64,000 nt of DNA, from positions 172,046-236,045 of the forward strand of contig OZ251457.1 in the NCBI GenBank assembly GCA_965242565.1, written 5' to 3'. A model generated the notes under the pieces. That model did no database searches. It saw only the letters and a list, made by a program, of their open reading frames with translations, and was not told where the DNA came from. Below are positions 1 to 64,000 of the stretch, piece by piece; position 1 is the first letter of the stretch; the number at the start of each line of letters is the position of its first letter. This DNA comes from Dehalococcoidia bacterium (GTDB lineage Bacteria > Chloroflexota > Dehalococcoidia > Bin125). The translations under genes and the position numbers were made by a program.

Positions 1-1
1 G

Positions 2-406
2 AGCGCGGTCGCCGGCGGGAGCGCGACGCTGGTGCGGGTGGGCGCGGACTTGGTTACGAAGGACGGCGCGGCCTCCTCGACCTGGCTGGCCGCCAGTTCG
101 GGCGGCGCCTTCGTATCGGTCAAGGCGGGCGCGCAGCAGCAGTTGCACCCGCTCACGTTCGCCGCGCCGCAGGTCTCGCTGGTCGAGTCGATGAGCAACG
201 GCGCGGGCCCGGGCTTCGGCATCTGGCTGGGGCGCGCGTCGGTCCAGGCGGCCGACCTGGTCGCCGGCGTGGAGGGCGTGGACGCGATCCACACCCTGCG
301 CAGCCTGCCCTCGCGCTGGGTGACCTACGCGGTCGACGACGGGGTGCTGCGCTACGGCTCGGTCAATCACGAGATTCAGCCCGGCGACATCTACTGGGTG
401 GAGTAG
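2..406 (+). CDS. C-terminal part of a hypothetical protein (frame open to window edge)
   Basis: The frame of ORF 32..406 has no stop back to base 2. No motif recognised. Confidence 0.35.
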   Translation, partial: SAVAGGSATLVRVGADLVTKDGAASSTWLAASSGGAFVSVKAGAQQQLHPLTFAAPQVSLVESMSNGAGPGFGIWLGRASVQAADLVAGVEGVDAIHTLRSLPSRWVTYAVDDGVLRYGSVNHEIQPGDIYWVE

Positions 407-477
407 GCGCGCGGGGCGCCCGGATGGGCGCCCCGCGCGGCCTCCCACGCCCGTACGCACCTCCCCATCTCCAAGCT

Positions 478-629
478 CCGTCGCCCCAGACTTGATCTGG
501 GGCCCATACGGCGGTTGTGCGCGGGACGGAGTCCCGAGCGGCCTGCGGGCGGGATTTGGCGGGCTGCTCGGGACCTCCGCCCTGCGCACAACGTTGGGTT
601 TGGGCCCCAGATCAAGTCTGGAACGACGG
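478..629. repeat. ~150-bp imperfect palindrome (family P)
   Basis: Left arm CCGTCGCCCCAGACTTGATCTGGGGCCCATACGGCGG and right arm GTTGGGTTTGGGCCCCAGATCAAGTCTGGAACGACGG are reverse complements. Related copies at 767-820, 15738-15888 and 30855-30950. Confidence 0.7.
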
Positions 630-686
630 AAGGGGGCGGGGCGGCGGATGGGGGCGGGCGCGGGGGTTGGAGGTGAAGCGGGGCCG

Positions 687-1000
687 ATTCCCGCTCGGGG
701 GCGGGAATGACGAAGTGAGGGCGGCAGGAATGACGAATGGGGCACGGCGGCGGAGGTGGTTCGCGCCTTCGGCCTGCGCACAGGGTTGGGTTTGGGCCCC
801 AGATCAAGTCTGGGGCGACGGAAAGGGGGAGGCGGGAACGGCGGGTGGAGGCTGTTCGGGGCTGATTCCCGCTCGGGGGCGGGAATGACGAGAAAAGGGC
901 GGCGGGAATGACGGGGAAGAGAGGTGGCGGGAATGGGGGGAAAAGGGCGCGGGAATGGCGGGGAAAAGGGCGCAGAAATGGGGGGGTGTGAAGACGGGAG
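687..1000. repeat. Hairpin plus GGGAATGACGG-type degenerate tandem tail (family H), including a half copy of family P
   Basis: ATTCCCGC-TCGGGG-GCGGGAAT hairpins at 687-708 and 865-886. GGGAATG(A/G)CGG-like units run to about 990. The same motifs occur near 15.6-16.1, 30.8-31.05 and 38.37-38.59 kb. Confidence 0.65.
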
Positions 1001-1040
1001 GGTGAAGAGGCTTTAGTCTGGGGGCGACGCGGGGGCGTCG

Positions 1041-2060
1041 GTGGAGGTTCGCGTGGCTCGCATCGCCATTCTTGGTCTTGGGTACATTGGGGGCTCGATT
1101 GGGCTGGGGCTGAAGAAGGCCCGGCTCAAGAACACGGAGATCGTGGGCTACGACGACTGGCGGCGGGCGCGGCGGACGGCCGACAAGGAAGGCGTGGCGG
1201 ACAAGGTGGTCGGCAGCGTGCGGGAGGCGGTGGAGGGCGCGGGGCTGGTGATCGTGGCGACGCCGCCGGCTGCGGCGGAGGAGATGTTCGAGGAGATGGC
1301 GCCGCATCTGGGGCGTGGGGCGGCGGTGACCGATGTGGCGGCGTCGAAGCGGGTGATCCACGCCGCGGCGGCGGATCATCTGCCGCGCGGTGTCTCGTTC
1401 ATCGGCGGGCATCCGATGGCCGGCAGCGCTGCGACCTTCGGCATCGAAAATGCGAAGGCCGATCTGTTCCAGGGGACGCGCTGGTTCGTGTGCAGCACGC
1501 CGAGCGCGACCGAGGCATCGGTGCGCTCGGTGCTGGGGATGATCCGCGAGCTGGGAGCGGAGCCGCACTTTCTCAACGACGATGAGCACGACTATCTGAT
1601 GGCGGCGGTGAGCCACCTGCCGCTGCTGGTCTCGACGGCGCTGTTCACGGTGCTGCGCGGGAGTGAGGGGTGGACGGACTTCGGGCGCGGCGCGGGGGAC
1701 ACGTTCCAAACGATGGCCGGCTACAACGCCGGCGATCCCAGCCTGACCACCGAGATTATGGTCACCAACCGCGAGCAGGTGCAGCACTGGATCGACCGTT
1801 TGGTGGTCGAGCTGCATCGTCTGCGCGATGTGCTTGACGGCGAGGAGGAAGCGGTCTTTGAGGAGTTCGCCAACGCGCAGATGAACTACGCGCGTTTCCA
1901 GCACGGCGACGATCTGGATCGCGGGCAGGAAGCGCCGGACATTCCCGACAGCCGCTCGCAGATGGCCGCGCTGCTGGTCTCGCAGCGGCTCTATGACCGC
2001 GTGCGCGAGATGAGCAAGCGGCAAGAGGATCGTGAGCGCCAGGGACGCGCGCGTCGCTGA
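1041..2060 (+). CDS. tyrA: Prephenate/arogenate dehydrogenase
   Basis: N-terminal Rossmann motif IAILGLGYIGGSIG, the GGHPMAGS motif, and context next to aroA. Start could instead be GTG 1053. Confidence 0.85.
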   Translation: MEVRVARIAILGLGYIGGSIGLGLKKARLKNTEIVGYDDWRRARRTADKEGVADKVVGSVREAVEGAGLVIVATPPAAAEEMFEEMAPHLGRGAAVTDVAASKRVIHAAAADHLPRGVSFIGGHPMAGSAATFGIENAKADLFQGTRWFVCSTPSATEASVRSVLGMIRELGAEPHFLNDDEHDYLMAAVSHLPLLVSTALFTVLRGSEGWTDFGRGAGDTFQTMAGYNAGDPSLTTEIMVTNREQVQHWIDRLVVELHRLRDVLDGEEEAVFEEFANAQMNYARFQHGDDLDRGQEAPDIPDSRSQMAALLVSQRLYDRVREMSKRQEDRERQGRARR

Positions 2061-3382
2061 TGGCTGCGCTCGCGTCGGACACGCTGCGCCTCAGCCCGAT
2101 CGGCCCGCTGCGCGGCTCGCTGGCTGTGCCCGGCGACAAGTCGATCTCGCATCGCGCGCTGATCTGCAATGCGCTGGCGCGGGGCGATGCGCGGATCGAG
2201 AATCTGCTCGAAAGCGCCGACTGCCGCAGCACGATCGCCTGTCTGAAGCGTTGGGGTGTTGAGTTCGAGCGCGACGGCGACGCGCTGATCGTGCGCAGCC
2301 CGGGGCTCGACGGCTTCGAGGCGTCTCCCGACCTGCTCGATTGCGGCAACAGCGGTACGACGATGCGTCTGCTCGCGGGGATCGGCGCGACGCTGCCGTT
2401 CGCGTCGACGCTCGACGGCGACGAGTCGCTGCGCCGGCGTCCGATGGATCGCGTGCTGGAGCCGCTGGCGGAGATGGGCGCGCTGACCAGTGGGCGCGAC
2501 AGCGGCATGTCTGGCAAGTATGCGCCGATCAGCGTTGCCGGTCGGGCCGGTGGGCTGTTGCCGTTTCGTGGGAAGATGTCCGTCGCCAGCGGGCAGTTGA
2601 AGAGTGCGCTGATCTTCGCCGCGCTCCGCGCTGGCGGCGAGAGCGAGATCGAAGAGGTCGGCCCCAGCCGCGACCATACCGAGCGGATGCTGCGTGCGAT
2701 GGGCGCGGACATTTCGACATCCGGCGCGATGATCACCGTGCGCCCCGGCGCGCCGCTGCGTCCGCGCGATCTCCAGGTGCCCGGCGATATCAGCGCGGCG
2801 GCGTTCTGGATCGTCGCCGCCACGATCGTGTCCGACTCGGAGCTCACGCTGCCCGCGGTGGGAATCAACCCCACCCGTGCCGGCGTGGTCGACGCTCTTC
2901 GTGCGATGGGTGCCGACATCACGCTTGAGCGCGAGCGCGAGGTCTCCGGCGAGCCGGTCGCGGACATTCGCGTGCGGTATGCCCCGCTGCGCGGCATTGA
3001 GGCCGGCGGCGATCTGGTCGTGCGGGCGCTGGATGAGTGGCCGGTGATCGCGGTGGCGGCCGCCGTCGCGGAGGGGCCGACCGAAATCCGCGATGCGGAG
3101 GAGCTGCGCGTTAAGGAATCCGACCGCATCGCCGCCAGCGCCGCGATGCTACGGGCGCTCGGCGCGGAAGTGGAAGAGCGTCCCGACGGGATGCGGATCG
3201 CCGGCGGCGCGACGCTGCGCGGCGGTGGCGTCGAGTCGCGCGGCGATCACCGCATCGCAATGGCGGCGGCGGTCGCGTCGATGATCGCCGAAGGCGAGAC
3301 GGAGCTGCGCGGCGCTGGGTCGGTCGCGATCTCGTATCCTGGGTTTTGGCGCGATCTGGAACGGCTCAGCAATGGCGACTGA
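2060..3382 (+). CDS. aroA: 3-phosphoshikimate 1-carboxyvinyltransferase (EPSP synthase)
   Basis: VPGDKSISHRALI, LDCGNSGTTMRLL and ESDRI motifs. The start overlaps the tyrA stop. Confidence 0.92.
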   Translation: MAALASDTLRLSPIGPLRGSLAVPGDKSISHRALICNALARGDARIENLLESADCRSTIACLKRWGVEFERDGDALIVRSPGLDGFEASPDLLDCGNSGTTMRLLAGIGATLPFASTLDGDESLRRRPMDRVLEPLAEMGALTSGRDSGMSGKYAPISVAGRAGGLLPFRGKMSVASGQLKSALIFAALRAGGESEIEEVGPSRDHTERMLRAMGADISTSGAMITVRPGAPLRPRDLQVPGDISAAAFWIVAATIVSDSELTLPAVGINPTRAGVVDALRAMGADITLEREREVSGEPVADIRVRYAPLRGIEAGGDLVVRALDEWPVIAVAAAVAEGPTEIRDAEELRVKESDRIAASAAMLRALGAEVEERPDGMRIAGGATLRGGGVESRGDHRIAMAAAVASMIAEGETELRGAGSVAISYPGFWRDLERLSNGD

Positions 3383-3971
3383 AGATCCGCCGATCGTCGT
3401 CGTGCTGTCCGGCCCCTCCGGCGCGGGCAAGGACACCGTGCTGCGGCTGGCGCTGAGCCTCGACGACTCGCTGGCGACGGTGGCGACCGCGAAAACGCGC
3501 GCGCCGCGCCCGGGCGAACAGCACGGCGTGCATCACGTCTTCCTGACGGATCAGGAGTTCGACCGCTGGCTGGCGGAGGACGCCTTCCTTGAGCACGCCA
3601 CCGTCTACGGCCACCGCAGCGGCGTGCCCCGCCAGGCTGTGGAAGAGCTGCTGGCGGCCGGCAAGTCGGTGATCATCCGCACTGATATCCAGGGTGCGCG
3701 GACGCTGCGCGAGCGGTTGCCGGGCTGCTTGTTGGTCTTCGTCACCGTCGCCGACCGCGCGCAGCTGCGTCGGCGGATGGAGTCGCGCGGCACCGATAGC
3801 GAAGCAGATATGCAGCGTCGGCTGGCCGAAGCCGACGCCGAGATGGCCGAGTCGGACTGGTTCGACCACATCGTAGTCAACGAGGAAGGCAAGCAGCAGG
3901 CCGCGGCGGAGTCGCTGCTCGCGCAGATCCGCGCCGCTCGCCAGGCAGCTGTGCGGCTTGGCTTGTCCTGA
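3372..3971 (+). CDS. gmk: Guanylate kinase-like nucleoside monophosphate kinase
   Basis: P-loop VLSGPSGAGKDT, a TRAPRPGE motif, a FLEHATVYG-type segment, and RRMESRGTDSE. Confidence 0.75.
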   Translation: MATEDPPIVVVLSGPSGAGKDTVLRLALSLDDSLATVATAKTRAPRPGEQHGVHHVFLTDQEFDRWLAEDAFLEHATVYGHRSGVPRQAVEELLAAGKSVIIRTDIQGARTLRERLPGCLLVFVTVADRAQLRRRMESRGTDSEADMQRRLAEADAEMAESDWFDHIVVNEEGKQQAAAESLLAQIRAARQAAVRLGLS

Positions 3972-4024
3972 GCGCTTCTACCCACTCATTGTCGCTCCTG
4001 CGCGTGTCCGGGTGTCGCCGTTGA

Positions 4025-4052
4025 TTGACATTGCCGCCGCGCGCTCTAGTCT
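4025..4052 (+). promoter_or_regulatory. Sigma70-like promoter candidate for the trp operon
   Basis: TTGACA (4025-4030), a 16-nt spacer, then TAGTCT (4047-4052), about 180 nt upstream of trpE. Confidence 0.4.
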
Positions 4053-4063
4053 GACTGGCAGGA

Positions 4064-4220
4064 GTTGCGATGACTCGCCCCAGTGGACACGGCCCACTGC
4101 GCCCAAACCTCGGTCGGCGGCTGTTGGCGCGGCATCGCACATCCGGGGGTGAAGGGGGTTGGCGGCGCGTCCGTCCGTAGACGCTGACGCCCGCGGCGCG
4201 CCGCAGCGCCGCCTTGTTCC
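4064..4220 (+). promoter_or_regulatory. Candidate Trp-specific T-box-like leader with terminator-like hairpin
   Basis: GUUGCGAUGA at 4064-4073 resembles the base of T-box Stem I and pairs with CAUCGC at 4133-4138. UGG triplets at 4084 and 4125. T-box-like AAGGGGGUUGGCGGCGCG at 4152-4169 contains UGGC. Hairpin GCGGCGC-GCCGCA-GCGCCGC at 4193-4212 is followed by CUUGUU. Confidence 0.3.
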
Positions 4221-4234
4221 CCGGAGCACGCATC

Positions 4235-5731
4235 ATGCCCCCGACCGGCGACCATCGCCCCTCGCTCGACGAATTCAAAGCCATCGCCGCCCGCGGCGAC
4301 GGCAACTTCGCGCCGATCTACCGCGAGGTTTTGGCCGACCTCGAAACGCCTGTCTCCGCCTTCCTCAAGGTCAAGCGCGGCCCCTACTCGTTCCTGCTGG
4401 AGTCCGTTGAGGGCGGCGAGCGGCCGGGCCGCTACTCGTTCATCGGCACCGAGCCCTACCGCGTGCTGCGCGCTCCGTCGGGCGGCGGCGAGGATCCGCT
4501 GCGGCTTGTTGAGCAGGAGTTGGACCGCTTCCGGCTGGTCGCCAACTCCGACCTGCCGCCGTTCTGCGGGGGCGCGGTGGGCTATCTGGCCTACGAGGCG
4601 ATCCGCCACTTCGAGCCGCGCGTGCAGCCCGCGCCGCACGACCCTCATGGGCTGCCGGAGGCGCTCTTCCAGTTTGTGGATACCGTGCTGGTCTTCGACC
4701 ACCTCAAGCATGTGATTCGGGTGGTCAGCCACGCGCGGCTCGACGGCGATGTGGAGTCGGCCTACCGGCAGGCGCAGTTCCGGATCGACGAACTGGTCGA
4801 ACGCCTGCAGGACGGCCAACCCGTGCCGCCGACCGACGCGCCCGAACCGCCCGACCACCAGGCCGCGATCCGCTCCAACATGGAGCGCGAGGCCTACTTC
4901 TCCGACGTGAAGCGGATCGTCGACTACATCATCGAAGGCGACATCATCCAGTGCGTCTACTCGCAGCGCTTCTCGCGCGAGACGTTTGTGCATCCGTTCA
5001 ACGTCTACCGCACGCTGCGCACGGTGAATCCCTCGCCCTACACCTACTACCTGGAGATGGGCGACCACCAGATCGTGGGCACATCGCCGGAGCTCCTGGT
5101 GATCGTCGAAGACGGCAAGGTGGCGACGCACCCGATCGCGGGGACCCGGCGGCGTGGTCAGAGCGAGGCGGAAGATGCGGCGCTGGAAGCGGAGTTGCGC
5201 AACGACGAGAAGGAGATCGCCGAACACGTGATGCTGCTCGATTTGGGGCGCAACGATGTGGGGCGCGTGGCCAAACCGGGCACGGTGCGCGTCACGCAGG
5301 AGCTGGATGTGGAGCGCTACAGCCACGTGATGCATCTGGTCTCGCACGTAGAGGCGGAGATGCGCGAGGACTGCACGGCATTCGACGCCGTGCGGGCGAC
5401 TTTCCCCGCCGGTACGGTCTCGGGCGCGCCGAAGATTCGCGCGATGGAGATTATCTCCGAGCTGGAGGAGGATCAGCGCGGCCCCTACGCCGGCGCGCTG
5501 GGCTATTTCGGCTTCGGCGGCAACATGGAGACGGCGATCACGATCCGCACGATCCTGATGCAGGACGGCGTGGCGTCGGTGCAGGCCGGCGGCGGGATCG
5601 TGTTCGACAGCACACCGCAGTTCGAGTTCGAGGAGACGGTGAACAAGGCGATGGGGATGTTCACGGCGCTCGATCTCGCCGAAGAGCGCAGCCGCAGCGG
5701 GGCGTCCGGCGGCGGCTCGCGCGGATACTGA
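4235..5731 (+). CDS. trpE: Anthranilate synthase component I
   Basis: LLESVEGGERPGRYSFIG, GTSPE and GYFGFGGNMETAITIRT motifs. GGAG lies 8 nt upstream of ATG 4235; the track ORF starts at TTG 4214. Confidence 0.93.
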   Translation: MPPTGDHRPSLDEFKAIAARGDGNFAPIYREVLADLETPVSAFLKVKRGPYSFLLESVEGGERPGRYSFIGTEPYRVLRAPSGGGEDPLRLVEQELDRFRLVANSDLPPFCGGAVGYLAYEAIRHFEPRVQPAPHDPHGLPEALFQFVDTVLVFDHLKHVIRVVSHARLDGDVESAYRQAQFRIDELVERLQDGQPVPPTDAPEPPDHQAAIRSNMEREAYFSDVKRIVDYIIEGDIIQCVYSQRFSRETFVHPFNVYRTLRTVNPSPYTYYLEMGDHQIVGTSPELLVIVEDGKVATHPIAGTRRRGQSEAEDAALEAELRNDEKEIAEHVMLLDLGRNDVGRVAKPGTVRVTQELDVERYSHVMHLVSHVEAEMREDCTAFDAVRATFPAGTVSGAPKIRAMEIISELEEDQRGPYAGALGYFGFGGNMETAITIRTILMQDGVASVQAGGGIVFDSTPQFEFEETVNKAMGMFTALDLAEERSRSGASGGGSRGY

Positions 5732-5741
5732 GGCTGCGACG

Positions 5742-6914
5742 ATGGCTGACGCGCTGATCATCGGCTACGGCGTGCGCTTCGACGACGAGGGCCGTGTGCT
5801 GCTGCTGCACCGCCGCGCGGATCGTCCGCCCTGGGCGGAGCGCTGGTGGCTGCCCGGCGATGCCACGCCGCTCACCGAAGAGCCGGACGCGACCGTGCCG
5901 CGCGTCTTTGCGCACCTGCTGCGCCAGGATGTGTCGGCGGGCTACGTGGAGACGGTCTTCGGCGAGGAGCCGCAGAGCGGACGGCACACCGTCCACAACG
6001 GCTATCTGGTCACACTGCGCGGCGCGTTGGAGCCGCAGCCGGACGACGAAACGAATCCGTTCGACGCGGCGCAGTGGTTCACGCGCGCAGAGGCGCTGGC
6101 GGAGTTGCCGTCGGAGCAGGCGGCGCTGCTGCGGGCGGCGATTGAGCTGGATGAGGCGGGCATCGCGCCGGAGCCGCCCAAGGACCCCGATGCGTTATTC
6201 GCCGAGCCGCCGACGCAGCGGGAAGAGCCGACGCGCGCGTTGCGCGAGGTGCGGCACGATCGCGGCGAGGCAATCCTCGGCGAGGTGCTGGGCGCTGTTC
6301 CCGACTTCGGCGAGCTCGGCGCGTTCGGCGACTGGCTGGTTGAGCATGTCTGGGGCGAGGTTTGGCAGACTGAGCATCCCTCGCGGCGCGACCGCAGCAT
6401 CGCCGCTGTTGCCCTCTGCGCCTCGCTGCGGCTCTGGGACGCGCTGCGCTTCAATGTCCGCATCGCCGAGGCCAACGGGCTGTCGCGCGACGAAATCGGG
6501 GAAATCTGCCTCCAACTCGCCGCCGATGCGGGCTTCCCCTACGCCAACGAATCGCTCGCCGAGTTGGGGCGGCTCTGGGTGCTGGAATCCGGGCGTTTCG
6601 CTCCCGCGCCGTCCGCCGCTCCGCCGGCGGACGCGCCGGACGGCCGCGACGAGCTGGAGCTCACATCGCTCGCCTGGGCGCGCGGCGAAGTCTGGTCGCG
6701 CCCGCAGCTGCCGACCCGTGAGCGCGCGCTCGTCTCGCTGATGGCCGTGCTCGCGCTCGGCGTGAGCGAGCAGATCGACGCGCAGCTCGCGCATGCGCTC
6801 AACAGCGGCGTCTCGGCGGCGGAGCTGGACGGCCTCATGCCGCTGGTCGCTGTGTTCGTCGGCGTCCACCGCGCCGAGGCTGGCGCGTCGGCGCTGCGAC
6901 GGCTCATAGAATGA
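5742..6914 (+). CDS. Fusion protein: degenerate Nudix-like N-domain plus two carboxymuconolactone decarboxylase (CMD/PcaC-like) domains
   Basis: The N-terminus resembles a Nudix fold (GRVLLLHR...WWLPGD). Two PcaC-like repeats: VWGEVWQTEHPSRRDRSIAAVA and ARGEVWSRPQLPTRERALVSLMA. Confidence 0.7.
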   Translation: MADALIIGYGVRFDDEGRVLLLHRRADRPPWAERWWLPGDATPLTEEPDATVPRVFAHLLRQDVSAGYVETVFGEEPQSGRHTVHNGYLVTLRGALEPQPDDETNPFDAAQWFTRAEALAELPSEQAALLRAAIELDEAGIAPEPPKDPDALFAEPPTQREEPTRALREVRHDRGEAILGEVLGAVPDFGELGAFGDWLVEHVWGEVWQTEHPSRRDRSIAAVALCASLRLWDALRFNVRIAEANGLSRDEIGEICLQLAADAGFPYANESLAELGRLWVLESGRFAPAPSAAPPADAPDGRDELELTSLAWARGEVWSRPQLPTRERALVSLMAVLALGVSEQIDAQLAHALNSGVSAAELDGLMPLVAVFVGVHRAEAGASALRRLIE

Positions 6915-7730
6915 CGGACAGGACGGAGACTTCAACCATGGCGACTCACGCAGAACGACGCGCGACGGGCATCCGCACGCTGAGCGAGATGACCGGCAAT
7001 CCAGCGCCGGCCTTCGAGGGAATCGAAGCGCGCACCGGCGCATTCGGCAGCTTTGTGCTGGACTACGTGTTCGGCCAAATCTGGCAGGGCGACGAGCTGA
7101 GCCGGCGCGACCGCAACCTGGCGTCGCTGGCGATGCTGGGCGCGCTCGAACGGCTCGACGCGGTGCGTTTCCACGCGAGCTTCGGCGCGGCCAACGGCCT
7201 CGAACGCGAGCAGATCGCGGAGATCGCGCTACAGATCGCGGGCTACTCCGGCTTCCCCGCCGGCAACGCGATGATCGATGTACTGCACCAGATGTGGAGC
7301 GAGCAGGACGGCGAGCCCTACGTCATCCCGCCGGCCGCGCACAAGGACGACGAGCAGCGCCACCGCGACGCGGTTGACGTGATGCGCACGCTCAACGCGC
7401 AGGCCGAGGCGCAGGACCCCGCCGAGGCGCTGGCCGGGATGGAGCGGATCGGTCCCGTCGGCAAGCTGGCCTTCGAGTTCGCCTTCGGCGATCTGTGGTC
7501 CCGCGGCCAACTCTCGCGCCGCGACCGCTCACTGGTCGTGGTCAGCATCCTCGTCGCACTGAACAAGGTGGAGGAGCTGCAGTTCCACATCCCCGGCGCG
7601 CTCAATCACGGCGTCACGGCGACCGAGCTGGAGGGCGTGATGGCCACCGCCGCCTACTGCTGCGGCTTCCCCCGCGCCGTCGAGGGCTACCGCGCGCTGC
7701 GCCGCATCCTGCGAGAACGGGAGGGCGACG

Positions 7731-7738
<8 letters not shown>
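6911..7738 (+). CDS. Tandem carboxymuconolactone decarboxylase (CMD) family protein
   Basis: Two PcaC-like repeats: [23 protein letters not shown] and [27 protein letters not shown] overlap with the upstream gene and an 8-nt overlap with trpG. Confidence 0.75.
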
Positions 7739-8325
<587 letters not shown>

Positions 8326-8336
<11 letters not shown>

Positions 8337-9375
8337 GGGAGACCTGACGGCGGCGCTGGGCGCCCTGATCGAGGAGCGGCGCAGCCTCTCCGGTGCCGAG
8401 GCGTCGGCGGCGATGGACGCGCTGATGTCCGGCGAGGCGGATCCGCATCAGGCGTCGGCGCTGCTGGCCGCGCTGCGGCTCAAGGGCGAAACGGTCGACG
8501 AAGTTGTGGGGCTGGCGCGGACGATGCGCGAGCACGCGCTGGCCGTTGATTTGGCCGATCTGCCGCGCGTGGCGGACACGGCGGGCACCGGCGGCGACGG
8601 CCAGCACACGTTCAACGCCAGCACGGCCGCCGCCTTCGTGCTGGCCGGCTGCGGCGTGTCCGTCGCCAAGCACGGCAACCGCGCGATGTCCTCCAGCTGC
8701 GGCAGCGCCGATGTGCTCGAAGCGCTGGGCGGCTGCATCGTGCTCGGACCGACGCAGGCGGCGGCCTGCATCCGCGAAGTCGGTTTCGGTTTCCTCTTTG
8801 CGCAGACCTACCACCCCGCGATGCGCCACATCGCGCCGATCCGACGCGGGATCGGCATCCGCACCGTCTTCAATATGCTCGGTCCGCTGACCAATCCGGC
8901 TCGGGCGACGCACCAGCTGATCGGCGTCGCTCGCCCAGAACTCGGTCCGCTGATGGCGGAGGCGCTGCAACGACTCGGTGTGCGGCGCGGTCTCGTCGTG
9001 CATGGCGCGGAGGGGCTGGACGAGGTTTCGCCGACGGGCGAGACGCGCGTTTGGCAGGTGGACAGCGGCGGCGTGACGGAGTTCAGCGTGCGTCCCCAGG
9101 ACTTCCAAATTCGTCCCGTGCCGCTCGACGCGGTGCGCGGCGGCGATGCCGTCGAGTCCGCCGCGCGGATGTGCGAGGTGCTGGGTGGCAAGACCTCGGC
9201 GCTGACCGGCTTCGTCACGCTCAACGCCGCAGCTGCGCTGTTCGCAGCCGAGGAGGTTCCCACATTCGCCGAAGGCGTCAGCCGCTCCGCTGAGTGCCTC
9301 GACGACCAACGCGCCCTGCGCAAGCTCGAACTGTTCGTCGAGCGTTCGCAGGCGCTTGCGCAGGAGGCGACGTAA
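8326..9375 (+). CDS. trpD: Anthranilate phosphoribosyltransferase
   Basis: [15 protein letters not shown] and [10 protein letters not shown] motifs. Confidence 0.93.
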
Positions 9376-10193
9376 TGCCGCCCGCGCAGACCGGCTCGGT
9401 GCTGGAACGGATCGTCGCCGACACGCGGGCGCGCGTCGCCGAGCGCAAGCGGTCGCTCCCCTTCGAGACCGTCTCCGCGCAGGCCCGCAGCTGCCCGCCC
9501 GCTCGCGATTTCGTCGCCGCGCTGCGCGCACCACGCGCACCACGCGCACCAGGCGTCGGCGTGATCGCCGAGATCAAGCGCGGCTCACCCTCCAAGGGTC
9601 TGTTCGCACCCGACATCGATCCCGCGGCGCTGGCCGCCACGTTCAACACGATCGGCGCGGCGGCCGTCTCGGTGCTCACCGCGCCCGACTTCTTCGCCTC
9701 CGACGACGACCTGCGCGCGGCATCCGAGGCGCTGGAGGGCGCCGATACGCCGCTGCTGCGCAAGGAGTTTCACGTCGATCCGTACCAAGTAGCAGAAGCG
9801 CGCATGCTGGGCGCGGATGCGTTTCTGATCATCGCCAAGTCGTCCGACATTGCGGAGATGCGCGCGCTGATAGAGGCCGGGAGCGAGTTCGGGATCGCGG
9901 CGTTCGTAGAAGTCACCGACGAAGCCGAGCTTGACGCGGCGCTGGCCGTGGGCGCGCCGGCGATCGGCATCAACAACCGCGACCTGCACACGTTCAAGGA
10001 GGACCTGAGCACGACCGAACGGCTGCGCCCGCTCGCGCCGCCGCAGATTCCCGTCGTCGCCGCCAGCGGCGTGCGCACGCGCGAGGATATGCGGCGAATG
10101 GAGGCTTGCAACGTGAACGCGGTACTGATCGGCGAGGCGCTCTCCAGCGCCGCCGATCCCGCCGCCAAGCTGCGGGAGCTGACCGGACAATGA
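9375..10193 (+). CDS. trpC: Indole-3-glycerol phosphate synthase
   Basis: VIAEIKRGSPSKG, LRKEFHVDPYQ and GINNRDL motifs. ATG 9375 overlaps the trpD stop; the track ORF starts at 9294. Confidence 0.9.
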   Translation: MPPAQTGSVLERIVADTRARVAERKRSLPFETVSAQARSCPPARDFVAALRAPRAPRAPGVGVIAEIKRGSPSKGLFAPDIDPAALAATFNTIGAAAVSVLTAPDFFASDDDLRAASEALEGADTPLLRKEFHVDPYQVAEARMLGADAFLIIAKSSDIAEMRALIEAGSEFGIAAFVEVTDEAELDAALAVGAPAIGINNRDLHTFKEDLSTTERLRPLAPPQIPVVAASGVRTREDMRRMEACNVNAVLIGEALSSAADPAAKLRELTGQ

Positions 10194-10902
10194 GCGCCCC
10201 TACACAACCGCTGCCGCTGGTCAAGATCTGCGGCGTCCGCGAGGCCGCCCCCGCCGCCGCCGCGCGCGACGCCGGCGCGGACCTGGTCGGGATGATCTTC
10301 GCCGACGCGCGTCGCCGCGTTGAGCTCGCCGCCGCCCGCGCGATCCGCCGCGAGCTCGGACCGCGCGCCGAAATTACTGACTCCACAACCGAGGCGGTGG
10401 AGCAGGCCCGCGCACAAGCGGGCCACCCGCTGCTGGTCGGCGTCTTCGCCCGCCAGACGCCCGACGAAATCCTGCGCATCCTCGATCGCGTCGAGCTCGA
10501 TCTGGTGCAGCTGAGCGGCGGCGAACACCCTGCGCTGGCGGGACGCATTCCGCGCGTCGTGATCCGCGCGACGCATGTCGCCGACGGGGCTACTGCGGAG
10601 TCGCTGCTGCGCGACGCGCGGCGCGAACCGCGGACGATCACGCTGCTTGACGCCGCCTCGCGGCAGGGCGGCGGGATGGGCGAGCGCTTTGACTGGTCGC
10701 TGGCAAGCGCCGTCGCGCGGCAGCGCCCCATCATCCTCGCCGGCGGACTCGCGCCCGATAATGTCACCGAAGCCGTCGCGCGCGTGCAGCCGTGGGCGGT
10801 GGATGTGTCGTCGGGCGTCGAAATCGACGGCGTGAAGTCGGAAGAGAAAATCCGCGCGTTCATCGGCGCGGCGAAATCGCAGCAGCGAGCGGAGGCGCGC
10901 GC

Positions 10903-10906
<4 letters not shown>
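10190..10906 (+). CDS. trpF: Phosphoribosylanthranilate isomerase
   Basis: [23 protein letters not shown] and VDVSSGVE motifs. ATGA overlap with trpC. Confidence 0.88.
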
Positions 10907-12090
<1,184 letters not shown>

Positions 12091-12097
12091 GGTGGGG

Positions 12098-12153
12098 CAG
12101 CCGCCCCCCAGTCCGCTACGCGGACAGCCCCGTGCATAGGGGGGCGATTCCGG
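12098..12153. repeat. Double-hairpin intergenic element (family D)
   Basis: CCCCAGTCCGC-N-GCGGACAGCC followed by a TGCATAGGGGGGCGATTCCGG hairpin. Copies at 28141, 34321, 39598 and 46748. Confidence 0.7.
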
Positions 12154-12187
12154 GTCGGGGAATTCGTGGAGCGGCAGAGGGGGAGAT

Positions 12188-12922
12188 GTGAGCGACTTGC
12201 GCGAGGGCATTGACGTTGAGGCGGGTGAAGAGTCGCCTGCGCGGGCGAGCGCTTGGCCGGTACTCGGCTGGACGCTGGCCGCGCTCGTCGCCTACTTCCT
12301 CTTTGCCGTTCTCGCGGCGGCGATTACGGGCGAGGATGAATCGCAGGGCGCGCTGCTGGTTCGGCTGATCATCGGCGGCATCGCCGCCACCGTCGTTGGG
12401 TTCATCGTCGTGCCGGCGTTGGCGCTGCGCCGCCGGGCGATCCGGCCGCCCGGATGGACGCGACCGACAGCAAGCGACATCGGGCTGGCCGCGTTGATCC
12501 TGATCGCCAGCTACGGCGCGCTGCTGATCTACATCGTGATCGTGGAGGCGATCGGCGCCGACGACCTTGTGCCGCAATCGACGATCGAGAACGACGACCT
12601 CCGCCAGACGGCGCTGGTCGCGGCGGTGACCGGTGTGCTGGTGATCGGCGTCGCGCCGTTCGCCGAGGAGTTTCTCTTCCGCCGCTTTCTGCTGGGCGGC
12701 CTGCGCGCGGTCTGGGGGGTGTGGCCCGCGCTGCTGCTCAGCGCGGCGCTATTCTCCGTGCTGCACGCCGACCTCGGCAGCATGATCCCCTTCGCGATCA
12801 TCGGCCTGATTTTCGGCTTCGCCTACTTGCGCTCCGAAAGTCTCACAGCGCCGACCATCGCGCACCTGGTCTTCAACATCATCGGCTTCACGGCGACGAT
12901 GGTGCGCGACGGGATTGGCTGA
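12188..12922 (+). CDS. CPBP (CAAX) family intramembrane glutamic endopeptidase
   Basis: Multi-TM protein with FAEEFLFRRFL, FSVLHA and HLVFNIIG motifs. Confidence 0.8.
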   Translation: MSDLREGIDVEAGEESPARASAWPVLGWTLAALVAYFLFAVLAAAITGEDESQGALLVRLIIGGIAATVVGFIVVPALALRRRAIRPPGWTRPTASDIGLAALILIASYGALLIYIVIVEAIGADDLVPQSTIENDDLRQTALVAAVTGVLVIGVAPFAEEFLFRRFLLGGLRAVWGVWPALLLSAALFSVLHADLGSMIPFAIIGLIFGFAYLRSESLTAPTIAHLVFNIIGFTATMVRDGIG

Positions 12923-12984
12923 GCCGCCCGTCGCTGTCCGTCAAGGTCCGTCAAACGGGAGATTGCGGGTATCGTGGGGGACCG

Positions 12985-13848
12985 ATGAACCGCTACGCCA
13001 CCGCCTTCGCCGACGCGCCTGCTGCCGAGCGCCCGCTGGTCTTCCCGTATCTCACGGCCGGCTTTCCGACGCCGGCCGAGACCAACGAGCTGACGCTGGC
13101 GGCGATTCGCGGCGGCGCGGGAGGGCTGGAGATCGGCGTCGCGTTCTCGGACCCGCTGGCCGACGGCCCGACAATCCAGCGCGCTAACACCGCCGCGCTG
13201 GCGGCCGGCGCGACGGTGGAAACGGCGCTCGACGCGGCGCGGGCCGTGCGGGCAGCGGGCTCCGAGGCCCCGATCACGCTGATGGGCTACCTTAATCCGT
13301 TCCTCGCCTACCGCGGCGACGGGCGTCAGATGGGCGGCGCGCACAGCCCGGCCGCCGAGGTGGGGCGGCCGCTCGAGCCGCTGGCCGCCGCCGCGAGCGC
13401 CGCCGGCGTCGACGGAATCATCCTCGTCGACCTGCCCGTCGACGAATCCGATCCGGCCCGCGAAATACTCGCCGCGCACGGTATCGACCTGGTCTTTCTG
13501 CTCGCGCCGACCAGTACGCCGCAGCGGATCGCCGCCGTCGCCGAGCGCGCAGCGGGCTTTATCTATCTGGTCAGTGTGACCGGCGTGACCGGCGCGCGCG
13601 ATCAGATCGCTCCCGATCTGCGCGAATTCGTCCAGCGTGTCCGCGAACACACGCCCCTGCCGCTCGCCGTTGGATTCGGGGTGCGCAATCGCGCGCAGGT
13701 TGAAGCTATCGGCCGATTGTGTGAAGCTGCCGTTATCGGCAGCGCGTTGACGACGACGATCGCCGATGCGCCGCCGAACGGCCGCGTCCAGGCGGTCGAG
13801 CGATACCTTGAGGTGGTCACCGGCCGCCGGAGAGACGAGTCGGGATGA
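12985..13848 (+). CDS. trpA: Tryptophan synthase alpha chain
   Basis: PYLTAGFP, LEIGVAFSDPLADGPTIQ, YLVSVTGVTG and VGFGV motifs. The start is trimmed from track ORF 12454. Confidence 0.9.
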   Translation: MNRYATAFADAPAAERPLVFPYLTAGFPTPAETNELTLAAIRGGAGGLEIGVAFSDPLADGPTIQRANTAALAAGATVETALDAARAVRAAGSEAPITLMGYLNPFLAYRGDGRQMGGAHSPAAEVGRPLEPLAAAASAAGVDGIILVDLPVDESDPAREILAAHGIDLVFLLAPTSTPQRIAAVAERAAGFIYLVSVTGVTGARDQIAPDLREFVQRVREHTPLPLAVGFGVRNRAQVEAIGRLCEAAVIGSALTTTIADAPPNGRVQAVERYLEVVTGRRRDESG

Positions 13849-14074
13849 TGCAGCCCCGCTCCAAGCAGCGAATTGCCGAGCCGCGACTCGCCGCGCTGCG
13901 GGCCGGGCTGCCTGCGTTCGGATACCCCGGCTATGCCTCCGCGGCCGGCGCTTTTGGCGTCGGTCGCTAGAGCAGCGCCTCCGCGCCGCTCGCTTCAGAC
14001 GCACCAGCCGTAACGACCGCGCCGCCTACGCCAAACTGCACCAACCGGCGCGCACACCGAACCCGACTGCCGAT

Positions 14075-14485
14075 ATGGGCGATTCCTCCGATTCCCTGTG
14101 GCGAATGCGCGGTATCCGCGGCGCGACGACCGTGTCTGCCAACACGCGCGCAGCGATCCTCGACGCCACGCACGAGCTGCTGGCGGAGATGATCGCGCGC
14201 AACGGGGTCGAGGGCGAGGATGTCGCGTCGGCCTGGTTCACGACTACCGCGGACCTGAACGCGGAGTTTCCGGCGGTCGTGGCGCGGCGCGATTTCGCCT
14301 GGCGCGACGCGGCGCTGATGTGCGGGCACGAGATGGATGTGCCGGGCGCGTTGCCGGGCTGTCTGCGCATTCTGCTGCACGTCAACACCCGGCGGCGGCA
14401 GGACGAGATCGAACACGTGTATCTGCGCGGCGCGACGGTGCTGCGCCCCGATCGGGTCCGAACGGACCCCCAAAGCGGCGACTGA
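14075..14485 (+). CDS. aroH: AroH-type monofunctional chorismate mutase
   Basis: MRGIRGATTV, SAWFTTTADLNAEFPA and LRILLHVN motifs. Start may be ATG 14105. Confidence 0.8.
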   Translation: MGDSSDSLWRMRGIRGATTVSANTRAAILDATHELLAEMIARNGVEGEDVASAWFTTTADLNAEFPAVVARRDFAWRDAALMCGHEMDVPGALPGCLRILLHVNTRRRQDEIEHVYLRGATVLRPDRVRTDPQSGD

Positions 14486-14512
14486 GCGCCGCGCAACGAA
14501 GGAGAACCGAAC

Positions 14513-15568
14513 ATGCTCGTGGTGATGAAACAGGACGCAACCGACGAAGAGGTCAAGGGCGTGCTCGCACGCCTCAAGGATGCCAATCTCGAAGGCCACC
14601 TCTCGCCCGGCGAAGAGCGCGTCGTAATTGGCGCGGTCGGTGTGATCGTCGATCCCGACATTCGCCCAGCGGTGAGCCGCATGGCCGGCGTGGAAGAGGT
14701 GATCGCGATCTCGCGCCCCTACAAGCTGACAGGGCGCGAGTTCCAGCCCGAAGACACCGTGATCGATGTCGGCGGCGTCAAAATCGGCGACGGCACGATG
14801 GCCGTAATGGCCGGCCCCTGCAGCATCGAGAACGAGGAGCACATGGTCGCCACGGCGCGCGCCGTGCGCGACGCGGGCGCCCAGATCATCCGCGGCGGTG
14901 CATTCAAGCCGCGCACCTCTCCCTACGCCTTCCGCGGCCTCGGTGAAGAGGGCTTGCGGCACCTCGCCGCCGCGCGCGAAGAAGTCGGCCTGCCGGTAAT
15001 CACCGAGGTGATGTCCGAGCGCGACGTCGAAGTCGTCGCCCGCTACGCCGACATCCTGCAGATCGGCACGCGCAACATGCAGAACTTCACCCTGCTCGAC
15101 GAGGTCGGCCTCACGCGCAAGCCGGTGATGCTGAAGCGCGGCCTGACCGCGACGATCGACGAGTGGCTGCTGGCGGCCGAGTACATCATGGCCAAGGGCA
15201 ACCGCGAGGTGATCCTCTGCGAGCGCGGCATCCGCACGTTCGAGACGGCGACCCGCAACACGCTCGATCTGTCGGCGATCCCGGTGATCAAGCGGCTCAG
15301 CCACCTGCCGGTGGTCAGCGATCCGTCGCACGGCACGGGCCACTGGTACCTGGTCGAGCCGATGGCCCGCGCCTCGATGGCAGTCGGCGCCGATGCGCTG
15401 ATGATCGAGGTACACCCCTCGCCCGATCACGCGCTGTCGGACGGTCCGCAGTCGCTGACGTTCGAGAACTTCGCGGAGCTGATGGAGTCGCTGGAGCGGG
15501 TCGGCGAGGCCGTCGGCCGCCCGCTCTCCCCGCAGCCGGCCGCAACGCTGCCCGTCGCCGCCGGCTAG
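14513..15568 (+). CDS. DAHP synthase, type I-beta with N-terminal ferredoxin-like regulatory domain
   Basis: An N-terminal ~75-aa [14 protein letters not shown] domain, followed by [22 protein letters not shown] and DPSHG motifs. Confidence 0.88.
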
Positions 15569-15569
15569 C

Positions 15570-16100
15570 GCACGCCCGCACTTCCGCCATACCCGCGCCG
15601 CCCCCACTGCCACCCTCGCTCCACCTCCGTCATACCCGCGCTTGCCGCGGAGCCTGCCCCCGGCCCGAACGGGGGTATCTTGCCGTGGCCAGCACCGACG
15701 CCCCGGGCCATCCTCCCAACGCCGCTCGCCCCCCATTCCGTCGCCCCAGACTTGCTCTGGGGCCCATACGGCGGTCGTTGGCGGGACGACGCCCGAGTGG
15801 CCCGCGAACGACGTCGGGAGGTCGTTCGGGGCTCTTGCACCGCGCACGGCGTTGGGTTTGGGTTCCAGATCAAGTCTGGAACGACGGATCCTGGGGGTGG
15901 GGTTGGGTGCCGCACACGTCGAGATACCCCCGTTCGGGCCGGGGGCAGGCTCCGCGGCAAGCGCGGGTATGACGGAGTAGAGAAAGGGGCGGGAACGACG
16001 GAAAGGAGCGGCGGGAACGACGGAAGTGTGAGCAGTCCCTAGCGCCCGCCCACGCCCATGCGTGTGAATGACGGGAAAAGGTGGGCGGGAGTGACGGAGG
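15570..16100. repeat. Nested palindromic MITE-like element (families H and P) with C-rich and G-rich tails
   Basis: ~50-bp inverted termini: CCGTCATACCCGCGCTTGCCGCGGAGCCTGCCCCCGGCCCGAACGGGGGTATC (15628-15680) and its reverse complement (15921-15975). They flank a family-P palindrome (15738-15888). GGGAACGACGG-like units run on to about 16100. Confidence 0.7.
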
Positions 16101-16124
16101 GGGTGGCGGACCGGCTGAAGCGCG

Positions 16125-16718
16125 TCAGGCGGGGGGGCGGGTTTCGGCGTCGCGGGCGTCGAGGTTGCGGGCTTCCTGGGCCTGCGCCAGCTTCAGTTCC
16201 AACGCGCTGACGGAGTTGTTGACGTTCTGCTCGAGGCTGTTGAGCTGTTCGGCGAGGCGGCGCAGCATTTCGAGCGAGTAGCGGTCGGCTTCGAGCGCCT
16301 GCTCGACGGCGTCCGTCGCCGCAGCGCCCCGAACGCCGGCCGCTTCGGCGCGGGCGTTCTCGATCGCCTCGCGCGCCGACTGCCCCGCGCGCTCGAGAAT
16401 TTCATCGGCCCGCTGCTGCGCGGAGACGACGATCTCGTGCGCGTCGATCTGGCTCTCGGCCTCTTGCCGGGCGCGGTTGACGATCAGTTGGGCTTCTTCG
16501 CGCGCTTTGTCGAGCACGTTGTCGCGCTCGGAGATCAGCTTGTCGGCCTGTTCGAGCGAGGCGGGCGCTGTCGCCCGCAGGCGGTCGATCAGGTCGAGCA
16601 GCTGCTCGCGGTCGACCACCCAGCCAGCGCCGAAGCGCGCATTGCGCCCGGCCAGCACGGCGTCTTCCAGCTGGTCGATGATTTCGAGGAGGTCGATGTC
16701 AGCCTCCCGACGCTCCAC
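16125..16718 (-). CDS. Coiled-coil protein (ATP synthase b / DivIVA-like heptads), function unknown
   Basis: Ala/Glu/Arg-rich helical sequence after a LLEIIDQLEDAV N-terminus. GTG 16718 is chosen as start; the track ORF runs to 16763. Overlaps the coaD 3' end. Confidence 0.55.
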   Translation of the reverse strand: MERREADIDLLEIIDQLEDAVLAGRNARFGAGWVVDREQLLDLIDRLRATAPASLEQADKLISERDNVLDKAREEAQLIVNRARQEAESQIDAHEIVVSAQQRADEILERAGQSAREAIENARAEAAGVRGAAATDAVEQALEADRYSLEMLRRLAEQLNSLEQNVNNSVSALELKLAQAQEARNLDARDAETRPPA

Positions 16719-17199
16719 GCCGATCCGGCGGTCCGAACTTCGCTTCGAGCGCGCGCGCCACATTGGGCGGCACGAGGTCGTCGACGGGATGGCGCAGGGC
16801 GGCGAGCTCGCGGATGCGGCTGGCCGAGATGAACAGGTGCTTGTGTCCGGCCATCAGAAAGACGGACTCGATGTGCGGCGCCATCTTCTTGTTCATCAGC
16901 GCCATATCGAACTCGGTCTCGAAGCCGGTCACGGCGCGGATGCCGCGCACGAGCACGCTCGCGCCCACGACATCGGCATAGTTCACGACCAGCCCCTCGA
17001 AGCTGGCGGCGCGCACGTTGGGGCAGCCCGCCGTTGCTTCGCGGATCAGTTCGAGCCGCTCTTCGACGGTGAACAGCTGGCGGTCGCGGCCGTAAACGGC
17101 CATCACCACTTCGTCGAACATCCCGGCGGCGCGCTGGACGATGTCGAGATGCCCGTTGGTGATCGGGTCGAAGCCGCCCGGGTAGAGCGCGATGGTCAT
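16699..17199 (-). CDS. coaD: Phosphopantetheine adenylyltransferase
   Basis: YPGGFDPITNGHLDIV and SASRIRE motifs. Confidence 0.93.
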   Translation of the reverse strand: MTIALYPGGFDPITNGHLDIVQRAAGMFDEVVMAVYGRDRQLFTVEERLELIREATAGCPNVRAASFEGLVVNYADVVGASVLVRGIRAVTGFETEFDMALMNKKMAPHIESVFLMAGHKHLFISASRIRELAALRHPVDDLVPPNVARALEAKFGPPDRRGASGG

Positions 17200-17774
17200 G
17201 GCCCGCCCTCCGCTCGATATGTCTCTAGGACGCCTTCACCATACCGCCGCTGGTCAATGCGGACTAGCCCACCGATCCGATCGGGGGCGGCGGGACGCTC
17301 CGCTGTAGCCGTAGGACGCCGCCAGAGGACGAGCGCAGCCGGCGCGAGCAGCGCCGATTGGTCGAGCTGTTCCACGACCGGTAGCGCGTCTACGCCGTAG
17401 GGCGGATCGACGAACGCCAGGCTGAGCGGGCGGCGCACGCGCGTCCAACAGCGCTCGGCGGGCAGGCGCAGCACGGCGGCGCGGCGCTCCACGCCGAGGT
17501 CCGCCAGGTTGCGTCGGATCACGGCGCAGGCGGGCGCGGCGCGCTCGACGAAATCAACCCAGGCCGCGCCGCGGCTGAGCGCTTCGATCCCCAGATAACC
17601 CGCGCCGGCGTAGAGGTCCAGCACCTGAGCGTCGTCCAGCGCCTCGCGCACTTCGGCGCGTCCGAAGATCGACTGGCGCAGCATCGCGGTGGCCGGACGG
17701 GTACCGGCGGCCGGCGAGCGCAGCCGGCGGCCGCGCAGTTCGCCGCCCACGACGCGCGCGGCAGTGCGCGGCAT
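17196..17774 (-). CDS. rsmD: 16S rRNA (guanine966-N2)-methyltransferase
   Basis: RVVGGELRGRRL, LDLYAGAGYLGIEALSRGA and FVDPPY motifs. Trimmed from track ORF 17196..18773. Confidence 0.85.
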   Translation of the reverse strand: MPRTAARVVGGELRGRRLRSPAAGTRPATAMLRQSIFGRAEVREALDDAQVLDLYAGAGYLGIEALSRGAAWVDFVERAAPACAVIRRNLADLGVERRAAVLRLPAERCWTRVRRPLSLAFVDPPYGVDALPVVEQLDQSALLAPAALVLWRRPTATAERPAAPDRIGGLVRIDQRRYGEGVLETYRAEGGP

Positions 17775-17779
17775 CGGTC

Positions 17780-19549
17780 CTAGTCCACGATCGGCACGGT
17801 GATCACCGTGCCGACGCGCACATCGCCGTCGCTGACGACCAGTTGCGCTTCGTAGTCGCCCGCCTCGGGCGGCAGTTCCCAGACCTGCCAGCCGGTGCCG
17901 CTGGCTCCGCTCAGCGCGCCGGCCTGCACGGCGAAGACGGGCGAGAACAGGATCGGATTGGGCAGGCGCAGGTCGACCTGTCCGGTTTCGAGGAAGGCGG
18001 AGACGGCGGGCCAGAGGTTGGCGTTGGCTCGGTCGGCGGAGACATTGCTGAGATAGACGCCGCCGAGCTGCATTTCTTCGACCGAGATCAGCTTGAACGC
18101 GGCGCTGAAGCGGTTTTCGATCCAGATCGTGACCTGGTTGCCGCTGAGGTCCGGATACGAGAAGGAGACGGTGCGTGTAGCGTCGTCCCAGTGGATGCCG
18201 CTGCTGGCGCTGTCGCGCTGGATACTCGCGCCCTGCAAGGTGACGCGCTCGCCCGCCACATACGGTCCCGTTTCGCGGATGCTCACCGTGCTGGCGACGC
18301 CGAGCGCCGCGCGCTGCGTGGTCGTGGAGAGCACCCCGCCGCTGCGCACGACGGCGTCGGAAGAGACGGCGAGCAGCACTTTTTCGCGCGGCACGCGCGA
18401 GAGCAGGGTAGGCATCGAGGCGTCGATCGCGGCTTGGTGGATCGTCGGATCGAGCGGCGGCTCGGCGACGATGAAATCGGCCGCCGCGCCGATCACGGTC
18501 AGGTCGTATGCGCCCTCGCCCAGCCCGCCGCTGGTCGTGAGCGGGATATGGACGCTGAAGCCGCGCCCGTCGCGGTGCAGCAGATCGGCGAGCTCGGTGA
18601 CAAACGACGAGAACTGGCCGCGCAGCGCCGGGCTGACTTCGCGGTAGTCGAGATCGACGCCGGCGTAGCGTCCGTTCTGAATGGCGAGCATGATCGCGGC
18701 GATGTGCGCGCGGCGCAGCTGGTCGGAGGCCAGAATGTCGTTGACGGTCACCGCGTCTTCGGGCGCCGCCCAAACGACGGGCCAGATGCTCTGGGTGACG
18801 CTGGGCAGCGCCTGGTCGACGCCGCCGAGCAGCGATCCGTCGGATGCCGGCGTCCAGCCTTCGAGGTGGACGATGGTGAGCGAGCCGACGACATCGGCGG
18901 ACGGTTCGTGGCCGCGCGGGACGCGCCCGGCGAGCACATCGCGGAACTGGAGGCGGCGCAGGATCACGATGTTGGCGGGCAGCTCGGCGAGCATGATCCG
19001 GGCGCTGATGCCGTCCGGCTCGAGCTGCGCCGGGCCGAGCCGCACCCAGTCGGCGCCGTCCCAGGTGTACGCGCCCAGGTTGCGCCCGTCCTGCGTGGGT
19101 GTGGAGAGGCGGATCGTGAGTTCGAACGGCCCGGCGGAGGAGCCGGGCCCGCGCACGTTGAACATCGGGCTGGCCGCGCCGAGTACATCGGGCACCTCCG
19201 GCAGCCGTTCGCCGAGCGCCGCCGAAAAGCGGGTGGTGAGCTGCGCGATGCCGTCGCTCTCCTGCTCGTCGTCCGAGTTGATCTGGTCGACCAGTCCTGG
19301 CTCAAAGAAGAGGACGACGATCAACCCGGCGAGCAGCGCGCCGATCACGAGCACGATCAGCAGTCCGGTGCTGCGCCCTCCGCCGCCGGCTGCGGGCGCG
19401 GGCGGCTGCGGTTGCGGCGGCGGCGAGTCGCGGCGCGGCTCGTCGGCGAAGGGCGTGCGCTGCCCGGCCTCCGGAGCGGGCGCGCCGACCCGCCGCACGG
19501 GGCGCTGGGCGAACGGTCCGCCGCTGTCGCCGAACGGTCCGTCGCTCAT
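17780..19549 (-). CDS. Membrane-anchored protein with GH18-like (chitinase-fold) domain, probably non-catalytic
   Basis: Pro-rich N-terminus, one TM helix (LLIVLVIGALLAGLIVVLFF), and a GVDLDYRE motif where the GH18 DxDxE motif would lie. Confidence 0.55.
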   Translation of the reverse strand: MSDGPFGDSGGPFAQRPVRRVGAPAPEAGQRTPFADEPRRDSPPPQPQPPAPAAGGGGRSTGLLIVLVIGALLAGLIVVLFFEPGLVDQINSDDEQESDGIAQLTTRFSAALGERLPEVPDVLGAASPMFNVRGPGSSAGPFELTIRLSTPTQDGRNLGAYTWDGADWVRLGPAQLEPDGISARIMLAELPANIVILRRLQFRDVLAGRVPRGHEPSADVVGSLTIVHLEGWTPASDGSLLGGVDQALPSVTQSIWPVVWAAPEDAVTVNDILASDQLRRAHIAAIMLAIQNGRYAGVDLDYREVSPALRGQFSSFVTELADLLHRDGRGFSVHIPLTTSGGLGEGAYDLTVIGAAADFIVAEPPLDPTIHQAAIDASMPTLLSRVPREKVLLAVSSDAVVRSGGVLSTTTQRAALGVASTVSIRETGPYVAGERVTLQGASIQRDSASSGIHWDDATRTVSFSYPDLSGNQVTIWIENRFSAAFKLISVEEMQLGGVYLSNVSADRANANLWPAVSAFLETGQVDLRLPNPILFSPVFAVQAGALSGASGTGWQVWELPPEAGDYEAQLVVSDGDVRVGTVITVPIVD

Positions 19550-20739
19550 GGGAGCCGCAATTCCGGCGCGAGTGTGAGGTCCAGGTCACGCCCGTCGCGG
19601 TGAACGCGCACCGGCACCTCCACGCCCGGACGCAGCCGCGCCAGCGCGTTGAGGTAGGGCGTGTCCGCGTCGATCGTCGCTCCGTCCAGCTCGCGGATCA
19701 CGTCGCCCGGCCGGATGCCCGCGCGGGCGAAGACGCCGCTGCGCTTGATTTCGAGCAGGAATGACCCCTCGTTGACCGAGAGGCCGAGCTGCGCCGCCGC
19801 CTGCGGCGTGAGCAGCCGCTCATTGACGACGCCGAACGTGGGGCGCGGGTAGTAGCCGTCGGCGGCGATCGCCCGCGCCACTTCCAAGACGCGCTCGATC
19901 CGAATCGCGAAACCCACGCCGTCGACGAAGTCGCCGTCCTGCGTCTCGCGCGCAATCACGCTGGTGAGGCCGACCACCTCGCCCTTGAGGTTGACCAGCG
20001 CGCCGCCGCTGTTGCCGAAATTGAGCGCCGCGTCGGTCTGAATCAGGTCATCCTGGACATAGCGATCGCGCTGGAAGTCGGTGTCGGGGTGGCTGACGAC
20101 GCCCAGCGTCATCGCGATCTCCTCGCCCAGCAGCACGTTGCCCACGGCCAGCACATGCTCGCCGGTGGAGAGCGCGCCGGCCGCGCCGAACGCGGCGGGC
20201 CGGAGGTCGTCCAGTTCCACGCGGTCCACGCGCAGCACGGCGACATCGCTGAAGGGCGCGTCGCTGCTGATCAGTTCGGCGCGCGCGCGCTCACCGTCGG
20301 CCAGGATCACCTCGATCAGTTCAGTGTCCTCAATCACGTGCGCCGCAGTCACGATGTTGCCCGCCTCGTCCAGCACGATCCCCGTGCCCAGCGCGACCGG
20401 CTGGTAGACGAGCCCGTCTTCGTTGGTGCGCTCCTCGCCCTCGGCGCTGATCAGCACGATCGAGGGCGCGACGCGGGCGTAGGCGTCGACCACCCGCTCG
20501 TGCAGCGGCGGATCGATCCGTTCCAGCACGTGGTCGAGCACGCGCGCGATCACCGCATCGCTGATCGGCTCATCGTTCTGCGCCTCGGTTTCCAGCACCT
20601 CCAGCACGATGCGCTCGACTTCCACGGGGTCGATCTGGGCCTCGCCATTCTGAAAGACGCCAATCAGGACGGCGACGACCGCTCCCGCGGCGGCGCCGGC
20701 GAGGAAGGCGGCCAGCCAGATGTTTCGCACGCTGCGCAC
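19546..20739 (-). CDS. htrA: HtrA/DegP-family serine protease with PDZ domain
   Basis: TM helix, then the TAAHV, DVAVLRV and GNSGGAL catalytic triad context, and a C-terminal PDZ-like GIRPGDVI. GTG 20739 chosen as start. Confidence 0.85.
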   Translation of the reverse strand: MRSVRNIWLAAFLAGAAAGAVVAVLIGVFQNGEAQIDPVEVERIVLEVLETEAQNDEPISDAVIARVLDHVLERIDPPLHERVVDAYARVAPSIVLISAEGEERTNEDGLVYQPVALGTGIVLDEAGNIVTAAHVIEDTELIEVILADGERARAELISSDAPFSDVAVLRVDRVELDDLRPAAFGAAGALSTGEHVLAVGNVLLGEEIAMTLGVVSHPDTDFQRDRYVQDDLIQTDAALNFGNSGGALVNLKGEVVGLTSVIARETQDGDFVDGVGFAIRIERVLEVARAIAADGYYPRPTFGVVNERLLTPQAAAQLGLSVNEGSFLLEIKRSGVFARAGIRPGDVIRELDGATIDADTPYLNALARLRPGVEVPVRVHRDGRDLDLTLAPELRLP

Positions 20740-20826
20740 GAGGCGACCCCGATCCGCCGCTCCGAGCGGCGCAATATGATAGTATATCCGCGTTCGAGTA
20801 TGTGATGCCGGGCGCTGGAGGCCGTC

Positions 20827-21309
20827 GTGACGCTGCGCAGGACCATTCCCGTGACGCGCGAGGGCATGGAGCGTCTGCGCGCCGAGCTCACCGACCTCAA
20901 GACGCGCCAACGCCCCGAAGCCGCGCTGCGCATTCAGCAGTCGCGCGAGGACTCCGCCGGCGGCCAGGACGAGGGGGAGGGACTCGAGACGCGCGCTGAG
21001 CAGTCTTTCATCGAGGGCCGTATCCGCGAGCTCGAGACGTTGCTCGCCAACGCCGAGCTGATCGACGAGGACGAGGCGCACAACTCCGAGACGGTACGGC
21101 TCGGCTCGACCGTCACCGTGCGCCCCAGCCGCCGCCGCAAAGACTTCACCTACATGATCGTCGGCCCCGCGGAGGTGGATCCGTCGCGCGGCCGCGTGAG
21201 CGACGAGTCGCCCGTGGGCAAAGCGCTGCTCGGCGCGCGCGTGGGCGACATCGTGGAGGTGCAGGCGCCCGCCGGCTTGCTCAAGCTCAAAGTCAAGGCC
21301 ATCGAATAG
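20827..21309 (+). CDS. greA: Transcription elongation factor GreA
   Basis: ~160 aa with an N-terminal coiled coil, and C-terminal VSDESPVGKALLGARVGD. Confidence 0.85.
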   Translation: MTLRRTIPVTREGMERLRAELTDLKTRQRPEAALRIQQSREDSAGGQDEGEGLETRAEQSFIEGRIRELETLLANAELIDEDEAHNSETVRLGSTVTVRPSRRRKDFTYMIVGPAEVDPSRGRVSDESPVGKALLGARVGDIVEVQAPAGLLKLKVKAIE

Positions 21310-21387
21310 CTGCGGGCGGCCCCCGCGCGCGTGTCGGGCGTGTGTTCGGCGTGCGGTCCGGAGGCCGCCGTCGAGGGGAGAGGGCGC

Positions 21388-22878
21388 ATGCCGCGCGACA
21401 GCCGCCGCCTGCTGGAAATCATCGAAGAACGCCGCGCCCGCGCCGACGCGCAGCGCGCGCTCGGTCTGGACCCGTATCCGCCGCGCACCAGCCGCACGCA
21501 CACGCTGGCGGCAGCGCACGCGCTGTTCGTCGCGAGCGAGGAGCGCGGCGATTCCACGCCGAGCGAGCGGGTCACGATCGCCGGGCGCGCACACGCGATC
21601 CGCAATATGGGGCGGATCGCGTTCATCGACATCGAGGACGACTCCGACGCGCTGCAGATCCTGATCAGCCGGCGGGCGCTGGGCGACGGCTGGGAGGTGA
21701 TCGACAGCCTCGATCTGGGCGACTTCGTGGAGGCGGAGGGGCTGATGATCCGCTCGCGGCGCGGCGAGGTCTCGCTCCAGGCCGACGCGCTGCGACCGCT
21801 GGCCAAGGCGCTGCGCCCGCCGCCGGAGAAGTATCACGGGCTACAGGATCAGGAGTTGCGCTACCGCAGGCGCTATCTCGATCTGATGGCGAATGCGGAG
21901 GCCAAGGAGACGCTGCGGGCGCGCTCGCGGGTGATCGCGGCGGTGCGGCGCTTTATGGACGGGCGCGGCTTCATCGAGGTCGAGACGCCGGTGCTGCAGA
22001 ACGAAGCCGGCGGCGCGGCGGCGCGTCCGTTTCTGACGCATTTCAATGCGCTCGACGAGCCGCGCGCGCTGCGGATCGCGCTGGAACTGCATCTGAAGCG
22101 GCTGATCGTCGGCGGCTTCGACAGGGTGTACGAAATCGGGCGGGTCTTCCGCAACGAGGGATTCGGCAACCGCTGGAACCCCGAATTTACGATGCTCGAA
22201 TCGTACGAGGCGTACGTCGACTATCGCCATGTTGCGGAGATGGTGGAGGAGATGCTGGCGTATGCGGCGACCGAGGCGACGGGCGGAACGCGCGTCCCCT
22301 GGCGCGAGGGCGAACTTGATTTCACGCCGCCGTTCGCGCGGATCACGATGGTCGACGCGGTGCGGGAGCACGCCGGCGTCGATTTTCGCGAGTACGACAG
22401 CGTGGAGGCGATGACTGAACTGTTACGAGAGAAGAGCATACCCGTTCCGCCCGACGCCGGCTGGGGCAAACTGTTCGACGAGCTGGTGTCGGCGTTGGTC
22501 GAGCCGCACCTGCAACAGCCGACCTTCCTGCTCGATTACCCGGTGGCGATCTCGCCGCTGGCGAAGCGGACGGCGGAGGATCCGCGTCTGGTCGAGCGCT
22601 TCGAGCTGTTCGTGGGCGGCTGGGAGTTGGCGAACTCGTATACAGAGTTGAACGATCCGGTCGATCAGCGCGAGCGCTTCGAGCGTCAGCTGGCGCTGCG
22701 CGACGCCGGAGACGACGAAGCCGAACTACTCGACGAGGACTTCCTGACGGCGCTGGAACACGGGATGCCGCCGACGGGCGGCTTGGGTATGGGGATGGAT
22801 CGCCTGGCGATGCTGCTAACCAACCAGCAGTCGATCCGCGACGTGATTCTCTTCCCCCAGATGCGCGCAGAGGAGTGA
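21388..22878 (+). CDS. lysS: Lysine--tRNA ligase (class II)
   Basis: FIEVETPVL, YEIGRVFRNEG and GGLGMGMDRL motifs. Trimmed to ATG 21388. Confidence 0.92.
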   Translation: MPRDSRRLLEIIEERRARADAQRALGLDPYPPRTSRTHTLAAAHALFVASEERGDSTPSERVTIAGRAHAIRNMGRIAFIDIEDDSDALQILISRRALGDGWEVIDSLDLGDFVEAEGLMIRSRRGEVSLQADALRPLAKALRPPPEKYHGLQDQELRYRRRYLDLMANAEAKETLRARSRVIAAVRRFMDGRGFIEVETPVLQNEAGGAAARPFLTHFNALDEPRALRIALELHLKRLIVGGFDRVYEIGRVFRNEGFGNRWNPEFTMLESYEAYVDYRHVAEMVEEMLAYAATEATGGTRVPWREGELDFTPPFARITMVDAVREHAGVDFREYDSVEAMTELLREKSIPVPPDAGWGKLFDELVSALVEPHLQQPTFLLDYPVAISPLAKRTAEDPRLVERFELFVGGWELANSYTELNDPVDQRERFERQLALRDAGDDEAELLDEDFLTALEHGMPPTGGLGMGMDRLAMLLTNQQSIRDVILFPQMRAEE

Positions 22879-22883
22879 GGGCG

Positions 22884-23297
22884 TCAGCCGAGCGCGACGA
22901 CCAGGCCGGTCGCAATGCCGATCGCAGCCAGGATGATGCCCACGCTCGCGAACGCGAAATTGAACATCCTTTGCCCCATCCGCGTCTCGCGCGCCTCCAT
23001 CTCCACCCGCAGATCGGCGACATCCCTCCGCAGGTCGCCGACTTCCGCTCTCACACCGGTGAGCTCAGTCCGCAGTTCGCGGACATCATTCTGCAGATCC
23101 TCCACCGCCTTCACGAGCGGAGCCATCGCGCGGCTGATTGCTTGCTCAAGCTCCGTCCGCGGCACAAACGGCGCGACGGCGCGCTCGATCTCCACTTCCA
23201 CTTCGCCGGCGAGCGCGTCGGAAAACTCCGCGGCGTGTTCCTCGGGCACGTTGCCGCGGGTCAGGGGGGCGACGAGACGGGTTCGGCTGATTGCCAT
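22884..23297 (-). CDS. DUF1640-like coiled-coil protein with C-terminal TM anchor (paralogue 1, 137 aa)
   Basis: MAISRTRLVAPLTRGNVPEEHAAEF N-terminus, heptad region, and C-terminal FAFASVGIILAAIGIATGLVVALG. Confidence 0.7.
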   Translation of the reverse strand: MAISRTRLVAPLTRGNVPEEHAAEFSDALAGEVEVEIERAVAPFVPRTELEQAISRAMAPLVKAVEDLQNDVRELRTELTGVRAEVGDLRRDVADLRVEMEARETRMGQRMFNFAFASVGIILAAIGIATGLVVALG

Positions 23298-23357
23298 GGA
23301 TGCCCTCACTTTCCGATCTGCGGATACTCTAGCACATGCTAGCTGAGAGGTCGCCGC

Positions 23358-23732
23358 ATGCGCAGCTACGTTGACGGGATGAATGTGATCGGCGCGCGGG
23401 CCGACGGCTGGTGGCGTGATCGCGTCGGCGCGATGGCGCGGTTGGCGCGCGAGGTGGACGCGCTGGCGGCGAAAGGCGACGGCGAGTGGATCATCGTGTT
23501 CGACGGGCGGCCGCGCATGCTCGCGGCGCAGTCGCGCGACGTAACGGTGGAGTGGTCGCGGCGCTCGGGCCGCAACGCGGCGGACGACCGGATCGTCGAA
23601 CTGGTTGAAGCAGCGGGCGGGGATTGTCTGGTCTACACATCGGATCGTGAGCTGCGTGGGCGGCTCATTGCGCTGGGCGCGCAGGTCGAAGGCGCGTCCA
23701 CGCTGCTGCGTCGGCTGGAGCGGCTCAGTTGA
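23358..23732 (+). CDS. NYN/YacP-like (PIN-like) predicted RNase domain protein
   Basis: YVDGMNVIG...WW, IVFDG and AADDRIVELV pattern typical of YacP/DUF901. Confidence 0.6.
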   Translation: MRSYVDGMNVIGARADGWWRDRVGAMARLAREVDALAAKGDGEWIIVFDGRPRMLAAQSRDVTVEWSRRSGRNAADDRIVELVEAAGGDCLVYTSDRELRGRLIALGAQVEGASTLLRRLERLS

Positions 23733-24432
23733 AGCCGAGGATGATGCCCACGGCGGTAGCGACGGCGGCGAGGTTGATCCCGATGACGCCAATCGCGAAG
23801 GTGAGCATCTGGCGGCTCTCACGCGCCTCCCGCTCTGCGGTTTCGACGCGGAGCTTGCCGATCTCCCCGTCTATGCGCGCCTCCCGCTCTGCGGCTTCAA
23901 CGCGGAGTTTGCCGAGCTCCTCGCTCATGTCGCTGCGGAGCTTGCCGAGCTCCTCGCTCATGTCGCTGCGCAGCTTGCCGAGCTTCTCGTCTATGCGCGC
24001 CTCCCGCTCTGTGGCTTCGACGCGGAGTTTGCCGAGCTCCTCGCTCATGTCGCTGCGCAGCTTGCCGAGCTCCTCGTTCGTGCGCGCCTCCCGCTCAGCG
24101 GCATCAACGCGGAGCTTGCCGAGCTCCTCGCTCATCTCGCTGCCCAGCTTGCCGATCTTCTCGTCTATGCGCGCCTCCCGCTCGGCGGCTTCAACGCGCA
24201 TGTCGCGCATCTCCAGGCGAAGATCGTTGATCGCCTGGGCCATCTCGTTGATCGCCCGCGCCAGCGGCTCGGTCGCTTGGGCGATCGCGTCGTTCATCTC
24301 CACTTTGGTCGTCAGCGGCTCGAGCTCCCGCTCGACTTCCTCCACGAGCCCGTTGCTGAACTCCGCGGCGTGCTCTTCGGGCACGTTGCCGCGCACGAGC
24401 GGCGCGGTGAGCCGTTGCCTGCTGATCGCCAT
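23725..24432 (-). CDS. DUF1640-like coiled-coil TM-anchored protein (paralogue 2, 235 aa, repeat-expanded)
   Basis: Same N-terminus (MAISRQRLTAPLVRGNVPEEHAAEFSNGLVEE) and C-terminal TM segment ending GIILGFN. Confidence 0.75.
   Translation of the reverse strand: MAISRQRLTAPLVRGNVPEEHAAEFSNGLVEEVERELEPLTTKVEMNDAIAQATEPLARAINEMAQAINDLRLEMRDMRVEAAEREARIDEKIGKLGSEMSEELGKLRVDAAEREARTNEELGKLRSDMSEELGKLRVEATEREARIDEKLGKLRSDMSEELGKLRSDMSEELGKLRVEAAEREARIDGEIGKLRVETAEREARESRQMLTFAIGVIGINLAAVATAVGIILGFN
23818..24195 (-). repeat. In-frame tandem repeats inside paralogue 2
   Basis: Reiterated VEAAEREAR(I/T)(D/N)E(K/E)(I/L)GKLR(SDMSEELGKLR) units of 18, 28 or 38 aa. Confidence 0.8.
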
Positions 24433-24480
24433 CGGAGCGTCCTCACCTTCCGACGCCAGTGTAGCGCGGGCGGGCAGCGC

Positions 24481-24765
24481 TCAGTTGAAGCCGAGGATGA
24501 TGCCCACGGCGGTTGCGATTGCGGCGATGTTGATCCCGATGATCCCGATCGCGAAGGTGAGCACCAGCCGCGTCATGCGCGTCTCCAGCGCCAGCAGCGC
24601 CCGCTCCATCCGCTCCCACAGACGCTCAAGATCCTCTTTCGTCGCCAGCCCGGACACCTGATCGTCGAAGGTGTTCTGTAGAGCCTCGGTGAACCCGATC
24701 GACGGGGCCTCGGTCAGCCCGCTGCGCACGAGGATGTCATGGAATCGCAGTCTGTTGATGGCCAT
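24481..24765 (-). CDS. DUF1640-like coiled-coil TM-anchored protein (paralogue 3, 94 aa, divergent N-terminus)
   Basis: MAINRLRFHDILVRSGLTEAPSIGFTEAL...LATKEDL pattern, and a C-terminal TM segment ending GIILGFN. Confidence 0.7.
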   Translation of the reverse strand: MAINRLRFHDILVRSGLTEAPSIGFTEALQNTFDDQVSGLATKEDLERLWERMERALLALETRMTRLVLTFAIGIIGINIAAIATAVGIILGFN

Positions 24766-24814
24766 CAGCGCTGCCCGCACTCTCTGGCGGCAGTGTAGAG
24801 CGGGCGGGCGGCGC

Positions 24815-25303
24815 TCAGTTGAAGCCGAGGACGATACCCACGGCTGTGGCGATTGCACCGATGTTGATGCCCGTCATTGTGAGCACCATCCGGGCCATGC
24901 GCGCCTCCCGCTCAGCGGCTTCGACGCGCAGCTTGCCGAGCTCCTCGTTCGTGCGCGCCTCCCGCTCAGCGGCTTCGCCGCGGAGCTTGCCGATCTCCTC
25001 GTTCGTGCGCGCTTCCCGCTCTGCGGCTTCGGCACGGAGCTTGCCGATTTCCTCATGCATCTCGCTGCGCATGTCGCGCATCTCAAGGCGGAGATCGTTG
25101 ATCGCCTGCGTCAGTCCGTTGATCGCCCGCGCCAGCGGCTCGGTCGCTTGCGCGATCGCGTCGTTCATCTCCACCTTGGTCGCCAGCGGCTCGAGTTCCC
25201 GCTCGACCTCTTCGACGAGCCCGTTGCTGAACTCTGCGGCGTGCTCTTCTGGCACGTTGCCGCGCACGAGCGGCGCGGTGAGCCGTTGTCTGCTGATGGC
25301 CAT
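24815..25303 (-). CDS. DUF1640-like coiled-coil TM-anchored protein (paralogue 4, 162 aa)
   Basis: N-terminus nearly identical to paralogue 2, three 18-aa EAAEREAR-type units, and a TM segment ending GIVLGFN. Confidence 0.75.
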   Translation of the reverse strand: MAISRQRLTAPLVRGNVPEEHAAEFSNGLVEEVERELEPLATKVEMNDAIAQATEPLARAINGLTQAINDLRLEMRDMRSEMHEEIGKLRAEAAEREARTNEEIGKLRGEAAEREARTNEELGKLRVEAAEREARMARMVLTMTGINIGAIATAVGIVLGFN

Positions 25304-25353
25304 TTGGGCGCCTCGCCTTCCGACGTCAGTGTAGCGCTTGGCGCGGGAGGGCG

Positions 25354-28089
25354 TCAGCCGTTGGGCGGGGCGTAGCGCTTGTTGGTGATGGAGGGTTCTT
25401 CGGAGAGGGCGCGGCGGATTTGGGCAACCCATTCGGGGTCGAGGTTGAGGGCGTTGGTTACGGCGTCGTCGAGCTGCTTGCGGATCGGGTCGTCGTTCAT
25501 TTGGGGGAAGGGGAGCAGTGTTTCGTTTTTGAGCGTTTCGTAAGCGTCGGCGAGTGCGTCGCGGGCGTCGTCGCCGAGCGCGGGGAAGTTGGGCACGGGG
25601 ATCGAGCGCAGGGTATCGAGCGAGAATTGAGGGTACGACGGTTTGCGGTTGTCGCGCCCGCCGAGGATCGCCAGCAATCCGACCGACGAATTGAGGTACG
25701 CGCAGAGCGCGGCCTGCGTAACGAAATTGCCGTCGTGCGGGCGGCATGGCGTCCAACGAGAGCCTGGCACAGACGCCTCAACGATGACAGCCGGTACTTT
25801 AGCAAGCGGAAGCCAAAGCCGATGTGCAAGCAACATCCGGCTGCGCTGTGCCCAGTACCTATCGGCAAGGTGCCGTTTCGACGGCTTCGGCTCGATGTAT
25901 GAGTCGGTGCGCGCGCTCATCGACTGAGTCACGTCCGTCTTGTGATCCCACAACGCGCGACGGCCCGACGTAGTCGGCTTGTGCGATCGCGTGTAAGCGT
26001 CGCGGATCCGTTGGCCGCCTGGTCCGACCTCAGCGATCCGGGACATACTGATGAACGTCGAGTCGTCTTGCGCGGCGCGGTCCCATAGCGTTTGCGCGTC
26101 GCCCACGAGACGCGGTGCCAAGAAGTTCACGGCGTTCCAGTCGCCGTCTGCGATTCGCGCGGCCTCTACGTGTTGGATGACGAACGGCCCGTCGTGCTCG
26201 ATCTGAGCTGCAATGGACAACGCATCGATCGGCCCTGACGGATTCTCGATCAGATTGACCACGCGCGTTGGCGGCTTCGGTCTATCGTGCGGCCAGCGGC
26301 GGCAGACGATTAGCGCTTCTCCGATCGATGTGTTTTCGGACATGTTGATGCGTTCGGGATCGTGCGAGGTGATGATGCTGTCCACATAGAATCGATCGCC
26401 AAGAAACTGCCGCAATCCAAAGCCGGACGGACCGGTTAGAACAGTTCCGGGTAGTACTGCCGCGAGGGTTCCGGCATCTTTCCCCAGCATTCCGTCCGCG
26501 AGAACGCAGAATCCAGTGCTCGATCCCGACAGGTGAGTCGCATCTTGTCCGTGGCTGCCGAAAAGCTTTTGTTCCGCTGTCTTGAGCGCGAGCTCATCAC
26601 CGCGCGAGAACTGATCGTGACGCAGACTGTCGCGCGTGAACGGCGGGTTCATGATCACCAGATCCATCGCCGGCGGCTGTTCGGGCTGCTCCGCGCCCGG
26701 ATCGTCGTCCACCTGCTGCGAGATCGAGGGCCAGGCGGCCAGCCGCGGCTGACCGCTGAGGAACTCCAGCGAGCCGAGGTAGGGCGTGCCCTCGTAGACG
26801 CCGAGCAGCGTGCGGTGGACGTTCATCCGCCCGAACTTGGTACTGGGCGAAAGCATGCCCAGCGTCGACGCCGCCATATGCGTCGCGGTGAGGTTGATGT
26901 CGTAACCCCAGAGTACATCTTCAACGAGACAGAGCGCCAACGCCTCCTCGTCGGCGGCGTTGATCGGCCCCGCCCGCTGGCGCAGGTCGCGGATGCGCTC
27001 CGCCGCCGCCATCAGCAGCGTGCCGGTGCCGCAGGCCGGATCGCAGATGCGCAGCCGCTCGACCGCGTTGGGGTCCGACCAGTCGCAGTCCTGCTCGCGG
27101 ATCGCCAGCGCCGCCAGTAACACCGCGGCGGGCGTGGAGGTATAGAACGACCCGTCGTAGCGCGCGGTATCGAGCACGCGGTGGAAGATGCGGCCCAGCA
27201 GGTCGTGGCGCAGCCCGTGGACGAGTCCCGCGATCTTGCCGACCTCGCCGGCGAGAGTGAAGACGGCCTGCGCGATATCGGGCGTTTGGGAGAGCGCCAT
27301 CAGCGCGACGCGAGCGGTTTCGAAGACGGGGCGATAATCGACCGTAAGGATCGCGCGCCAGGCTTCGAGCAGTGCGCCGATCGTGCTTTCCGGTTCCGCC
27401 GCGCACTGGCCCGAATTGAGCGGCGGCCACTGGCCCTCGTAGCCGCTGGGCCGCAGCGCCGGCAGGTGTTCCTGCAAGCGATGGTGGAAGAGCATTGCGG
27501 TGGCGACGACCAGCATCGCGCGTTTGGCGGCGGTGAAGTAGCCGTCTTCGCGCCCGCCCTTGCCGACTTTGGTTTGCGGCAGGTCCATCTCCTGCGCGAG
27601 CGCCCGCCGCGCGGAGGTGGAGAGCCGCTGGACGGCGGCGTCCAACGCCTCCGACAGAATTTGCGCCGCGCCGTCAGCGTCGCCCACCGCGCCGCCCGCC
27701 TGTCGCACCGCTTCCGCGAGTTCGGGCACGCTGCCCTGTTCCGACCAGCGGGCGGGGCTGCGCAGCTCCGAGCGTGTGCGTACCGCCCAGATCGGCCTGG
27801 CCTGCGCCAGCGTCTCGGTGGTCGCGCCGTCGGGGTAGCAGATGGCGAAGACGACAGTGGTCAATCCCTGCCTGAGCCGCGCGTCGGCGTCCTTGACCGC
27901 TTCGCGCCGCTTGGCCGCGCTGAAGCCGGCTTCCGCCTCCAGCACCACCCGCGCGCCGCCGATGTCGACCACCACATCCATCCGCCGCCCGCTCTCGCGC
28001 CGTTCGGCGCGCGCATCCAGCCCCTGCCCACGCAGCAGCTCGGCGAGCTTGCCGTTCAGCAACTCCTCTTGGTCGTGGGTGGGTGGCAT
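25354..28089 (-). CDS. 911-aa fusion: N-terminal PD-(D/E)xK-like domain + gamma-class N6-adenine DNA methyltransferase + C-terminal specificity-like region (Type IIG/IIL-like)
   Basis: FYTSTPAA (motif X-like), ICDPACGTGTLLMAAAE (motif I) and DLVIMNPPF (motif IV). Size and domain order are as in MmeI-type enzymes. Confidence 0.8.
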   Translation of the reverse strand: MPPTHDQEELLNGKLAELLRGQGLDARAERRESGRRMDVVVDIGGARVVLEAEAGFSAAKRREAVKDADARLRQGLTTVVFAICYPDGATTETLAQARPIWAVRTRSELRSPARWSEQGSVPELAEAVRQAGGAVGDADGAAQILSEALDAAVQRLSTSARRALAQEMDLPQTKVGKGGREDGYFTAAKRAMLVVATAMLFHHRLQEHLPALRPSGYEGQWPPLNSGQCAAEPESTIGALLEAWRAILTVDYRPVFETARVALMALSQTPDIAQAVFTLAGEVGKIAGLVHGLRHDLLGRIFHRVLDTARYDGSFYTSTPAAVLLAALAIREQDCDWSDPNAVERLRICDPACGTGTLLMAAAERIRDLRQRAGPINAADEEALALCLVEDVLWGYDINLTATHMAASTLGMLSPSTKFGRMNVHRTLLGVYEGTPYLGSLEFLSGQPRLAAWPSISQQVDDDPGAEQPEQPPAMDLVIMNPPFTRDSLRHDQFSRGDELALKTAEQKLFGSHGQDATHLSGSSTGFCVLADGMLGKDAGTLAAVLPGTVLTGPSGFGLRQFLGDRFYVDSIITSHDPERINMSENTSIGEALIVCRRWPHDRPKPPTRVVNLIENPSGPIDALSIAAQIEHDGPFVIQHVEAARIADGDWNAVNFLAPRLVGDAQTLWDRAAQDDSTFISMSRIAEVGPGGQRIRDAYTRSHKPTTSGRRALWDHKTDVTQSMSARTDSYIEPKPSKRHLADRYWAQRSRMLLAHRLWLPLAKVPAVIVEASVPGSRWTPCRPHDGNFVTQAALCAYLNSSVGLLAILGGRDNRKPSYPQFSLDTLRSIPVPNFPALGDDARDALADAYETLKNETLLPFPQMNDDPIRKQLDDAVTNALNLDPEWVAQIRRALSEEPSITNKRYAPPNG

Positions 28090-28140
28090 GGTGCGACGCT
28101 AGCAGAGAGTGGGTTCGTTGGATGTCTTGAGATTGGCGGC

Positions 28141-28198
28141 AGGCCGACCCCCAGTCCGCTTGCGCGGACAGCCTCCTGCATAGGGGGGCGATTTCGGA
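28141..28198. repeat. Double-hairpin element (family D)
   Basis: CCCCAGTCCGCTTGCGCGGACAGCC...TGCATAGGGGGGCGATTTCGG. Confidence 0.65.
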
Positions 28199-28228
28199 AC
28201 CCCCGCGATGGGAGGGAGGAGGGGGCGG

Positions 28229-28503
28229 TTACTTGACCAGCTGGTCGGCGAAGTGCTCGAGGGAGGTGCGGTTTTGGCGGAGTTCGGTTACGGCGTTGCG
28301 CCAGCGGTTTGGGATGGCGGTGGGGCCGAAGCGCGCGCCGAGGGCTGCGCCGCGGCGGGGGCGGCGTTGGTGTCGGTGTCGCCGCCGGCGATGGCAACCG
28401 CCCGCTCCGGCTTGTCCGGCCTCAGCCAGCCCGCCAGGTCGAAGCTGAGCAGCGCAAGGCTGGCGACGGCGACGGCTACCTGGGCCGTGCGGAGGTGGGT
28501 CAT
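28229..28503 (-). pseudogene. Truncated, frameshifted ADP-ribosylglycohydrolase C-terminal remnant
   Basis: AIAGGDTDTNAAPAAA in one frame continues as LGARFGPTAIPNRWRNAV in another. This matches the C-terminus of the 49338..50327 product. Confidence 0.65.
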
Positions 28504-28961
28504 TCGGAGGTCTCAGCGTCGCGCTCATCAAGCCAGAAGACAAGCTCTTGATGCCAGCCGCCGGGGTGCTTTATGCCCTGCCCAGCCTTCTGCGAAGGAG
28601 GGGTGACCGTTACCCGAAACCCGCTCCAGTCATCCTCCTCTCGCTCTGTGAATTCCCAAGTGACCTCGACAGGCGGCCACTCCTTCCATTCGTGCCGAAA
28701 CCCCAACTGATCCTTCAGCAACAGCCCAGTGTTCCACGGCGACACTCTTTCGGTCATCGCGTAGAGCTCGGCGCACACCTTGCGCATTTTTTCGCGCACA
28801 TCCGCGCCGCCCACGGCTACGCCCCAGCTCTTGTGGCGCGCGTTCAGCGTCAGGTGGTGGGACACCTGTCCTGTAGCATTCCGAAGCTCCTGCAAGTCGC
28901 TCCAGAGCTCGAGGATCCGGTTGGCGAGGATGTGCCGCCCGTAGTCGTTCTGGTCTTCCAT
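28500..28961 (-). CDS. Hypothetical protein (153 aa), lower-GC islet
   Basis: Non-shadow amino-acid composition (Trp/Glu/Lys-rich). ATGA overlap with the downstream ARH remnant. No motif recognised. Confidence 0.55.
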   Translation of the reverse strand: MEDQNDYGRHILANRILELWSDLQELRNATGQVSHHLTLNARHKSWGVAVGGADVREKMRKVCAELYAMTERVSPWNTGLLLKDQLGFRHEWKEWPPVEVTWEFTEREEDDWSGFRVTVTPPSQKAGQGIKHPGGWHQELVFWLDERDAETSE

Positions 28962-29038
28962 CAGTCGGTCCTTTCGTGGTCGAGAGGGTAGAGAGGATGG
29001 GGGCCTGGCCGGGGGTGAGAGGGAGGTTTGGGCATTGT

Positions 29039-29338
29039 TCAGTCCTTCCCTGCGCGCCAGCGCTCCACTGCGGCGGCGTTGGCAGCGATCACCGCGTCTA
29101 GGCAGTCGCGGAGGGTGAACGTCTGGTCGTAAAGCACCGACGGATCCATATCCACAGCCTGCGAGTAGACGCCGACGGCGCGCATCAGCAGCAGCTCCGG
29201 GTCGGCGGTCGGCCGCCCCAAGGCATCGTCTCCTCTGACTTCATCAAGGGCTTCCGAATCGGTGACGCCGGACCGTCCGTCCTTGTAGCCGGGGCGCACC
29301 CTCTCATACAGCTCAGTGAGGTTGTCCCAGTCCGTCAT
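29039..29338 (-). CDS. Hypothetical protein (99 aa), lower-GC islet
   Basis: Plausible composition. ATGA overlap with the upstream 53-codon remnant ORF. No motif recognised. Confidence 0.5.
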   Translation of the reverse strand: MTDWDNLTELYERVRPGYKDGRSGVTDSEALDEVRGDDALGRPTADPELLLMRAVGVYSQAVDMDPSVLYDQTFTLRDCLDAVIAANAAAVERWRAGKD

Positions 29339-29493
29339 CGTTCGGTCCTTTCCTGGGGGGCGGCCCTCAGCACGGGCCGCGCATCGGCATCCTTGACTGC
29401 CTCGCGCCGTTCGGGGCGGGCGTCGAGCCCCTGCTCGCGGAGCAGATCCGCCAGCTTGCCGTTCAGCAACTCTTCCTGGTCGTGCGCGGCCAT
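29335..29493 (-). pseudogene. Remnant of the methyltransferase-fusion N-terminus with internal deletion
   Basis: MAAHDQEELLNGKLADLLREQGLDARPERREAVKDADAR matches residues 1-32 and ~62-70 of the 911/925-aa proteins, then diverges to a stop. Confidence 0.6.
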
Positions 29494-29497
29494 TGGC

Positions 29498-30760
29498 TTA
29501 CGCCTCTTTTGTGGCTCCGGCGGCGATGAGTGCGTCGATCTGGGGCGGCTCGAAGCCGAGTTCGCGGAGGATTGCGCGGGTTTGGCTGGCGAACGGGGCG
29601 GCGGCTTTCTGCGGGCGGAAGCCGTCGCCATCGAGGGCGAGGGGCGGGGAGAGCAGGCGGATGGGGCCGATTTGCGGGTGCTCCAGGTCGTGCAGCATTG
29701 CATTGGCTTCGGTTTGGGGATCGTCGAGCAGTTCCATCGGGGTGAGCACGCGGGAGGCGGGCACGCCGGCCTCGGCGAGCGTGCGCTCCCAGTCGGCGGT
29801 GGGACGCTCGCGCAGGCGCGCTTCGGCGGCGATACGCAGGTCGTCGTAGTACTGCTCGCGGCCCGCGCCTTCGTCGCCGGCGTGCGGGTCTTCGAGTCCG
29901 ATGGCCTCGATAAAGCGCTGGCGCAGGCGGCGGCTGCCGCAGGCGACGGCGAGCCAGCCGTCGGCGGTGTCGTAGGTGCGGAAGTAGATGTCGGCCATCG
30001 AGCGGGCGCGTGCGTAGGGCAGGGCGGCGCGCTGGGTTGGGTAGTCGGCGCCGGCGGCGCGCAGCCGCGCGAGTTCGGCTGCGGCTTCGGCGTGAATGGG
30101 GCCGTCGACCGATTCGACGCGCATCATCTGGTTGTTGTTGAGCGTCATGGCGGCCTGCATGAGCGAGGCGTGGACGGCTGCGCCGTCGCCGGTGTTGGCG
30201 CGGCGGAGCAGCGCGGAGGCGACGCCGAAGGCGAGCGTCATGGCGCACATGTAGTCGGCGGCGACGGGGTCGCCGGATGCGGGGCGTCCGTCGGTGGCGC
30301 GCCCGTTGGCGACCATCAGGCCGCTGCGGGCCTGGACGACGATGTCCATGCCGGCGAGCGCGGCGTCGGGCCCGCGCCGCCCGAAGGGGGTGACGGCGGC
30401 GGTGATCAGGGTGGGGTAGCGGGCGCGCAGGGTGTCGGCGTCGAGCCCGAGCTGCTCAGCGAGCCCGGGGCGGAAGTTCATCAGGGCGACATCGGCGCTG
30501 CGCAGGAGGGCGTCGATCACCTGCGGCGCGTCGGGGTGGCGCAGGTGCAGAGGCAGGGAGCGTTTGCCGCGGTTGCGGGAGATGAAGATGCGGGTTTCCA
30601 TGTCGGCCAGCTGGCCCAGCCGGCGGGTGGGGTCGCCCTCCAGCGACTCGATCTTGATCACGTCCGCCCCGCCTTCGGCGAGCAGTTGGCCGCAGAAGGG
30701 GACGGCGACGAATTGTCCGAATTCGATGACGCGGATGCCGTGGAAGGGTTGGGTGGTCAT
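29498..30760 (-). CDS. Family III CoA-transferase (CaiB/BaiF type)
   Basis: GIRVIEFGQFVAVPFCGQLLAEGGADVIKIE N-terminus. Trimmed to ATG 30760. Confidence 0.85.
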   Translation of the reverse strand: MTTQPFHGIRVIEFGQFVAVPFCGQLLAEGGADVIKIESLEGDPTRRLGQLADMETRIFISRNRGKRSLPLHLRHPDAPQVIDALLRSADVALMNFRPGLAEQLGLDADTLRARYPTLITAAVTPFGRRGPDAALAGMDIVVQARSGLMVANGRATDGRPASGDPVAADYMCAMTLAFGVASALLRRANTGDGAAVHASLMQAAMTLNNNQMMRVESVDGPIHAEAAAELARLRAAGADYPTQRAALPYARARSMADIYFRTYDTADGWLAVACGSRRLRQRFIEAIGLEDPHAGDEGAGREQYYDDLRIAAEARLRERPTADWERTLAEAGVPASRVLTPMELLDDPQTEANAMLHDLEHPQIGPIRLLSPPLALDGDGFRPQKAAAPFASQTRAILRELGFEPPQIDALIAAGATKEA

Positions 30761-30789
30761 GGAATGCGACGGTAGCAGAGGGGGCGGGC

Positions 30790-31050
30790 CGCAGCCCCTC
30801 CGCCTCTCCGTCATCCAGTCCGCTCTTCCGTCATTCCCGCCCCCGAGCGGGAACCAAACGGCGGTCCTCAGCGGCACACTGTCCCGAGATGTCCTGCGAA
30901 CGCGGTTGGCGGGCAATCCGCAGCCCTGGCGCTGCGAACGAGGTTGGGTTTGGATTCCCGCTCGGGCGCGGGAATGACGGAGAAAGGGGCGCGGGAATGA
31001 CGGAGGTGGGGGCACGGGAATGACGAAAGGAAGGGGCGCGGGAATGACAG
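30790..31050. repeat. Nested palindromic element (families H and P) with GGGAATGACGG tail
   Basis: CCGTCATTCCCGCCCCCGAGCGGGAA (30828-30853) and GGATTCCCGCTCGGGCGCGGGAATGACGG (30952-30980) flank a P-like core. Four GCGGGAATGAC units follow. Confidence 0.65.
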
Positions 31051-31275
31051 AAGGGGAGCATGTTGCGAAGTTGGCCGCCGGAGGAGAGGCCGCCGGCAAT
31101 GGCGAGGAAGATCACAGCGCCCGATACCGCCTCAGGATCGCGCCGCCGGTGAGGCTCTGCAACCCGCGTTACGGCGTAACACGATCGTCATATCGGCGAC
31201 ACCTGCCTGCAACCGGCGGCGCGCCGACCCTCCATACGTTTGCACTGTCGAACGAACGCAGATGGAGGGCGAACG

Positions 31276-32646
31276 GTGAACACCAATGAACTTGTGGGGA
31301 AGGCGACGGCGATTCGGCTGTTCAGCTTCCGCGCGCCGCAGATGCGGACCTTTCACCTGACCTGGCTGGCGTTCTTCCTCTGCTTTTTCGGCTGGTTCGG
31401 GATCGCGCCGCTGCTGCCGGTGGTGCGCGAGGATCTGGGGCTGACGAACGAGCAGCTGCTGACATCGGTGATCGCCTCGGTGGCGATCACGATCGTGGCG
31501 CGGATCGCGATCGGCTGGGTGCTGGACCGGGTGGGGCCGCGCCGCGCCTATACGGCGCTGCTGATCCTCGGCGCGATTCCGGTGATGCTGATCGGCCTCT
31601 CGCAGAATTTCGAGACGTTTCTGATCTTCCGACTGTTGATCGGGATCATCGGCGCGTCGTTCGTGATCACGCAGTACCACACCTCGATCATGTTCGCGCC
31701 CAACGTGGTGGGCACGGCGAACGCGACGACGGCGGGCTGGGGCAACCTGGGCGGCGGCGTGACGCAGCTGGTGATGCCGCTGGTGATGACGGCCGTGCTG
31801 TTCTTCGCGGCTAACGACCAGCTGGGCTGGCGCGTGGCGATGGTTGTGCCGGGCGTCGCGCTGATGCTGATGGGCGTGGTCTACTACCGCTTCACGCAGG
31901 ACGCGCCGGAGGGCGATTTCAAGGACCTGCGCGCGCAGGGGCGGGTGACGCGGCAGAACGAGGCCGGGGCGTTCGCGCGGGCGGCGCGGGATCCGCGGGT
32001 CTGGGTGTTGTTCGTGATCTACGGCGGCTGCTTCGGGATCGAGCTGACGATGAACGGGATTCTGGCGACGTATTTCCACGACACATTCAGGCTGTCGGTC
32101 GTGCTGGCAGGGGCGATGGCCTCGATCTTCGGGCTGATGAACCTCTTCGCACGCTCGCTGGGCGGCCTCTGTTCGGACCGCTTCGGCATCCGCTGGGGGC
32201 TGCGCGGGCGCACCTGGTTCATGGGCGCGGTGCTCTGTCTGGAGGGGCTGGCGCTGATCGCCTTCTCGCGCTTCGATGTGCTGCTGCTGGCGCTGCCGAT
32301 GCTGATCGTCTTCAGCATCTGCGTGCAGATGACGGAGGGCGCGACCTACGGGATCGTGCCGTTCGTCAATCGCAAGGCGCTGGGCGCGGTGGCGGGGATC
32401 GTGGGCGCGGGCGGCAATGCGGGAGCGGTGGCGGCGGGTTTCCTGCTGCGCGACTCCGGGCTGACGCTGGCGGACACGTTCTTCTGGCTGGGCGTGATCG
32501 TGGCCTGTCTGGCGCCGCTGGCGCTGGCGGTGCGCTTCTCGGGCGCGGACGAGTCGGCCGAGCGGGCGCGGATGGAGGAGGCGCTGCGCGAGAAGCAGTC
32601 GCTGCCCGCCGCCTCGGTCCCCGCGGTCGGCGCGCTGGGCGACTGA
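31276..32646 (+). CDS. narK: Nitrate/nitrite MFS transporter
   Basis: MRTFHLTWLAFFLCFFGWFGIAPLLP, about 12 TM segments. GGAGG lies 8 nt upstream of GTG 31276. Confidence 0.85.
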   Translation: MNTNELVGKATAIRLFSFRAPQMRTFHLTWLAFFLCFFGWFGIAPLLPVVREDLGLTNEQLLTSVIASVAITIVARIAIGWVLDRVGPRRAYTALLILGAIPVMLIGLSQNFETFLIFRLLIGIIGASFVITQYHTSIMFAPNVVGTANATTAGWGNLGGGVTQLVMPLVMTAVLFFAANDQLGWRVAMVVPGVALMLMGVVYYRFTQDAPEGDFKDLRAQGRVTRQNEAGAFARAARDPRVWVLFVIYGGCFGIELTMNGILATYFHDTFRLSVVLAGAMASIFGLMNLFARSLGGLCSDRFGIRWGLRGRTWFMGAVLCLEGLALIAFSRFDVLLLALPMLIVFSICVQMTEGATYGIVPFVNRKALGAVAGIVGAGGNAGAVAAGFLLRDSGLTLADTFFWLGVIVACLAPLALAVRFSGADESAERARMEEALREKQSLPAASVPAVGALGD

Positions 32647-32717
32647 TCGCCGAGAGGCGATAGAATCGTCGCGCGCACCGCGTATCGCCTGCGGCGGCGC
32701 GCCGGAGGGAGTCGACG

Positions 32718-33572
32718 ATGCCCGATGTGATGCGGCCCGACGGGACCACGATCCACTACGAGGTTTTCGGCAGCGGCTTTCCGCTGCTGCTGCTCGCGCC
32801 CGGCGGGGTCAACTCGCAGATCGAGTTCTGGCAGCGCAGCATCATCAACCCGATCGAGGCGTTCGCCGACGAGTTCATGGTGATCGGGATGGATCAGCGG
32901 CACTGCGGGCGGAGCAAGACGGGGCTGGTTGCGTTCTCCTACGACGACGCGATGCAGGATCAGGTGGCGGTGCTGAACGATCTGGGCATCGCGCGGGCGC
33001 ACGTGATGGGGGGCTGCATCGGCTGCGCCTACGCGCTGCGGCTGGCCGACCAGGCCCCGGCGCGGATTGCCGGGGCGGTGATGCAGGATCCGGTCGGGCT
33101 GGATCACACCAACTCGCCGGAGACCTTCTACGCGATGTTCAACCCGACGATCCGGCTGGCGCGGGCGGAGGGGCTGGAGGCGGTGATCGAGTCGGCGCAG
33201 CGGGATCCGATCTTCATGCAGAACAACGAGGCGGGGCCGTTCGCGCAGCGCATCCACGACGAGCCACTCTTCGCCGAGGCGCTGCGGACGATGCGGCGCG
33301 AGGGCTACATCGCGCTGGTGGTGGAGTTCCGCGACGGGATGTGGCCGAACGTGGAGCCGTATTTCGCGGTCAACGAGGTGGCGGTGCAGCGGAGCTACGC
33401 GCCGATGCTGGTGCTGCCGGGCTCGGATCCGTTCCACCCGACGGGGATCGGCGAGCGGATCTGCAACGAAGCGCCGCGGGCGCACTGCCTGGGGGTGGAC
33501 GCGCGGGCGGAGGCGAACCTGCCTGCTACGCTCGACTCGATTCGCGCCTTTCTGCGCGAGCATTCCAACTGA
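32718..33572 (+). CDS. Alpha/beta-fold hydrolase
   Basis: GSGFPLLLLAPGG N-terminus and a nucleophile-elbow-like HVMGGCIGC. Confidence 0.65.
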   Translation: MPDVMRPDGTTIHYEVFGSGFPLLLLAPGGVNSQIEFWQRSIINPIEAFADEFMVIGMDQRHCGRSKTGLVAFSYDDAMQDQVAVLNDLGIARAHVMGGCIGCAYALRLADQAPARIAGAVMQDPVGLDHTNSPETFYAMFNPTIRLARAEGLEAVIESAQRDPIFMQNNEAGPFAQRIHDEPLFAEALRTMRREGYIALVVEFRDGMWPNVEPYFAVNEVAVQRSYAPMLVLPGSDPFHPTGIGERICNEAPRAHCLGVDARAEANLPATLDSIRAFLREHSN

Positions 33573-33640
33573 TCGCCGCGCGCTGCGCAGCGAACGATGC
33601 GACGAACCACGAACGAACCCGATGAGAAAGAGAACGCCCG

Positions 33641-34312
33641 ATGCAGCATGAGATCCTTCACCGTCCGTCCTACGCGCTGGCGCGCATCGTGCTCGCCTCG
33701 GGCGAGCAGTTGCAGGCCGAAGCCGGCGCGATGGTCAGCATGTCGGACACGATCAAGCTCGACACGGGCGTGCGCGGCGGACTGATGAGCGGTCTGAAGC
33801 GGGCGGTGCTGGGCGGCGAGAGCTTCTTCATCAACACCTTCACCGCCGAGCAGACGGGCGAGGTGACGATCGCGCCCGGATTGCCGGGCGACATTGAGGC
33901 GCTGAACCTGAACGGCGAGACGCTGCTGGTGCAGTCGGGGTCGTTCCTGGCGGCGACGCCGGATGTCGAGGTGGATACGAAGTGGGGCGGCGGGCGCACG
34001 TTCTTCTCGGGCGAGGGATTGTTCCTGCTGAAATGCACGGGTTACGGGACGATCTTCGTCTCCTCCTACGGGGCGATTCACGCGATCGATCTCGATCAGG
34101 GGCAGGACTACACGGTGGACACCGGGCACATGGTCGCGTTCGACGATTCGGTGCGCTACAGCGTGGGCCGCTCGGGCGGTTGGAAGACGACGCTGCTGAG
34201 CGGTGAGGGTCTGGTCTGCAAGCTGACGGGGCCGGGGCGCTTCTACATGCAGACGCGGTCGCAGGATGCTTTCCTGTCGTGGTTGGTTCCGCAGCTGCCG
34301 AAGTCGAACTAG
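33641..34312 (+). CDS. TIGR00266/AIM24 (DUF124) family protein
   Basis: GESFFINTF, GEGLFLLKCTGYGTIF and GEGLVCKLTGPGRFYMQTR pattern. Confidence 0.75.
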   Translation: MQHEILHRPSYALARIVLASGEQLQAEAGAMVSMSDTIKLDTGVRGGLMSGLKRAVLGGESFFINTFTAEQTGEVTIAPGLPGDIEALNLNGETLLVQSGSFLAATPDVEVDTKWGGGRTFFSGEGLFLLKCTGYGTIFVSSYGAIHAIDLDQGQDYTVDTGHMVAFDDSVRYSVGRSGGWKTTLLSGEGLVCKLTGPGRFYMQTRSQDAFLSWLVPQLPKSN

Positions 34313-34320
34313 GGACTGGG

Positions 34321-34470
34321 GCGGCCGACCCCCCAGTCCGCTCGCGCGGACAGCCCCCCTGCGTAGGGGGGCGATTCCAGAAGCGGCGCCCCCTGCGTAG
34401 GGGGGCGATTTCGGAAGGCGGACATGCCCCCCTCTGTATCTCCCCCCAGGATGGGGGGAGAGGGTGGAAG
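34321..34470. repeat. Family D element with extra G6/C6 hairpins
   Basis: CCCCCCAGTCCGCTCGCGCGGACAGCC, two copies of CCCCCTGCGTAGGGGGG, and CTCCCCCCAGGATGGGGGGAG. Confidence 0.7.
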
Positions 34471-34511
34471 CGTCGACCGGGACGGGGGAGGGGGCGGGGT
34501 AGCCTTGGTTT

Positions 34512-35324
34512 ATGGGTCCTCTGGAAATTGCCGCGTTGATTGCGGTTGGGGCGGCGATCGGCGTGTATGCGACCGCGATTGGGGCGGGCGGAGGGTTTTT
34601 GTTTGCGCCGCTGTTGTTGTGGCGGCATGAGGATGCGGAGCCGGCGCAGATTGCGCTGGCTTCGATGTGTCTGGTGCTGGCGTCGAGCGGGCTTTCGACG
34701 GTGCGGCTGACGCGCGCGAAGCGGGTGGATTTCGGCGCGGTGGGGCTGGCGGCGGCGGTGGGGGTTCCGGCGGCGCTGCTTGGGGCGTTCGGCACTGCGA
34801 GTCTGCCGCGCGATGTCTTCGCGGCCGGTTTTGCGGTGCTGCTGGCGGGGCTGGCGGTGTATCTGATCTGGCGTCCGAGCGGCGACGCGGGGGCGCTGGG
34901 TCGGCGCGGCTGGCGGCGGATGCTGCAGGACCGCGAGGGCGACCGCTATCTCTACTGGATTCCGGTGCGGCGCACACTAGCGGCGACGGGCGCGGTGGGG
35001 GCGATGACGGCGCTGGCGGGAATCGGGGGCGGGCCGTTTTTCAGCCTGATTGCGGTGCGGATCATGCGGATGCCGGTTTGGCTGGCGGTGCCGGCCTCGC
35101 ACGGGATCGTGGCGACGATCGCGGTGGTGGTGGTGATCTTTCATCTGGCCAATCAGCGCTGGGGTGATCCGCTGGCGGATGTGCCGCCGCTGTTGGTCGG
35201 GGCGCTGCTGGCCAATCCGCTGGGGCTGCGCTTTGCGGCGCTGGCCAACGAGCGGGGGCTGACGCGGCTGCTGGCGGCGGCGATGATTGCGGTCGCCGTG
35301 TTCACGGGTTGGCAGGCGCTCTGA
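34512..35324 (+). CDS. TauE/SafE family sulfite-exporter-like membrane protein
   Basis: ~270 aa, about 8 TM segments, with internally duplicated GxGGG motifs (GAGGGFLFAP, GIGGGPFF). Confidence 0.7.
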   Translation: MGPLEIAALIAVGAAIGVYATAIGAGGGFLFAPLLLWRHEDAEPAQIALASMCLVLASSGLSTVRLTRAKRVDFGAVGLAAAVGVPAALLGAFGTASLPRDVFAAGFAVLLAGLAVYLIWRPSGDAGALGRRGWRRMLQDREGDRYLYWIPVRRTLAATGAVGAMTALAGIGGGPFFSLIAVRIMRMPVWLAVPASHGIVATIAVVVVIFHLANQRWGDPLADVPPLLVGALLANPLGLRFAALANERGLTRLLAAAMIAVAVFTGWQAL

Positions 35325-35327
35325 GCA

Positions 35328-37817
35328 TCAAAGCAAACTCGTCGGGTCGATTTCGACCGTGCAGCCGCGCGGCAGTTCGATCGCGCGGAGCAGCGGGGCC
35401 GGATCGGGTCCGCGCAGGACGATTTGGCGCCGCCAGCGGCCGCGCAGGCGGGCGGGCCAGGGCTCGGAGGGGCCGATGATTTCGGGCGGCGGCTCGATGG
35501 ATACTGCCGCTGCGCGGGCCAGGCGATCGCGGACGGTCTCCGCCAGCTCGTCGGCCCCGGCGACGGTGCGGGCGGAGCAGAGGATGCGGGCGAGGCGTCC
35601 GTAGGGCGGGTAGTCCAGCGGCGCGCGGAGGCGCATTTCGGCTGCGTAGAAGCCGGCGTAGTCGTGGGCGGCGGCGGATTGGACGGCGTAGTGATCGGGC
35701 GAGTAGGTCTGGATGATCACGCGCCCGGGCGCGCCGCCGCGGCCGGCGCGGCCGGCGACCTGGGTGAGCAGCTGAAAGGTGCGCTCGGGCGCGGTGTAAT
35801 CGGGCATGCGCAGCGAGAGGTCGGCGTTGAGCACGCCGGCGACGGTGACGGCGGGCACATCGAGACCCTTGGCGATCATCTGGGTGCCGATCAGCACGCG
35901 GCTGCGGCCGGAGGCGAACTCGTCGAGGATGGCGGCGTGTCCGCCGGCGGCGCGGAGGCTGTCGCGGTCCCAACGGGAGATCGGGACATCGCCGAATTGG
36001 GCGCGCAGTGCGTCCTCGATGCGTTGCAGGCCGAAGCTCATGGGGCGCAGGCGCTCGTCGCCGCAGGCAGGGCAGGCGTCGGCGGCGCGCTCGCGGCGTC
36101 CGCATTCGTGGCACTGGAGCACCGGTCCGGCGCGGTGCAGGGTGAGCGGCAGTTGGCAAGCGGCGCACTCGACGGCTGCGCCGCAGGCGCGGCAGACGTA
36201 GGCGGCGAGTCCGCGTCGGTTGAGGAAGAGGAGGGCCTGTTCGCCGGCGTTGAGGGCGGCGTTGAGGGCGTCGGAGAGGGCGCGGCTGAAGACGGAGCGG
36301 TTGCCGCGGCGGAGCTCGTCGCGGAGGTCGATGATTTCGACTTCCGGCAGCGGCACTTCGGTGGGGAGACCGGCCGCGCCCGACTCGACGCGCGCGGGCA
36401 GTTCGAGCAGGCGATGCGCGCCGGCGCGGGCGCGCGACATGCTGGCGATGTCGGGCGTCGCCGAGCCAAGTACGAGTACGGCGTCGGAGCGGGCGGCGAG
36501 GTGCTCGGCGGCGTCGCGGGCGTGGTAGCGGGGGTGCGGCTCGGACTGTTTGTAGGTCCACTCGTGTTCCTCGTCGAGGATGATCAGGCCGAGGTTGCGG
36601 AGCGGGGCGAAGAGCGCGGAGCGGGGGCCGACGACGATCTGACGCTCGCCCGTCCAGAGTTGCCGCCATTGCTCGCGGGCGGCGGTCGGTCGCAGGGCGG
36701 AGTGGCGGACGGCGACGCGGCCGGGGAAGCGGGCTTCGAAGCGGGCGACGGTCTGCGGGGCGAGGGCGATTTCGGGGACGAGGGCGATCACGGATTCGCC
36801 ATGGGCGAGAGCGTCGGCGGCGGCGTTGAGGTAGACCTCGGTTTTGCCGCTGCCGGTGACGCCGTGGAGGAGGAAGGAGCGGGGCGGTCGGTCGTCGCGC
36901 TGCGGCTGCACCCGCGCCGTGCGCGCTGCGGACATTGCAGCGAGAATCGCGTCTGCGGCGCGCTGCTGATCGGGTGTAAGTGCAGGCGCTTCCTCCTGGT
37001 GAGGGGAGAAGACCGGCGCACGCTCTGCTCGATCCTCCGACCGCGCGACCCAGCCGTGCTCCAGGAGCGATTTTAGATCCGCCGGCGTCGCGCCGGAGGC
37101 GCGGCGGGCGTCGCGCTCGGGGGCATCGCCCGTTTCGAGCAGCTGCAGCAACGCCAGTTGACGTCGCTCGGCAGCGCTGCGGCGCAGGCCGAGCGCCACG
37201 GCGCGCGCCTGATCGGGCGGGATGGCGAGCACGACCGCGTCGCCGTCCAGACGCACCAGCGAGGTTTCCCCAATCCAGCGCTCGAGCGGTCCTTTGCCGC
37301 CCAATGCGCGACTCGCGTCGGCGACGGCGATCGGGCCGCCGGCCAGACGCTCCAGCAGGTCGGCGGGGCGCGAGCGACGGGTGGCCGGGAGCGAGGCGCT
37401 CGCGGCTGCGTCGGCCAGGGTTAGCCACGGGACGGGCGCGGGCGGATCGGGAAGCAGCGGCCGGCGGTCGGACCAGGGGTGCGCCTGCGTGTGCGGCGGC
37501 AGAAAGAGGGCGAGGGCGCTGAAGAGCGGCGCGAGATAGCGCTCCGAGATCCACTCCGCCAGCGCCAGCTGATCGCGCGGCAACAGCGGATTCGGATCGA
37601 GGATCGCCGCCAGCTCGCGCGGTGCTTCGATCTCGCTCTCGTGCGTGACCCGCATCACGATGCCGAGCGTGAGCGTGTTGCGCCAGGGAGCGGCGACGGC
37701 GGAGCCGCGCTGCGCGTCCATCCCCGGCGGCACGCGCCAGGTGAAGGTGGAGCGATCCGGGCTGCCGGGCGAGACGGCGATCTCCGCGTAGAGCGCTTGG
37801 TCGTCCGCGGCGGCCAT
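35328..37817 (-). CDS. priA: Primosomal protein N' (replication restart helicase)
   Basis: LLHGVTGSGKTEVYL, ILDEEHE, the Cys-rich CRACG...CHECG zinc region, and GTQMIAKG. Confidence 0.92.
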   Translation of the reverse strand: MAAADDQALYAEIAVSPGSPDRSTFTWRVPPGMDAQRGSAVAAPWRNTLTLGIVMRVTHESEIEAPRELAAILDPNPLLPRDQLALAEWISERYLAPLFSALALFLPPHTQAHPWSDRRPLLPDPPAPVPWLTLADAAASASLPATRRSRPADLLERLAGGPIAVADASRALGGKGPLERWIGETSLVRLDGDAVVLAIPPDQARAVALGLRRSAAERRQLALLQLLETGDAPERDARRASGATPADLKSLLEHGWVARSEDRAERAPVFSPHQEEAPALTPDQQRAADAILAAMSAARTARVQPQRDDRPPRSFLLHGVTGSGKTEVYLNAAADALAHGESVIALVPEIALAPQTVARFEARFPGRVAVRHSALRPTAAREQWRQLWTGERQIVVGPRSALFAPLRNLGLIILDEEHEWTYKQSEPHPRYHARDAAEHLAARSDAVLVLGSATPDIASMSRARAGAHRLLELPARVESGAAGLPTEVPLPEVEIIDLRDELRRGNRSVFSRALSDALNAALNAGEQALLFLNRRGLAAYVCRACGAAVECAACQLPLTLHRAGPVLQCHECGRRERAADACPACGDERLRPMSFGLQRIEDALRAQFGDVPISRWDRDSLRAAGGHAAILDEFASGRSRVLIGTQMIAKGLDVPAVTVAGVLNADLSLRMPDYTAPERTFQLLTQVAGRAGRGGAPGRVIIQTYSPDHYAVQSAAAHDYAGFYAAEMRLRAPLDYPPYGRLARILCSARTVAGADELAETVRDRLARAAAVSIEPPPEIIGPSEPWPARLRGRWRRQIVLRGPDPAPLLRAIELPRGCTVEIDPTSLL

Positions 37818-37944
37818 GCCGCCCAGCGTAGCCGCCCCCTCCCCAGTTACTCCCGCCCTCGAAGCGGAGCCTGCCCCCGGCTCGAACGGGAGAATCTGTC
37901 CCGCTTCACCGCTCCGCGCGCTGTCTCTGCCGCCTGCCAGGCTG

Positions 37945-38250
37945 GTCAGCCGTGGTCAGGTTTGTTCGGGGTTGTTCGGGATGTTGGGGGTGGGTCGGGT
38001 GCTGCGGCCTATCTGGTCGGGGTGAGGCTGCGTGGTCGGGTTTGTTCGGGTTTGGAAGGGGTTGGTCAGGGGCTGTGGCCTATCTGGTCGGGGTGAGGCT
38101 GTGTGGTCAGGTTTGGTCAGGTTTGGTCAGGTTTGTTCGGGGTTGTTCAGGGTGTTCGGGGCCGGTCGGGGGTTGCGGCCTATCTGGTCGGGGTGAGGCT
38201 GCGTGGTCGGCCATGTTCAGGTTTGTTCGGGGTTGTTCGGGGTGTGTTGA
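37945..38250. repeat. G/T-rich tandem repeat array
   Basis: CCTATCTGGTCGGGGTGAGGCTG(C/T)GTGGTC at 38008, 38079 and 38179, separated by GTTTGTTCGGGGTTGTTC-like filler. GGTCAGGTTT occurs x3 at 38105-38134. Confidence 0.75.
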
Positions 38251-38373
38251 TGCGGCGAGGTGTGTGGAGGCGGGCATTGGTAGGTCGCCTGTTCTGTTGT
38301 GGAGGAGCGACGGTATCACGGCGTGGGCGGAATGGGGGCGGTGAAGTGCGACGTTGGAGGCGGCTCGGTGCCG

Positions 38374-38590
38374 ATTCCCGCTCGGGGGCGGGAATGACAG
38401 AAAGGGTGGCGGGAATGACGGAAAGGGTGGCGGGAATGACGGAAAGGGTGGCGGGAATGACGGAGAGGGGGGTGACGGGTCTTGGGGAAGGGAGTTGGGT
38501 GCTGTTCACGTCGAGATACCCGCGGCAAGCGCGGGTATGACGGAGAGGGGCAGGAGTGACGGAGAGGAGGGGAGAATGACGGGGGAGGGA
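38374..38590. repeat. Family H hairpin plus 21-nt tandem repeat
   Basis: ATTCCCGC-TCGGGG-GCGGGAAT (38374-38395), then four GCGGGAATGAC(A/G)GA(A/G)AGGG-type 21-nt units, then a partial ATACCCGCGGCAAGCGCGGGTATGACGG hairpin. Confidence 0.75.
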
Positions 38591-38648
38591 GGTGAGAACA
38601 GCGAATGCTGTTGCGCGCCTGTGGCCATCACGGTTGCGTGAGCATGCG

Positions 38649-38924
38649 CTAGGGGGCGAGCGAGATCGAGGTGTAGATCACCTTGCGCGCTGCTTCGTCC
38701 ACTTCGTAGAACACCAGATAAGCGGTCGCAATTCCCAGCGTCGCGTACCAGAGCGTGCCGGCGAGACGGCGGCCGTTAGGTAGGCCGAGCGGGTCGGCGA
38801 GCAGCGCCCACGAGAGACCTTCGATCATCTCCTCCAGGCGGGAATCCTCGGCGGCATATTCGTCGACTCGCGCCCAGAACGCGCCCGAGGTTTCATCGAT
38901 TTCCCACCCGGAGCCGTACGCCAT
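38649..38924 (-). CDS. Hypothetical acidic 91-aa protein, partner of the Panacea-domain protein
   Basis: Starts 10 nt after the upstream gene. The C-terminal YLVFYEVDEAARKVIYTSI is reminiscent of the RelE/ParE beta-strand pattern, but the protein is acidic. Confidence 0.5.
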   Translation of the reverse strand: MAYGSGWEIDETSGAFWARVDEYAAEDSRLEEMIEGLSWALLADPLGLPNGRRLAGTLWYATLGIATAYLVFYEVDEAARKVIYTSISLAP

Positions 38925-38934
38925 CGGCGCCTCG

Positions 38935-39507
38935 TCAGCCCCGGCCCGCGAGGAGTTCAGTGCCGATTCTTCGCGCCGCCTCTTCCGTCTCCTGATCGAT
39001 CGGGTCGGCGCTGAGCCAGGCCGATTCGTAGGGGATGTCGGCGCGGTCCTCGGCGAGGATCCAGCCGGGCTCGCGGTGGGAGTAGTCCGAGACTTCTCGG
39101 GCGGATTTGCCCCAGAAGAATTCGATGACCTCGTCGACGAGCTCCTGCTCTTCGGGGCGCAGGAACTCGGGGTCCGGAGTGCAGCCCGGGCTCGGCGCGA
39201 GCCGCTTTTGCATGTAGGTGAAGTGGCGGCGCTCTTCGATCTCTAGACGCCCTTCGTCGATCAGTTCGTCGCGGGCGGCCAAGAGCTGCCGCGGCGCCGG
39301 GCCTTCCCGCAGCTTGAAGTAGGCCGCGCCGGTGATTGGGGCGCCCAGCTGGCGGTAGGCGGCGAAGTCGGCGTAGTAGAGGATTTTGTTGAGCTTGATC
39401 GCTCCGAACGCGGGGTCGTCCTGCGCCTTGGCGGCGACGTAGACGATCAGCTCCTTGAACTTCTCCGGGTTAAACTCAAACTGCTTGAGCTTGGGCTGCT
39501 TCGGCAT
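38935..39507 (-). CDS. Panacea (DUF4065, SocA/PanA-like) domain protein, putative antitoxin
   Basis: FGAIKLNKILYYADFAAY core typical of DUF4065. Confidence 0.7.
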   Translation of the reverse strand: MPKQPKLKQFEFNPEKFKELIVYVAAKAQDDPAFGAIKLNKILYYADFAAYRQLGAPITGAAYFKLREGPAPRQLLAARDELIDEGRLEIEERRHFTYMQKRLAPSPGCTPDPEFLRPEEQELVDEVIEFFWGKSAREVSDYSHREPGWILAEDRADIPYESAWLSADPIDQETEEAARRIGTELLAGRG

Positions 39508-39597
39508 TGGTTCGCTGCTCCGCGATCAGTCCACGCTTGCCGGCAGTGTACCGACCGCGGGGCGACTCGAGGGTTGGGGTGATTGGTGTGAGGTTTG

Positions 39598-39745
39598 GGG
39601 AGGCCGACCCCCCAGTCCGCTGCGCGGACAGCCCCCTGCATAGGGGGGCGATTCCGGAGGGGCGGCGGAGCCCCCCTCTGTGTCTCCCCCCAGGATGGGG
39701 GGAGAGGGAAAATGGTTCTCCGCAGGATGGGGGAGAGGGGAATTG
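39598..39745. repeat. Family D element with extra hairpins
   Basis: CCCCCCAGTCCGCTGCGCGGACAGCC, CCCCTGCATAGGGGGG and CTCCCCCCAGGATGGGGGGAG. Confidence 0.7.
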
Positions 39746-39763
39746 ACCCCTCCAAAGTGAGGG

Positions 39764-41092
39764 TTATTGGGGGCGGTGGCGGAGCATTTGGCGCTTGATG
39801 CCGCCGACGTGGAGGAAGCCGATGACGTATTCGGGGTCGGCGGCGAGCTCGAGGTTGGGGAGGATCGGCAGCAGGGCGTGGAAGATGGAGCGCATCTCCC
39901 AGCGGGCGAGGTTTGCGCCGAGGCAGAAGTGCTCGCCGTAGCCGCCGAAGGCGAAGTGGTCGTTGGGCTCGCGGCGGATGTCGAAGCGGTAGGGGTCTTC
40001 GAAGACATCCTCGTCGCGGTTGGCGGAGGGGTACCAGAGCACGACCGACTCGCCCTTGCGGATGGTTTGTCCGCGCAGCTCGACGTCTTCAACGGCGGTG
40101 CGCTGGAACTGGATCACGATCGAGGTCCAGCGCAGGATTTCCTCGACGGCGGAGGGCACGAGTTCGGGGTGGGCGACGAGGTCGTTGAGCTGGTCGGGGT
40201 GGTCGATCAAGGCTTTGACGCCGCCGGAGATCGAGTTGCGGGTGGTCTCGTTGCCGGCGGCGAGGAGCAGCACGAAGTAGCCGTGGATTTCGGCCGGCGA
40301 GAGCTTGCGGCCATCCACCTCGGCGCGCAGGAGGTCGGAGAGCAGGTCGTCGCCGAGGCCTTCGCGCCGGCGCTGCTGGATTAGCTCGTTGTTGTAGTGG
40401 AACCACTCGGTGCTGATGCGGCGGCTGGCCTGGCTGGGGGTCTCGCCGGGCAGGCGGAATTCGGGGTCGTCGGCGCCGACGAGCACCTCGGTCCACTCGA
40501 AGATCTTGTCCCAGTCTTCCTCGGGGACGCCGCCCATGTCGCAGATCGCGGCGACGGGCAGTTTGGCGGAGAGTTCGTGGACGAGGTCGACGGCGGAGCG
40601 CTCGCCGCGCGCGGCGAAGTCGGCGATGATCTTGTCGGCGAAGTTCGAGACGTAGTTTTCGGCCATTTCGGCGAAGTGGTCTTCGAGCATCTTCATCATG
40701 CGGGGGGTGAAGTGGCGGGCGACGAGGCCGCGGTGCATGCGGTGCTCGGGCGGGTCCATGTAGATGAAGTCGGGCGGGTCGGCGGGGTTGCCGCCGGTGA
40801 AGTTGGACTGTTCGGTGCGCTGCTTCTGGGCGTTGCCGAGCTTGCGGGCGGTGTTGAGGCGCAGCATCTGGGCGTTGGAGAAGAGTTCGGGGTGGCTGCT
40901 GATGTAGCGGATGTCGGCGTGCCTAGTGATCGCCCAGAAAGGCTCAAAGCCGGGCCGCTGGTACCAGTAGACGGGCGCCTCGCGGCGCAGCACATCCCAC
41001 TCCGCCCACGGGTAGCCGTAGTCGCGGTAGCGATCGGCGTCGGTGATGTCGACGGCGTCGACGGTCAGTCGGGGGGCTTCTGCGGTGACCAT
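39764..41092 (-). CDS. Cytochrome P450 (CYP125/142-like), paralogue a
   Basis: Heme loop FGGYGEHFCLGANLAR, AGNETT I-helix and EEILRW. Trimmed to ATG 41092. Confidence 0.88.
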   Translation of the reverse strand: MVTAEAPRLTVDAVDITDADRYRDYGYPWAEWDVLRREAPVYWYQRPGFEPFWAITRHADIRYISSHPELFSNAQMLRLNTARKLGNAQKQRTEQSNFTGGNPADPPDFIYMDPPEHRMHRGLVARHFTPRMMKMLEDHFAEMAENYVSNFADKIIADFAARGERSAVDLVHELSAKLPVAAICDMGGVPEEDWDKIFEWTEVLVGADDPEFRLPGETPSQASRRISTEWFHYNNELIQQRRREGLGDDLLSDLLRAEVDGRKLSPAEIHGYFVLLLAAGNETTRNSISGGVKALIDHPDQLNDLVAHPELVPSAVEEILRWTSIVIQFQRTAVEDVELRGQTIRKGESVVLWYPSANRDEDVFEDPYRFDIRREPNDHFAFGGYGEHFCLGANLARWEMRSIFHALLPILPNLELAADPEYVIGFLHVGGIKRQMLRHRPQ

Positions 41093-41229
41093 TGCGTCAT
41101 CTCCCTGCGCTGGCGAGTGTCCGATGGGGCGCATAGTAGGCGCTGGGGCGGGACTTTGCACAGTGCGCCGCGGCGGCCTGGAAGGTGGAAGGGTCGGCGG
41201 CGGCTGTCGGTGTGCGTTTCGGCTCGGGT

Positions 41230-41310
41230 CCTATCTGGTCGGGGCGGTTTCGGGCGGTGAAATTCGGAAGGGTTTGGCAAGTTTCGGCAGGTTGTGGAAG
41301 GGTTTGACAG
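41230..41310. repeat. Isolated copy of the G/T-rich repeat motif
   Basis: CCTATCTGGTCGGGG followed by GGTTTGGCAAGTTTCGGCAGGTTGTGG, in the divergent P450a/nirA intergenic region. Confidence 0.5.
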
Positions 41311-41566
41311 GGCAGGAACGACGAGTTGTTGGGGGTCGTTGCGGGCGCCGGGGCGGTGGAGTGAGGCGGGTTCGGCATGGGAGCGATTTCGCACTTTCGT
41401 TCTTTCGGTGAGACAACGGTAGCACGGTTTTGGGAGGTTGGGGCGGGTTTGGGTGCGAAACATGGTTGACACACAGCGGACACCTGCGCGCAACCCACAG
41501 GCGGTTCGGGGCGCGCGACAATTGGCGCAGGCGGCGACGCCGCGGATCGGACGGCGAGGGAGACCG

Positions 41567-43111
41567 ATGGCGAACCCGATTGAGGCGATCAAGGCGGCCA
41601 AGGACGGGCTGGATGTGCTGCCCGACCTGCACCGCTACGCGCAGCAGGAGGAGCCCGTCTACGAAGAGGGCGATCTGGAGCGTCTGAAGTGGTACGGGCT
41701 GTTCCACCGCAAGGCGACGCCGGGCTATTTCATGCTGCGGCTGCGCATCCCCAACGGGATGCTGACGACGGAGCAGCTGGCGGCGATCGGTGATCTGTCG
41801 AACGACTACGGGCGGGGCAAGGCGGACATCACGACGCGGCAGAACATCCAGCTGCGCTGGATTCGCATTTCGGACGCGCCGGACATCCTCCAGCGGCTGA
41901 GCGCGGTGAATCTCACCTCGCAGCAGTCGGGGATGGACAATGTGCGGAACATCGTGGGTTGTCCGTTGGCGGGCATCCACGCGGACGAGCTGATCGACGC
42001 CTCGCCGCTGACGCGGCGGATTCAACAGATGATCATCGGTCGGCGGGGGCGGTTCAGCAATCTGCCGCGCAAGTTCAACCTGAGCATTACGGGCTGTCCG
42101 GACGACTGCACGCACGCGCAGACGCACGATCTCTCGTTCACGCCGGCGCGGCGCGGCGGCGAGGTGGGCTTCAACGTGCTGGTGGGCGGCGCGATGGGCG
42201 GTCGGGATCCGTTTCTGGCCGTGCCGCTGGACGCCTGGGTTGGGCCGGACGATGTGGTGGATGTTGCGCAGGCGGTGTTGACAGTGTTCCGCGACCACGG
42301 GCCGCGCGCGAGCCGCAAGCAGGCGCGGCTGAAGGTGCTGCTGCGCGAGTGGGGCGTGGAGCGCTTCCGCGCGGCGCTGGAGTTGGCGCTGGGGCGGGGG
42401 CTGCCGCGGGCGGGAGAGCCGGCCGCGCCGCTGGAGGGCGGCGATCATCTGGGCGTCACTCCGCAACGCGACTCCGAGCTGGTCTCGGTGGGGATGCTGG
42501 TCCCGGTGGGACGCGCGTCGGGCGACGATCTGATCGAGTTCAGCCGTCTGGCGCGGGTCTACGGCCAGGCGGAAGTCCGGCTGACCGTGCAGCAGAACGT
42601 GATGATCCCGCACGTTGATCCGGCGCGCCTCTCGGAGCTGTTCGCGGAGCCGCTGCTGGCCAGGTATTCGCCGGAGCCGTCGGGCTTTCTGCGCGGGCTG
42701 GTCGCCTGCACGGGGATGGACTACTGCCATTTCAGCCTGATCGACACGAAAGAGGAGGCGCTGAGGCTGGCGCGCGCGCTGGACGAGCGCTACGAGGCGC
42801 GGCGGCGGGTGCGGATCAACTGGTCGGGCTGTCCGCACGCCTGCGCGCAGCAGAAGGTCGCGGATATCGGGCTGGAAGGGGCGCGGGTGCGGATCGAGGA
42901 TGAGATCGTCGCGGCGGCGTCGGTCGTGCAGGGCGGGCGACTGGGCGACGAGGCGCGGCTGGGCGAGTCGTGTTTGCCGAAGACGCCGACGGTGGAGCTG
43001 CCGGAGCTGGTCGCGGCGCAGATCGTCGAGACGCTGGGCCCCGATGCGATTCGGCCTCGCAACGCGGCGTTCGACAGCGCGGCGTCCGATCCGGCGGCGG
43101 CGGCCGGATGA
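41567..43111 (+). CDS. nirA: Ferredoxin--nitrite reductase (siroheme/4Fe-4S)
   Basis: LKWYGLFHRKATPGYFMLRLRIPNG, plus the CTGMDYC and SGCPHAC cluster motifs. Overlaps nasA by ATGA. Confidence 0.88.
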   Translation: MANPIEAIKAAKDGLDVLPDLHRYAQQEEPVYEEGDLERLKWYGLFHRKATPGYFMLRLRIPNGMLTTEQLAAIGDLSNDYGRGKADITTRQNIQLRWIRISDAPDILQRLSAVNLTSQQSGMDNVRNIVGCPLAGIHADELIDASPLTRRIQQMIIGRRGRFSNLPRKFNLSITGCPDDCTHAQTHDLSFTPARRGGEVGFNVLVGGAMGGRDPFLAVPLDAWVGPDDVVDVAQAVLTVFRDHGPRASRKQARLKVLLREWGVERFRAALELALGRGLPRAGEPAAPLEGGDHLGVTPQRDSELVSVGMLVPVGRASGDDLIEFSRLARVYGQAEVRLTVQQNVMIPHVDPARLSELFAEPLLARYSPEPSGFLRGLVACTGMDYCHFSLIDTKEEALRLARALDERYEARRRVRINWSGCPHACAQQKVADIGLEGARVRIEDEIVAAASVVQGGRLGDEARLGESCLPKTPTVELPELVAAQIVETLGPDAIRPRNAAFDSAASDPAAAAG

Positions 43112-45285
43112 GCTCGCGGCTGCCGCTGCTCAGCCAGAGCGCATGGCGCAACATGCGCAACCTGCGCGCGCGGCGCGGCGGGGAGTGGAAACGCTCGATC
43201 TGCCCCTACTGCGGGACCGGCTGCGGGGTGCTGGCGCGGGCGAAGGGCGGCGCGGTCGCCGAGGTGCGCGGGGATCCTGAGCATCCGGTCAACCGCGGCA
43301 GGCTGTGCGCCAAGGGCGCGCTGCTCGCGCCGATGGTGCGGACCGACGATCGGCTGCTGTTTCCGCTGCTGCGCGAGCGGCGTGTGGGCGACTTTCAGCG
43401 GGTCTCCTGGCCGGCCGCGGTTGAGCGTTTCGCGGCGGCGATTCGCGCGGCGCAGGCCGAGCATGGGCCGCACTCCGTGATGCTCTACGGCTCCGGGCAG
43501 CTGGTCACGGAGGATTACTACCTGTTCGGCAAGATCGCCAAGGGCTTCCTGCGGACCAACAACCAGGACACCAACTCGCGGCTCTGCATGGCCAGCGCGG
43601 TGGTGGCCTACAACCTCGCGGTCGGCTCCGATTCGCCGCCCTGCTCGTATGCGGACATTGAGGCGGCGAAGACGTTTCTGATTGTGGGCGCGAACACCGA
43701 GGCGTGCCACCCGATCCTGTTCAACCGGATCAAGGCGCGCAAACGGGCGGACAAGGATGTGCGGGTGATCGTGGTCGATCCGCGCCGCACGCGCACGGCC
43801 GAGATCGCCGATGTTCACCTGCGCCCGCGGCCGGGAACGGATGTCGCGCTGCTCAACTCGCTGCTCTACGAGGCGCTGCTGGCGGACGGGGGCGATCAGG
43901 CGTTCATCGACGCGCACACGACGGGCTGGGAGGAGCTGCGGCGGGCGCTGGGCGACTATCAGGCGGAGCGGGCGTTCGAGCTGACGGGCGTGCCCGCGCA
44001 GGATGTGGTGGATGCGGCGCGCATCTACGCGCGCAACGGGCCGGCGCTCTCGCTCTGGGCGATGGGGCTGAATCAGAGCACGCGCGGGGTGGACAACAAC
44101 CTGGCGATCATCAATCTGGCGCTGGCGACGGGGAACATCGGCAAGCCGGGCGCGGGTCCGTTCTCGCTGACCGGCCAGCCCAACGCGATGGGCGGGCGGG
44201 AGGCGGGCGGGCTGGCGACGGCGCTGCCCGGCCATCGGATGGTGGCCAACGCGGAGCACCGCGCGGAGGTGGAGGCGGCCTGGGGCGTCGAGCCGGGCGC
44301 GATTTCCGCGACGCCCGGGCTGACAGCGATGGAGATGGTGGAGGCGTTGGAAGAGGGGGCGGTGAAAGTGCTGTGGGTAGCGGGCACCAATCCGTTGGCG
44401 TCGCTGCCCAATACGGGGCGGGTCAAGCGGGCCATGGCAAAGGCCGATTTCGTGGCGGTGCAGGACGCCTATCACCCGACGGAGACGACGGCGGCGGCGA
44501 ATCTGGTGCTGCCCGCCGCGCAGTGGTCGGAGCGGGGCGGGACGATGACCAACAGCGAGCGGCGCGTCTGCCTGCTGGAGCGGATCGGCGAGCCGCCGGG
44601 CGAAGCGCTGCCGGACTGGCAGATCATCTGCCGCGTCGCGCAGGCGCTGGGCTACGGCGGCGCGTTCGCTTACGCCGACGAGGAGGCGATCTTCGCCGAG
44701 TACCGCGAGCTGACGCGGGGGCGCGATCTGGATATGACGGGGTTGACCTACGAGCGGCTGCGGGCGTCCGCCGAGGGCGTGCAGTGGCCGGCGTCGGAGG
44801 CTGCGCCGTCGTCGACGGCGCGGCTGTTCGTGGGCGGGCGCTTCAGCACACCCGATGGGAAGGCGCGCTTTCACGCGGTACGCCAGGAGCCGAACGCCGA
44901 AGAGTTGACCGATGCGTATCCGCTGGCGCTGCTGACGGGTCGGGTCAAGGATCAGTGGCACACGCGAACGCGCACGGGCAAGGTGGCGAAGCTGAACAAG
45001 AGCGAGCCGCGCCCGTTTGTGGAGGTGCATCCGCAGGACGCGCGGACGCTGGCGGTGCGCGACGGACAGGCGGTGCGGGTGGTCTCGCGGCGGGGCGCGT
45101 TCACGGCGCCGGCGCGGGTGACCGACGCGGTCGCGCCGGGTGCGCTGTTTGCGCCGTTTCACTGGGGGCCGCTGTGGTCGGCGGAGAGCACGCCGAATTT
45201 GGCGGCGGCCGAGGCGTTCGACGCGCGCTCGAAAGAGCCGGAGCTGAAGTTTGCGGCTGTCCGCCTCGAGCTCGCCGAAGCCTAG
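43108..45285 (+). CDS. nasA: Assimilatory nitrate reductase catalytic subunit (molybdopterin oxidoreductase)
   Basis: N-terminal CPYCGTGCG 4Fe-4S motif. Molybdopterin-domain sequence throughout. Confidence 0.88.
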   Translation: MSSRLPLLSQSAWRNMRNLRARRGGEWKRSICPYCGTGCGVLARAKGGAVAEVRGDPEHPVNRGRLCAKGALLAPMVRTDDRLLFPLLRERRVGDFQRVSWPAAVERFAAAIRAAQAEHGPHSVMLYGSGQLVTEDYYLFGKIAKGFLRTNNQDTNSRLCMASAVVAYNLAVGSDSPPCSYADIEAAKTFLIVGANTEACHPILFNRIKARKRADKDVRVIVVDPRRTRTAEIADVHLRPRPGTDVALLNSLLYEALLADGGDQAFIDAHTTGWEELRRALGDYQAERAFELTGVPAQDVVDAARIYARNGPALSLWAMGLNQSTRGVDNNLAIINLALATGNIGKPGAGPFSLTGQPNAMGGREAGGLATALPGHRMVANAEHRAEVEAAWGVEPGAISATPGLTAMEMVEALEEGAVKVLWVAGTNPLASLPNTGRVKRAMAKADFVAVQDAYHPTETTAAANLVLPAAQWSERGGTMTNSERRVCLLERIGEPPGEALPDWQIICRVAQALGYGGAFAYADEEAIFAEYRELTRGRDLDMTGLTYERLRASAEGVQWPASEAAPSSTARLFVGGRFSTPDGKARFHAVRQEPNAEELTDAYPLALLTGRVKDQWHTRTRTGKVAKLNKSEPRPFVEVHPQDARTLAVRDGQAVRVVSRRGAFTAPARVTDAVAPGALFAPFHWGPLWSAESTPNLAAAEAFDARSKEPELKFAAVRLELAEA

Positions 45286-45373
45286 GCGCGTTTACACTTC
45301 CGTCATTGTCGCCCCCCAACACAGCGCCTCCGCGAACTCTCTATTCTGTGGAGGCATACTTTGGAGGTCCCGC

Positions 45374-46702
45374 ATGGTCATGGCTGAAGCGCAACCGCTG
45401 ACTCTGGACACGCTCGACATCACGGATACGGAGCTCTACGTCCAACACGGCTACCCGTGGGAAGCCTGGGATCTGCTGCGCCGCGAAGCGCCCGTCTACT
45501 GGTACCAGCGGCCCCGCTTCGAGCCCTTCTGGGCGATCACCAGGCACGCCGACATCCGCTTCATCTCCTCACACCCCGAGCTCTTCTCCAACACCCAGAT
45601 TCTGCGCATGAACGACACCGAGTCGATCGGCATCCTCGAGCGCACCCGCGAGGTGAAGGCCAACCGCTACGGCGGCCACCCCTCCGAACCGCCCGACTTC
45701 ATCTTCATGGACCCGCCCGAGCATCGGCAGCACCGCGGACTCGTCGCGCGGCACTTCACCCCCCGCATGATGAAGCGGCTCGAGGACCACTTCGGCGAGA
45801 TGGCCGAGAACTACGTCAGCAGCTTCGCCGAAAAGCTCGTCGCCGACTTCGCCGCGCGCGCCGATCGCTCCGCCGTCGATGTGGTGCATGAGCTCTCCGC
45901 CAAGCTGCCCGTCGCCGCGATCTGCGACATGGGCGGCGTCCCCGAGGAAGACTGGGACCAAATCTTCCACTGGACCGAAGCCTCCGCCGGCGCGGCCGAC
46001 CCCGAATTCCGACTGCCCGGCGAGAGCCGCGAGCAGACCATCCGCCGGATCGACCTCGAATACAGCCTCTACAACGAGGACCTGGTGCGCGAGCGGCAGC
46101 GCAACGGGCTCGGCGACGACCTGCTCTCCGATCTGCTCAAGGCGGAGGTCGACGGCGAACCGCTCACCCCGCGCGAAATCTCGGGCTACTTCCGCCTGCT
46201 GATCGGCGCCGGCAACGAGACCACCCGCAACTCAATCACCGGCGGAATCAAGGCCCTGCTCGATCACCCTGACCAGCTGGAGGACCTGGTCGCCCACCCC
46301 GAGCTGGTGCCCTCCGCCGTCGAAGAGATTCTGCGCTGGACTTCGATCGTGATCCAATTCCAGCGCACCGCCACCCAGGACATCGAGCTGCGCGGCCAGA
46401 CGATCCGCAAGGGCGACTCGATCGTCATGTGGTACCCCTCGGCCAACCGCGACGAAGAGGTCTTCGAAGACCCCTACCGCTTCGACATTCGCCGCGAGCC
46501 CAACGACCACTTCGCCTTCGGCGGCTACGGCGAGCACTTCTGCCTCGGCGCGAACCTCGCCCGCTGGGAGATGCGCGCCATCTTCCACGCCCTGCTGCCC
46601 ATCCTCCCCCAACTCGAACTCGCCGGCGAACCCCAAATGGTCCCCCGCAGCCTCCACGTAGGCGGCATCAAGCGCCAACTGGTCCGCCACCGCCCCCAAT
46701 AA
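45374..46702 (+). CDS. Cytochrome P450 (CYP125/142-like), paralogue b
   Basis: Same motifs as paralogue a, with very similar sequence along the whole length. Confidence 0.88.
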   Translation: MVMAEAQPLTLDTLDITDTELYVQHGYPWEAWDLLRREAPVYWYQRPRFEPFWAITRHADIRFISSHPELFSNTQILRMNDTESIGILERTREVKANRYGGHPSEPPDFIFMDPPEHRQHRGLVARHFTPRMMKRLEDHFGEMAENYVSSFAEKLVADFAARADRSAVDVVHELSAKLPVAAICDMGGVPEEDWDQIFHWTEASAGAADPEFRLPGESREQTIRRIDLEYSLYNEDLVRERQRNGLGDDLLSDLLKAEVDGEPLTPREISGYFRLLIGAGNETTRNSITGGIKALLDHPDQLEDLVAHPELVPSAVEEILRWTSIVIQFQRTATQDIELRGQTIRKGDSIVMWYPSANRDEEVFEDPYRFDIRREPNDHFAFGGYGEHFCLGANLARWEMRAIFHALLPILPQLELAGEPQMVPRSLHVGGIKRQLVRHRPQ

Positions 46703-46747
46703 CTCCCTCTCCCTCATCCTGAAGGAGACACAGAAGGGGCTTCGCCC

Positions 46748-46810
46748 TCCGGAATCGCCCCCCTACGCAGGGGGGCTGTCCGCTTCCAGCGGAACTGGAG
46801 GGTCGGCCCG
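46748..46810. repeat. Family D element (reverse orientation)
   Basis: CCGGAATCGCCCCCCTACGCAGGGGGGCTGTCCGC...GCGGAACTGGAGGGTCGGCC. Confidence 0.65.
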
Positions 46811-46833
46811 GCGCCGCAACTCCGCAGCGCCCC

Positions 46834-47025
46834 CTACTCCTCCACTGAAATCGCCGCGCGCGGACATGTCCGCACCGCCCGCATCACCCGTTCCCGCTCC
46901 GCTTCCGGAATCTCATCCACCAACAGGTGCGACAGGTCGTCGTCGCGCACCTCAAAGACCGCCGGCGCGGCCTCCATGCACTTCGCGTGACCCTCGCAGA
47001 GCGTCGTGTCGATCTTCGCCTTCAT
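46834..47025 (-). CDS. Small single-cluster ferredoxin (P450-type redox partner)
   Basis: 63 aa with CEGHAKC...CP cysteine spacing. Confidence 0.75.
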   Translation of the reverse strand: MKAKIDTTLCEGHAKCMEAAPAVFEVRDDDLSHLLVDEIPEAERERVMRAVRTCPRAAISVEE

Positions 47026-47055
47026 CGCGCGCCTCCTCGCCCTTCGCTGCGCAGT

Positions 47056-48078
47056 CTACTCCGCGCGGAGCCGCGGAATCACCTCCCGCGCAAAACGCTC
47101 CATCGACTCCCGCGCCAACTCGCGCGGCGCGCCCGGCGGCGCGCCCATCGAAATCACGTGCTGCGCCGGAATCCACTCCAGCGTCCGCGCAATCGACTCC
47201 GCCACCTGCTCGGCCGAACCCGCCACGAATCGCTCCCGCAGATCCTCATCCGTCTGCCCGATCATCCGCCCCAGCGGATCGTCCGGCCCCAAATCCGCCG
47301 CCTCGCTGTACCACTTGCCGTAGGTGTCGCGCAGATATTGCTGGTGCGGACGCAGCTGTTCCCACAGTCCCTCCGGATCGTCGGTCACGAAGCCGCCCGC
47401 CGAGAGCAGCACCTCAAAATCGGCGGGATCGTCTCCCTGCGCCGCCAGCTGCTCCGCCCACGCCTCATAGACTGGACGGTCCGCCACGATCATCAGGTTC
47501 GCGCGGAAGCGCGCCGCCCGCCGCGCCGCCGGCACGCTCCGCGCCCCCACCCAGAGCGGAAACGGACGCTGCACCGGCGGCGGCGTCACCGTCACGTTCT
47601 TCACCTGGTAGTGCTCGCCGTCGAGCGAGACTGTCTCCCCATTCAGCGTCCGCGTCAGAATTTCCAGCGACTCATCCATGATCGCCCCGCGCTTGCGCCG
47701 GTCCACCCCGAACCCCTCGAACTCCTCGATCCGGTAGCCCAGCCCCACCCCCAGATCGAGGCGCCCATTGCTGAGAATGTCCACCGTCGCCGCGTCCTCC
47801 GCCACCCGCACCGCGTTGTGCAGCGGCAGCAGCAGCACCCACGTCCCGATCCGCACCCGCGAGGTCAGCCGCGCCACGGCAGCCGCAATCGGCAGCACCG
47901 ACGGCGTGTAGCCGTCCTCGATGAAGTGATGCTCCGTGATCCACACGTGGTCGTAGCCCAGCCGCTCCGCCAGCTGCACCTCGTCGAGCATCTCGTCGTA
48001 GAACTGCGCCCACGGACGCCGCCACCGCGGCGGATTGCGAAAGTCGTAGATCAGGCCGAACCGGGGAGATTGGGGCAT
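47056..48078 (-). CDS. LLM-class (luciferase-like) flavin/F420-dependent oxidoreductase
   Basis: GYDHVWITEHHF and GVGLGY motifs. Trimmed to ATG 48078. Confidence 0.8.
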   Translation of the reverse strand: MPQSPRFGLIYDFRNPPRWRRPWAQFYDEMLDEVQLAERLGYDHVWITEHHFIEDGYTPSVLPIAAAVARLTSRVRIGTWVLLLPLHNAVRVAEDAATVDILSNGRLDLGVGLGYRIEEFEGFGVDRRKRGAIMDESLEILTRTLNGETVSLDGEHYQVKNVTVTPPPVQRPFPLWVGARSVPAARRAARFRANLMIVADRPVYEAWAEQLAAQGDDPADFEVLLSAGGFVTDDPEGLWEQLRPHQQYLRDTYGKWYSEAADLGPDDPLGRMIGQTDEDLRERFVAGSAEQVAESIARTLEWIPAQHVISMGAPPGAPRELARESMERFAREVIPRLRAE

Positions 48079-48185
48079 GTCGCGTCCCTGTCGCATACTT
48101 GTCGCTCCGCAAGCCCGATGGTAACGCCGGATGCGCTGCGCCTTGCTACGCTTAGTGTCAGTCAGACACCAAGAGCGGAGAACCG

Positions 48186-49295
48186 ATGGAACTACGCGAG
48201 CGCGCACGCGGCATGATGGTCGGCCTCGCCGTCGGCAACCTGCTCGGCATCCCCTTCGAGGGCAGTCGCTGGGATGCGGACCGCATTCGCGACGAGTTCG
48301 GCGATCAGGGCATCCGCGAGATCGAAGCCCAGCCCGGCTATCCGGACGACGACGACCTCGCCCAGGCGATCGTGCTGGCCGAGGCCTGCGCAGAGAACGA
48401 GTCGCTGGACCTCGATGACTTCGTCCACCGCCTCTGGACCTGGGGCGAGCTCAACGGCGCCGGGATGGGCCCGCACACGAAGCGGGCGCTCACCCGCTAC
48501 GGCGGCGATCGACCGCGCCGCGCCCTACGCAACTACGTGCGGCACGGCGAGCCGCCTCCGCCGAATCTGCCGCGGAAGCCGCACGGAATGCATGCGCGGG
48601 ATGCCTCACGCGACGCCTGGCGGGAGAGCCGCGCACGCCACGGCGACTACAACGCGGGCAACGGCGCAGTGATGCGCTGCGCGCCCGTCGCGCTGCGCTG
48701 GGTACTCGACGATGCGGCGATCGTGCGCAACAGCATCGTCAGCGCCGCAGCGACGCACTGGGATCCGCGCTGTACCTGGTCGGCGGCGCTGGTCAATCTC
48801 GCCGCGGCGTCCTGCCTGCGCGGCGAGACGGTCGACGCCGAACACCTGATCCTGCGCGCCCAGGGCGCGATCCAGCAGTGCGCCGACGAATTTGAGCCGT
48901 ACGATGTCGACGCCGAGCCGCCCGCGGAGGTCGCCCAGGCCGTCCGCGATGCGCTCGCCGACGGCGTCGCGATCGGCGATCTGGACATTGACCATCCCGC
49001 GAGTGGATACGTGATCAAGATCCTCAAAGCGGCGCTTTGGGCCGCGCGGCATCCCGCACACTTCGAGGACGGCCTGAGCGCCGTTGTCAGCGCGGGCGGC
49101 GACACCGATACGAACGGCGCGGCGGCGGGCGCCGTGCTCGGTGCGCGCTTCGGGCTGGACGAGATTCCTGAGCGCTGGCGCGCTGCGGTCAACGAGATCC
49201 GGGACTACACCGCGCCGATCGCCGCCTGGCAGCCGCGCCAGCCGCTGGAGCGCTATGCGGATCGACTGCTCGCATCATCGCGGGCGATGGACTGA
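48186..49295 (+). CDS. ADP-ribosylglycohydrolase family protein (369 aa)
   Basis: GLAVGNLLGIPFEG, YPDDDDLAQAI and AGGDTDTNGAAAGAVLGARFG motifs. Confidence 0.85.
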   Translation: MELRERARGMMVGLAVGNLLGIPFEGSRWDADRIRDEFGDQGIREIEAQPGYPDDDDLAQAIVLAEACAENESLDLDDFVHRLWTWGELNGAGMGPHTKRALTRYGGDRPRRALRNYVRHGEPPPPNLPRKPHGMHARDASRDAWRESRARHGDYNAGNGAVMRCAPVALRWVLDDAAIVRNSIVSAAATHWDPRCTWSAALVNLAAASCLRGETVDAEHLILRAQGAIQQCADEFEPYDVDAEPPAEVAQAVRDALADGVAIGDLDIDHPASGYVIKILKAALWAARHPAHFEDGLSAVVSAGGDTDTNGAAAGAVLGARFGLDEIPERWRAAVNEIRDYTAPIAAWQPRQPLERYADRLLASSRAMD

Positions 49296-49337
49296 CCCAC
49301 CCGCGGTCCGACGGACCCGGACGCAAAGGAGGCTGAA

Positions 49338-50327
49338 ATGGACCTGATCGAGCGCGCACGCGGCATGATGGTCGGCATCGCCGTCGGCAACCTGCTCGGC
49401 CTGCCCTTCGAGTTCGGCTGGTCCGTCGCCCAACTGCGCGAGACCTATCCCGACGGGGTCCGCGAAATCGAGGTTCGACCCGGCGCGCCCGACGACGACG
49501 ATCTGGCGCAGGCGATCATCCTCGCCGAGGCTTGCGCGGAGTTCGACGCGCTCGACGCGGAGGATCTCAAGCGCCGCCTCCAACATTGGGCGCGGACCAA
49601 CGGCGCGGGAATGGGGAACCTGACCGGTGAGGTGATCTGGCGGTACGAACACGCGGGAGCGTTCGAGGCGGCGCGCGGCGCATGGGAAGACTCCGGACGC
49701 GAAGCCGCCGGCAACGGCTCAGTCATGCGCTGCGGTCCTGTCGCGCTGCGCTGGCTGGGCGACGACCACACCCTCGCCCGCAACAGCGTCGTTTCGGCGG
49801 CCGTCACTCACTGGGACCCGCGCTGCGTTTGGTCCACCCTGCTGACCGACTTCGCAATCGCCGCCTGCCTGCGCGGCGAAACGGTGGAAGCGGAGCCGCT
49901 GCTGGCGCGGGCGACGGCCGCGCTGGCCGCCTGCGGCGATGCGCTCGCGGCATTCGAGCTGCCCGCGCAGCCGCCCGCGCCGGTGCTCGACGCAGTGGCC
50001 ACGGCGCTAGCGCCCGACGCTCAAGTCGCCGACCTGCAGCTCGATTCCGGCGGCGTCGGCTACGCGCCCAAAACCCTCGCCGCGACCCTCTGGGCCGCGC
50101 ATCACGCAGCGGACGTAGAAGAAGGCCTCAGCGCCATCGTCAGCGCCGGCGGCGACACCGATACCAACGCCGCCCCCGCCGGCGCCGCCCTCGGCGCGCG
50201 CTTCGGCCTCGCCGCCATCCCAAACCGCTGGCGCAACGCAGTAGCCCAAATTCGCCAGGACCGCACTCCTCTTGAGCGCTACGCCGACCAAGTCCTCGCA
50301 CGGAGGGGCGCCGCCTCTCTCTGCTAG
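49338..50327 (+). CDS. ADP-ribosylglycohydrolase family protein (329 aa)
   Basis: GIAVGNLLGLPFEF, APDDDDLAQAI and AGGDTDTNAAPAGAALGARFG motifs. Confidence 0.85.
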   Translation: MDLIERARGMMVGIAVGNLLGLPFEFGWSVAQLRETYPDGVREIEVRPGAPDDDDLAQAIILAEACAEFDALDAEDLKRRLQHWARTNGAGMGNLTGEVIWRYEHAGAFEAARGAWEDSGREAAGNGSVMRCGPVALRWLGDDHTLARNSVVSAAVTHWDPRCVWSTLLTDFAIAACLRGETVEAEPLLARATAALAACGDALAAFELPAQPPAPVLDAVATALAPDAQVADLQLDSGGVGYAPKTLAATLWAAHHAADVEEGLSAIVSAGGDTDTNAAPAGAALGARFGLAAIPNRWRNAVAQIRQDRTPLERYADQVLARRGAASLC

Positions 50328-50337
50328 CGTCGCACCA

Positions 50338-53115
50338 ATGCCCACCACCCACGACCAAGAGGAGTTGCTGAACGGCAAGCTCGCTGAACTGCTCCGCGAG
50401 CAGGGGCTCGACGCCCGCGCCGAACGCCGCGAAGGCGGCAAACGCATGGATGTCGTGGTCGATGTGGAGGGAGCCCGCGTCGTGCTCGAAGCCGAAACCG
50501 GCGTCAGCACTGCCAAGCGCAACGAAGCCGTCGGCGACGCAGACCGACGCCTCAGGCAGGGCCTGACCACCGTCGTCTTCGCCGTCTGCTACCCCGACGG
50601 CGCAACGACGGACTCGCTGGCGGAAGCGAAGCTGATCTGGGCCGTCCGCACCCGCATCGATCTCAGCAGCCGCGCCGCGGCCCGCTGGTCCGAACCCGGC
50701 GGCGTGCCCGAACTCGCCGAAGCCGTTCGCCAGGCCGGCGCCGCCGTAGGCGACGCCGACGGCGCGGCCCAAATCCTCTCCGAGGCGCTGGACGCCGCCG
50801 TCCAACGCCTCTCGACGCCGGTGCGGCGGACGATCGCACAAGCGCTCGATCTACCACAGGAGAAAACCAGAGACCGCCGCCTGCTCGAGCTGCATCAGCG
50901 CGAAACCGACGGTTACTTCATCGCGACAAAACGTGGCATGCTGGTCGTCGCTACGGCCATGCTCTTTCACCACCGATTGCAGGAGCACCTCCCGCTCGAA
51001 CCACCGCCCGACTACCGCGGCGGATGGCCGCCCGCGAACCCAACCCAGTGCGCAGCCGCGCCGGAAACGACTATCGGCGCGTTCCTCGAGTCCTGGCGCG
51101 CCATCATCAAGGTCGACTACCGCCCGGTATTCGATGTCGCCTGCGTCGTCCTCGAAACACTGTCGATCTCGCCTGATGTCGCGCAGGCGCTATTCGCGCT
51201 CGCGGGCGATGTCGCCAAAATCGCCGGCCTCATCCACGGACTGCGCCACGACCTGCTCGGGCGCATCTTCCACCGTGTGCTCGATACCGCGCGTTACGAC
51301 GGCTCCTTCTACACTTCAACGGCCGCAGCCGTGTTGTTGGCTGCGCTGGCACTGCGCGAGGAAGATCGCAACTGGTCCGATCCCGACGCTGTCGGGCGGC
51401 TGCGCATCTGCGACCCCGCCTGCGGCACCGGCACCCTGCTGATGGCCGCCGCCGAGCGCATCCGCGACCTCCGCCAGCGCGCCGGCCCCATCGCCCAGGA
51501 GGAGGAACGGCTGCTCTCTCTGGCGCTGGTTGAAAACGTGCTCTGGGGTTACGACATCAACCTCACCGCCACGCATATGGCCGCCGCAACGCTGGGCATG
51601 CTCTCGCCCAGTACGCAATTCAATAACATCAACGTTCACCGCACCCTGCTCGGCGTCCACGACGGCGTCGCATACGTCGGATCACCCGAACTGCTCCAGG
51701 GTCAGCTGCGGCTCCGCCCCTGGCCGTCGATCAGTCGACAAATCGACGAGCAGCCTGATGACAACGGCGTGAACGGCGCGAAAGCGCCGCCTCCGATGGA
51801 CTTCGTGGTCATGAACCCGCCGTTCACCCGCGACAGTCTGCGCCACGACCAGTTCTCCAAGAACGAAGAAGCAGCGATCAAGCGCCAGGAAAAGGACCTG
51901 CTCAAAGATCAGCCGCACCGCGGCGCCGCGCGACTGCACTCCTCCGGTGGAATGTTCACCGTCCTCAGCGAAAAGATGCTGAAACCAGATGACGGCGTGA
52001 TCGCGTTGGTGCTGCCGGCCGTCGTCCCGACCGCGCCCGGCAATCGGGCGCTGCGTGAATACCTCGCCGCTCGGCTGCACATTGAGACGATCGTCAGCTC
52101 GCATGATCCCGACCGCATTCTGATGTCGGAGAACACGAAGATCAGCGAAGTGCTCCTGATCGGCAGGCGCTGGCCCGCCGACGAGCCGAAGCCGCCGACC
52201 CGCTTCGTCAACCTGATCGAAAACCCGTCCACTTCGGTCGCCGCAGTCAGCACCGCCGCGCAGATCGAGCGCGGCCGCGGCCGCTTCGTCGTCCAGCAGG
52301 TTGACGTCGATCGCATCGCCGACGGCGATTGGTACGCAGTCAACTTCCTCTCGCCGTTCCTGTTCAGGGAGGCGCAGTCGCTCTGGGACGACGCTGCGCA
52401 GACCGAATCACGGTTCGCGTCAATGTCGACGATCGCCGATGTTGCGCCGGAAGGCCGGCGCATCCGCGACGCATACACGCGCTCAGACGTGCCGACCGTA
52501 ACGGACCGCCGCGCTCTGTGGTTTCACAAGTCCGACGTGACGCAATCGATGCAGGCTCACACCGATACGTTCATCGACGCGAAAGAGGAGAAGCAGCACC
52601 TCGCGGATCGCTACTGGGACATGCGCAGCAAGTTCCTGCTGGGCGCGCGCCTACGTCTCAATACCGCGCGCGTCGCAGCCGCCATCGTCGAACAACCGGC
52701 TGTCGGATCGCTCTGGGTTCCCTGCCGCCCGCACGACGGCTTCGGCGAAACGTCTCGCGCCCTCTGCGCCTATCTTAATTCCACGGTCGGCCTGCTGTCG
52801 CTGCTCAGCCGGCGCGCCCACAACGTACTCTCCCGCCCCGCGTTCTCGCTCGACACCCTGCGCTCGATCCCCGTGCCCAACTTCCCCGCGCTCGGCGACG
52901 ACGTCCGCGACGCACTCGCCGACGCCTACGAAACGCTCAAAAACGAAACACTGCTCCCCTTCCCCCAAATGAACGACGACCCGATCCGCAAACAACTCGA
53001 CGACGCCGTAACCAACGCCCTCAACCTCGACCCCGAGTGGGTCGCCCAAATCCGCCGCGCCCTCTCCGAAGAACCCTCCATCACCAACAAGCGCTACGCC
53101 GGCCCAACTCCCTGA
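50338..53115 (+). CDS. 925-aa fusion: N-terminal PD-(D/E)xK-like domain + gamma-class N6-adenine DNA methyltransferase + specificity-like region (paralogue of 25354..28089)
   Basis: FYTSTAAA, ICDPACGTGTLLMAAAE and DFVVMNPPF motifs. Trimmed to ATG 50338, 10 nt after the ARH stop. Confidence 0.8.
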   Translation: MPTTHDQEELLNGKLAELLREQGLDARAERREGGKRMDVVVDVEGARVVLEAETGVSTAKRNEAVGDADRRLRQGLTTVVFAVCYPDGATTDSLAEAKLIWAVRTRIDLSSRAAARWSEPGGVPELAEAVRQAGAAVGDADGAAQILSEALDAAVQRLSTPVRRTIAQALDLPQEKTRDRRLLELHQRETDGYFIATKRGMLVVATAMLFHHRLQEHLPLEPPPDYRGGWPPANPTQCAAAPETTIGAFLESWRAIIKVDYRPVFDVACVVLETLSISPDVAQALFALAGDVAKIAGLIHGLRHDLLGRIFHRVLDTARYDGSFYTSTAAAVLLAALALREEDRNWSDPDAVGRLRICDPACGTGTLLMAAAERIRDLRQRAGPIAQEEERLLSLALVENVLWGYDINLTATHMAAATLGMLSPSTQFNNINVHRTLLGVHDGVAYVGSPELLQGQLRLRPWPSISRQIDEQPDDNGVNGAKAPPPMDFVVMNPPFTRDSLRHDQFSKNEEAAIKRQEKDLLKDQPHRGAARLHSSGGMFTVLSEKMLKPDDGVIALVLPAVVPTAPGNRALREYLAARLHIETIVSSHDPDRILMSENTKISEVLLIGRRWPADEPKPPTRFVNLIENPSTSVAAVSTAAQIERGRGRFVVQQVDVDRIADGDWYAVNFLSPFLFREAQSLWDDAAQTESRFASMSTIADVAPEGRRIRDAYTRSDVPTVTDRRALWFHKSDVTQSMQAHTDTFIDAKEEKQHLADRYWDMRSKFLLGARLRLNTARVAAAIVEQPAVGSLWVPCRPHDGFGETSRALCAYLNSTVGLLSLLSRRAHNVLSRPAFSLDTLRSIPVPNFPALGDDVRDALADAYETLKNETLLPFPQMNDDPIRKQLDDAVTNALNLDPEWVAQIRRALSEEPSITNKRYAGPTP

Positions 53116-53165
53116 CGCGCTCCCGCTCCACGCGCTACACTGGCGTCGGAAGGCGAGGCGCCCCA

Positions 53166-53590
53166 ATGGCCATCAGCAGACAACGGCTCACCGCGCCGCT
53201 CGTGCGCGGCAACTGCCGGAAGAGCATGCGACGGAGTTCAGCAACGGGCTCGTCGAAGAGGTCGAGCGGGAACTCGAGCCGCTGGCGACCAAGGTGGAAG
53301 TGAATGAGGCGATCGCCCAGGCGACCGAGCCGCTGGCGCGGGCCATCACCGAGATGGCGCAGGCGATCAACGATCTCCGCAACGAGTTCCGCCTGGAGAT
53401 GCGCGACCTCCGCAGCGACATGAACGAGGAGCTCAGCAAGCTCCGCAGCGACACGAATGAGGAGATCGGCAAGCTCCGTGTCGAAGCCGCAGAGCGGGAG
53501 GCGCGCATGGCGCGGATGGTGCTCACGATGACGGGCATCAACATCGCCGCAATTGCCACCGCCGTCGGCATCGTCCTCGGCTTCAACTGA
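53166..53590 (+). pseudogene. DUF1640-like coiled-coil TM-anchored gene (paralogue 5) with a 1-nt frameshift
   Basis: MAISRQRLTAPLVRGN, then a frame change at 53213/53214 (GGC AAC TGC CGG versus GGC AAC GTG CC in paralogues 2 and 4). The rest reads in ORF 53294..53590. Confidence 0.7.
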
Positions 53591-53668
53591 GCGCCGCCCG
53601 CCCTACACCGACATCGAAAGGCGAGAGCGGCGCTGATGTTCACCAGCAGACAACGTCTCACCGTCCGC

Positions 53669-54592
53669 CTAACGCCACAATTCCACCCGACCGCCCAGCG
53701 GCACATCCAGCAACTCCGTGCGCGGGGCGACGTGGTTTAACTCGTTGACCACCGGCGCCAGCGCGTCCGCCGAGGTCATATCCCGTGTCATCGGCGGCAT
53801 CCAGTCGTCGTGATGCCCCAGCACCACCCGCCGCGCCCGCAGCATGTCGCTCATCCGCCCCACGAATTGCGCCAGCGAACCCTGAATCGGCTCGCCGTCG
53901 ATATTCGGACGCCCCGCCATCGCCACGATGCCCAGATCGGGCCGCAAATTCTGCACCACGCCCGTCCAGCAACCCGACGTGTCGTGGTAGAAAATCGAGC
54001 CGTACGGCGTATCGATCAGGTACGCCAGCGCCCCGCCCGTGTCGTTGCTGCCCAGACACGACGCCACGTGATCCAGCATCTGCGCGCGCTGCGCCGGATC
54101 CTGCTCCACCCCGCGCTCGCCCAGCGAACCGCCCACATCCAGCGCCCCGCGACCGCCCCAACGCTCCTCCTCCGTCAGTCCGTACTGCCCCAACACCACC
54201 TTGCCCGGCTCCCACGAACCCTGCGTCCAGATGCAGGAGTGCAGGCTGGGAAACACCTCCACCGTGATCCCCTCCGCGATCCGGTGCCGCTCCCCGCCCT
54301 GCGAGCGCAGCAGCCGCGACTCCTCCACCCCCGCCTCCAACAGCACCCGCGCCGACTCATTCGAGCCAATCACCACCGCCTCAGTATTCGCCGCGATCAC
54401 CTCCGCTCCCGCGATGTGGTCGAAATGCGAGTGCCCCACCAGTACCGCGTCCGCCCGCGTCACATCCGCCGCCGAAAGCCCCACATCGGGCGCAGACGAC
54501 ACCCGGTCAATGTAGGCGTCGAGAAAGATCACCGTCTCGTCGATCGCCAGCCGAAACGTCGCGCAGCCGAGCCAGTCGAGTGTGATGGGCAT
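53669..54592 (-). CDS. MBL-fold metallo-hydrolase
   Basis: VGHSHFDH motif. Trimmed to ATG 54592. Confidence 0.8.
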   Translation of the reverse strand: MPITLDWLGCATFRLAIDETVIFLDAYIDRVSSAPDVGLSAADVTRADAVLVGHSHFDHIAGAEVIAANTEAVVIGSNESARVLLEAGVEESRLLRSQGGERHRIAEGITVEVFPSLHSCIWTQGSWEPGKVVLGQYGLTEEERWGGRGALDVGGSLGERGVEQDPAQRAQMLDHVASCLGSNDTGGALAYLIDTPYGSIFYHDTSGCWTGVVQNLRPDLGIVAMAGRPNIDGEPIQGSLAQFVGRMSDMLRARRVVLGHHDDWMPPMTRDMTSADALAPVVNELNHVAPRTELLDVPLGGRVELWR

Positions 54593-54609
54593 GAGTCGTC
54601 TCCAGCGGG

Positions 54610-55878
54610 TTACGAGCGTCGGATCCGCAGCCAGGTGCGCTTGCCGACTTTGAGCACATCGCCGTCGCGCAGCTCGACGGGCTGCTCGGCGGCGCGCGCG
54701 CCGTTGAGTTCGACGGCGCCCTGGCGGATCAGGCGTTTGGCTTCGGCGCGGCTGGCGGCCGCGCCGGCGTCGGCCAGCACGACGGCGAGCGGCGCGGTCA
54801 GCGTCTCCGCGCCGCCGAAGTCGAGCTCCAGCGGCGGCATCTCCGCCGGCGCTTCGCCGCGCGAGTGGACGCGCGTCCACTCGCGCTCGGCGGCGGCGGT
54901 CTCGGATTCGCCGTGCCACTCGGCGACGATCGCCCGGGCCAAGCGGCGTTTGGCGTCCATCGCCGGCAGCGCGCCGCCCTGTACATCGGCGATCACCTGA
55001 TCCGCCTCAGCCGGCTCGACGTTCGTGCCGTGGACCAGAAACTCTGCGACGGCCGCGTCGGGGATCGACATCGCCTTGGCGTACTGCGCGTCGGGCGGCT
55101 CGTCGATCCCGATGTAGTTGCCGGTGCTTTTGGACATGCGCTGTTTGCCGTCGGTGCCGATCAGGATCGGGGTGAGCACGGCGATTTGGGGGGGGTGTCC
55201 GGCGCGTTCCTGGAGGGTGCGTCCGCAGCCGATGTTGAAGGTTTGGTCGGTGCCGCCGAGTTGGACGTCGGCGTCGAGGGCGACGGCGTCGTAGCCCTGC
55301 ATGAGGCCGTACATGAATTCGTGGACGTAGACGGGGTCGCCGGCGTCGAGGCGTCGTGCGAAGGTGTCGCGCTCGGCGAATTGGCTGACGGTGAAGTTGG
55401 CGGCGAGGCGGATGACGTCGGCGAAGTTCATGCCGGCGAGCCATTCGCTGTTGCGTCGGATTTCGGTGCGCTCGGGGTCGAGCAGTTTGTAGGCCTGTTC
55501 GCGGTAGGTGCGGGCGTTGCGTTCGAGCGTTTCGGGCGATTGCATGGGTCGGGCGCTGGATTTGTCGGAGGGGTCGCCGACGAGGCCGGTGAAGTCGCCG
55601 ATCAGGAGGATGGCCTGGTGCCCGAGTTGTTGGAAGAGTTGGAGTTTGCGGAGGGTGACGCAGTGTCCGATGTGGAGGTCGGGGGAGGTGGGGTCGACGC
55701 CGAGGTAGACGCGGAGGGGGTCGCCAATGCTGATCGAGTTGATCAGGCGCTGGCGGAGTTCGTCGGCCATGACGCGGCGGGTTTGCTCGTCGCCGTAGGC
55801 GGTGCCGCGCATGATCAGGCGATGTTGTCGGTCGGCTTCGGCGGCGACGGCGGGGTCGATGGGTTGACGCTCGGTCAT
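54610..55878 (-). CDS. tyrS: Tyrosine--tRNA ligase
   Basis: HIGH and KMSKS motifs, and a C-terminal S4-like domain. Confidence 0.92.
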   Translation of the reverse strand: MTERQPIDPAVAAEADRQHRLIMRGTAYGDEQTRRVMADELRQRLINSISIGDPLRVYLGVDPTSPDLHIGHCVTLRKLQLFQQLGHQAILLIGDFTGLVGDPSDKSSARPMQSPETLERNARTYREQAYKLLDPERTEIRRNSEWLAGMNFADVIRLAANFTVSQFAERDTFARRLDAGDPVYVHEFMYGLMQGYDAVALDADVQLGGTDQTFNIGCGRTLQERAGHPPQIAVLTPILIGTDGKQRMSKSTGNYIGIDEPPDAQYAKAMSIPDAAVAEFLVHGTNVEPAEADQVIADVQGGALPAMDAKRRLARAIVAEWHGESETAAAEREWTRVHSRGEAPAEMPPLELDFGGAETLTAPLAVVLADAGAAASRAEAKRLIRQGAVELNGARAAEQPVELRDGDVLKVGKRTWLRIRRS

Positions 55879-56828
55879 TGGTTGTGCTCCTCGGCGAGCA
55901 GGCGGCGCGCGGCGTCGCAGTCGCGGGCGATTTGCGCGGTCAGCTGCTCCACGCCGTCGAATTTACGCTCTCCGCGCAGGCGTTGTACGAATTCGACGCG
56001 CAGGTCGGTGTCGTAGATGTCGCTTTGGAAGTCGAAGATGTGGCACTCGATGGAGAGTCCGCCGCCGTCTTCGAAGGTAGGTCGGAGACCGATGTTGGTC
56101 ACCGAAGGGCGTACTCCCTCGGGCAGATGCGCGAGGGTGGCGTAGACGCCGGGGCCGGGGATGGCGCGGTCGGCGCCGACGGCGACGTTGGCGGTGGGGA
56201 AGCCGATGGTGCGTCCGCGCTCGAAGCCGAGCACGACGGGGCCGTGGACGGAGAAGCGGCGTCCGAGCAGCGCGGCGACGCGCTCGACCGCTCCCTCGTT
56301 GAGGGCGGCGCGGATTTCGGTGGAGGAGATTTTTTCGGCTTGCTGGCTGTTGTCGGGGACGAGGTCGATCACGTCGACCTCGAAGCCGAGCTCTTGGCCG
56401 AGTTGGGCGAGCGTTTCGGGGTCGCCGCCGCGCTGGCGTCCGAGGGCGAAGTCTTCGCCGATGATCAGGCGTTTGAGGTTGAGTTCTTCGACGAGCATGC
56501 GGACGAACGCGCCGGCTTCGGTCTGGGCGAATTCGGAGGTGAAGCTGACGGTGGCGACGGTGTCGAGGCCGGTGTCGAGCAGCAGGGCGAGGCGGTCTTC
56601 GAGGCTGGTGACGTATTCGATGGTGAGGTCGCGGCGCAGGACTTCGCGGGGGTGGGGATGGAAGGTGATCGCGCCGGCGGCGAGTCCGTGGGCGCGGGCG
56701 CGGGCGATGACTTCGCGGACGACGGCCTGGTGGCCGCGGTGGACGCCGTCGAAGATGCCGATTGTGAGGGCGGTGGGTCGGTTAAGTGCGGCGCGGCGCA
56801 GTTCTTCGCGCGCGAGTGCGGTGACCAT
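55875..56828 (-). CDS. ribF: Bifunctional riboflavin kinase / FMN adenylyltransferase
   Basis: IGIFDGVHRGHQ, GFPTAN and the C-terminal kinase region. Trimmed to ATG 56828. Confidence 0.9.
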   Translation of the reverse strand: MVTALAREELRRAALNRPTALTIGIFDGVHRGHQAVVREVIARARAHGLAAGAITFHPHPREVLRRDLTIEYVTSLEDRLALLLDTGLDTVATVSFTSEFAQTEAGAFVRMLVEELNLKRLIIGEDFALGRQRGGDPETLAQLGQELGFEVDVIDLVPDNSQQAEKISSTEIRAALNEGAVERVAALLGRRFSVHGPVVLGFERGRTIGFPTANVAVGADRAIPGPGVYATLAHLPEGVRPSVTNIGLRPTFEDGGGLSIECHIFDFQSDIYDTDLRVEFVQRLRGERKFDGVEQLTAQIARDCDAARRLLAEEHNQ

Positions 56829-57634
56829 CAGCCGGCCTCCCGGAGTTGCGACGGCTGGTCGTGTTGCTCGAACGCGCCGCCGCCGACGCTCCATGCGCCC
56901 TGCGGGGGCGCTGCTGCTGCGGTGACCTCGATGTCGTCCCAGGCGGCGTCCTGGCGGAGTTCGACGGCGCGGGCCTTGTGCAGCTCGAGCAGGGCGAGGA
57001 AGGAGACGATCACGAAGCGGCGGGAGGCGGCGTCGGCGATCCAGCGGCGGAAGGAGACGGGTTTGCCGGCGCTGAGGCGGTTGCGGAGGTCGGCGACGCG
57101 GTCGCGCACCGTGATCGGCTCGCGTTCGATGGCGGCGTCGGCGGCCTGGGCGCGCTGGCGTTGGCGGTCTTTGGCGGCGGCGATCGCCTCCTGGGCGATG
57201 CGGCTGAGCAGGGCGAGGGTGACGGAGTCGGGCAGGCCCAGGACTTGCGGGCGCACCGTGTCGGGGCGCGAGAGCGGCGCGTAGGCGCGGGTTTGGGCGC
57301 GATCGCGCTTGCTGAGCGCGGCGACGGCGGCGCGGTAGCGGGCGTATTCGCGGACCATTTCGACCAGTTCGCTGGCTGCTTCGTCGGCTTCGGTGGGCGT
57401 TTCGTCGGCGGGCGGGGGGACGATCTGGCGGGCCTTGAGCAGGACGAGGCGTCCGCCGATTTCGATGAATTCGGCGAGCGCTTCGACGCGCGGGGAGAGG
57501 TCGGCGATTTGTTCGAGGTATTGGTCGGCGACCTGGGCGAGGGAGAGCTCGCTGATGTCGAGCCTGCGGCGCTCGATCAGTTCGAGCAGCAGTTGGAGGG
57601 GGCCTTCGTAGCTGGGCAGCTGCAGCTGTACCAC
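56828..57634 (-). CDS. scpA: Segregation and condensation protein A
   Basis: YEGPLQLLLELIERRRLDISELSLAQVADQYL N-terminus. Confidence 0.85.
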   Translation of the reverse strand: MVQLQLPSYEGPLQLLLELIERRRLDISELSLAQVADQYLEQIADLSPRVEALAEFIEIGGRLVLLKARQIVPPPADETPTEADEAASELVEMVREYARYRAAVAALSKRDRAQTRAYAPLSRPDTVRPQVLGLPDSVTLALLSRIAQEAIAAAKDRQRQRAQAADAAIEREPITVRDRVADLRNRLSAGKPVSFRRWIADAASRRFVIVSFLALLELHKARAVELRQDAAWDDIEVTAAAAPPQGAWSVGGGAFEQHDQPSQLREAG

Positions 57635-57655
57635 GCGGGGCGCTCCCGGTTCGGG

Positions 57656-60121
57656 TCAGTTGGCGACGAAGTTGAGCAGGCGGTCGGGCACCCAGATGGT
57701 GCGGCGGAGGGTTTTGCCCTCGAGTTGTGCGGCGACGCGCTCGGAGGCGCGGGCGGCGGCTTCGGCGTCGGCCTGCGGGACGCCGGGCGGCAGGGCGAGC
57801 TTCTCGCGGACTTTGCCGTTGATCTGGACGACGACGGTGATCGTTTCGTCGGCGGCCAGCGCTTCGTCCCACTCGGGCCAGCGCTGCTCGTGGACGGAGC
57901 CTCCGCGTCCGCGCTGCCGCCAGATTTCCTCGCTGATGTGCGGCGCGGAGGGTGCGAGGCAGAGCGTCAGCGCGTCGAGTGCCTCATCCCAGGCCTGCGG
58001 ATCGACCGGGCCGCCGTCGCGCAGGCGTCCGAGCGCGTTGGTGAACTCCATCATCGCGGCGATCATCGTGTTGAAGCGGAAGCGCTCGATGTCCTGGCTG
58101 ACCTTGCGGATCATCGCGTGGGTTTCGCGGCGGATGTCGGCCTCGTTTGCGCCGTCGGCGAACGAGGCGTCGCCGAGGGCAAGCTGCCAGACGCGGTTGA
58201 GCCAACGCCACTGGCCCTGGATGCCGCTGTCGTCCCAGTCGCCGCCGGCCTCCCAGGGGCCGAGGAACATCAGGTAGAGGCGGACGGTGTCGGCGCCGAA
58301 GCGGGCGACCCACTCGTCGGGGTTGACCACGTTGCCGCGGCTCTTGGACATTTTGTGTCCGTCTTTGGTGATCGTGCCCTGGTTGAAGAGGCGGGTGAAG
58401 GGCTCGTCGATCGGCAGGTGGCCCATGTCGCGGGCGGCCTTGGCGAAGAAGCGGGCGTAGAGCAGGTGCATCACGGCGTGTTCCGCGCCGCCGGTGTACT
58501 GGTCGATGGGCAGCCAGCGCTTTGCCAGTTCGGCGTCGATCGGCGCGTGGTGGTTGTGCGGATCGACGTAGCGGTACATGTACCAGTTGGAGCACATGAA
58601 GGTGTCCATGGTGTCGGTTTCGCGCCGTGCGTCCGCGCCGCATTCGGGGCAGGCGGTGTGCAGGAAGCCGGCGTGGCGTTCGAGCGGCGATGCGCCGGTG
58701 GGCAGGAATTCGGCGTCGTCGGGCAGCAGGACGGGCAGCTCGGATTCGGGGATCGGGACGATGCCGCAATCGTCGCAGTAGACCATCGGGATCGGCGCGC
58801 CCCAGTAGCGCTGGCGGCTGATCAGCCAGTCGCGCAGGCGGTAGGAGACGGCCGGTCCGCCCAGCTCGCGCTCGGCCAGCGCTGCGGCGACGGCGCGCTT
58901 GCCTTGTTCGGCCGGCGTGCCGTTGAACTCCTGTGAGTTGACCATCAGGCCGTCGCCGATGTGGGCCTCGGCGAGCGGTTGGCCGTCCCAGTCGGGCGGC
59001 GCGATCACGACGGGGATCGGCAGGTCGTATTTGTCGGCGAAGGCGAAGTCGCGCTCGTCGTGGGCGGGCACGCCCATCACCGCGCCGGTGCCGTAGCTGA
59101 GCAGCACGTAGTCGGCGATCCAGATCGGCACGGGCTGATCGGTGAGCGGGTGGCGGACGTATGCGCCGGTGAAGACGCCGGTCTTTTCGAGTTCGGTGGA
59201 CTGGCGCTCGATTTCCGACTGACGGCGGGTCTGCGCGACATAAGCGTCGACCGCTTCGCGCTGCTCCGGCGTGGTGAGCCGATCGATCAGCGGGTGTTCG
59301 GGCGCGAGCACGAGGTAGCTGACGCCGAAGACGGTGTCGGGGCGGGTGGTGAAGACGGTGATGCGGTCGGTGTCGTCGAGCGGCTGGTCGAGCGGGAAGG
59401 AGATCTCCGCGCCTTCGGAGCGGCCGATCCAGTTGCGCTGCATCATTTGGATCGGCTCGGGCCAGTCGATCGTGGAGAAGTCGAGCAGCTCGTCGGCGTA
59501 GTTGGTGATGCGGAAGAACCACTGCTCGAGGTCGCGGGTTTCGACGACCGCGGCGCAGCGCTCGCAGTTGCCGTTGCCGAGGTCGTCGCGCAGCACCTGT
59601 TCGTTGGCCAGCACGGTGCTGCAGGAGGGGCACCAGTTGGCGGCGGCGCGGTCGCGGTAGGCCAGGCCGTGCTCGTAGAGCTGGAGGAACCACCACTGGG
59701 TCCAGCGGTAGTACTCCGGGTCGGAGGTGGCGAACTCGCGGTCCCAGTCGAAGCAGGCGCCCATCTGCTGGAGCTGGCGGCGCATCGTCTCAACGTTGCG
59801 GTAGGTCCACTCTTTGGGGTGCGTGTTGTTCTGGATGGCGGCGTTTTCGGCGGGCAGGCCGAAGGCGTCGAAGCCGAGCGGGAAGAGCACGTTGTAGCCC
59901 TGCATCCGCTTCCAGCGGGCGGCGGCATCGCTGGGGGCCATCGCGTACCAGTGGCCGATGTGGAGGTCGCCGCTGGTGTAGGGCAGCATGGTGAGGAAGA
60001 AGTAGGGTTCACGCGCGTCCTCATCGGGCGTGCGGTAGAGGCCGTCGATCGTCCAGCGGCGGCGCCAGCGCGGCTCGATCTCGGCGGGGTCGTAGGCGGG
60101 CGGGAGCGGTGTGTCGGGCAT
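57656..60121 (-). CDS. leuS: Leucine--tRNA ligase
   Basis: PYTSGDLHIGH, KMSKSRGN and the editing-domain sequence. Trimmed to ATG 60121. Confidence 0.93.
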   Translation of the reverse strand: MPDTPLPPAYDPAEIEPRWRRRWTIDGLYRTPDEDAREPYFFLTMLPYTSGDLHIGHWYAMAPSDAAARWKRMQGYNVLFPLGFDAFGLPAENAAIQNNTHPKEWTYRNVETMRRQLQQMGACFDWDREFATSDPEYYRWTQWWFLQLYEHGLAYRDRAAANWCPSCSTVLANEQVLRDDLGNGNCERCAAVVETRDLEQWFFRITNYADELLDFSTIDWPEPIQMMQRNWIGRSEGAEISFPLDQPLDDTDRITVFTTRPDTVFGVSYLVLAPEHPLIDRLTTPEQREAVDAYVAQTRRQSEIERQSTELEKTGVFTGAYVRHPLTDQPVPIWIADYVLLSYGTGAVMGVPAHDERDFAFADKYDLPIPVVIAPPDWDGQPLAEAHIGDGLMVNSQEFNGTPAEQGKRAVAAALAERELGGPAVSYRLRDWLISRQRYWGAPIPMVYCDDCGIVPIPESELPVLLPDDAEFLPTGASPLERHAGFLHTACPECGADARRETDTMDTFMCSNWYMYRYVDPHNHHAPIDAELAKRWLPIDQYTGGAEHAVMHLLYARFFAKAARDMGHLPIDEPFTRLFNQGTITKDGHKMSKSRGNVVNPDEWVARFGADTVRLYLMFLGPWEAGGDWDDSGIQGQWRWLNRVWQLALGDASFADGANEADIRRETHAMIRKVSQDIERFRFNTMIAAMMEFTNALGRLRDGGPVDPQAWDEALDALTLCLAPSAPHISEEIWRQRGRGGSVHEQRWPEWDEALAADETITVVVQINGKVREKLALPPGVPQADAEAAARASERVAAQLEGKTLRRTIWVPDRLLNFVAN

Positions 60122-60245
60122 CGGCGCGGTCGCGTGGATTACTTCTGCGGCTGTTCGGCCAACCCAATGAGGGGTTGCGATTGAGTATACGCAGGTATCC
60201 TGCTCGGACAGCCGCGCCGAAGGTTCAACGGGGAAGGAGCGTGTC

Positions 60246-60746
60246 GTGTCCGACGCAGTGCAGGTGGGGGTGATGATGGGTTCGCATTCGGACTGGGAGA
60301 CGATGCGCCATGCGGCGTCCACGCTGGAGGAGTTGGGCATCGCCTGGGAGGCGCGGGTGCTCTCGGCGCACCGCACGCCGGACGAGACGGCGGCCTACGC
60401 CGCAGAGGCGGCGGGGCGCGGCATCCGCGTGCTGATCGCGGCGGCGGGCGGTGCGGCGGCGCTGCCGGGCGCGGTCGCCGCCAAGACGGACCTGCCGGTG
60501 ATCGGGGCGCCGATGAAGGGCTGGGCGACGGACGGTCTTGATTCGCTGCTCTCGATGGCGCAGATGCCGCGCGGCGTGCCGGTGGCGACGGTCGCGATCG
60601 GCCGCGCGGGGGCGGTCAACTCCGCGCTGCTGGCGGCGCGGATTCTGGCGCTGGGCGACGACGCGGTCGCGGCGCGGGTCGCGGCCTACCGCGAGGCGCG
60701 GGCGCGCGAGGCGCTTGAGGCGCCGCACCCGTCGCTGGAGGGCTGA
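60246..60746 (+). CDS. purE: N5-carboxyaminoimidazole ribonucleotide mutase
   Basis: VGVMMGSHSDW, SAHRTP and GVPVATVAIG motifs. Confidence 0.9.
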   Translation: MSDAVQVGVMMGSHSDWETMRHAASTLEELGIAWEARVLSAHRTPDETAAYAAEAAGRGIRVLIAAAGGAAALPGAVAAKTDLPVIGAPMKGWATDGLDSLLSMAQMPRGVPVATVAIGRAGAVNSALLAARILALGDDAVAARVAAYREARAREALEAPHPSLEG

Positions 60747-60753
60747 GCGCGCG

Positions 60754-61269
60754 ATGGCGGTCCGACCGATCACCACGCTGCCGGCCGACGCGGCGGTGCT
60801 GCGCGCGCCCGCGAAGCGGGTGCGTGCGTTCGACGCGAGTCTGCGCGAGCTCGCAGCCGACATGATCGACTCGATGTACGCGGCGAGCGGCGTCGGCGTC
60901 GCCGCGCCGCAGATCGGCGTCTCGCTGCGCGTGGTGGTGATCGGGATGCCCGGGGAGCGCCCATTCGTGATGGTCAATCCGGAGGTGGTGAAGCGCTCGG
61001 GCGAGCGCACGCTGACCGAGGGCTGCCTGAGCGTGCCCGGCTGGCGCGGGGAGGTGGTGCGCTCGCAGCGCGTGCTGGCCAAGGCGCAGGATCTGGAGGG
61101 GCGCGAAATTCGGATCCGGGCGGAAGGTGATCTGCTGGCGCAGGCGATCGAGCACGAGATCGATCACATCAACGGGCGCGTCTACATCGACCATGTTGCG
61201 GACCCTCAACTGCTCTGGCCGCTGCGCGAGCCGGAAGACGGCGCAGACGATGATGACGACGACGGCTAG
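60754..61269 (+). CDS. def: Peptide deformylase
   Basis: GVGVAAPQIG, EGCLSVPG and HEIDHINGR motifs. Confidence 0.92.
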   Translation: MAVRPITTLPADAAVLRAPAKRVRAFDASLRELAADMIDSMYAASGVGVAAPQIGVSLRVVVIGMPGERPFVMVNPEVVKRSGERTLTEGCLSVPGWRGEVVRSQRVLAKAQDLEGREIRIRAEGDLLAQAIEHEIDHINGRVYIDHVADPQLLWPLREPEDGADDDDDDG

Positions 61270-62767
61270 GGCCGCGCTGGAGCGGATTGTCGCGGCGGAT
61301 ATCGGCGGCGAGCCGTATGTGGTCGGCGGCGCGCTGCGCGACGCGCTGTTGGGGCGTTCGGCGAGCGAGCTGGACATCGTCGTCGCCGACGCCGCGCGCT
61401 GGGCGTCGCGGGCGGCTGCCGTGCTGGGCGTCCGCGCCGCGCAGATCGGGCGCGGACCGTTCGTCTGGCGGCTGGCGATCGACGACGGCTGGCTGGATGT
61501 GACGGACCTGGAACAAGATCTGGAAGCGGACCTGCGACGGCGCGATTTCACCGTCAACGCGCTGGCCGCGCCGCCAACCGCCGTGCTGGAGGGCAACATC
61601 GCGGAGCGCCTGATCGATCCGCTGGGCGGGCGCGACGATCTCGCCGCCCGGCGGCTGCGGCTGGCGTCGCCGCAGGCGCTCGACGCCGATCCCGTGCGCA
61701 TTCTGCGCGGCGTGCGGCTGGAGGCGACGCATGGGCTGCGGATGGACGCGGCGACGGAGAACGCGGCGCGCCGCGCCGCTCCTGCGCTCGGCAGCGTCGC
61801 CGGCGAGCGCGTCTGGGCCGAGCTGGATCGAATCCTGTCACACGACCATTGTTCCGATGCCGTGCGGCGGCTGGAGTCGCTCGGCGCGTTGGACGCGATC
61901 ATCCCGGAGTTGGCGCAGTGCCGCGGCGTCGATCAGCGGCCGGTGCATCGGCGCGATGTGCTCGGCCACCAGCTCGACGCGGTGGAGTGGCTTGATGTTC
62001 TGATCGCGCCCGAGCCGCCCGGCGAACTGCCCGGCGAGCCCCTCGCCGAGACGCTCTGGCGCGAACTCTGGGAAACCGACGCTTTCGAGGACGCCGATGC
62101 CCTGCGCGGGCGGCTGTGGGACGGTCGGACGGTGTTGCGGCTGGCGACGCTGCTGCACGACATCGGCAAGCCCGGTACGCGGCGCGTGGAGGCCGACGGG
62201 CGGACGCGCTTCTTCGGGCATTCGGAGTTGGGCGCGGAGTTGGCGCAGGAGCGGCTGCGCGCGCTGCGCGCGCCGTCGGCGATCGCCGCGCCCGTGCAGA
62301 CGCTGATCCTGCACCACCTGCGCCCGGGGCAGGTCGCCGCGGCGGGGCAAGCGCCCAGCGATCGCGCGCTCTATCGCTTCCACAAAGCGCTGGGCGATCG
62401 GGCAGCGCCGCTTTGTTGGCTGTTTCTGGCCGACAGTCTGGCTACCGTAGGGGGAGAGGCGCTCGCGCCGCGCTGGCCGGCCTACGCGGCGCATGTGTCG
62501 CGGATTCTGGGCTGGCGCGATCGACAGCGGCAGCGGACGGAGAGCGAGTTTGGACGGGGCGGCGGGCGCATACTGGACGGACACGCGATTATGCAGGCGA
62601 CGGGTCTGCCGCCCGGACCGCGCGTCGGCGCGATTCTGGCGGCGCTCGACGAGGCCGCCGCGGTGGGCGAGATTACGACCGCGGCGGGTGCGCGGGCGCT
62701 GGCGGTGCAGCTGGTCGGTTCAGCCGGGCGGTCGGGCGCCGGAGGCCGAGAGGAGTCTGGGCCGTGA
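61250..62767 (+). CDS. cca: CCA-adding tRNA nucleotidyltransferase / poly(A) polymerase family protein with HD domain
   Basis: VVGGALRDALLG, RRDFTVNAL and LLHDIGKP motifs. Confidence 0.8.
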   Translation: MMTTTARAALERIVAADIGGEPYVVGGALRDALLGRSASELDIVVADAARWASRAAAVLGVRAAQIGRGPFVWRLAIDDGWLDVTDLEQDLEADLRRRDFTVNALAAPPTAVLEGNIAERLIDPLGGRDDLAARRLRLASPQALDADPVRILRGVRLEATHGLRMDAATENAARRAAPALGSVAGERVWAELDRILSHDHCSDAVRRLESLGALDAIIPELAQCRGVDQRPVHRRDVLGHQLDAVEWLDVLIAPEPPGELPGEPLAETLWRELWETDAFEDADALRGRLWDGRTVLRLATLLHDIGKPGTRRVEADGRTRFFGHSELGAELAQERLRALRAPSAIAAPVQTLILHHLRPGQVAAAGQAPSDRALYRFHKALGDRAAPLCWLFLADSLATVGGEALAPRWPAYAAHVSRILGWRDRQRQRTESEFGRGGGRILDGHAIMQATGLPPGPRVGAILAALDEAAAVGEITTAAGARALAVQLVGSAGRSGAGGREESGP

Positions 62768-63096
62768 CTGAAGTGATTCTGATCACCGTGCTGGTGGTGG
62801 CTGCGTTCTACCTGTTCTTCATCCGCCCGACGCGCAGCGAAGAGCGGCGGCGGCAGCGCGATCTGAACGATTTGCGGGTGGGCGACACGGTGCTGACGCG
62901 GGGCGGGCTGATCGCCGAGGTGGCGGGCGTCGAGACGCCGGAGGACGGGCCGATGATCGTCCTGCTCCGCCTCGCTGAAGGAGTGGAGGTTAGGGCGCGC
63001 ACGGCGGCCATCGCCGAGCGGTTGTCCACGCCCGAAGACGACGACTTCGAGCGCGAAACGGTGGAAACCGACCAAACCGACAGGGCGGCGCGGTGA
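62764..63096 (+). CDS. yajC: Preprotein translocase subunit YajC
   Basis: Single TM helix followed by FFIRP and GDTVLTRGGLIAEV. GTG 62764 overlaps the cca stop. Confidence 0.8.
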   Translation: MTEVILITVLVVAAFYLFFIRPTRSEERRRQRDLNDLRVGDTVLTRGGLIAEVAGVETPEDGPMIVLLRLAEGVEVRARTAAIAERLSTPEDDDFERETVETDQTDRAAR

Positions 63097-63127
63097 TCAT
63101 AAGTAGCTCGCTGCGTACTCTGCCAGA

Positions 63128-64000
63128 GTGAGACGCTTCCGCTTCCGCGACGCCTACATCTGCGCCGTGATTCTGATCCTGGCGGGCTTTGCGATCGCGG
63201 CGTCGTGGCCGCGCGCGCCGGAGCGCTATCTGCCCGACTTCATCCCTTGGCCGTCGGGCGGCGGGGTGCAGGTCGGCGACTGGGTGCGCGACGAGTTTCG
63301 GCTCGGCCTGGACCTGGCCGGGGGCGTCTCGGTGACGCTGGAAGTGGCGGGCGAAGCGGCGTCGGTGCGGCGCGGCGAATCGCTCAGCAGCTTCCTCGCC
63401 CGCGAAAACGCCGACCGCGACGAAGTGATCGCGCTTAATCCTTCCCTGCGCGATCTCGATCCGGCCGACGACGACCAACCGCTGCCGACCTGGATCAAGA
63501 CGATCGTGCTGCCGATCGATGTCGGCGCGGAGCAGCTCTCGGAATCCGTCGAAGAGGCGCGGCGGATCATTGAGGAGCGCGTCAACGGCTTCGGCGTCTC
63601 CGAAGCCGAGGTCACCGTCGTCGGCGAGGATCGCATCAACGCCCAGATCCCCGGCGTTGACGCCGATGAAGCGTCAGGGCTGGTCGGCTCGACGGCGCTG
63701 CTCGAGTTCCGCGAGATCGATCCGTTGCAGAGCACCGTGCCGGTCTCGCCCACGCGGCTGGAGGTGCGCGACGCCGTGGACGATGTCTGGAACAGCCAGG
63801 TGCGCGCCGCGCCGGACGAGCTCAACCTCCGCACCCGGTCCTACTTCATCCCCGAAGAAGACGAGGATGTGATCGTGGCCGACGAGGTGCGCTGGATCCC
63901 CGCCGTCGGCATCACCGAAGCCGGCGAGACGCTGCAGCTCAGCGGTCGCCACCTGATCGCCAACTCGATCACGCGCACCCTGGACGAGTCGGCGCTGCCG
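63128..64000 (+). CDS. secD: Protein translocase subunit SecD (5' part, runs off the window)
   Basis: My own translation from GTG 63128 gives a TM helix, LGLDLAGGVSVTLE, IIEERVNGFGVSEAEV and STALLEFREI. No stop before base 64000. Confidence 0.8.
   Translation, partial: MRRFRFRDAYICAVILILAGFAIAASWPRAPERYLPDFIPWPSGGGVQVGDWVRDEFRLGLDLAGGVSVTLEVAGEAASVRRGESLSSFLARENADRDEVIALNPSLRDLDPADDDQPLPTWIKTIVLPIDVGAEQLSESVEEARRIIEERVNGFGVSEAEVTVVGEDRINAQIPGVDADEASGLVGSTALLEFREIDPLQSTVPVSPTRLEVRDAVDDVWNSQVRAAPDELNLRTRSYFIPEEDEDVIVADEVRWIPAVGITEAGETLQLSGRHLIANSITRTLDESALP

Follow-up and report, generated by a model that had tools for sequence, protein, structure and literature searches.

Putative single-chain restriction-modification enzymes that probably came to lie beside unrelated resident ADP-ribosylglycohydrolases by insertion and duplication

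The locus considered here lies in a 64-kb stretch of Dehalococcoidia DNA (the whole of the stretch analysed, hereafter the window) and comprises four genes in tandem on the forward strand: two coding for ADP-ribosylglycohydrolase family proteins, ARH1 (48186–49295; 369 aa) and ARH2 (49338–50327; 329 aa), followed by that for a fusion protein, MT-A (50338–53115; 925 aa from its ATG), and a frameshifted coiled-coil (CC) gene (53166–53590). On the left they are preceded by genes recognized with Pfam as coding for a P450 (45251–46702, forward strand), a ferredoxin (46834–47025, reverse) and a luciferase-like monooxygenase (47056–48207, reverse), which belong to the chromosomal backbone. On the right, DNA comparison recovered a further 5′ remnant of a CC gene starting at 53636, and a reverse-strand gene for a metallo-beta-lactamase-fold (MBL) protein (53669–54919; Pfam) marks the edge of the segment holding MT-A and CC. 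The list of open reading frames places the start of MT-A 10 nt past the stop of ARH2, just as had been claimed; the homologues do not use the TTG at 50272 that could serve as another start. As ARH2 and MT-A share a strand with just 10 nt between them, their co-transcription is likely, and a promoter and terminator scan of 47.9–53.8 kb returned no excess over the shuffled expectation.

Both ARHs are intact, as the sequence-only reading had it, with the PDDDD and GGDTDTN motifs present in the two translations. These di-metal motifs are common to the ARH/DraG/Tri1 ADP-ribosylhydrolases (PF03747), and both proteins match that Pfam family over its full length (E 1.2e-52 for ARH1 and 7e-51 for ARH2; 179.8 and 174 bits against a gathering cut-off of 26.2). 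They are tandem paralogues with 52% identity, and the closest solved relatives of ARH2 are the T. thermophilus ARH (2cwc), DraG, the Tri1-like 6dre and ARH3. Both fall far under the NCBIfam equivalog cut-offs for DraG (92–97 versus 337 bits) and Tri1 (65–87 versus 490 bits) and have zero matches in PADLOC-DB v2. An ARH-fold protein, DarG3, does occur in a defence-related toxin-antitoxin system, DarHTG (PMC13069673); however, DarTG/DarHTG systems carry an adjacent DarT-like ADP-ribosyltransferase toxin, which the window ARHs lack. The genes adjoining the latter code for the monooxygenase and the methyltransferase, with no ADP-ribosyltransferase, toxin or helicase of the DarHTG kind (PMC13069673), and their conserved neighbours, unlike those of DarHTG, are the P450, ferredoxin and monooxygenase genes.

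MT-A can be divided into four regions, all read on the forward strand: an N-terminal PD-(D/E)xK-like domain (~50338–50667), a helical connector (~50668–51237), a gamma-class N6-adenine methyltransferase (~51238–52197) and a target-recognition-domain (TRD)-like C-terminal region (~52198–53112), as judged from the Pfam N6_Mtase profile, structure models and conserved motifs. The methyltransferase is recognized by PF02384 (30 bits versus a cut-off of 20.4), and the gamma-class motifs picked out in the first reading (FYTSTAAA, ICDPACGTGTLLMAAAE and DFVVMNPPF) are all there; the SAM-binding motif I (D359-P-A-C-G-T-G) and the catalytic motif IV (N493-P-P-F), in the gamma order, show no variation in sets of 33 and of 80 homologues. 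In Foldseek searches the AlphaFold model of MT-A finds the Type IIG enzyme BpuSI as its best PDB match (E 1.7e-14, aligned along the whole length), followed by CamA, M.BseCI, BrxX/PglX and DrdV. Its residues 252–919 are 35% identical (E 2e-100, 711 residues) to the C-terminal part of proteins with the architecture Mrr_cat_2-ResIII/DEAD-Helicase_C-N6_Mtase, and its homologues in haloarchaeal viruses carry the annotation of a type IIG enzyme. Sequence profiles were otherwise uninformative: against PDB, the whole protein and a profile of the N-terminal domain gave nothing, or weak HsdM/M.BseCI matches and noise (L6, SdeA, and AF1548 at E 0.9); Pfam found no family in residues 1–300 and 601–925; and PADLOC-DB v2 and NCBIfam returned weak generic matches to MTase_II/I, Type IIG, PglX and MAD2 (PADLOC at most 34 bits). 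The BpuSI match, the fold of the N-terminal domain and the Type ISP-like homology together uphold the original description of a Type IIG/IIL-sized protein with a nuclease-like domain, a gamma N6-adenine methyltransferase and a C-terminal recognition region. MT-A is probably an uncharacterised member of the single-chain restriction-modification (RM) enzymes, a known kind.

The family to which it belongs is large, with 1,243 clusters at 50% identity (E <= 1e-30), and is abundant and often multi-copy in the Chloroflexota class Dehalococcoidia, in neighbourhoods that vary between genomes. Conservation is even over all domains (61–71%). The TRD-like region is conserved to the same degree as the rest, which is unusual if the copies differ in specificity.

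Three known systems offer points of comparison. Like the Type IIG enzymes RM.BpuSI (PDB 3s1s) and DrdV (7lo5), MT-A is a single chain of roughly 900 aa with the same domain order; however, it shares about 12% sequence identity and a TM-score of only 0.35 with BpuSI, whose motif is PD-x15-ExK (PMC3185434) as against a putative E...D...E-x-E in MT-A. The methyltransferase–TRD part of the ~1,470-aa proteins resembling Type ISP enzymes (LlaGI/LlaBIII-like) also resembles MT-A and is its closest sequence tie to an interpretable architecture. These proteins have an Mrr domain and an SF2 helicase/ATPase, whereas MT-A has neither, bearing in their place a 110-aa nuclease-like domain and a 190-aa helical region; as both the Mrr domain and the helicase/ATPase are lacking, translocation-dependent cleavage is not expected of MT-A. 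The Type IIL enzyme MmeI, of about 919 aa, is similar in size and domain order, and in its family, as in that of MT-A, close homologues stay alike over their whole length, with the recognition region no exception. The MmeI family's own domain models do not place MT-A among its members: the MmeI_Mtase profile reaches 20.3 bits on MT-A against a cut-off of 27, MmeI_N, MmeI_hel, MmeI_TRD and MmeI_C have no match, and MmeI is missing from the top 50 structural matches of the model in Foldseek.

The N-terminal 105 residues are modelled with good confidence (pLDDT 88.7) as an alpha-beta-beta-beta-alpha-beta(-beta) core, in which E8, D38 and E51 are invariant in the family and E53 nearly so, with a K in its place in one divergent member (E-A-K). 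Almost all of the weak top Foldseek matches of the isolated domain are PD-(D/E)xK folds (Hjc, R2 endonuclease, I-Ssp6803I, EndA and XisH), and none reaches E 1e-3, the best being Hjc 2eo0 at E 0.09. The domain had no match among PDB sequences, and Pfam found no family on 15 N-domains at E <= 10. Fold topology and conserved acidic residues fit the PD-(D/E)xK-like character attributed to this ~100-aa region, but an E replaces the canonical K and the isolated domain has no significant match. The fusion family may itself be an uncharacterised branch of the single-chain RM enzymes, which would have an Hjc-like E-D-ExE nuclease domain. MT-A would bind a specific DNA site through its C-terminal region and methylate an adenine there, protecting the host DNA, and unmodified incoming DNA would be cut by the N-terminal domain with E8, D38, E51 and E53 as putative catalytic residues, all without a partner protein. 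Its paralogue MT-B (below) has the same four-part build, and for both proteins DNA adenine methylation is a predicted activity and cleavage a putative one.

A different view of the same domain is that it is a degenerate or non-catalytic nuclease fold, with a part in DNA binding or regulation, and that MT-A is solely a methyltransferase, serving as an orphan, epigenetic or anti-restriction methylase rather than a restriction enzyme. This is the most serious of the alternatives, if still an unlikely one. The E-x-E in place of E-x-K speaks for it, as does the failure of the isolated domain to match any structure or sequence significantly. Single genomes also hold two or three paralogues, all intact and with the TRD-like region conserved, and some family members, of ~750 aa, are without the N-domain; moreover, homologues of 28% identity on plasmids adjoin genes for an ArdC-like peptidase and the PRTRC system, an anti-restriction-type context that fits a methylase-only role. 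Against this, the three acidic residues and the distances between them vary little or not at all over 80 sequences, conservation of the N-domain equals that of the methyltransferase core, one member has the canonical E-A-K, and sister architectures have a bona fide Mrr nuclease and helicase at the same position. D...E-x-E is also a known variant of an active nuclease site, as in BamHI.

The gene downstream of MT-A had been read as DUF1640-like, coding for a coiled coil with a C-terminal transmembrane helix. The coiled-coil, tail-anchored character is borne out; however, the gene is frameshifted and its family match is sub-threshold. The start typical of the CC family, MAISRQRLTAPLVRGN, lies at an ATG at 53166, and a single base is missing near 53213, after codon 16, by comparison with the paralogues and an intact 199-aa orthologue at locus L001. 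Owing to this frameshift, the residual 98-aa GTG open reading frame at 53294–53590 is the tail of a broken gene. CCDC90-like/DUF1640 proteins (PF07798) likewise have a coiled coil followed by a C-terminal transmembrane helix, and the profile similarity is weak (19.0 and 22.8 bits, below the gathering score of 33.5). Unlike PF07798 members, the window CC family is lineage-specific and multi-copy, with variable in-frame repeats of 33, 54 or 87 nt; only seven true homologues are left once coiled-coil word matches are removed, and PADLOC-DB v2 returns generic coiled-coil noise (e.g., ZorA and LmuB). Four more members of the family lie on the reverse strand between lysS and MT-B (~22884–23297, 23725–24432, 24481–24765 and 24815–25303), in an array interrupted by a forward-strand NYN/YacP-like gene (23358–23732); the CC-NYN-lysS order is also present in loci L007, L091 and L092.

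MT-B (25354–28089, reverse strand; 911 aa) is an intact paralogue of MT-A, with 70% amino acid identity over the full length, and is orthologous to the methyltransferases of L007, L091 and L092 by its synteny on the lysS side. Upstream of it lie a REP-like element (28138–28198) and the 3′ remnant of an ARH gene (28242–28401, reverse), 84% similar to 50173–50290. The recurrence of the gene order in inverted orientation at 24.8–28.5 kb, from which the sequence-only reading had concluded that the linkage was not a one-off, is thus real as to its parts (an ARH remnant, MT-B and CC genes) but provides no independent evidence of linkage: the inverted copy is far beyond chance, yet it is one duplicated segment, and since it arose by segmental duplication with rearrangement it counts as a single occurrence rather than two.

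Comparison with other genomes dissolves the apparent module, and for defence-system discovery the result is negative. Of 271 detected genomic relatives of MT-A, we inspected the best 80, and the counts that follow cover 83 homologous loci, 79 of which hold an intact methyltransferase. An ARH is found by tblastn at two of the 83 and a CC gene also at two, all of them syntenic close relatives, which contradicts the proposal that ARH, methyltransferase and CC form a linked unit. The survey of methyltransferase neighbourhoods that had been put forward in advance as a check on it revealed no conserved linkage to ARH or DUF1640 genes, the very result that had been named beforehand as grounds for refuting it, and clustering of open reading frames within 5 kb on either side of the 83 loci gave no family-wide neighbour, the commonest being VapC (12 loci). 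Neither L001 (methyltransferase identity 92%) nor L004 (86%) has an ARH, and no methyltransferase lies near the more distant ARH homologues at L085 and L090.

The P450-ferredoxin-monooxygenase block that precedes the ARH in the window does so too in L007, L008, L084, L086 and L088, and L086 presents what amounts to an empty site: the block and a lone ARH, 71% identical to ARH2, are followed directly by MBL and tyrS, without a methyltransferase. There the MBL gene begins 17 nt past the ARH, and the window sequence 50290–53672 has no counterpart. The number of ARH genes at the syntenic position is one in L008, L086 and L088, two in the window and three in L084, and ranges from 0 to 3 across related loci. 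At the edges of the MT-A and CC insert we found no target-site duplication or terminal repeat longer than 8 nt, and a search of the window for integration hot-spots, by Rfam and tRNA scanning, was likewise negative.

We therefore consider it probable that MT-A and MT-B are solitary RM-type enzymes beside unrelated resident ARHs, brought together by an insertion and then a duplication. The ARHs would belong to a chromosomal P450-ferredoxin-monooxygenase-ARH block in which they were tandemly amplified, stripping ADP-ribose from some substrate; MT-A and the CC gene would have been inserted between ARH and MBL/tyrS in this lineage; and later duplication and recombination between the methyltransferase paralogues would have carried the segment from the ARH tail through the methyltransferase to CC to the lysS locus, shuffling the flanks. 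A stand-alone enzyme that landed by resident ARHs in one narrow lineage implies a chance neighbourhood and no new defence system, and MT-A presumably functions independently of the ARHs. More generally, tight spacing and a gene order repeated within a genome can arise when genes are inserted beside the backbone and the segment is then duplicated.

One could instead envisage that, in a genus-level clade, the ARHs were captured as co-transcribed helpers of the Type IIG-like enzyme, giving a young, lineage-restricted RM-plus-ARH system in which they might remove ADP-ribose imposed by phages on the enzyme or DNA, or degrade an ADP-ribose-derived signal. The shared strand, the 10-nt gap without a terminator-like site between ARH2 and MT-A, the adjacency kept in L008, L088 and L089 with gaps of 38–72 nt, and the DarG3 precedent (PMC13069673) would all accommodate this. 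We nevertheless regard it as very improbable: the adjacency is limited to one syntenic locus family and is looser in L007, L084 and L091, with variable spacing and inserted genes; the empty site retains its ARH without a methyltransferase; L001 and L004, whose methyltransferases are the closest orthologues, have no ARH; and no PADLOC match or adjoining ADP-ribosyltransferase gene ties these ARHs to defence. Furthermore, either partner decays without the other: in L008 and L084 the methyltransferase is broken and the adjoining ARHs are intact, and in the window an intact MT-B adjoins a mere ARH remnant. Least credible is a two-gene mobile or defensive cassette with the CC membrane protein as partner or effector of the methyltransferase, for even though CC lies 3′ of the methyltransferase in both window copies and in L001, L007, L091 and L092, and similarity within the duplication is highest at that junction (89%), 81 of the 83 loci lack it, including L004, L005 and L006 with methyltransferases of 79–86% identity, the family is tiny and lineage-restricted (seven matches), the copy by MT-A is frameshifted, CC genes are tied mainly to the NYN-lysS neighbourhood and their PADLOC matches (ZorA, LmuB) are generic noise.

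On the reading of MT-A and MT-B as solitary enzymes, the locus keeps a modest value. It draws attention to a large RM-type family that has no curated name and an N-terminal domain absent from Pfam, joined to a methyltransferase–TRD part common to Type ISP-like enzymes and spread, in abundance and multiple copies, among poorly studied high-GC Dehalococcoidia. The two genes also exemplify paralogous RM genes as substrates for recombination, and inverted paralogues of the family would drive chromosomal rearrangement. The DNA similarity between MT-A and MT-B is a mosaic (76–89%), peaking where the methyltransferase 3′ end meets the CC 5′ end, and in the contig CATQGW010000003.1 the end blocks, one with the CoA-transferase and one with P450-monooxygenase-ARH, have changed places relative to the window. 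We considered a single clean inversion between the inverted methyltransferase paralogues as the cause of the swapped flanks and rejected it, for the block at 32.1–37.8 kb has the same orientation in both; that this orientation is kept while the end blocks swap means that the history was more complex than one inversion. Of a third methyltransferase gene the window keeps a 5′ fragment (29393–29489, reverse), which forms a fusion with the end of the CoA-transferase gene (29498–31099, reverse). This fragment is 92.7% identical to the 5′ end of the intact methyltransferase gene next to the CoA-transferase in L092, and its identity to the L004 counterpart is 80%. Given the intact gene in L092, a third methyltransferase copy took part in the rearrangement.

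Two tandem ADP-ribosylglycohydrolase genes of the window (G+C ~70%), ARH1 (48186-49295, 369 aa) and ARH2 (49338-50327, 329 aa), are followed by the ORF of a 925-aa methyltransferase fusion, MT-A, which starts with an ATG at 50338, 10 nt past the ARH2 stop, and ends at 53115. Next comes an ORF (53294-53590) of the CC family of coiled-coil, C-terminally membrane-anchored genes. The sequence-only reading had proposed that these genes form an undescribed RM-like or defence module. Its assignment of both ARHs to that family, with the metal-site motifs in place, holds: each aligns with PF03747 along its entire length (E 1e-52 and 7e-51) and contains PDDDD and GGDTDTN, and the pair share 52% identity. 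The DUF1640-like coiled-coil gene stands only as an ORF: this is the tail of a gene broken by a frameshift (family start codon at 53166; after codon 16 it lacks 1 base that its paralogues and an intact orthologue in locus L001 have), and its DUF1640/CCDC90 similarity is under the Pfam cut-off. Taken as a whole, the region probably holds two solitary Type IIG-like enzymes, MT-A and its inverted paralogue MT-B, together with ARHs that would be backbone hydrolases unrelated to them.

The MT-A fusion is probably an uncharacterised single-chain RM enzyme. It passes the Pfam model N6_Mtase and fails MmeI_Mtase, leaving the earlier placement beside MmeI unsupported as family membership, and PADLOC and NCBIfam give just weak similarities to generic methyltransferases, Type IIG enzymes, PglX and MAD2. 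The full-length AlphaFold model, whose quality is moderate (pLDDT 69.6), has the Type IIG enzyme RM.BpuSI as its best PDB match (E 1.7e-14, aligned across the entire model), followed by the enzymes CamA and M.BseCI, which combine a methyltransferase with a target-recognition region (TRD), and then by BrxX/PglX and the Type IIG enzyme DrdV; these matches point to a Type IIG-like build. The N-terminal domain is outside Pfam. A separate, confident model of residues 1-300 (pLDDT 88.7) displays an alpha-beta-beta-beta-alpha-beta-beta core in residues 4-105 and then a helical bundle. A structure search with the isolated domain returned no significant PDB neighbour, and its weak top matches are nearly all of the restriction-endonuclease fold (Hjc resolvases, the R2 endonuclease, I-Ssp6803I, a tRNA-splicing endonuclease and XisH). 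E8, D38 and E51 are invariant in the family and E53 nearly so, being K in one divergent member; their spacing resembles that of E12/D42/E55/K57 in Hjc, and BamHI is an active enzyme of the D...E-x-E kind. The domain thus looks like a putative nuclease fold. MT-A and MT-B would each recognise a DNA site and methylate adenine there, a methyltransferase activity well supported as a prediction from motifs, and may cut unmodified DNA with the N-terminal domain, for which we put the chances as about evenly balanced. That the family comprises methylases only, the N-terminal fold notwithstanding, is a minority reading to which we give perhaps a third of the weight of the Type IIG-like one.

MT-A is also related to a group of proteins of ~1,470-1,500 aa (P0350, P0359 and similar members of the representative library), whose C-terminal 700 residues match profile positions ~226-905 (E ~1e-140) and whose methyltransferase-TRD part is preceded by Mrr_cat_2, ResIII/DEAD and Helicase_C domains. 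MT-A shares 35% identity over 711 residues with one of them, and its methyltransferase-recognition part is therefore common to Type ISP-like restriction enzymes; whereas these carry a motor-nuclease part, MT-A has a small nuclease-like domain instead. Forms of ~750 aa without any N-terminal domain also exist in the library, which brings the architectures that include this methyltransferase-TRD part to at least three. We find this kinship both informative and interesting, and with the structure models and the BpuSI match it upholds the proposed order of nuclease-like, methyltransferase and C-terminal regions.

The family is large: a profile run against 1.84 billion representatives recovered 4,129 proteins at E <= 1e-3, of which 1,243 reach E <= 1e-30. 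The best 120 database matches are all full-length, ~900-925 aa and 56-92% identical, and none of them bears a name. GTDB species representatives yielded 271 relatives, the best 80 of which are all from Chloroflexota and nearly all labelled Dehalococcoidia, with two or three copies in several genomes. The gene is intact in 79 of 83 inspected loci, and its four regions are about equally conserved (61-71% mean pairwise identity). In locus L083 a second, partial copy (12681-14489, minus strand) lies tail-to-tail ~2 kb downstream of the first. Distant relatives include full-length proteins at 28% identity on mobilisable proteobacterial plasmids (annotated as "N-6 DNA methylase" or hypothetical), as in Aminobacter pUSP4 (L093, 6001-8844) and Sulfuricystis pSTJ1 (L094, 5980-8895), and haloarchaeal virus methyltransferase domains annotated as "type IIG restriction modification enzyme". 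The two plasmid genes adjoin an ArdC-like zincin peptidase, DUF3560 and a PRTRC system, surroundings typical for plasmid establishment and anti-restriction genes.

Searches with ARH1 and ARH2 (tblastn) across 83 homologous loci, each with 8-10 kb on either side, placed an ARH near the MT-A homologue in just two (L007 and L008); a CC gene is likewise present in two (L001 and L007). These three loci are the closest relatives. An ARH is absent from L001 and L004, with orthologues 92% and 86% identical to MT-A. When all ORFs within 5 kb on either side were clustered, no family-wide shared neighbour emerged; the commonest is a PIN/VapC toxin gene directly upstream (12/83). This gene, which an antitoxin gene often precedes, overlaps the methyltransferase start by 4 nt (L002 9591-10004 and 11 more, e.g., L042 7576-8001). 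The ARH-bearing loci are syntenic with the window and not independent of it: L008, L088 and L089 have the order ferredoxin-monooxygenase-ARH-methyltransferase; in L084 three ARHs stand in tandem, accompanied by an additional ORF, and the methyltransferase is divided between two frames; and the MT-B orthologue of L007 and L091 has an ARH ~1.5 kb upstream. The locus that we take as decisive against ARH coupling is L086, with the order P450-P450-ferredoxin-monooxygenase-ARH and, after 17 nt, an MBL-fold gene, tyrS and ribF. Its backbone is that of window 45-57 kb, with no counterpart of 50290-53672; this empty site therefore marks the ARH as part of the backbone and MT-A with its CC gene as an insertion. 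Two more findings count against coupling. No methyltransferase lies near ARH homologues at 58-60% identity, and the partners decay independently: an ARH is down to a remnant beside intact MT-B, while in L008 and L084 it is the methyltransferase that is broken and the ARHs are intact. Linkage to ARH or CC genes is thus not conserved across the 83 loci, and the ARH-RM module that had been proposed is no real unit. That the ARHs were functionally recruited in this clade alone, as the 10-nt ARH2/MT-A spacing might suggest, finds no comparative support and is very improbable.

MT-B (25354-28089, minus strand; 911 aa, 70% identical to MT-A) is accompanied by an ARH 3' remnant (28242-28401), and a CoA-transferase gene is fused at its end to a piece from the 5' part of a third methyltransferase gene (29393-29489). 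Four CC genes lie between MT-B and lysS; in all, the family has five copies and a 5' remnant (ATG 53636) at 22884-25303 and 53166-53680. This family is lineage-restricted and tail-anchored, and is normally tied to an NYN/YacP-like gene adjoining lysS; its members share a conserved MAISRQRLTAPLVRGNVPEEH start and vary in their in-frame tandem repeats of 33/54/87 nt. DNA identity between the two copies is 84% in the ARH tail, 76-83% in the methyltransferase and 89% at the methyltransferase-3'/CC junction; the two represent a single segment that was copied or converted between loci. The second, inverted copy noted earlier is real, but as one such segment it is not independent evidence of linkage.

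From one related genome to another the flanks of MT-A and MT-B are swapped, the CoA-transferase and P450-monooxygenase-ARH blocks trading ends (window 28.1-31.1 kb and 45.2-50.3 kb; L004, L007 and L092). In CATQGW010000003.1 the MT-A orthologue has the CoA-transferase as its immediate neighbour, and the MT-B orthologue has the P450-monooxygenase-ARH block. The lysS locus of L092 carries an intact methyltransferase directly after the CoA-transferase, with a 5' end 92.7% identical to the window fragment at 29.4 kb. The ARH tail and the methyltransferase 5' fragment are the footprints of this swap in the window. The region has been reshuffled through recombination among methyltransferase paralogues, and the paralogous genes of RM type seem to serve as substrates for it. 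A single clean inversion was rejected as the cause, since it does not agree with the unchanged orientation of the 32-38 kb block.

Two inverted cytochrome P450 paralogues (39756-40809 and 45657-46710; 84% identity over 1,054 nt) form a second inverted-repeat pair, which could mediate internal inversions. In the interval from the ARH remnant to the methyltransferase fragment, two small minus-strand ORFs (28500-28961, 153 aa; 29039-29338, 99 aa) have neither a Pfam match nor a counterpart among the fetched loci, and may therefore be a small insertion. REP-like elements of ~50-60 nt with internal palindromes occur at 28138-28198, 34320-34380 and 39598-39658, and also at 34417-34464 and 39661-39708; the first of these copies separates the ARH remnant from the start of MT-B. 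Dispersed intergenic tandem arrays (875-986, 30964-31048 and 38387-38469) comprise 3.7-4.8 copies of a 21-23-nt unit, GGGCGCGGGAATGACGGRGAAAR.
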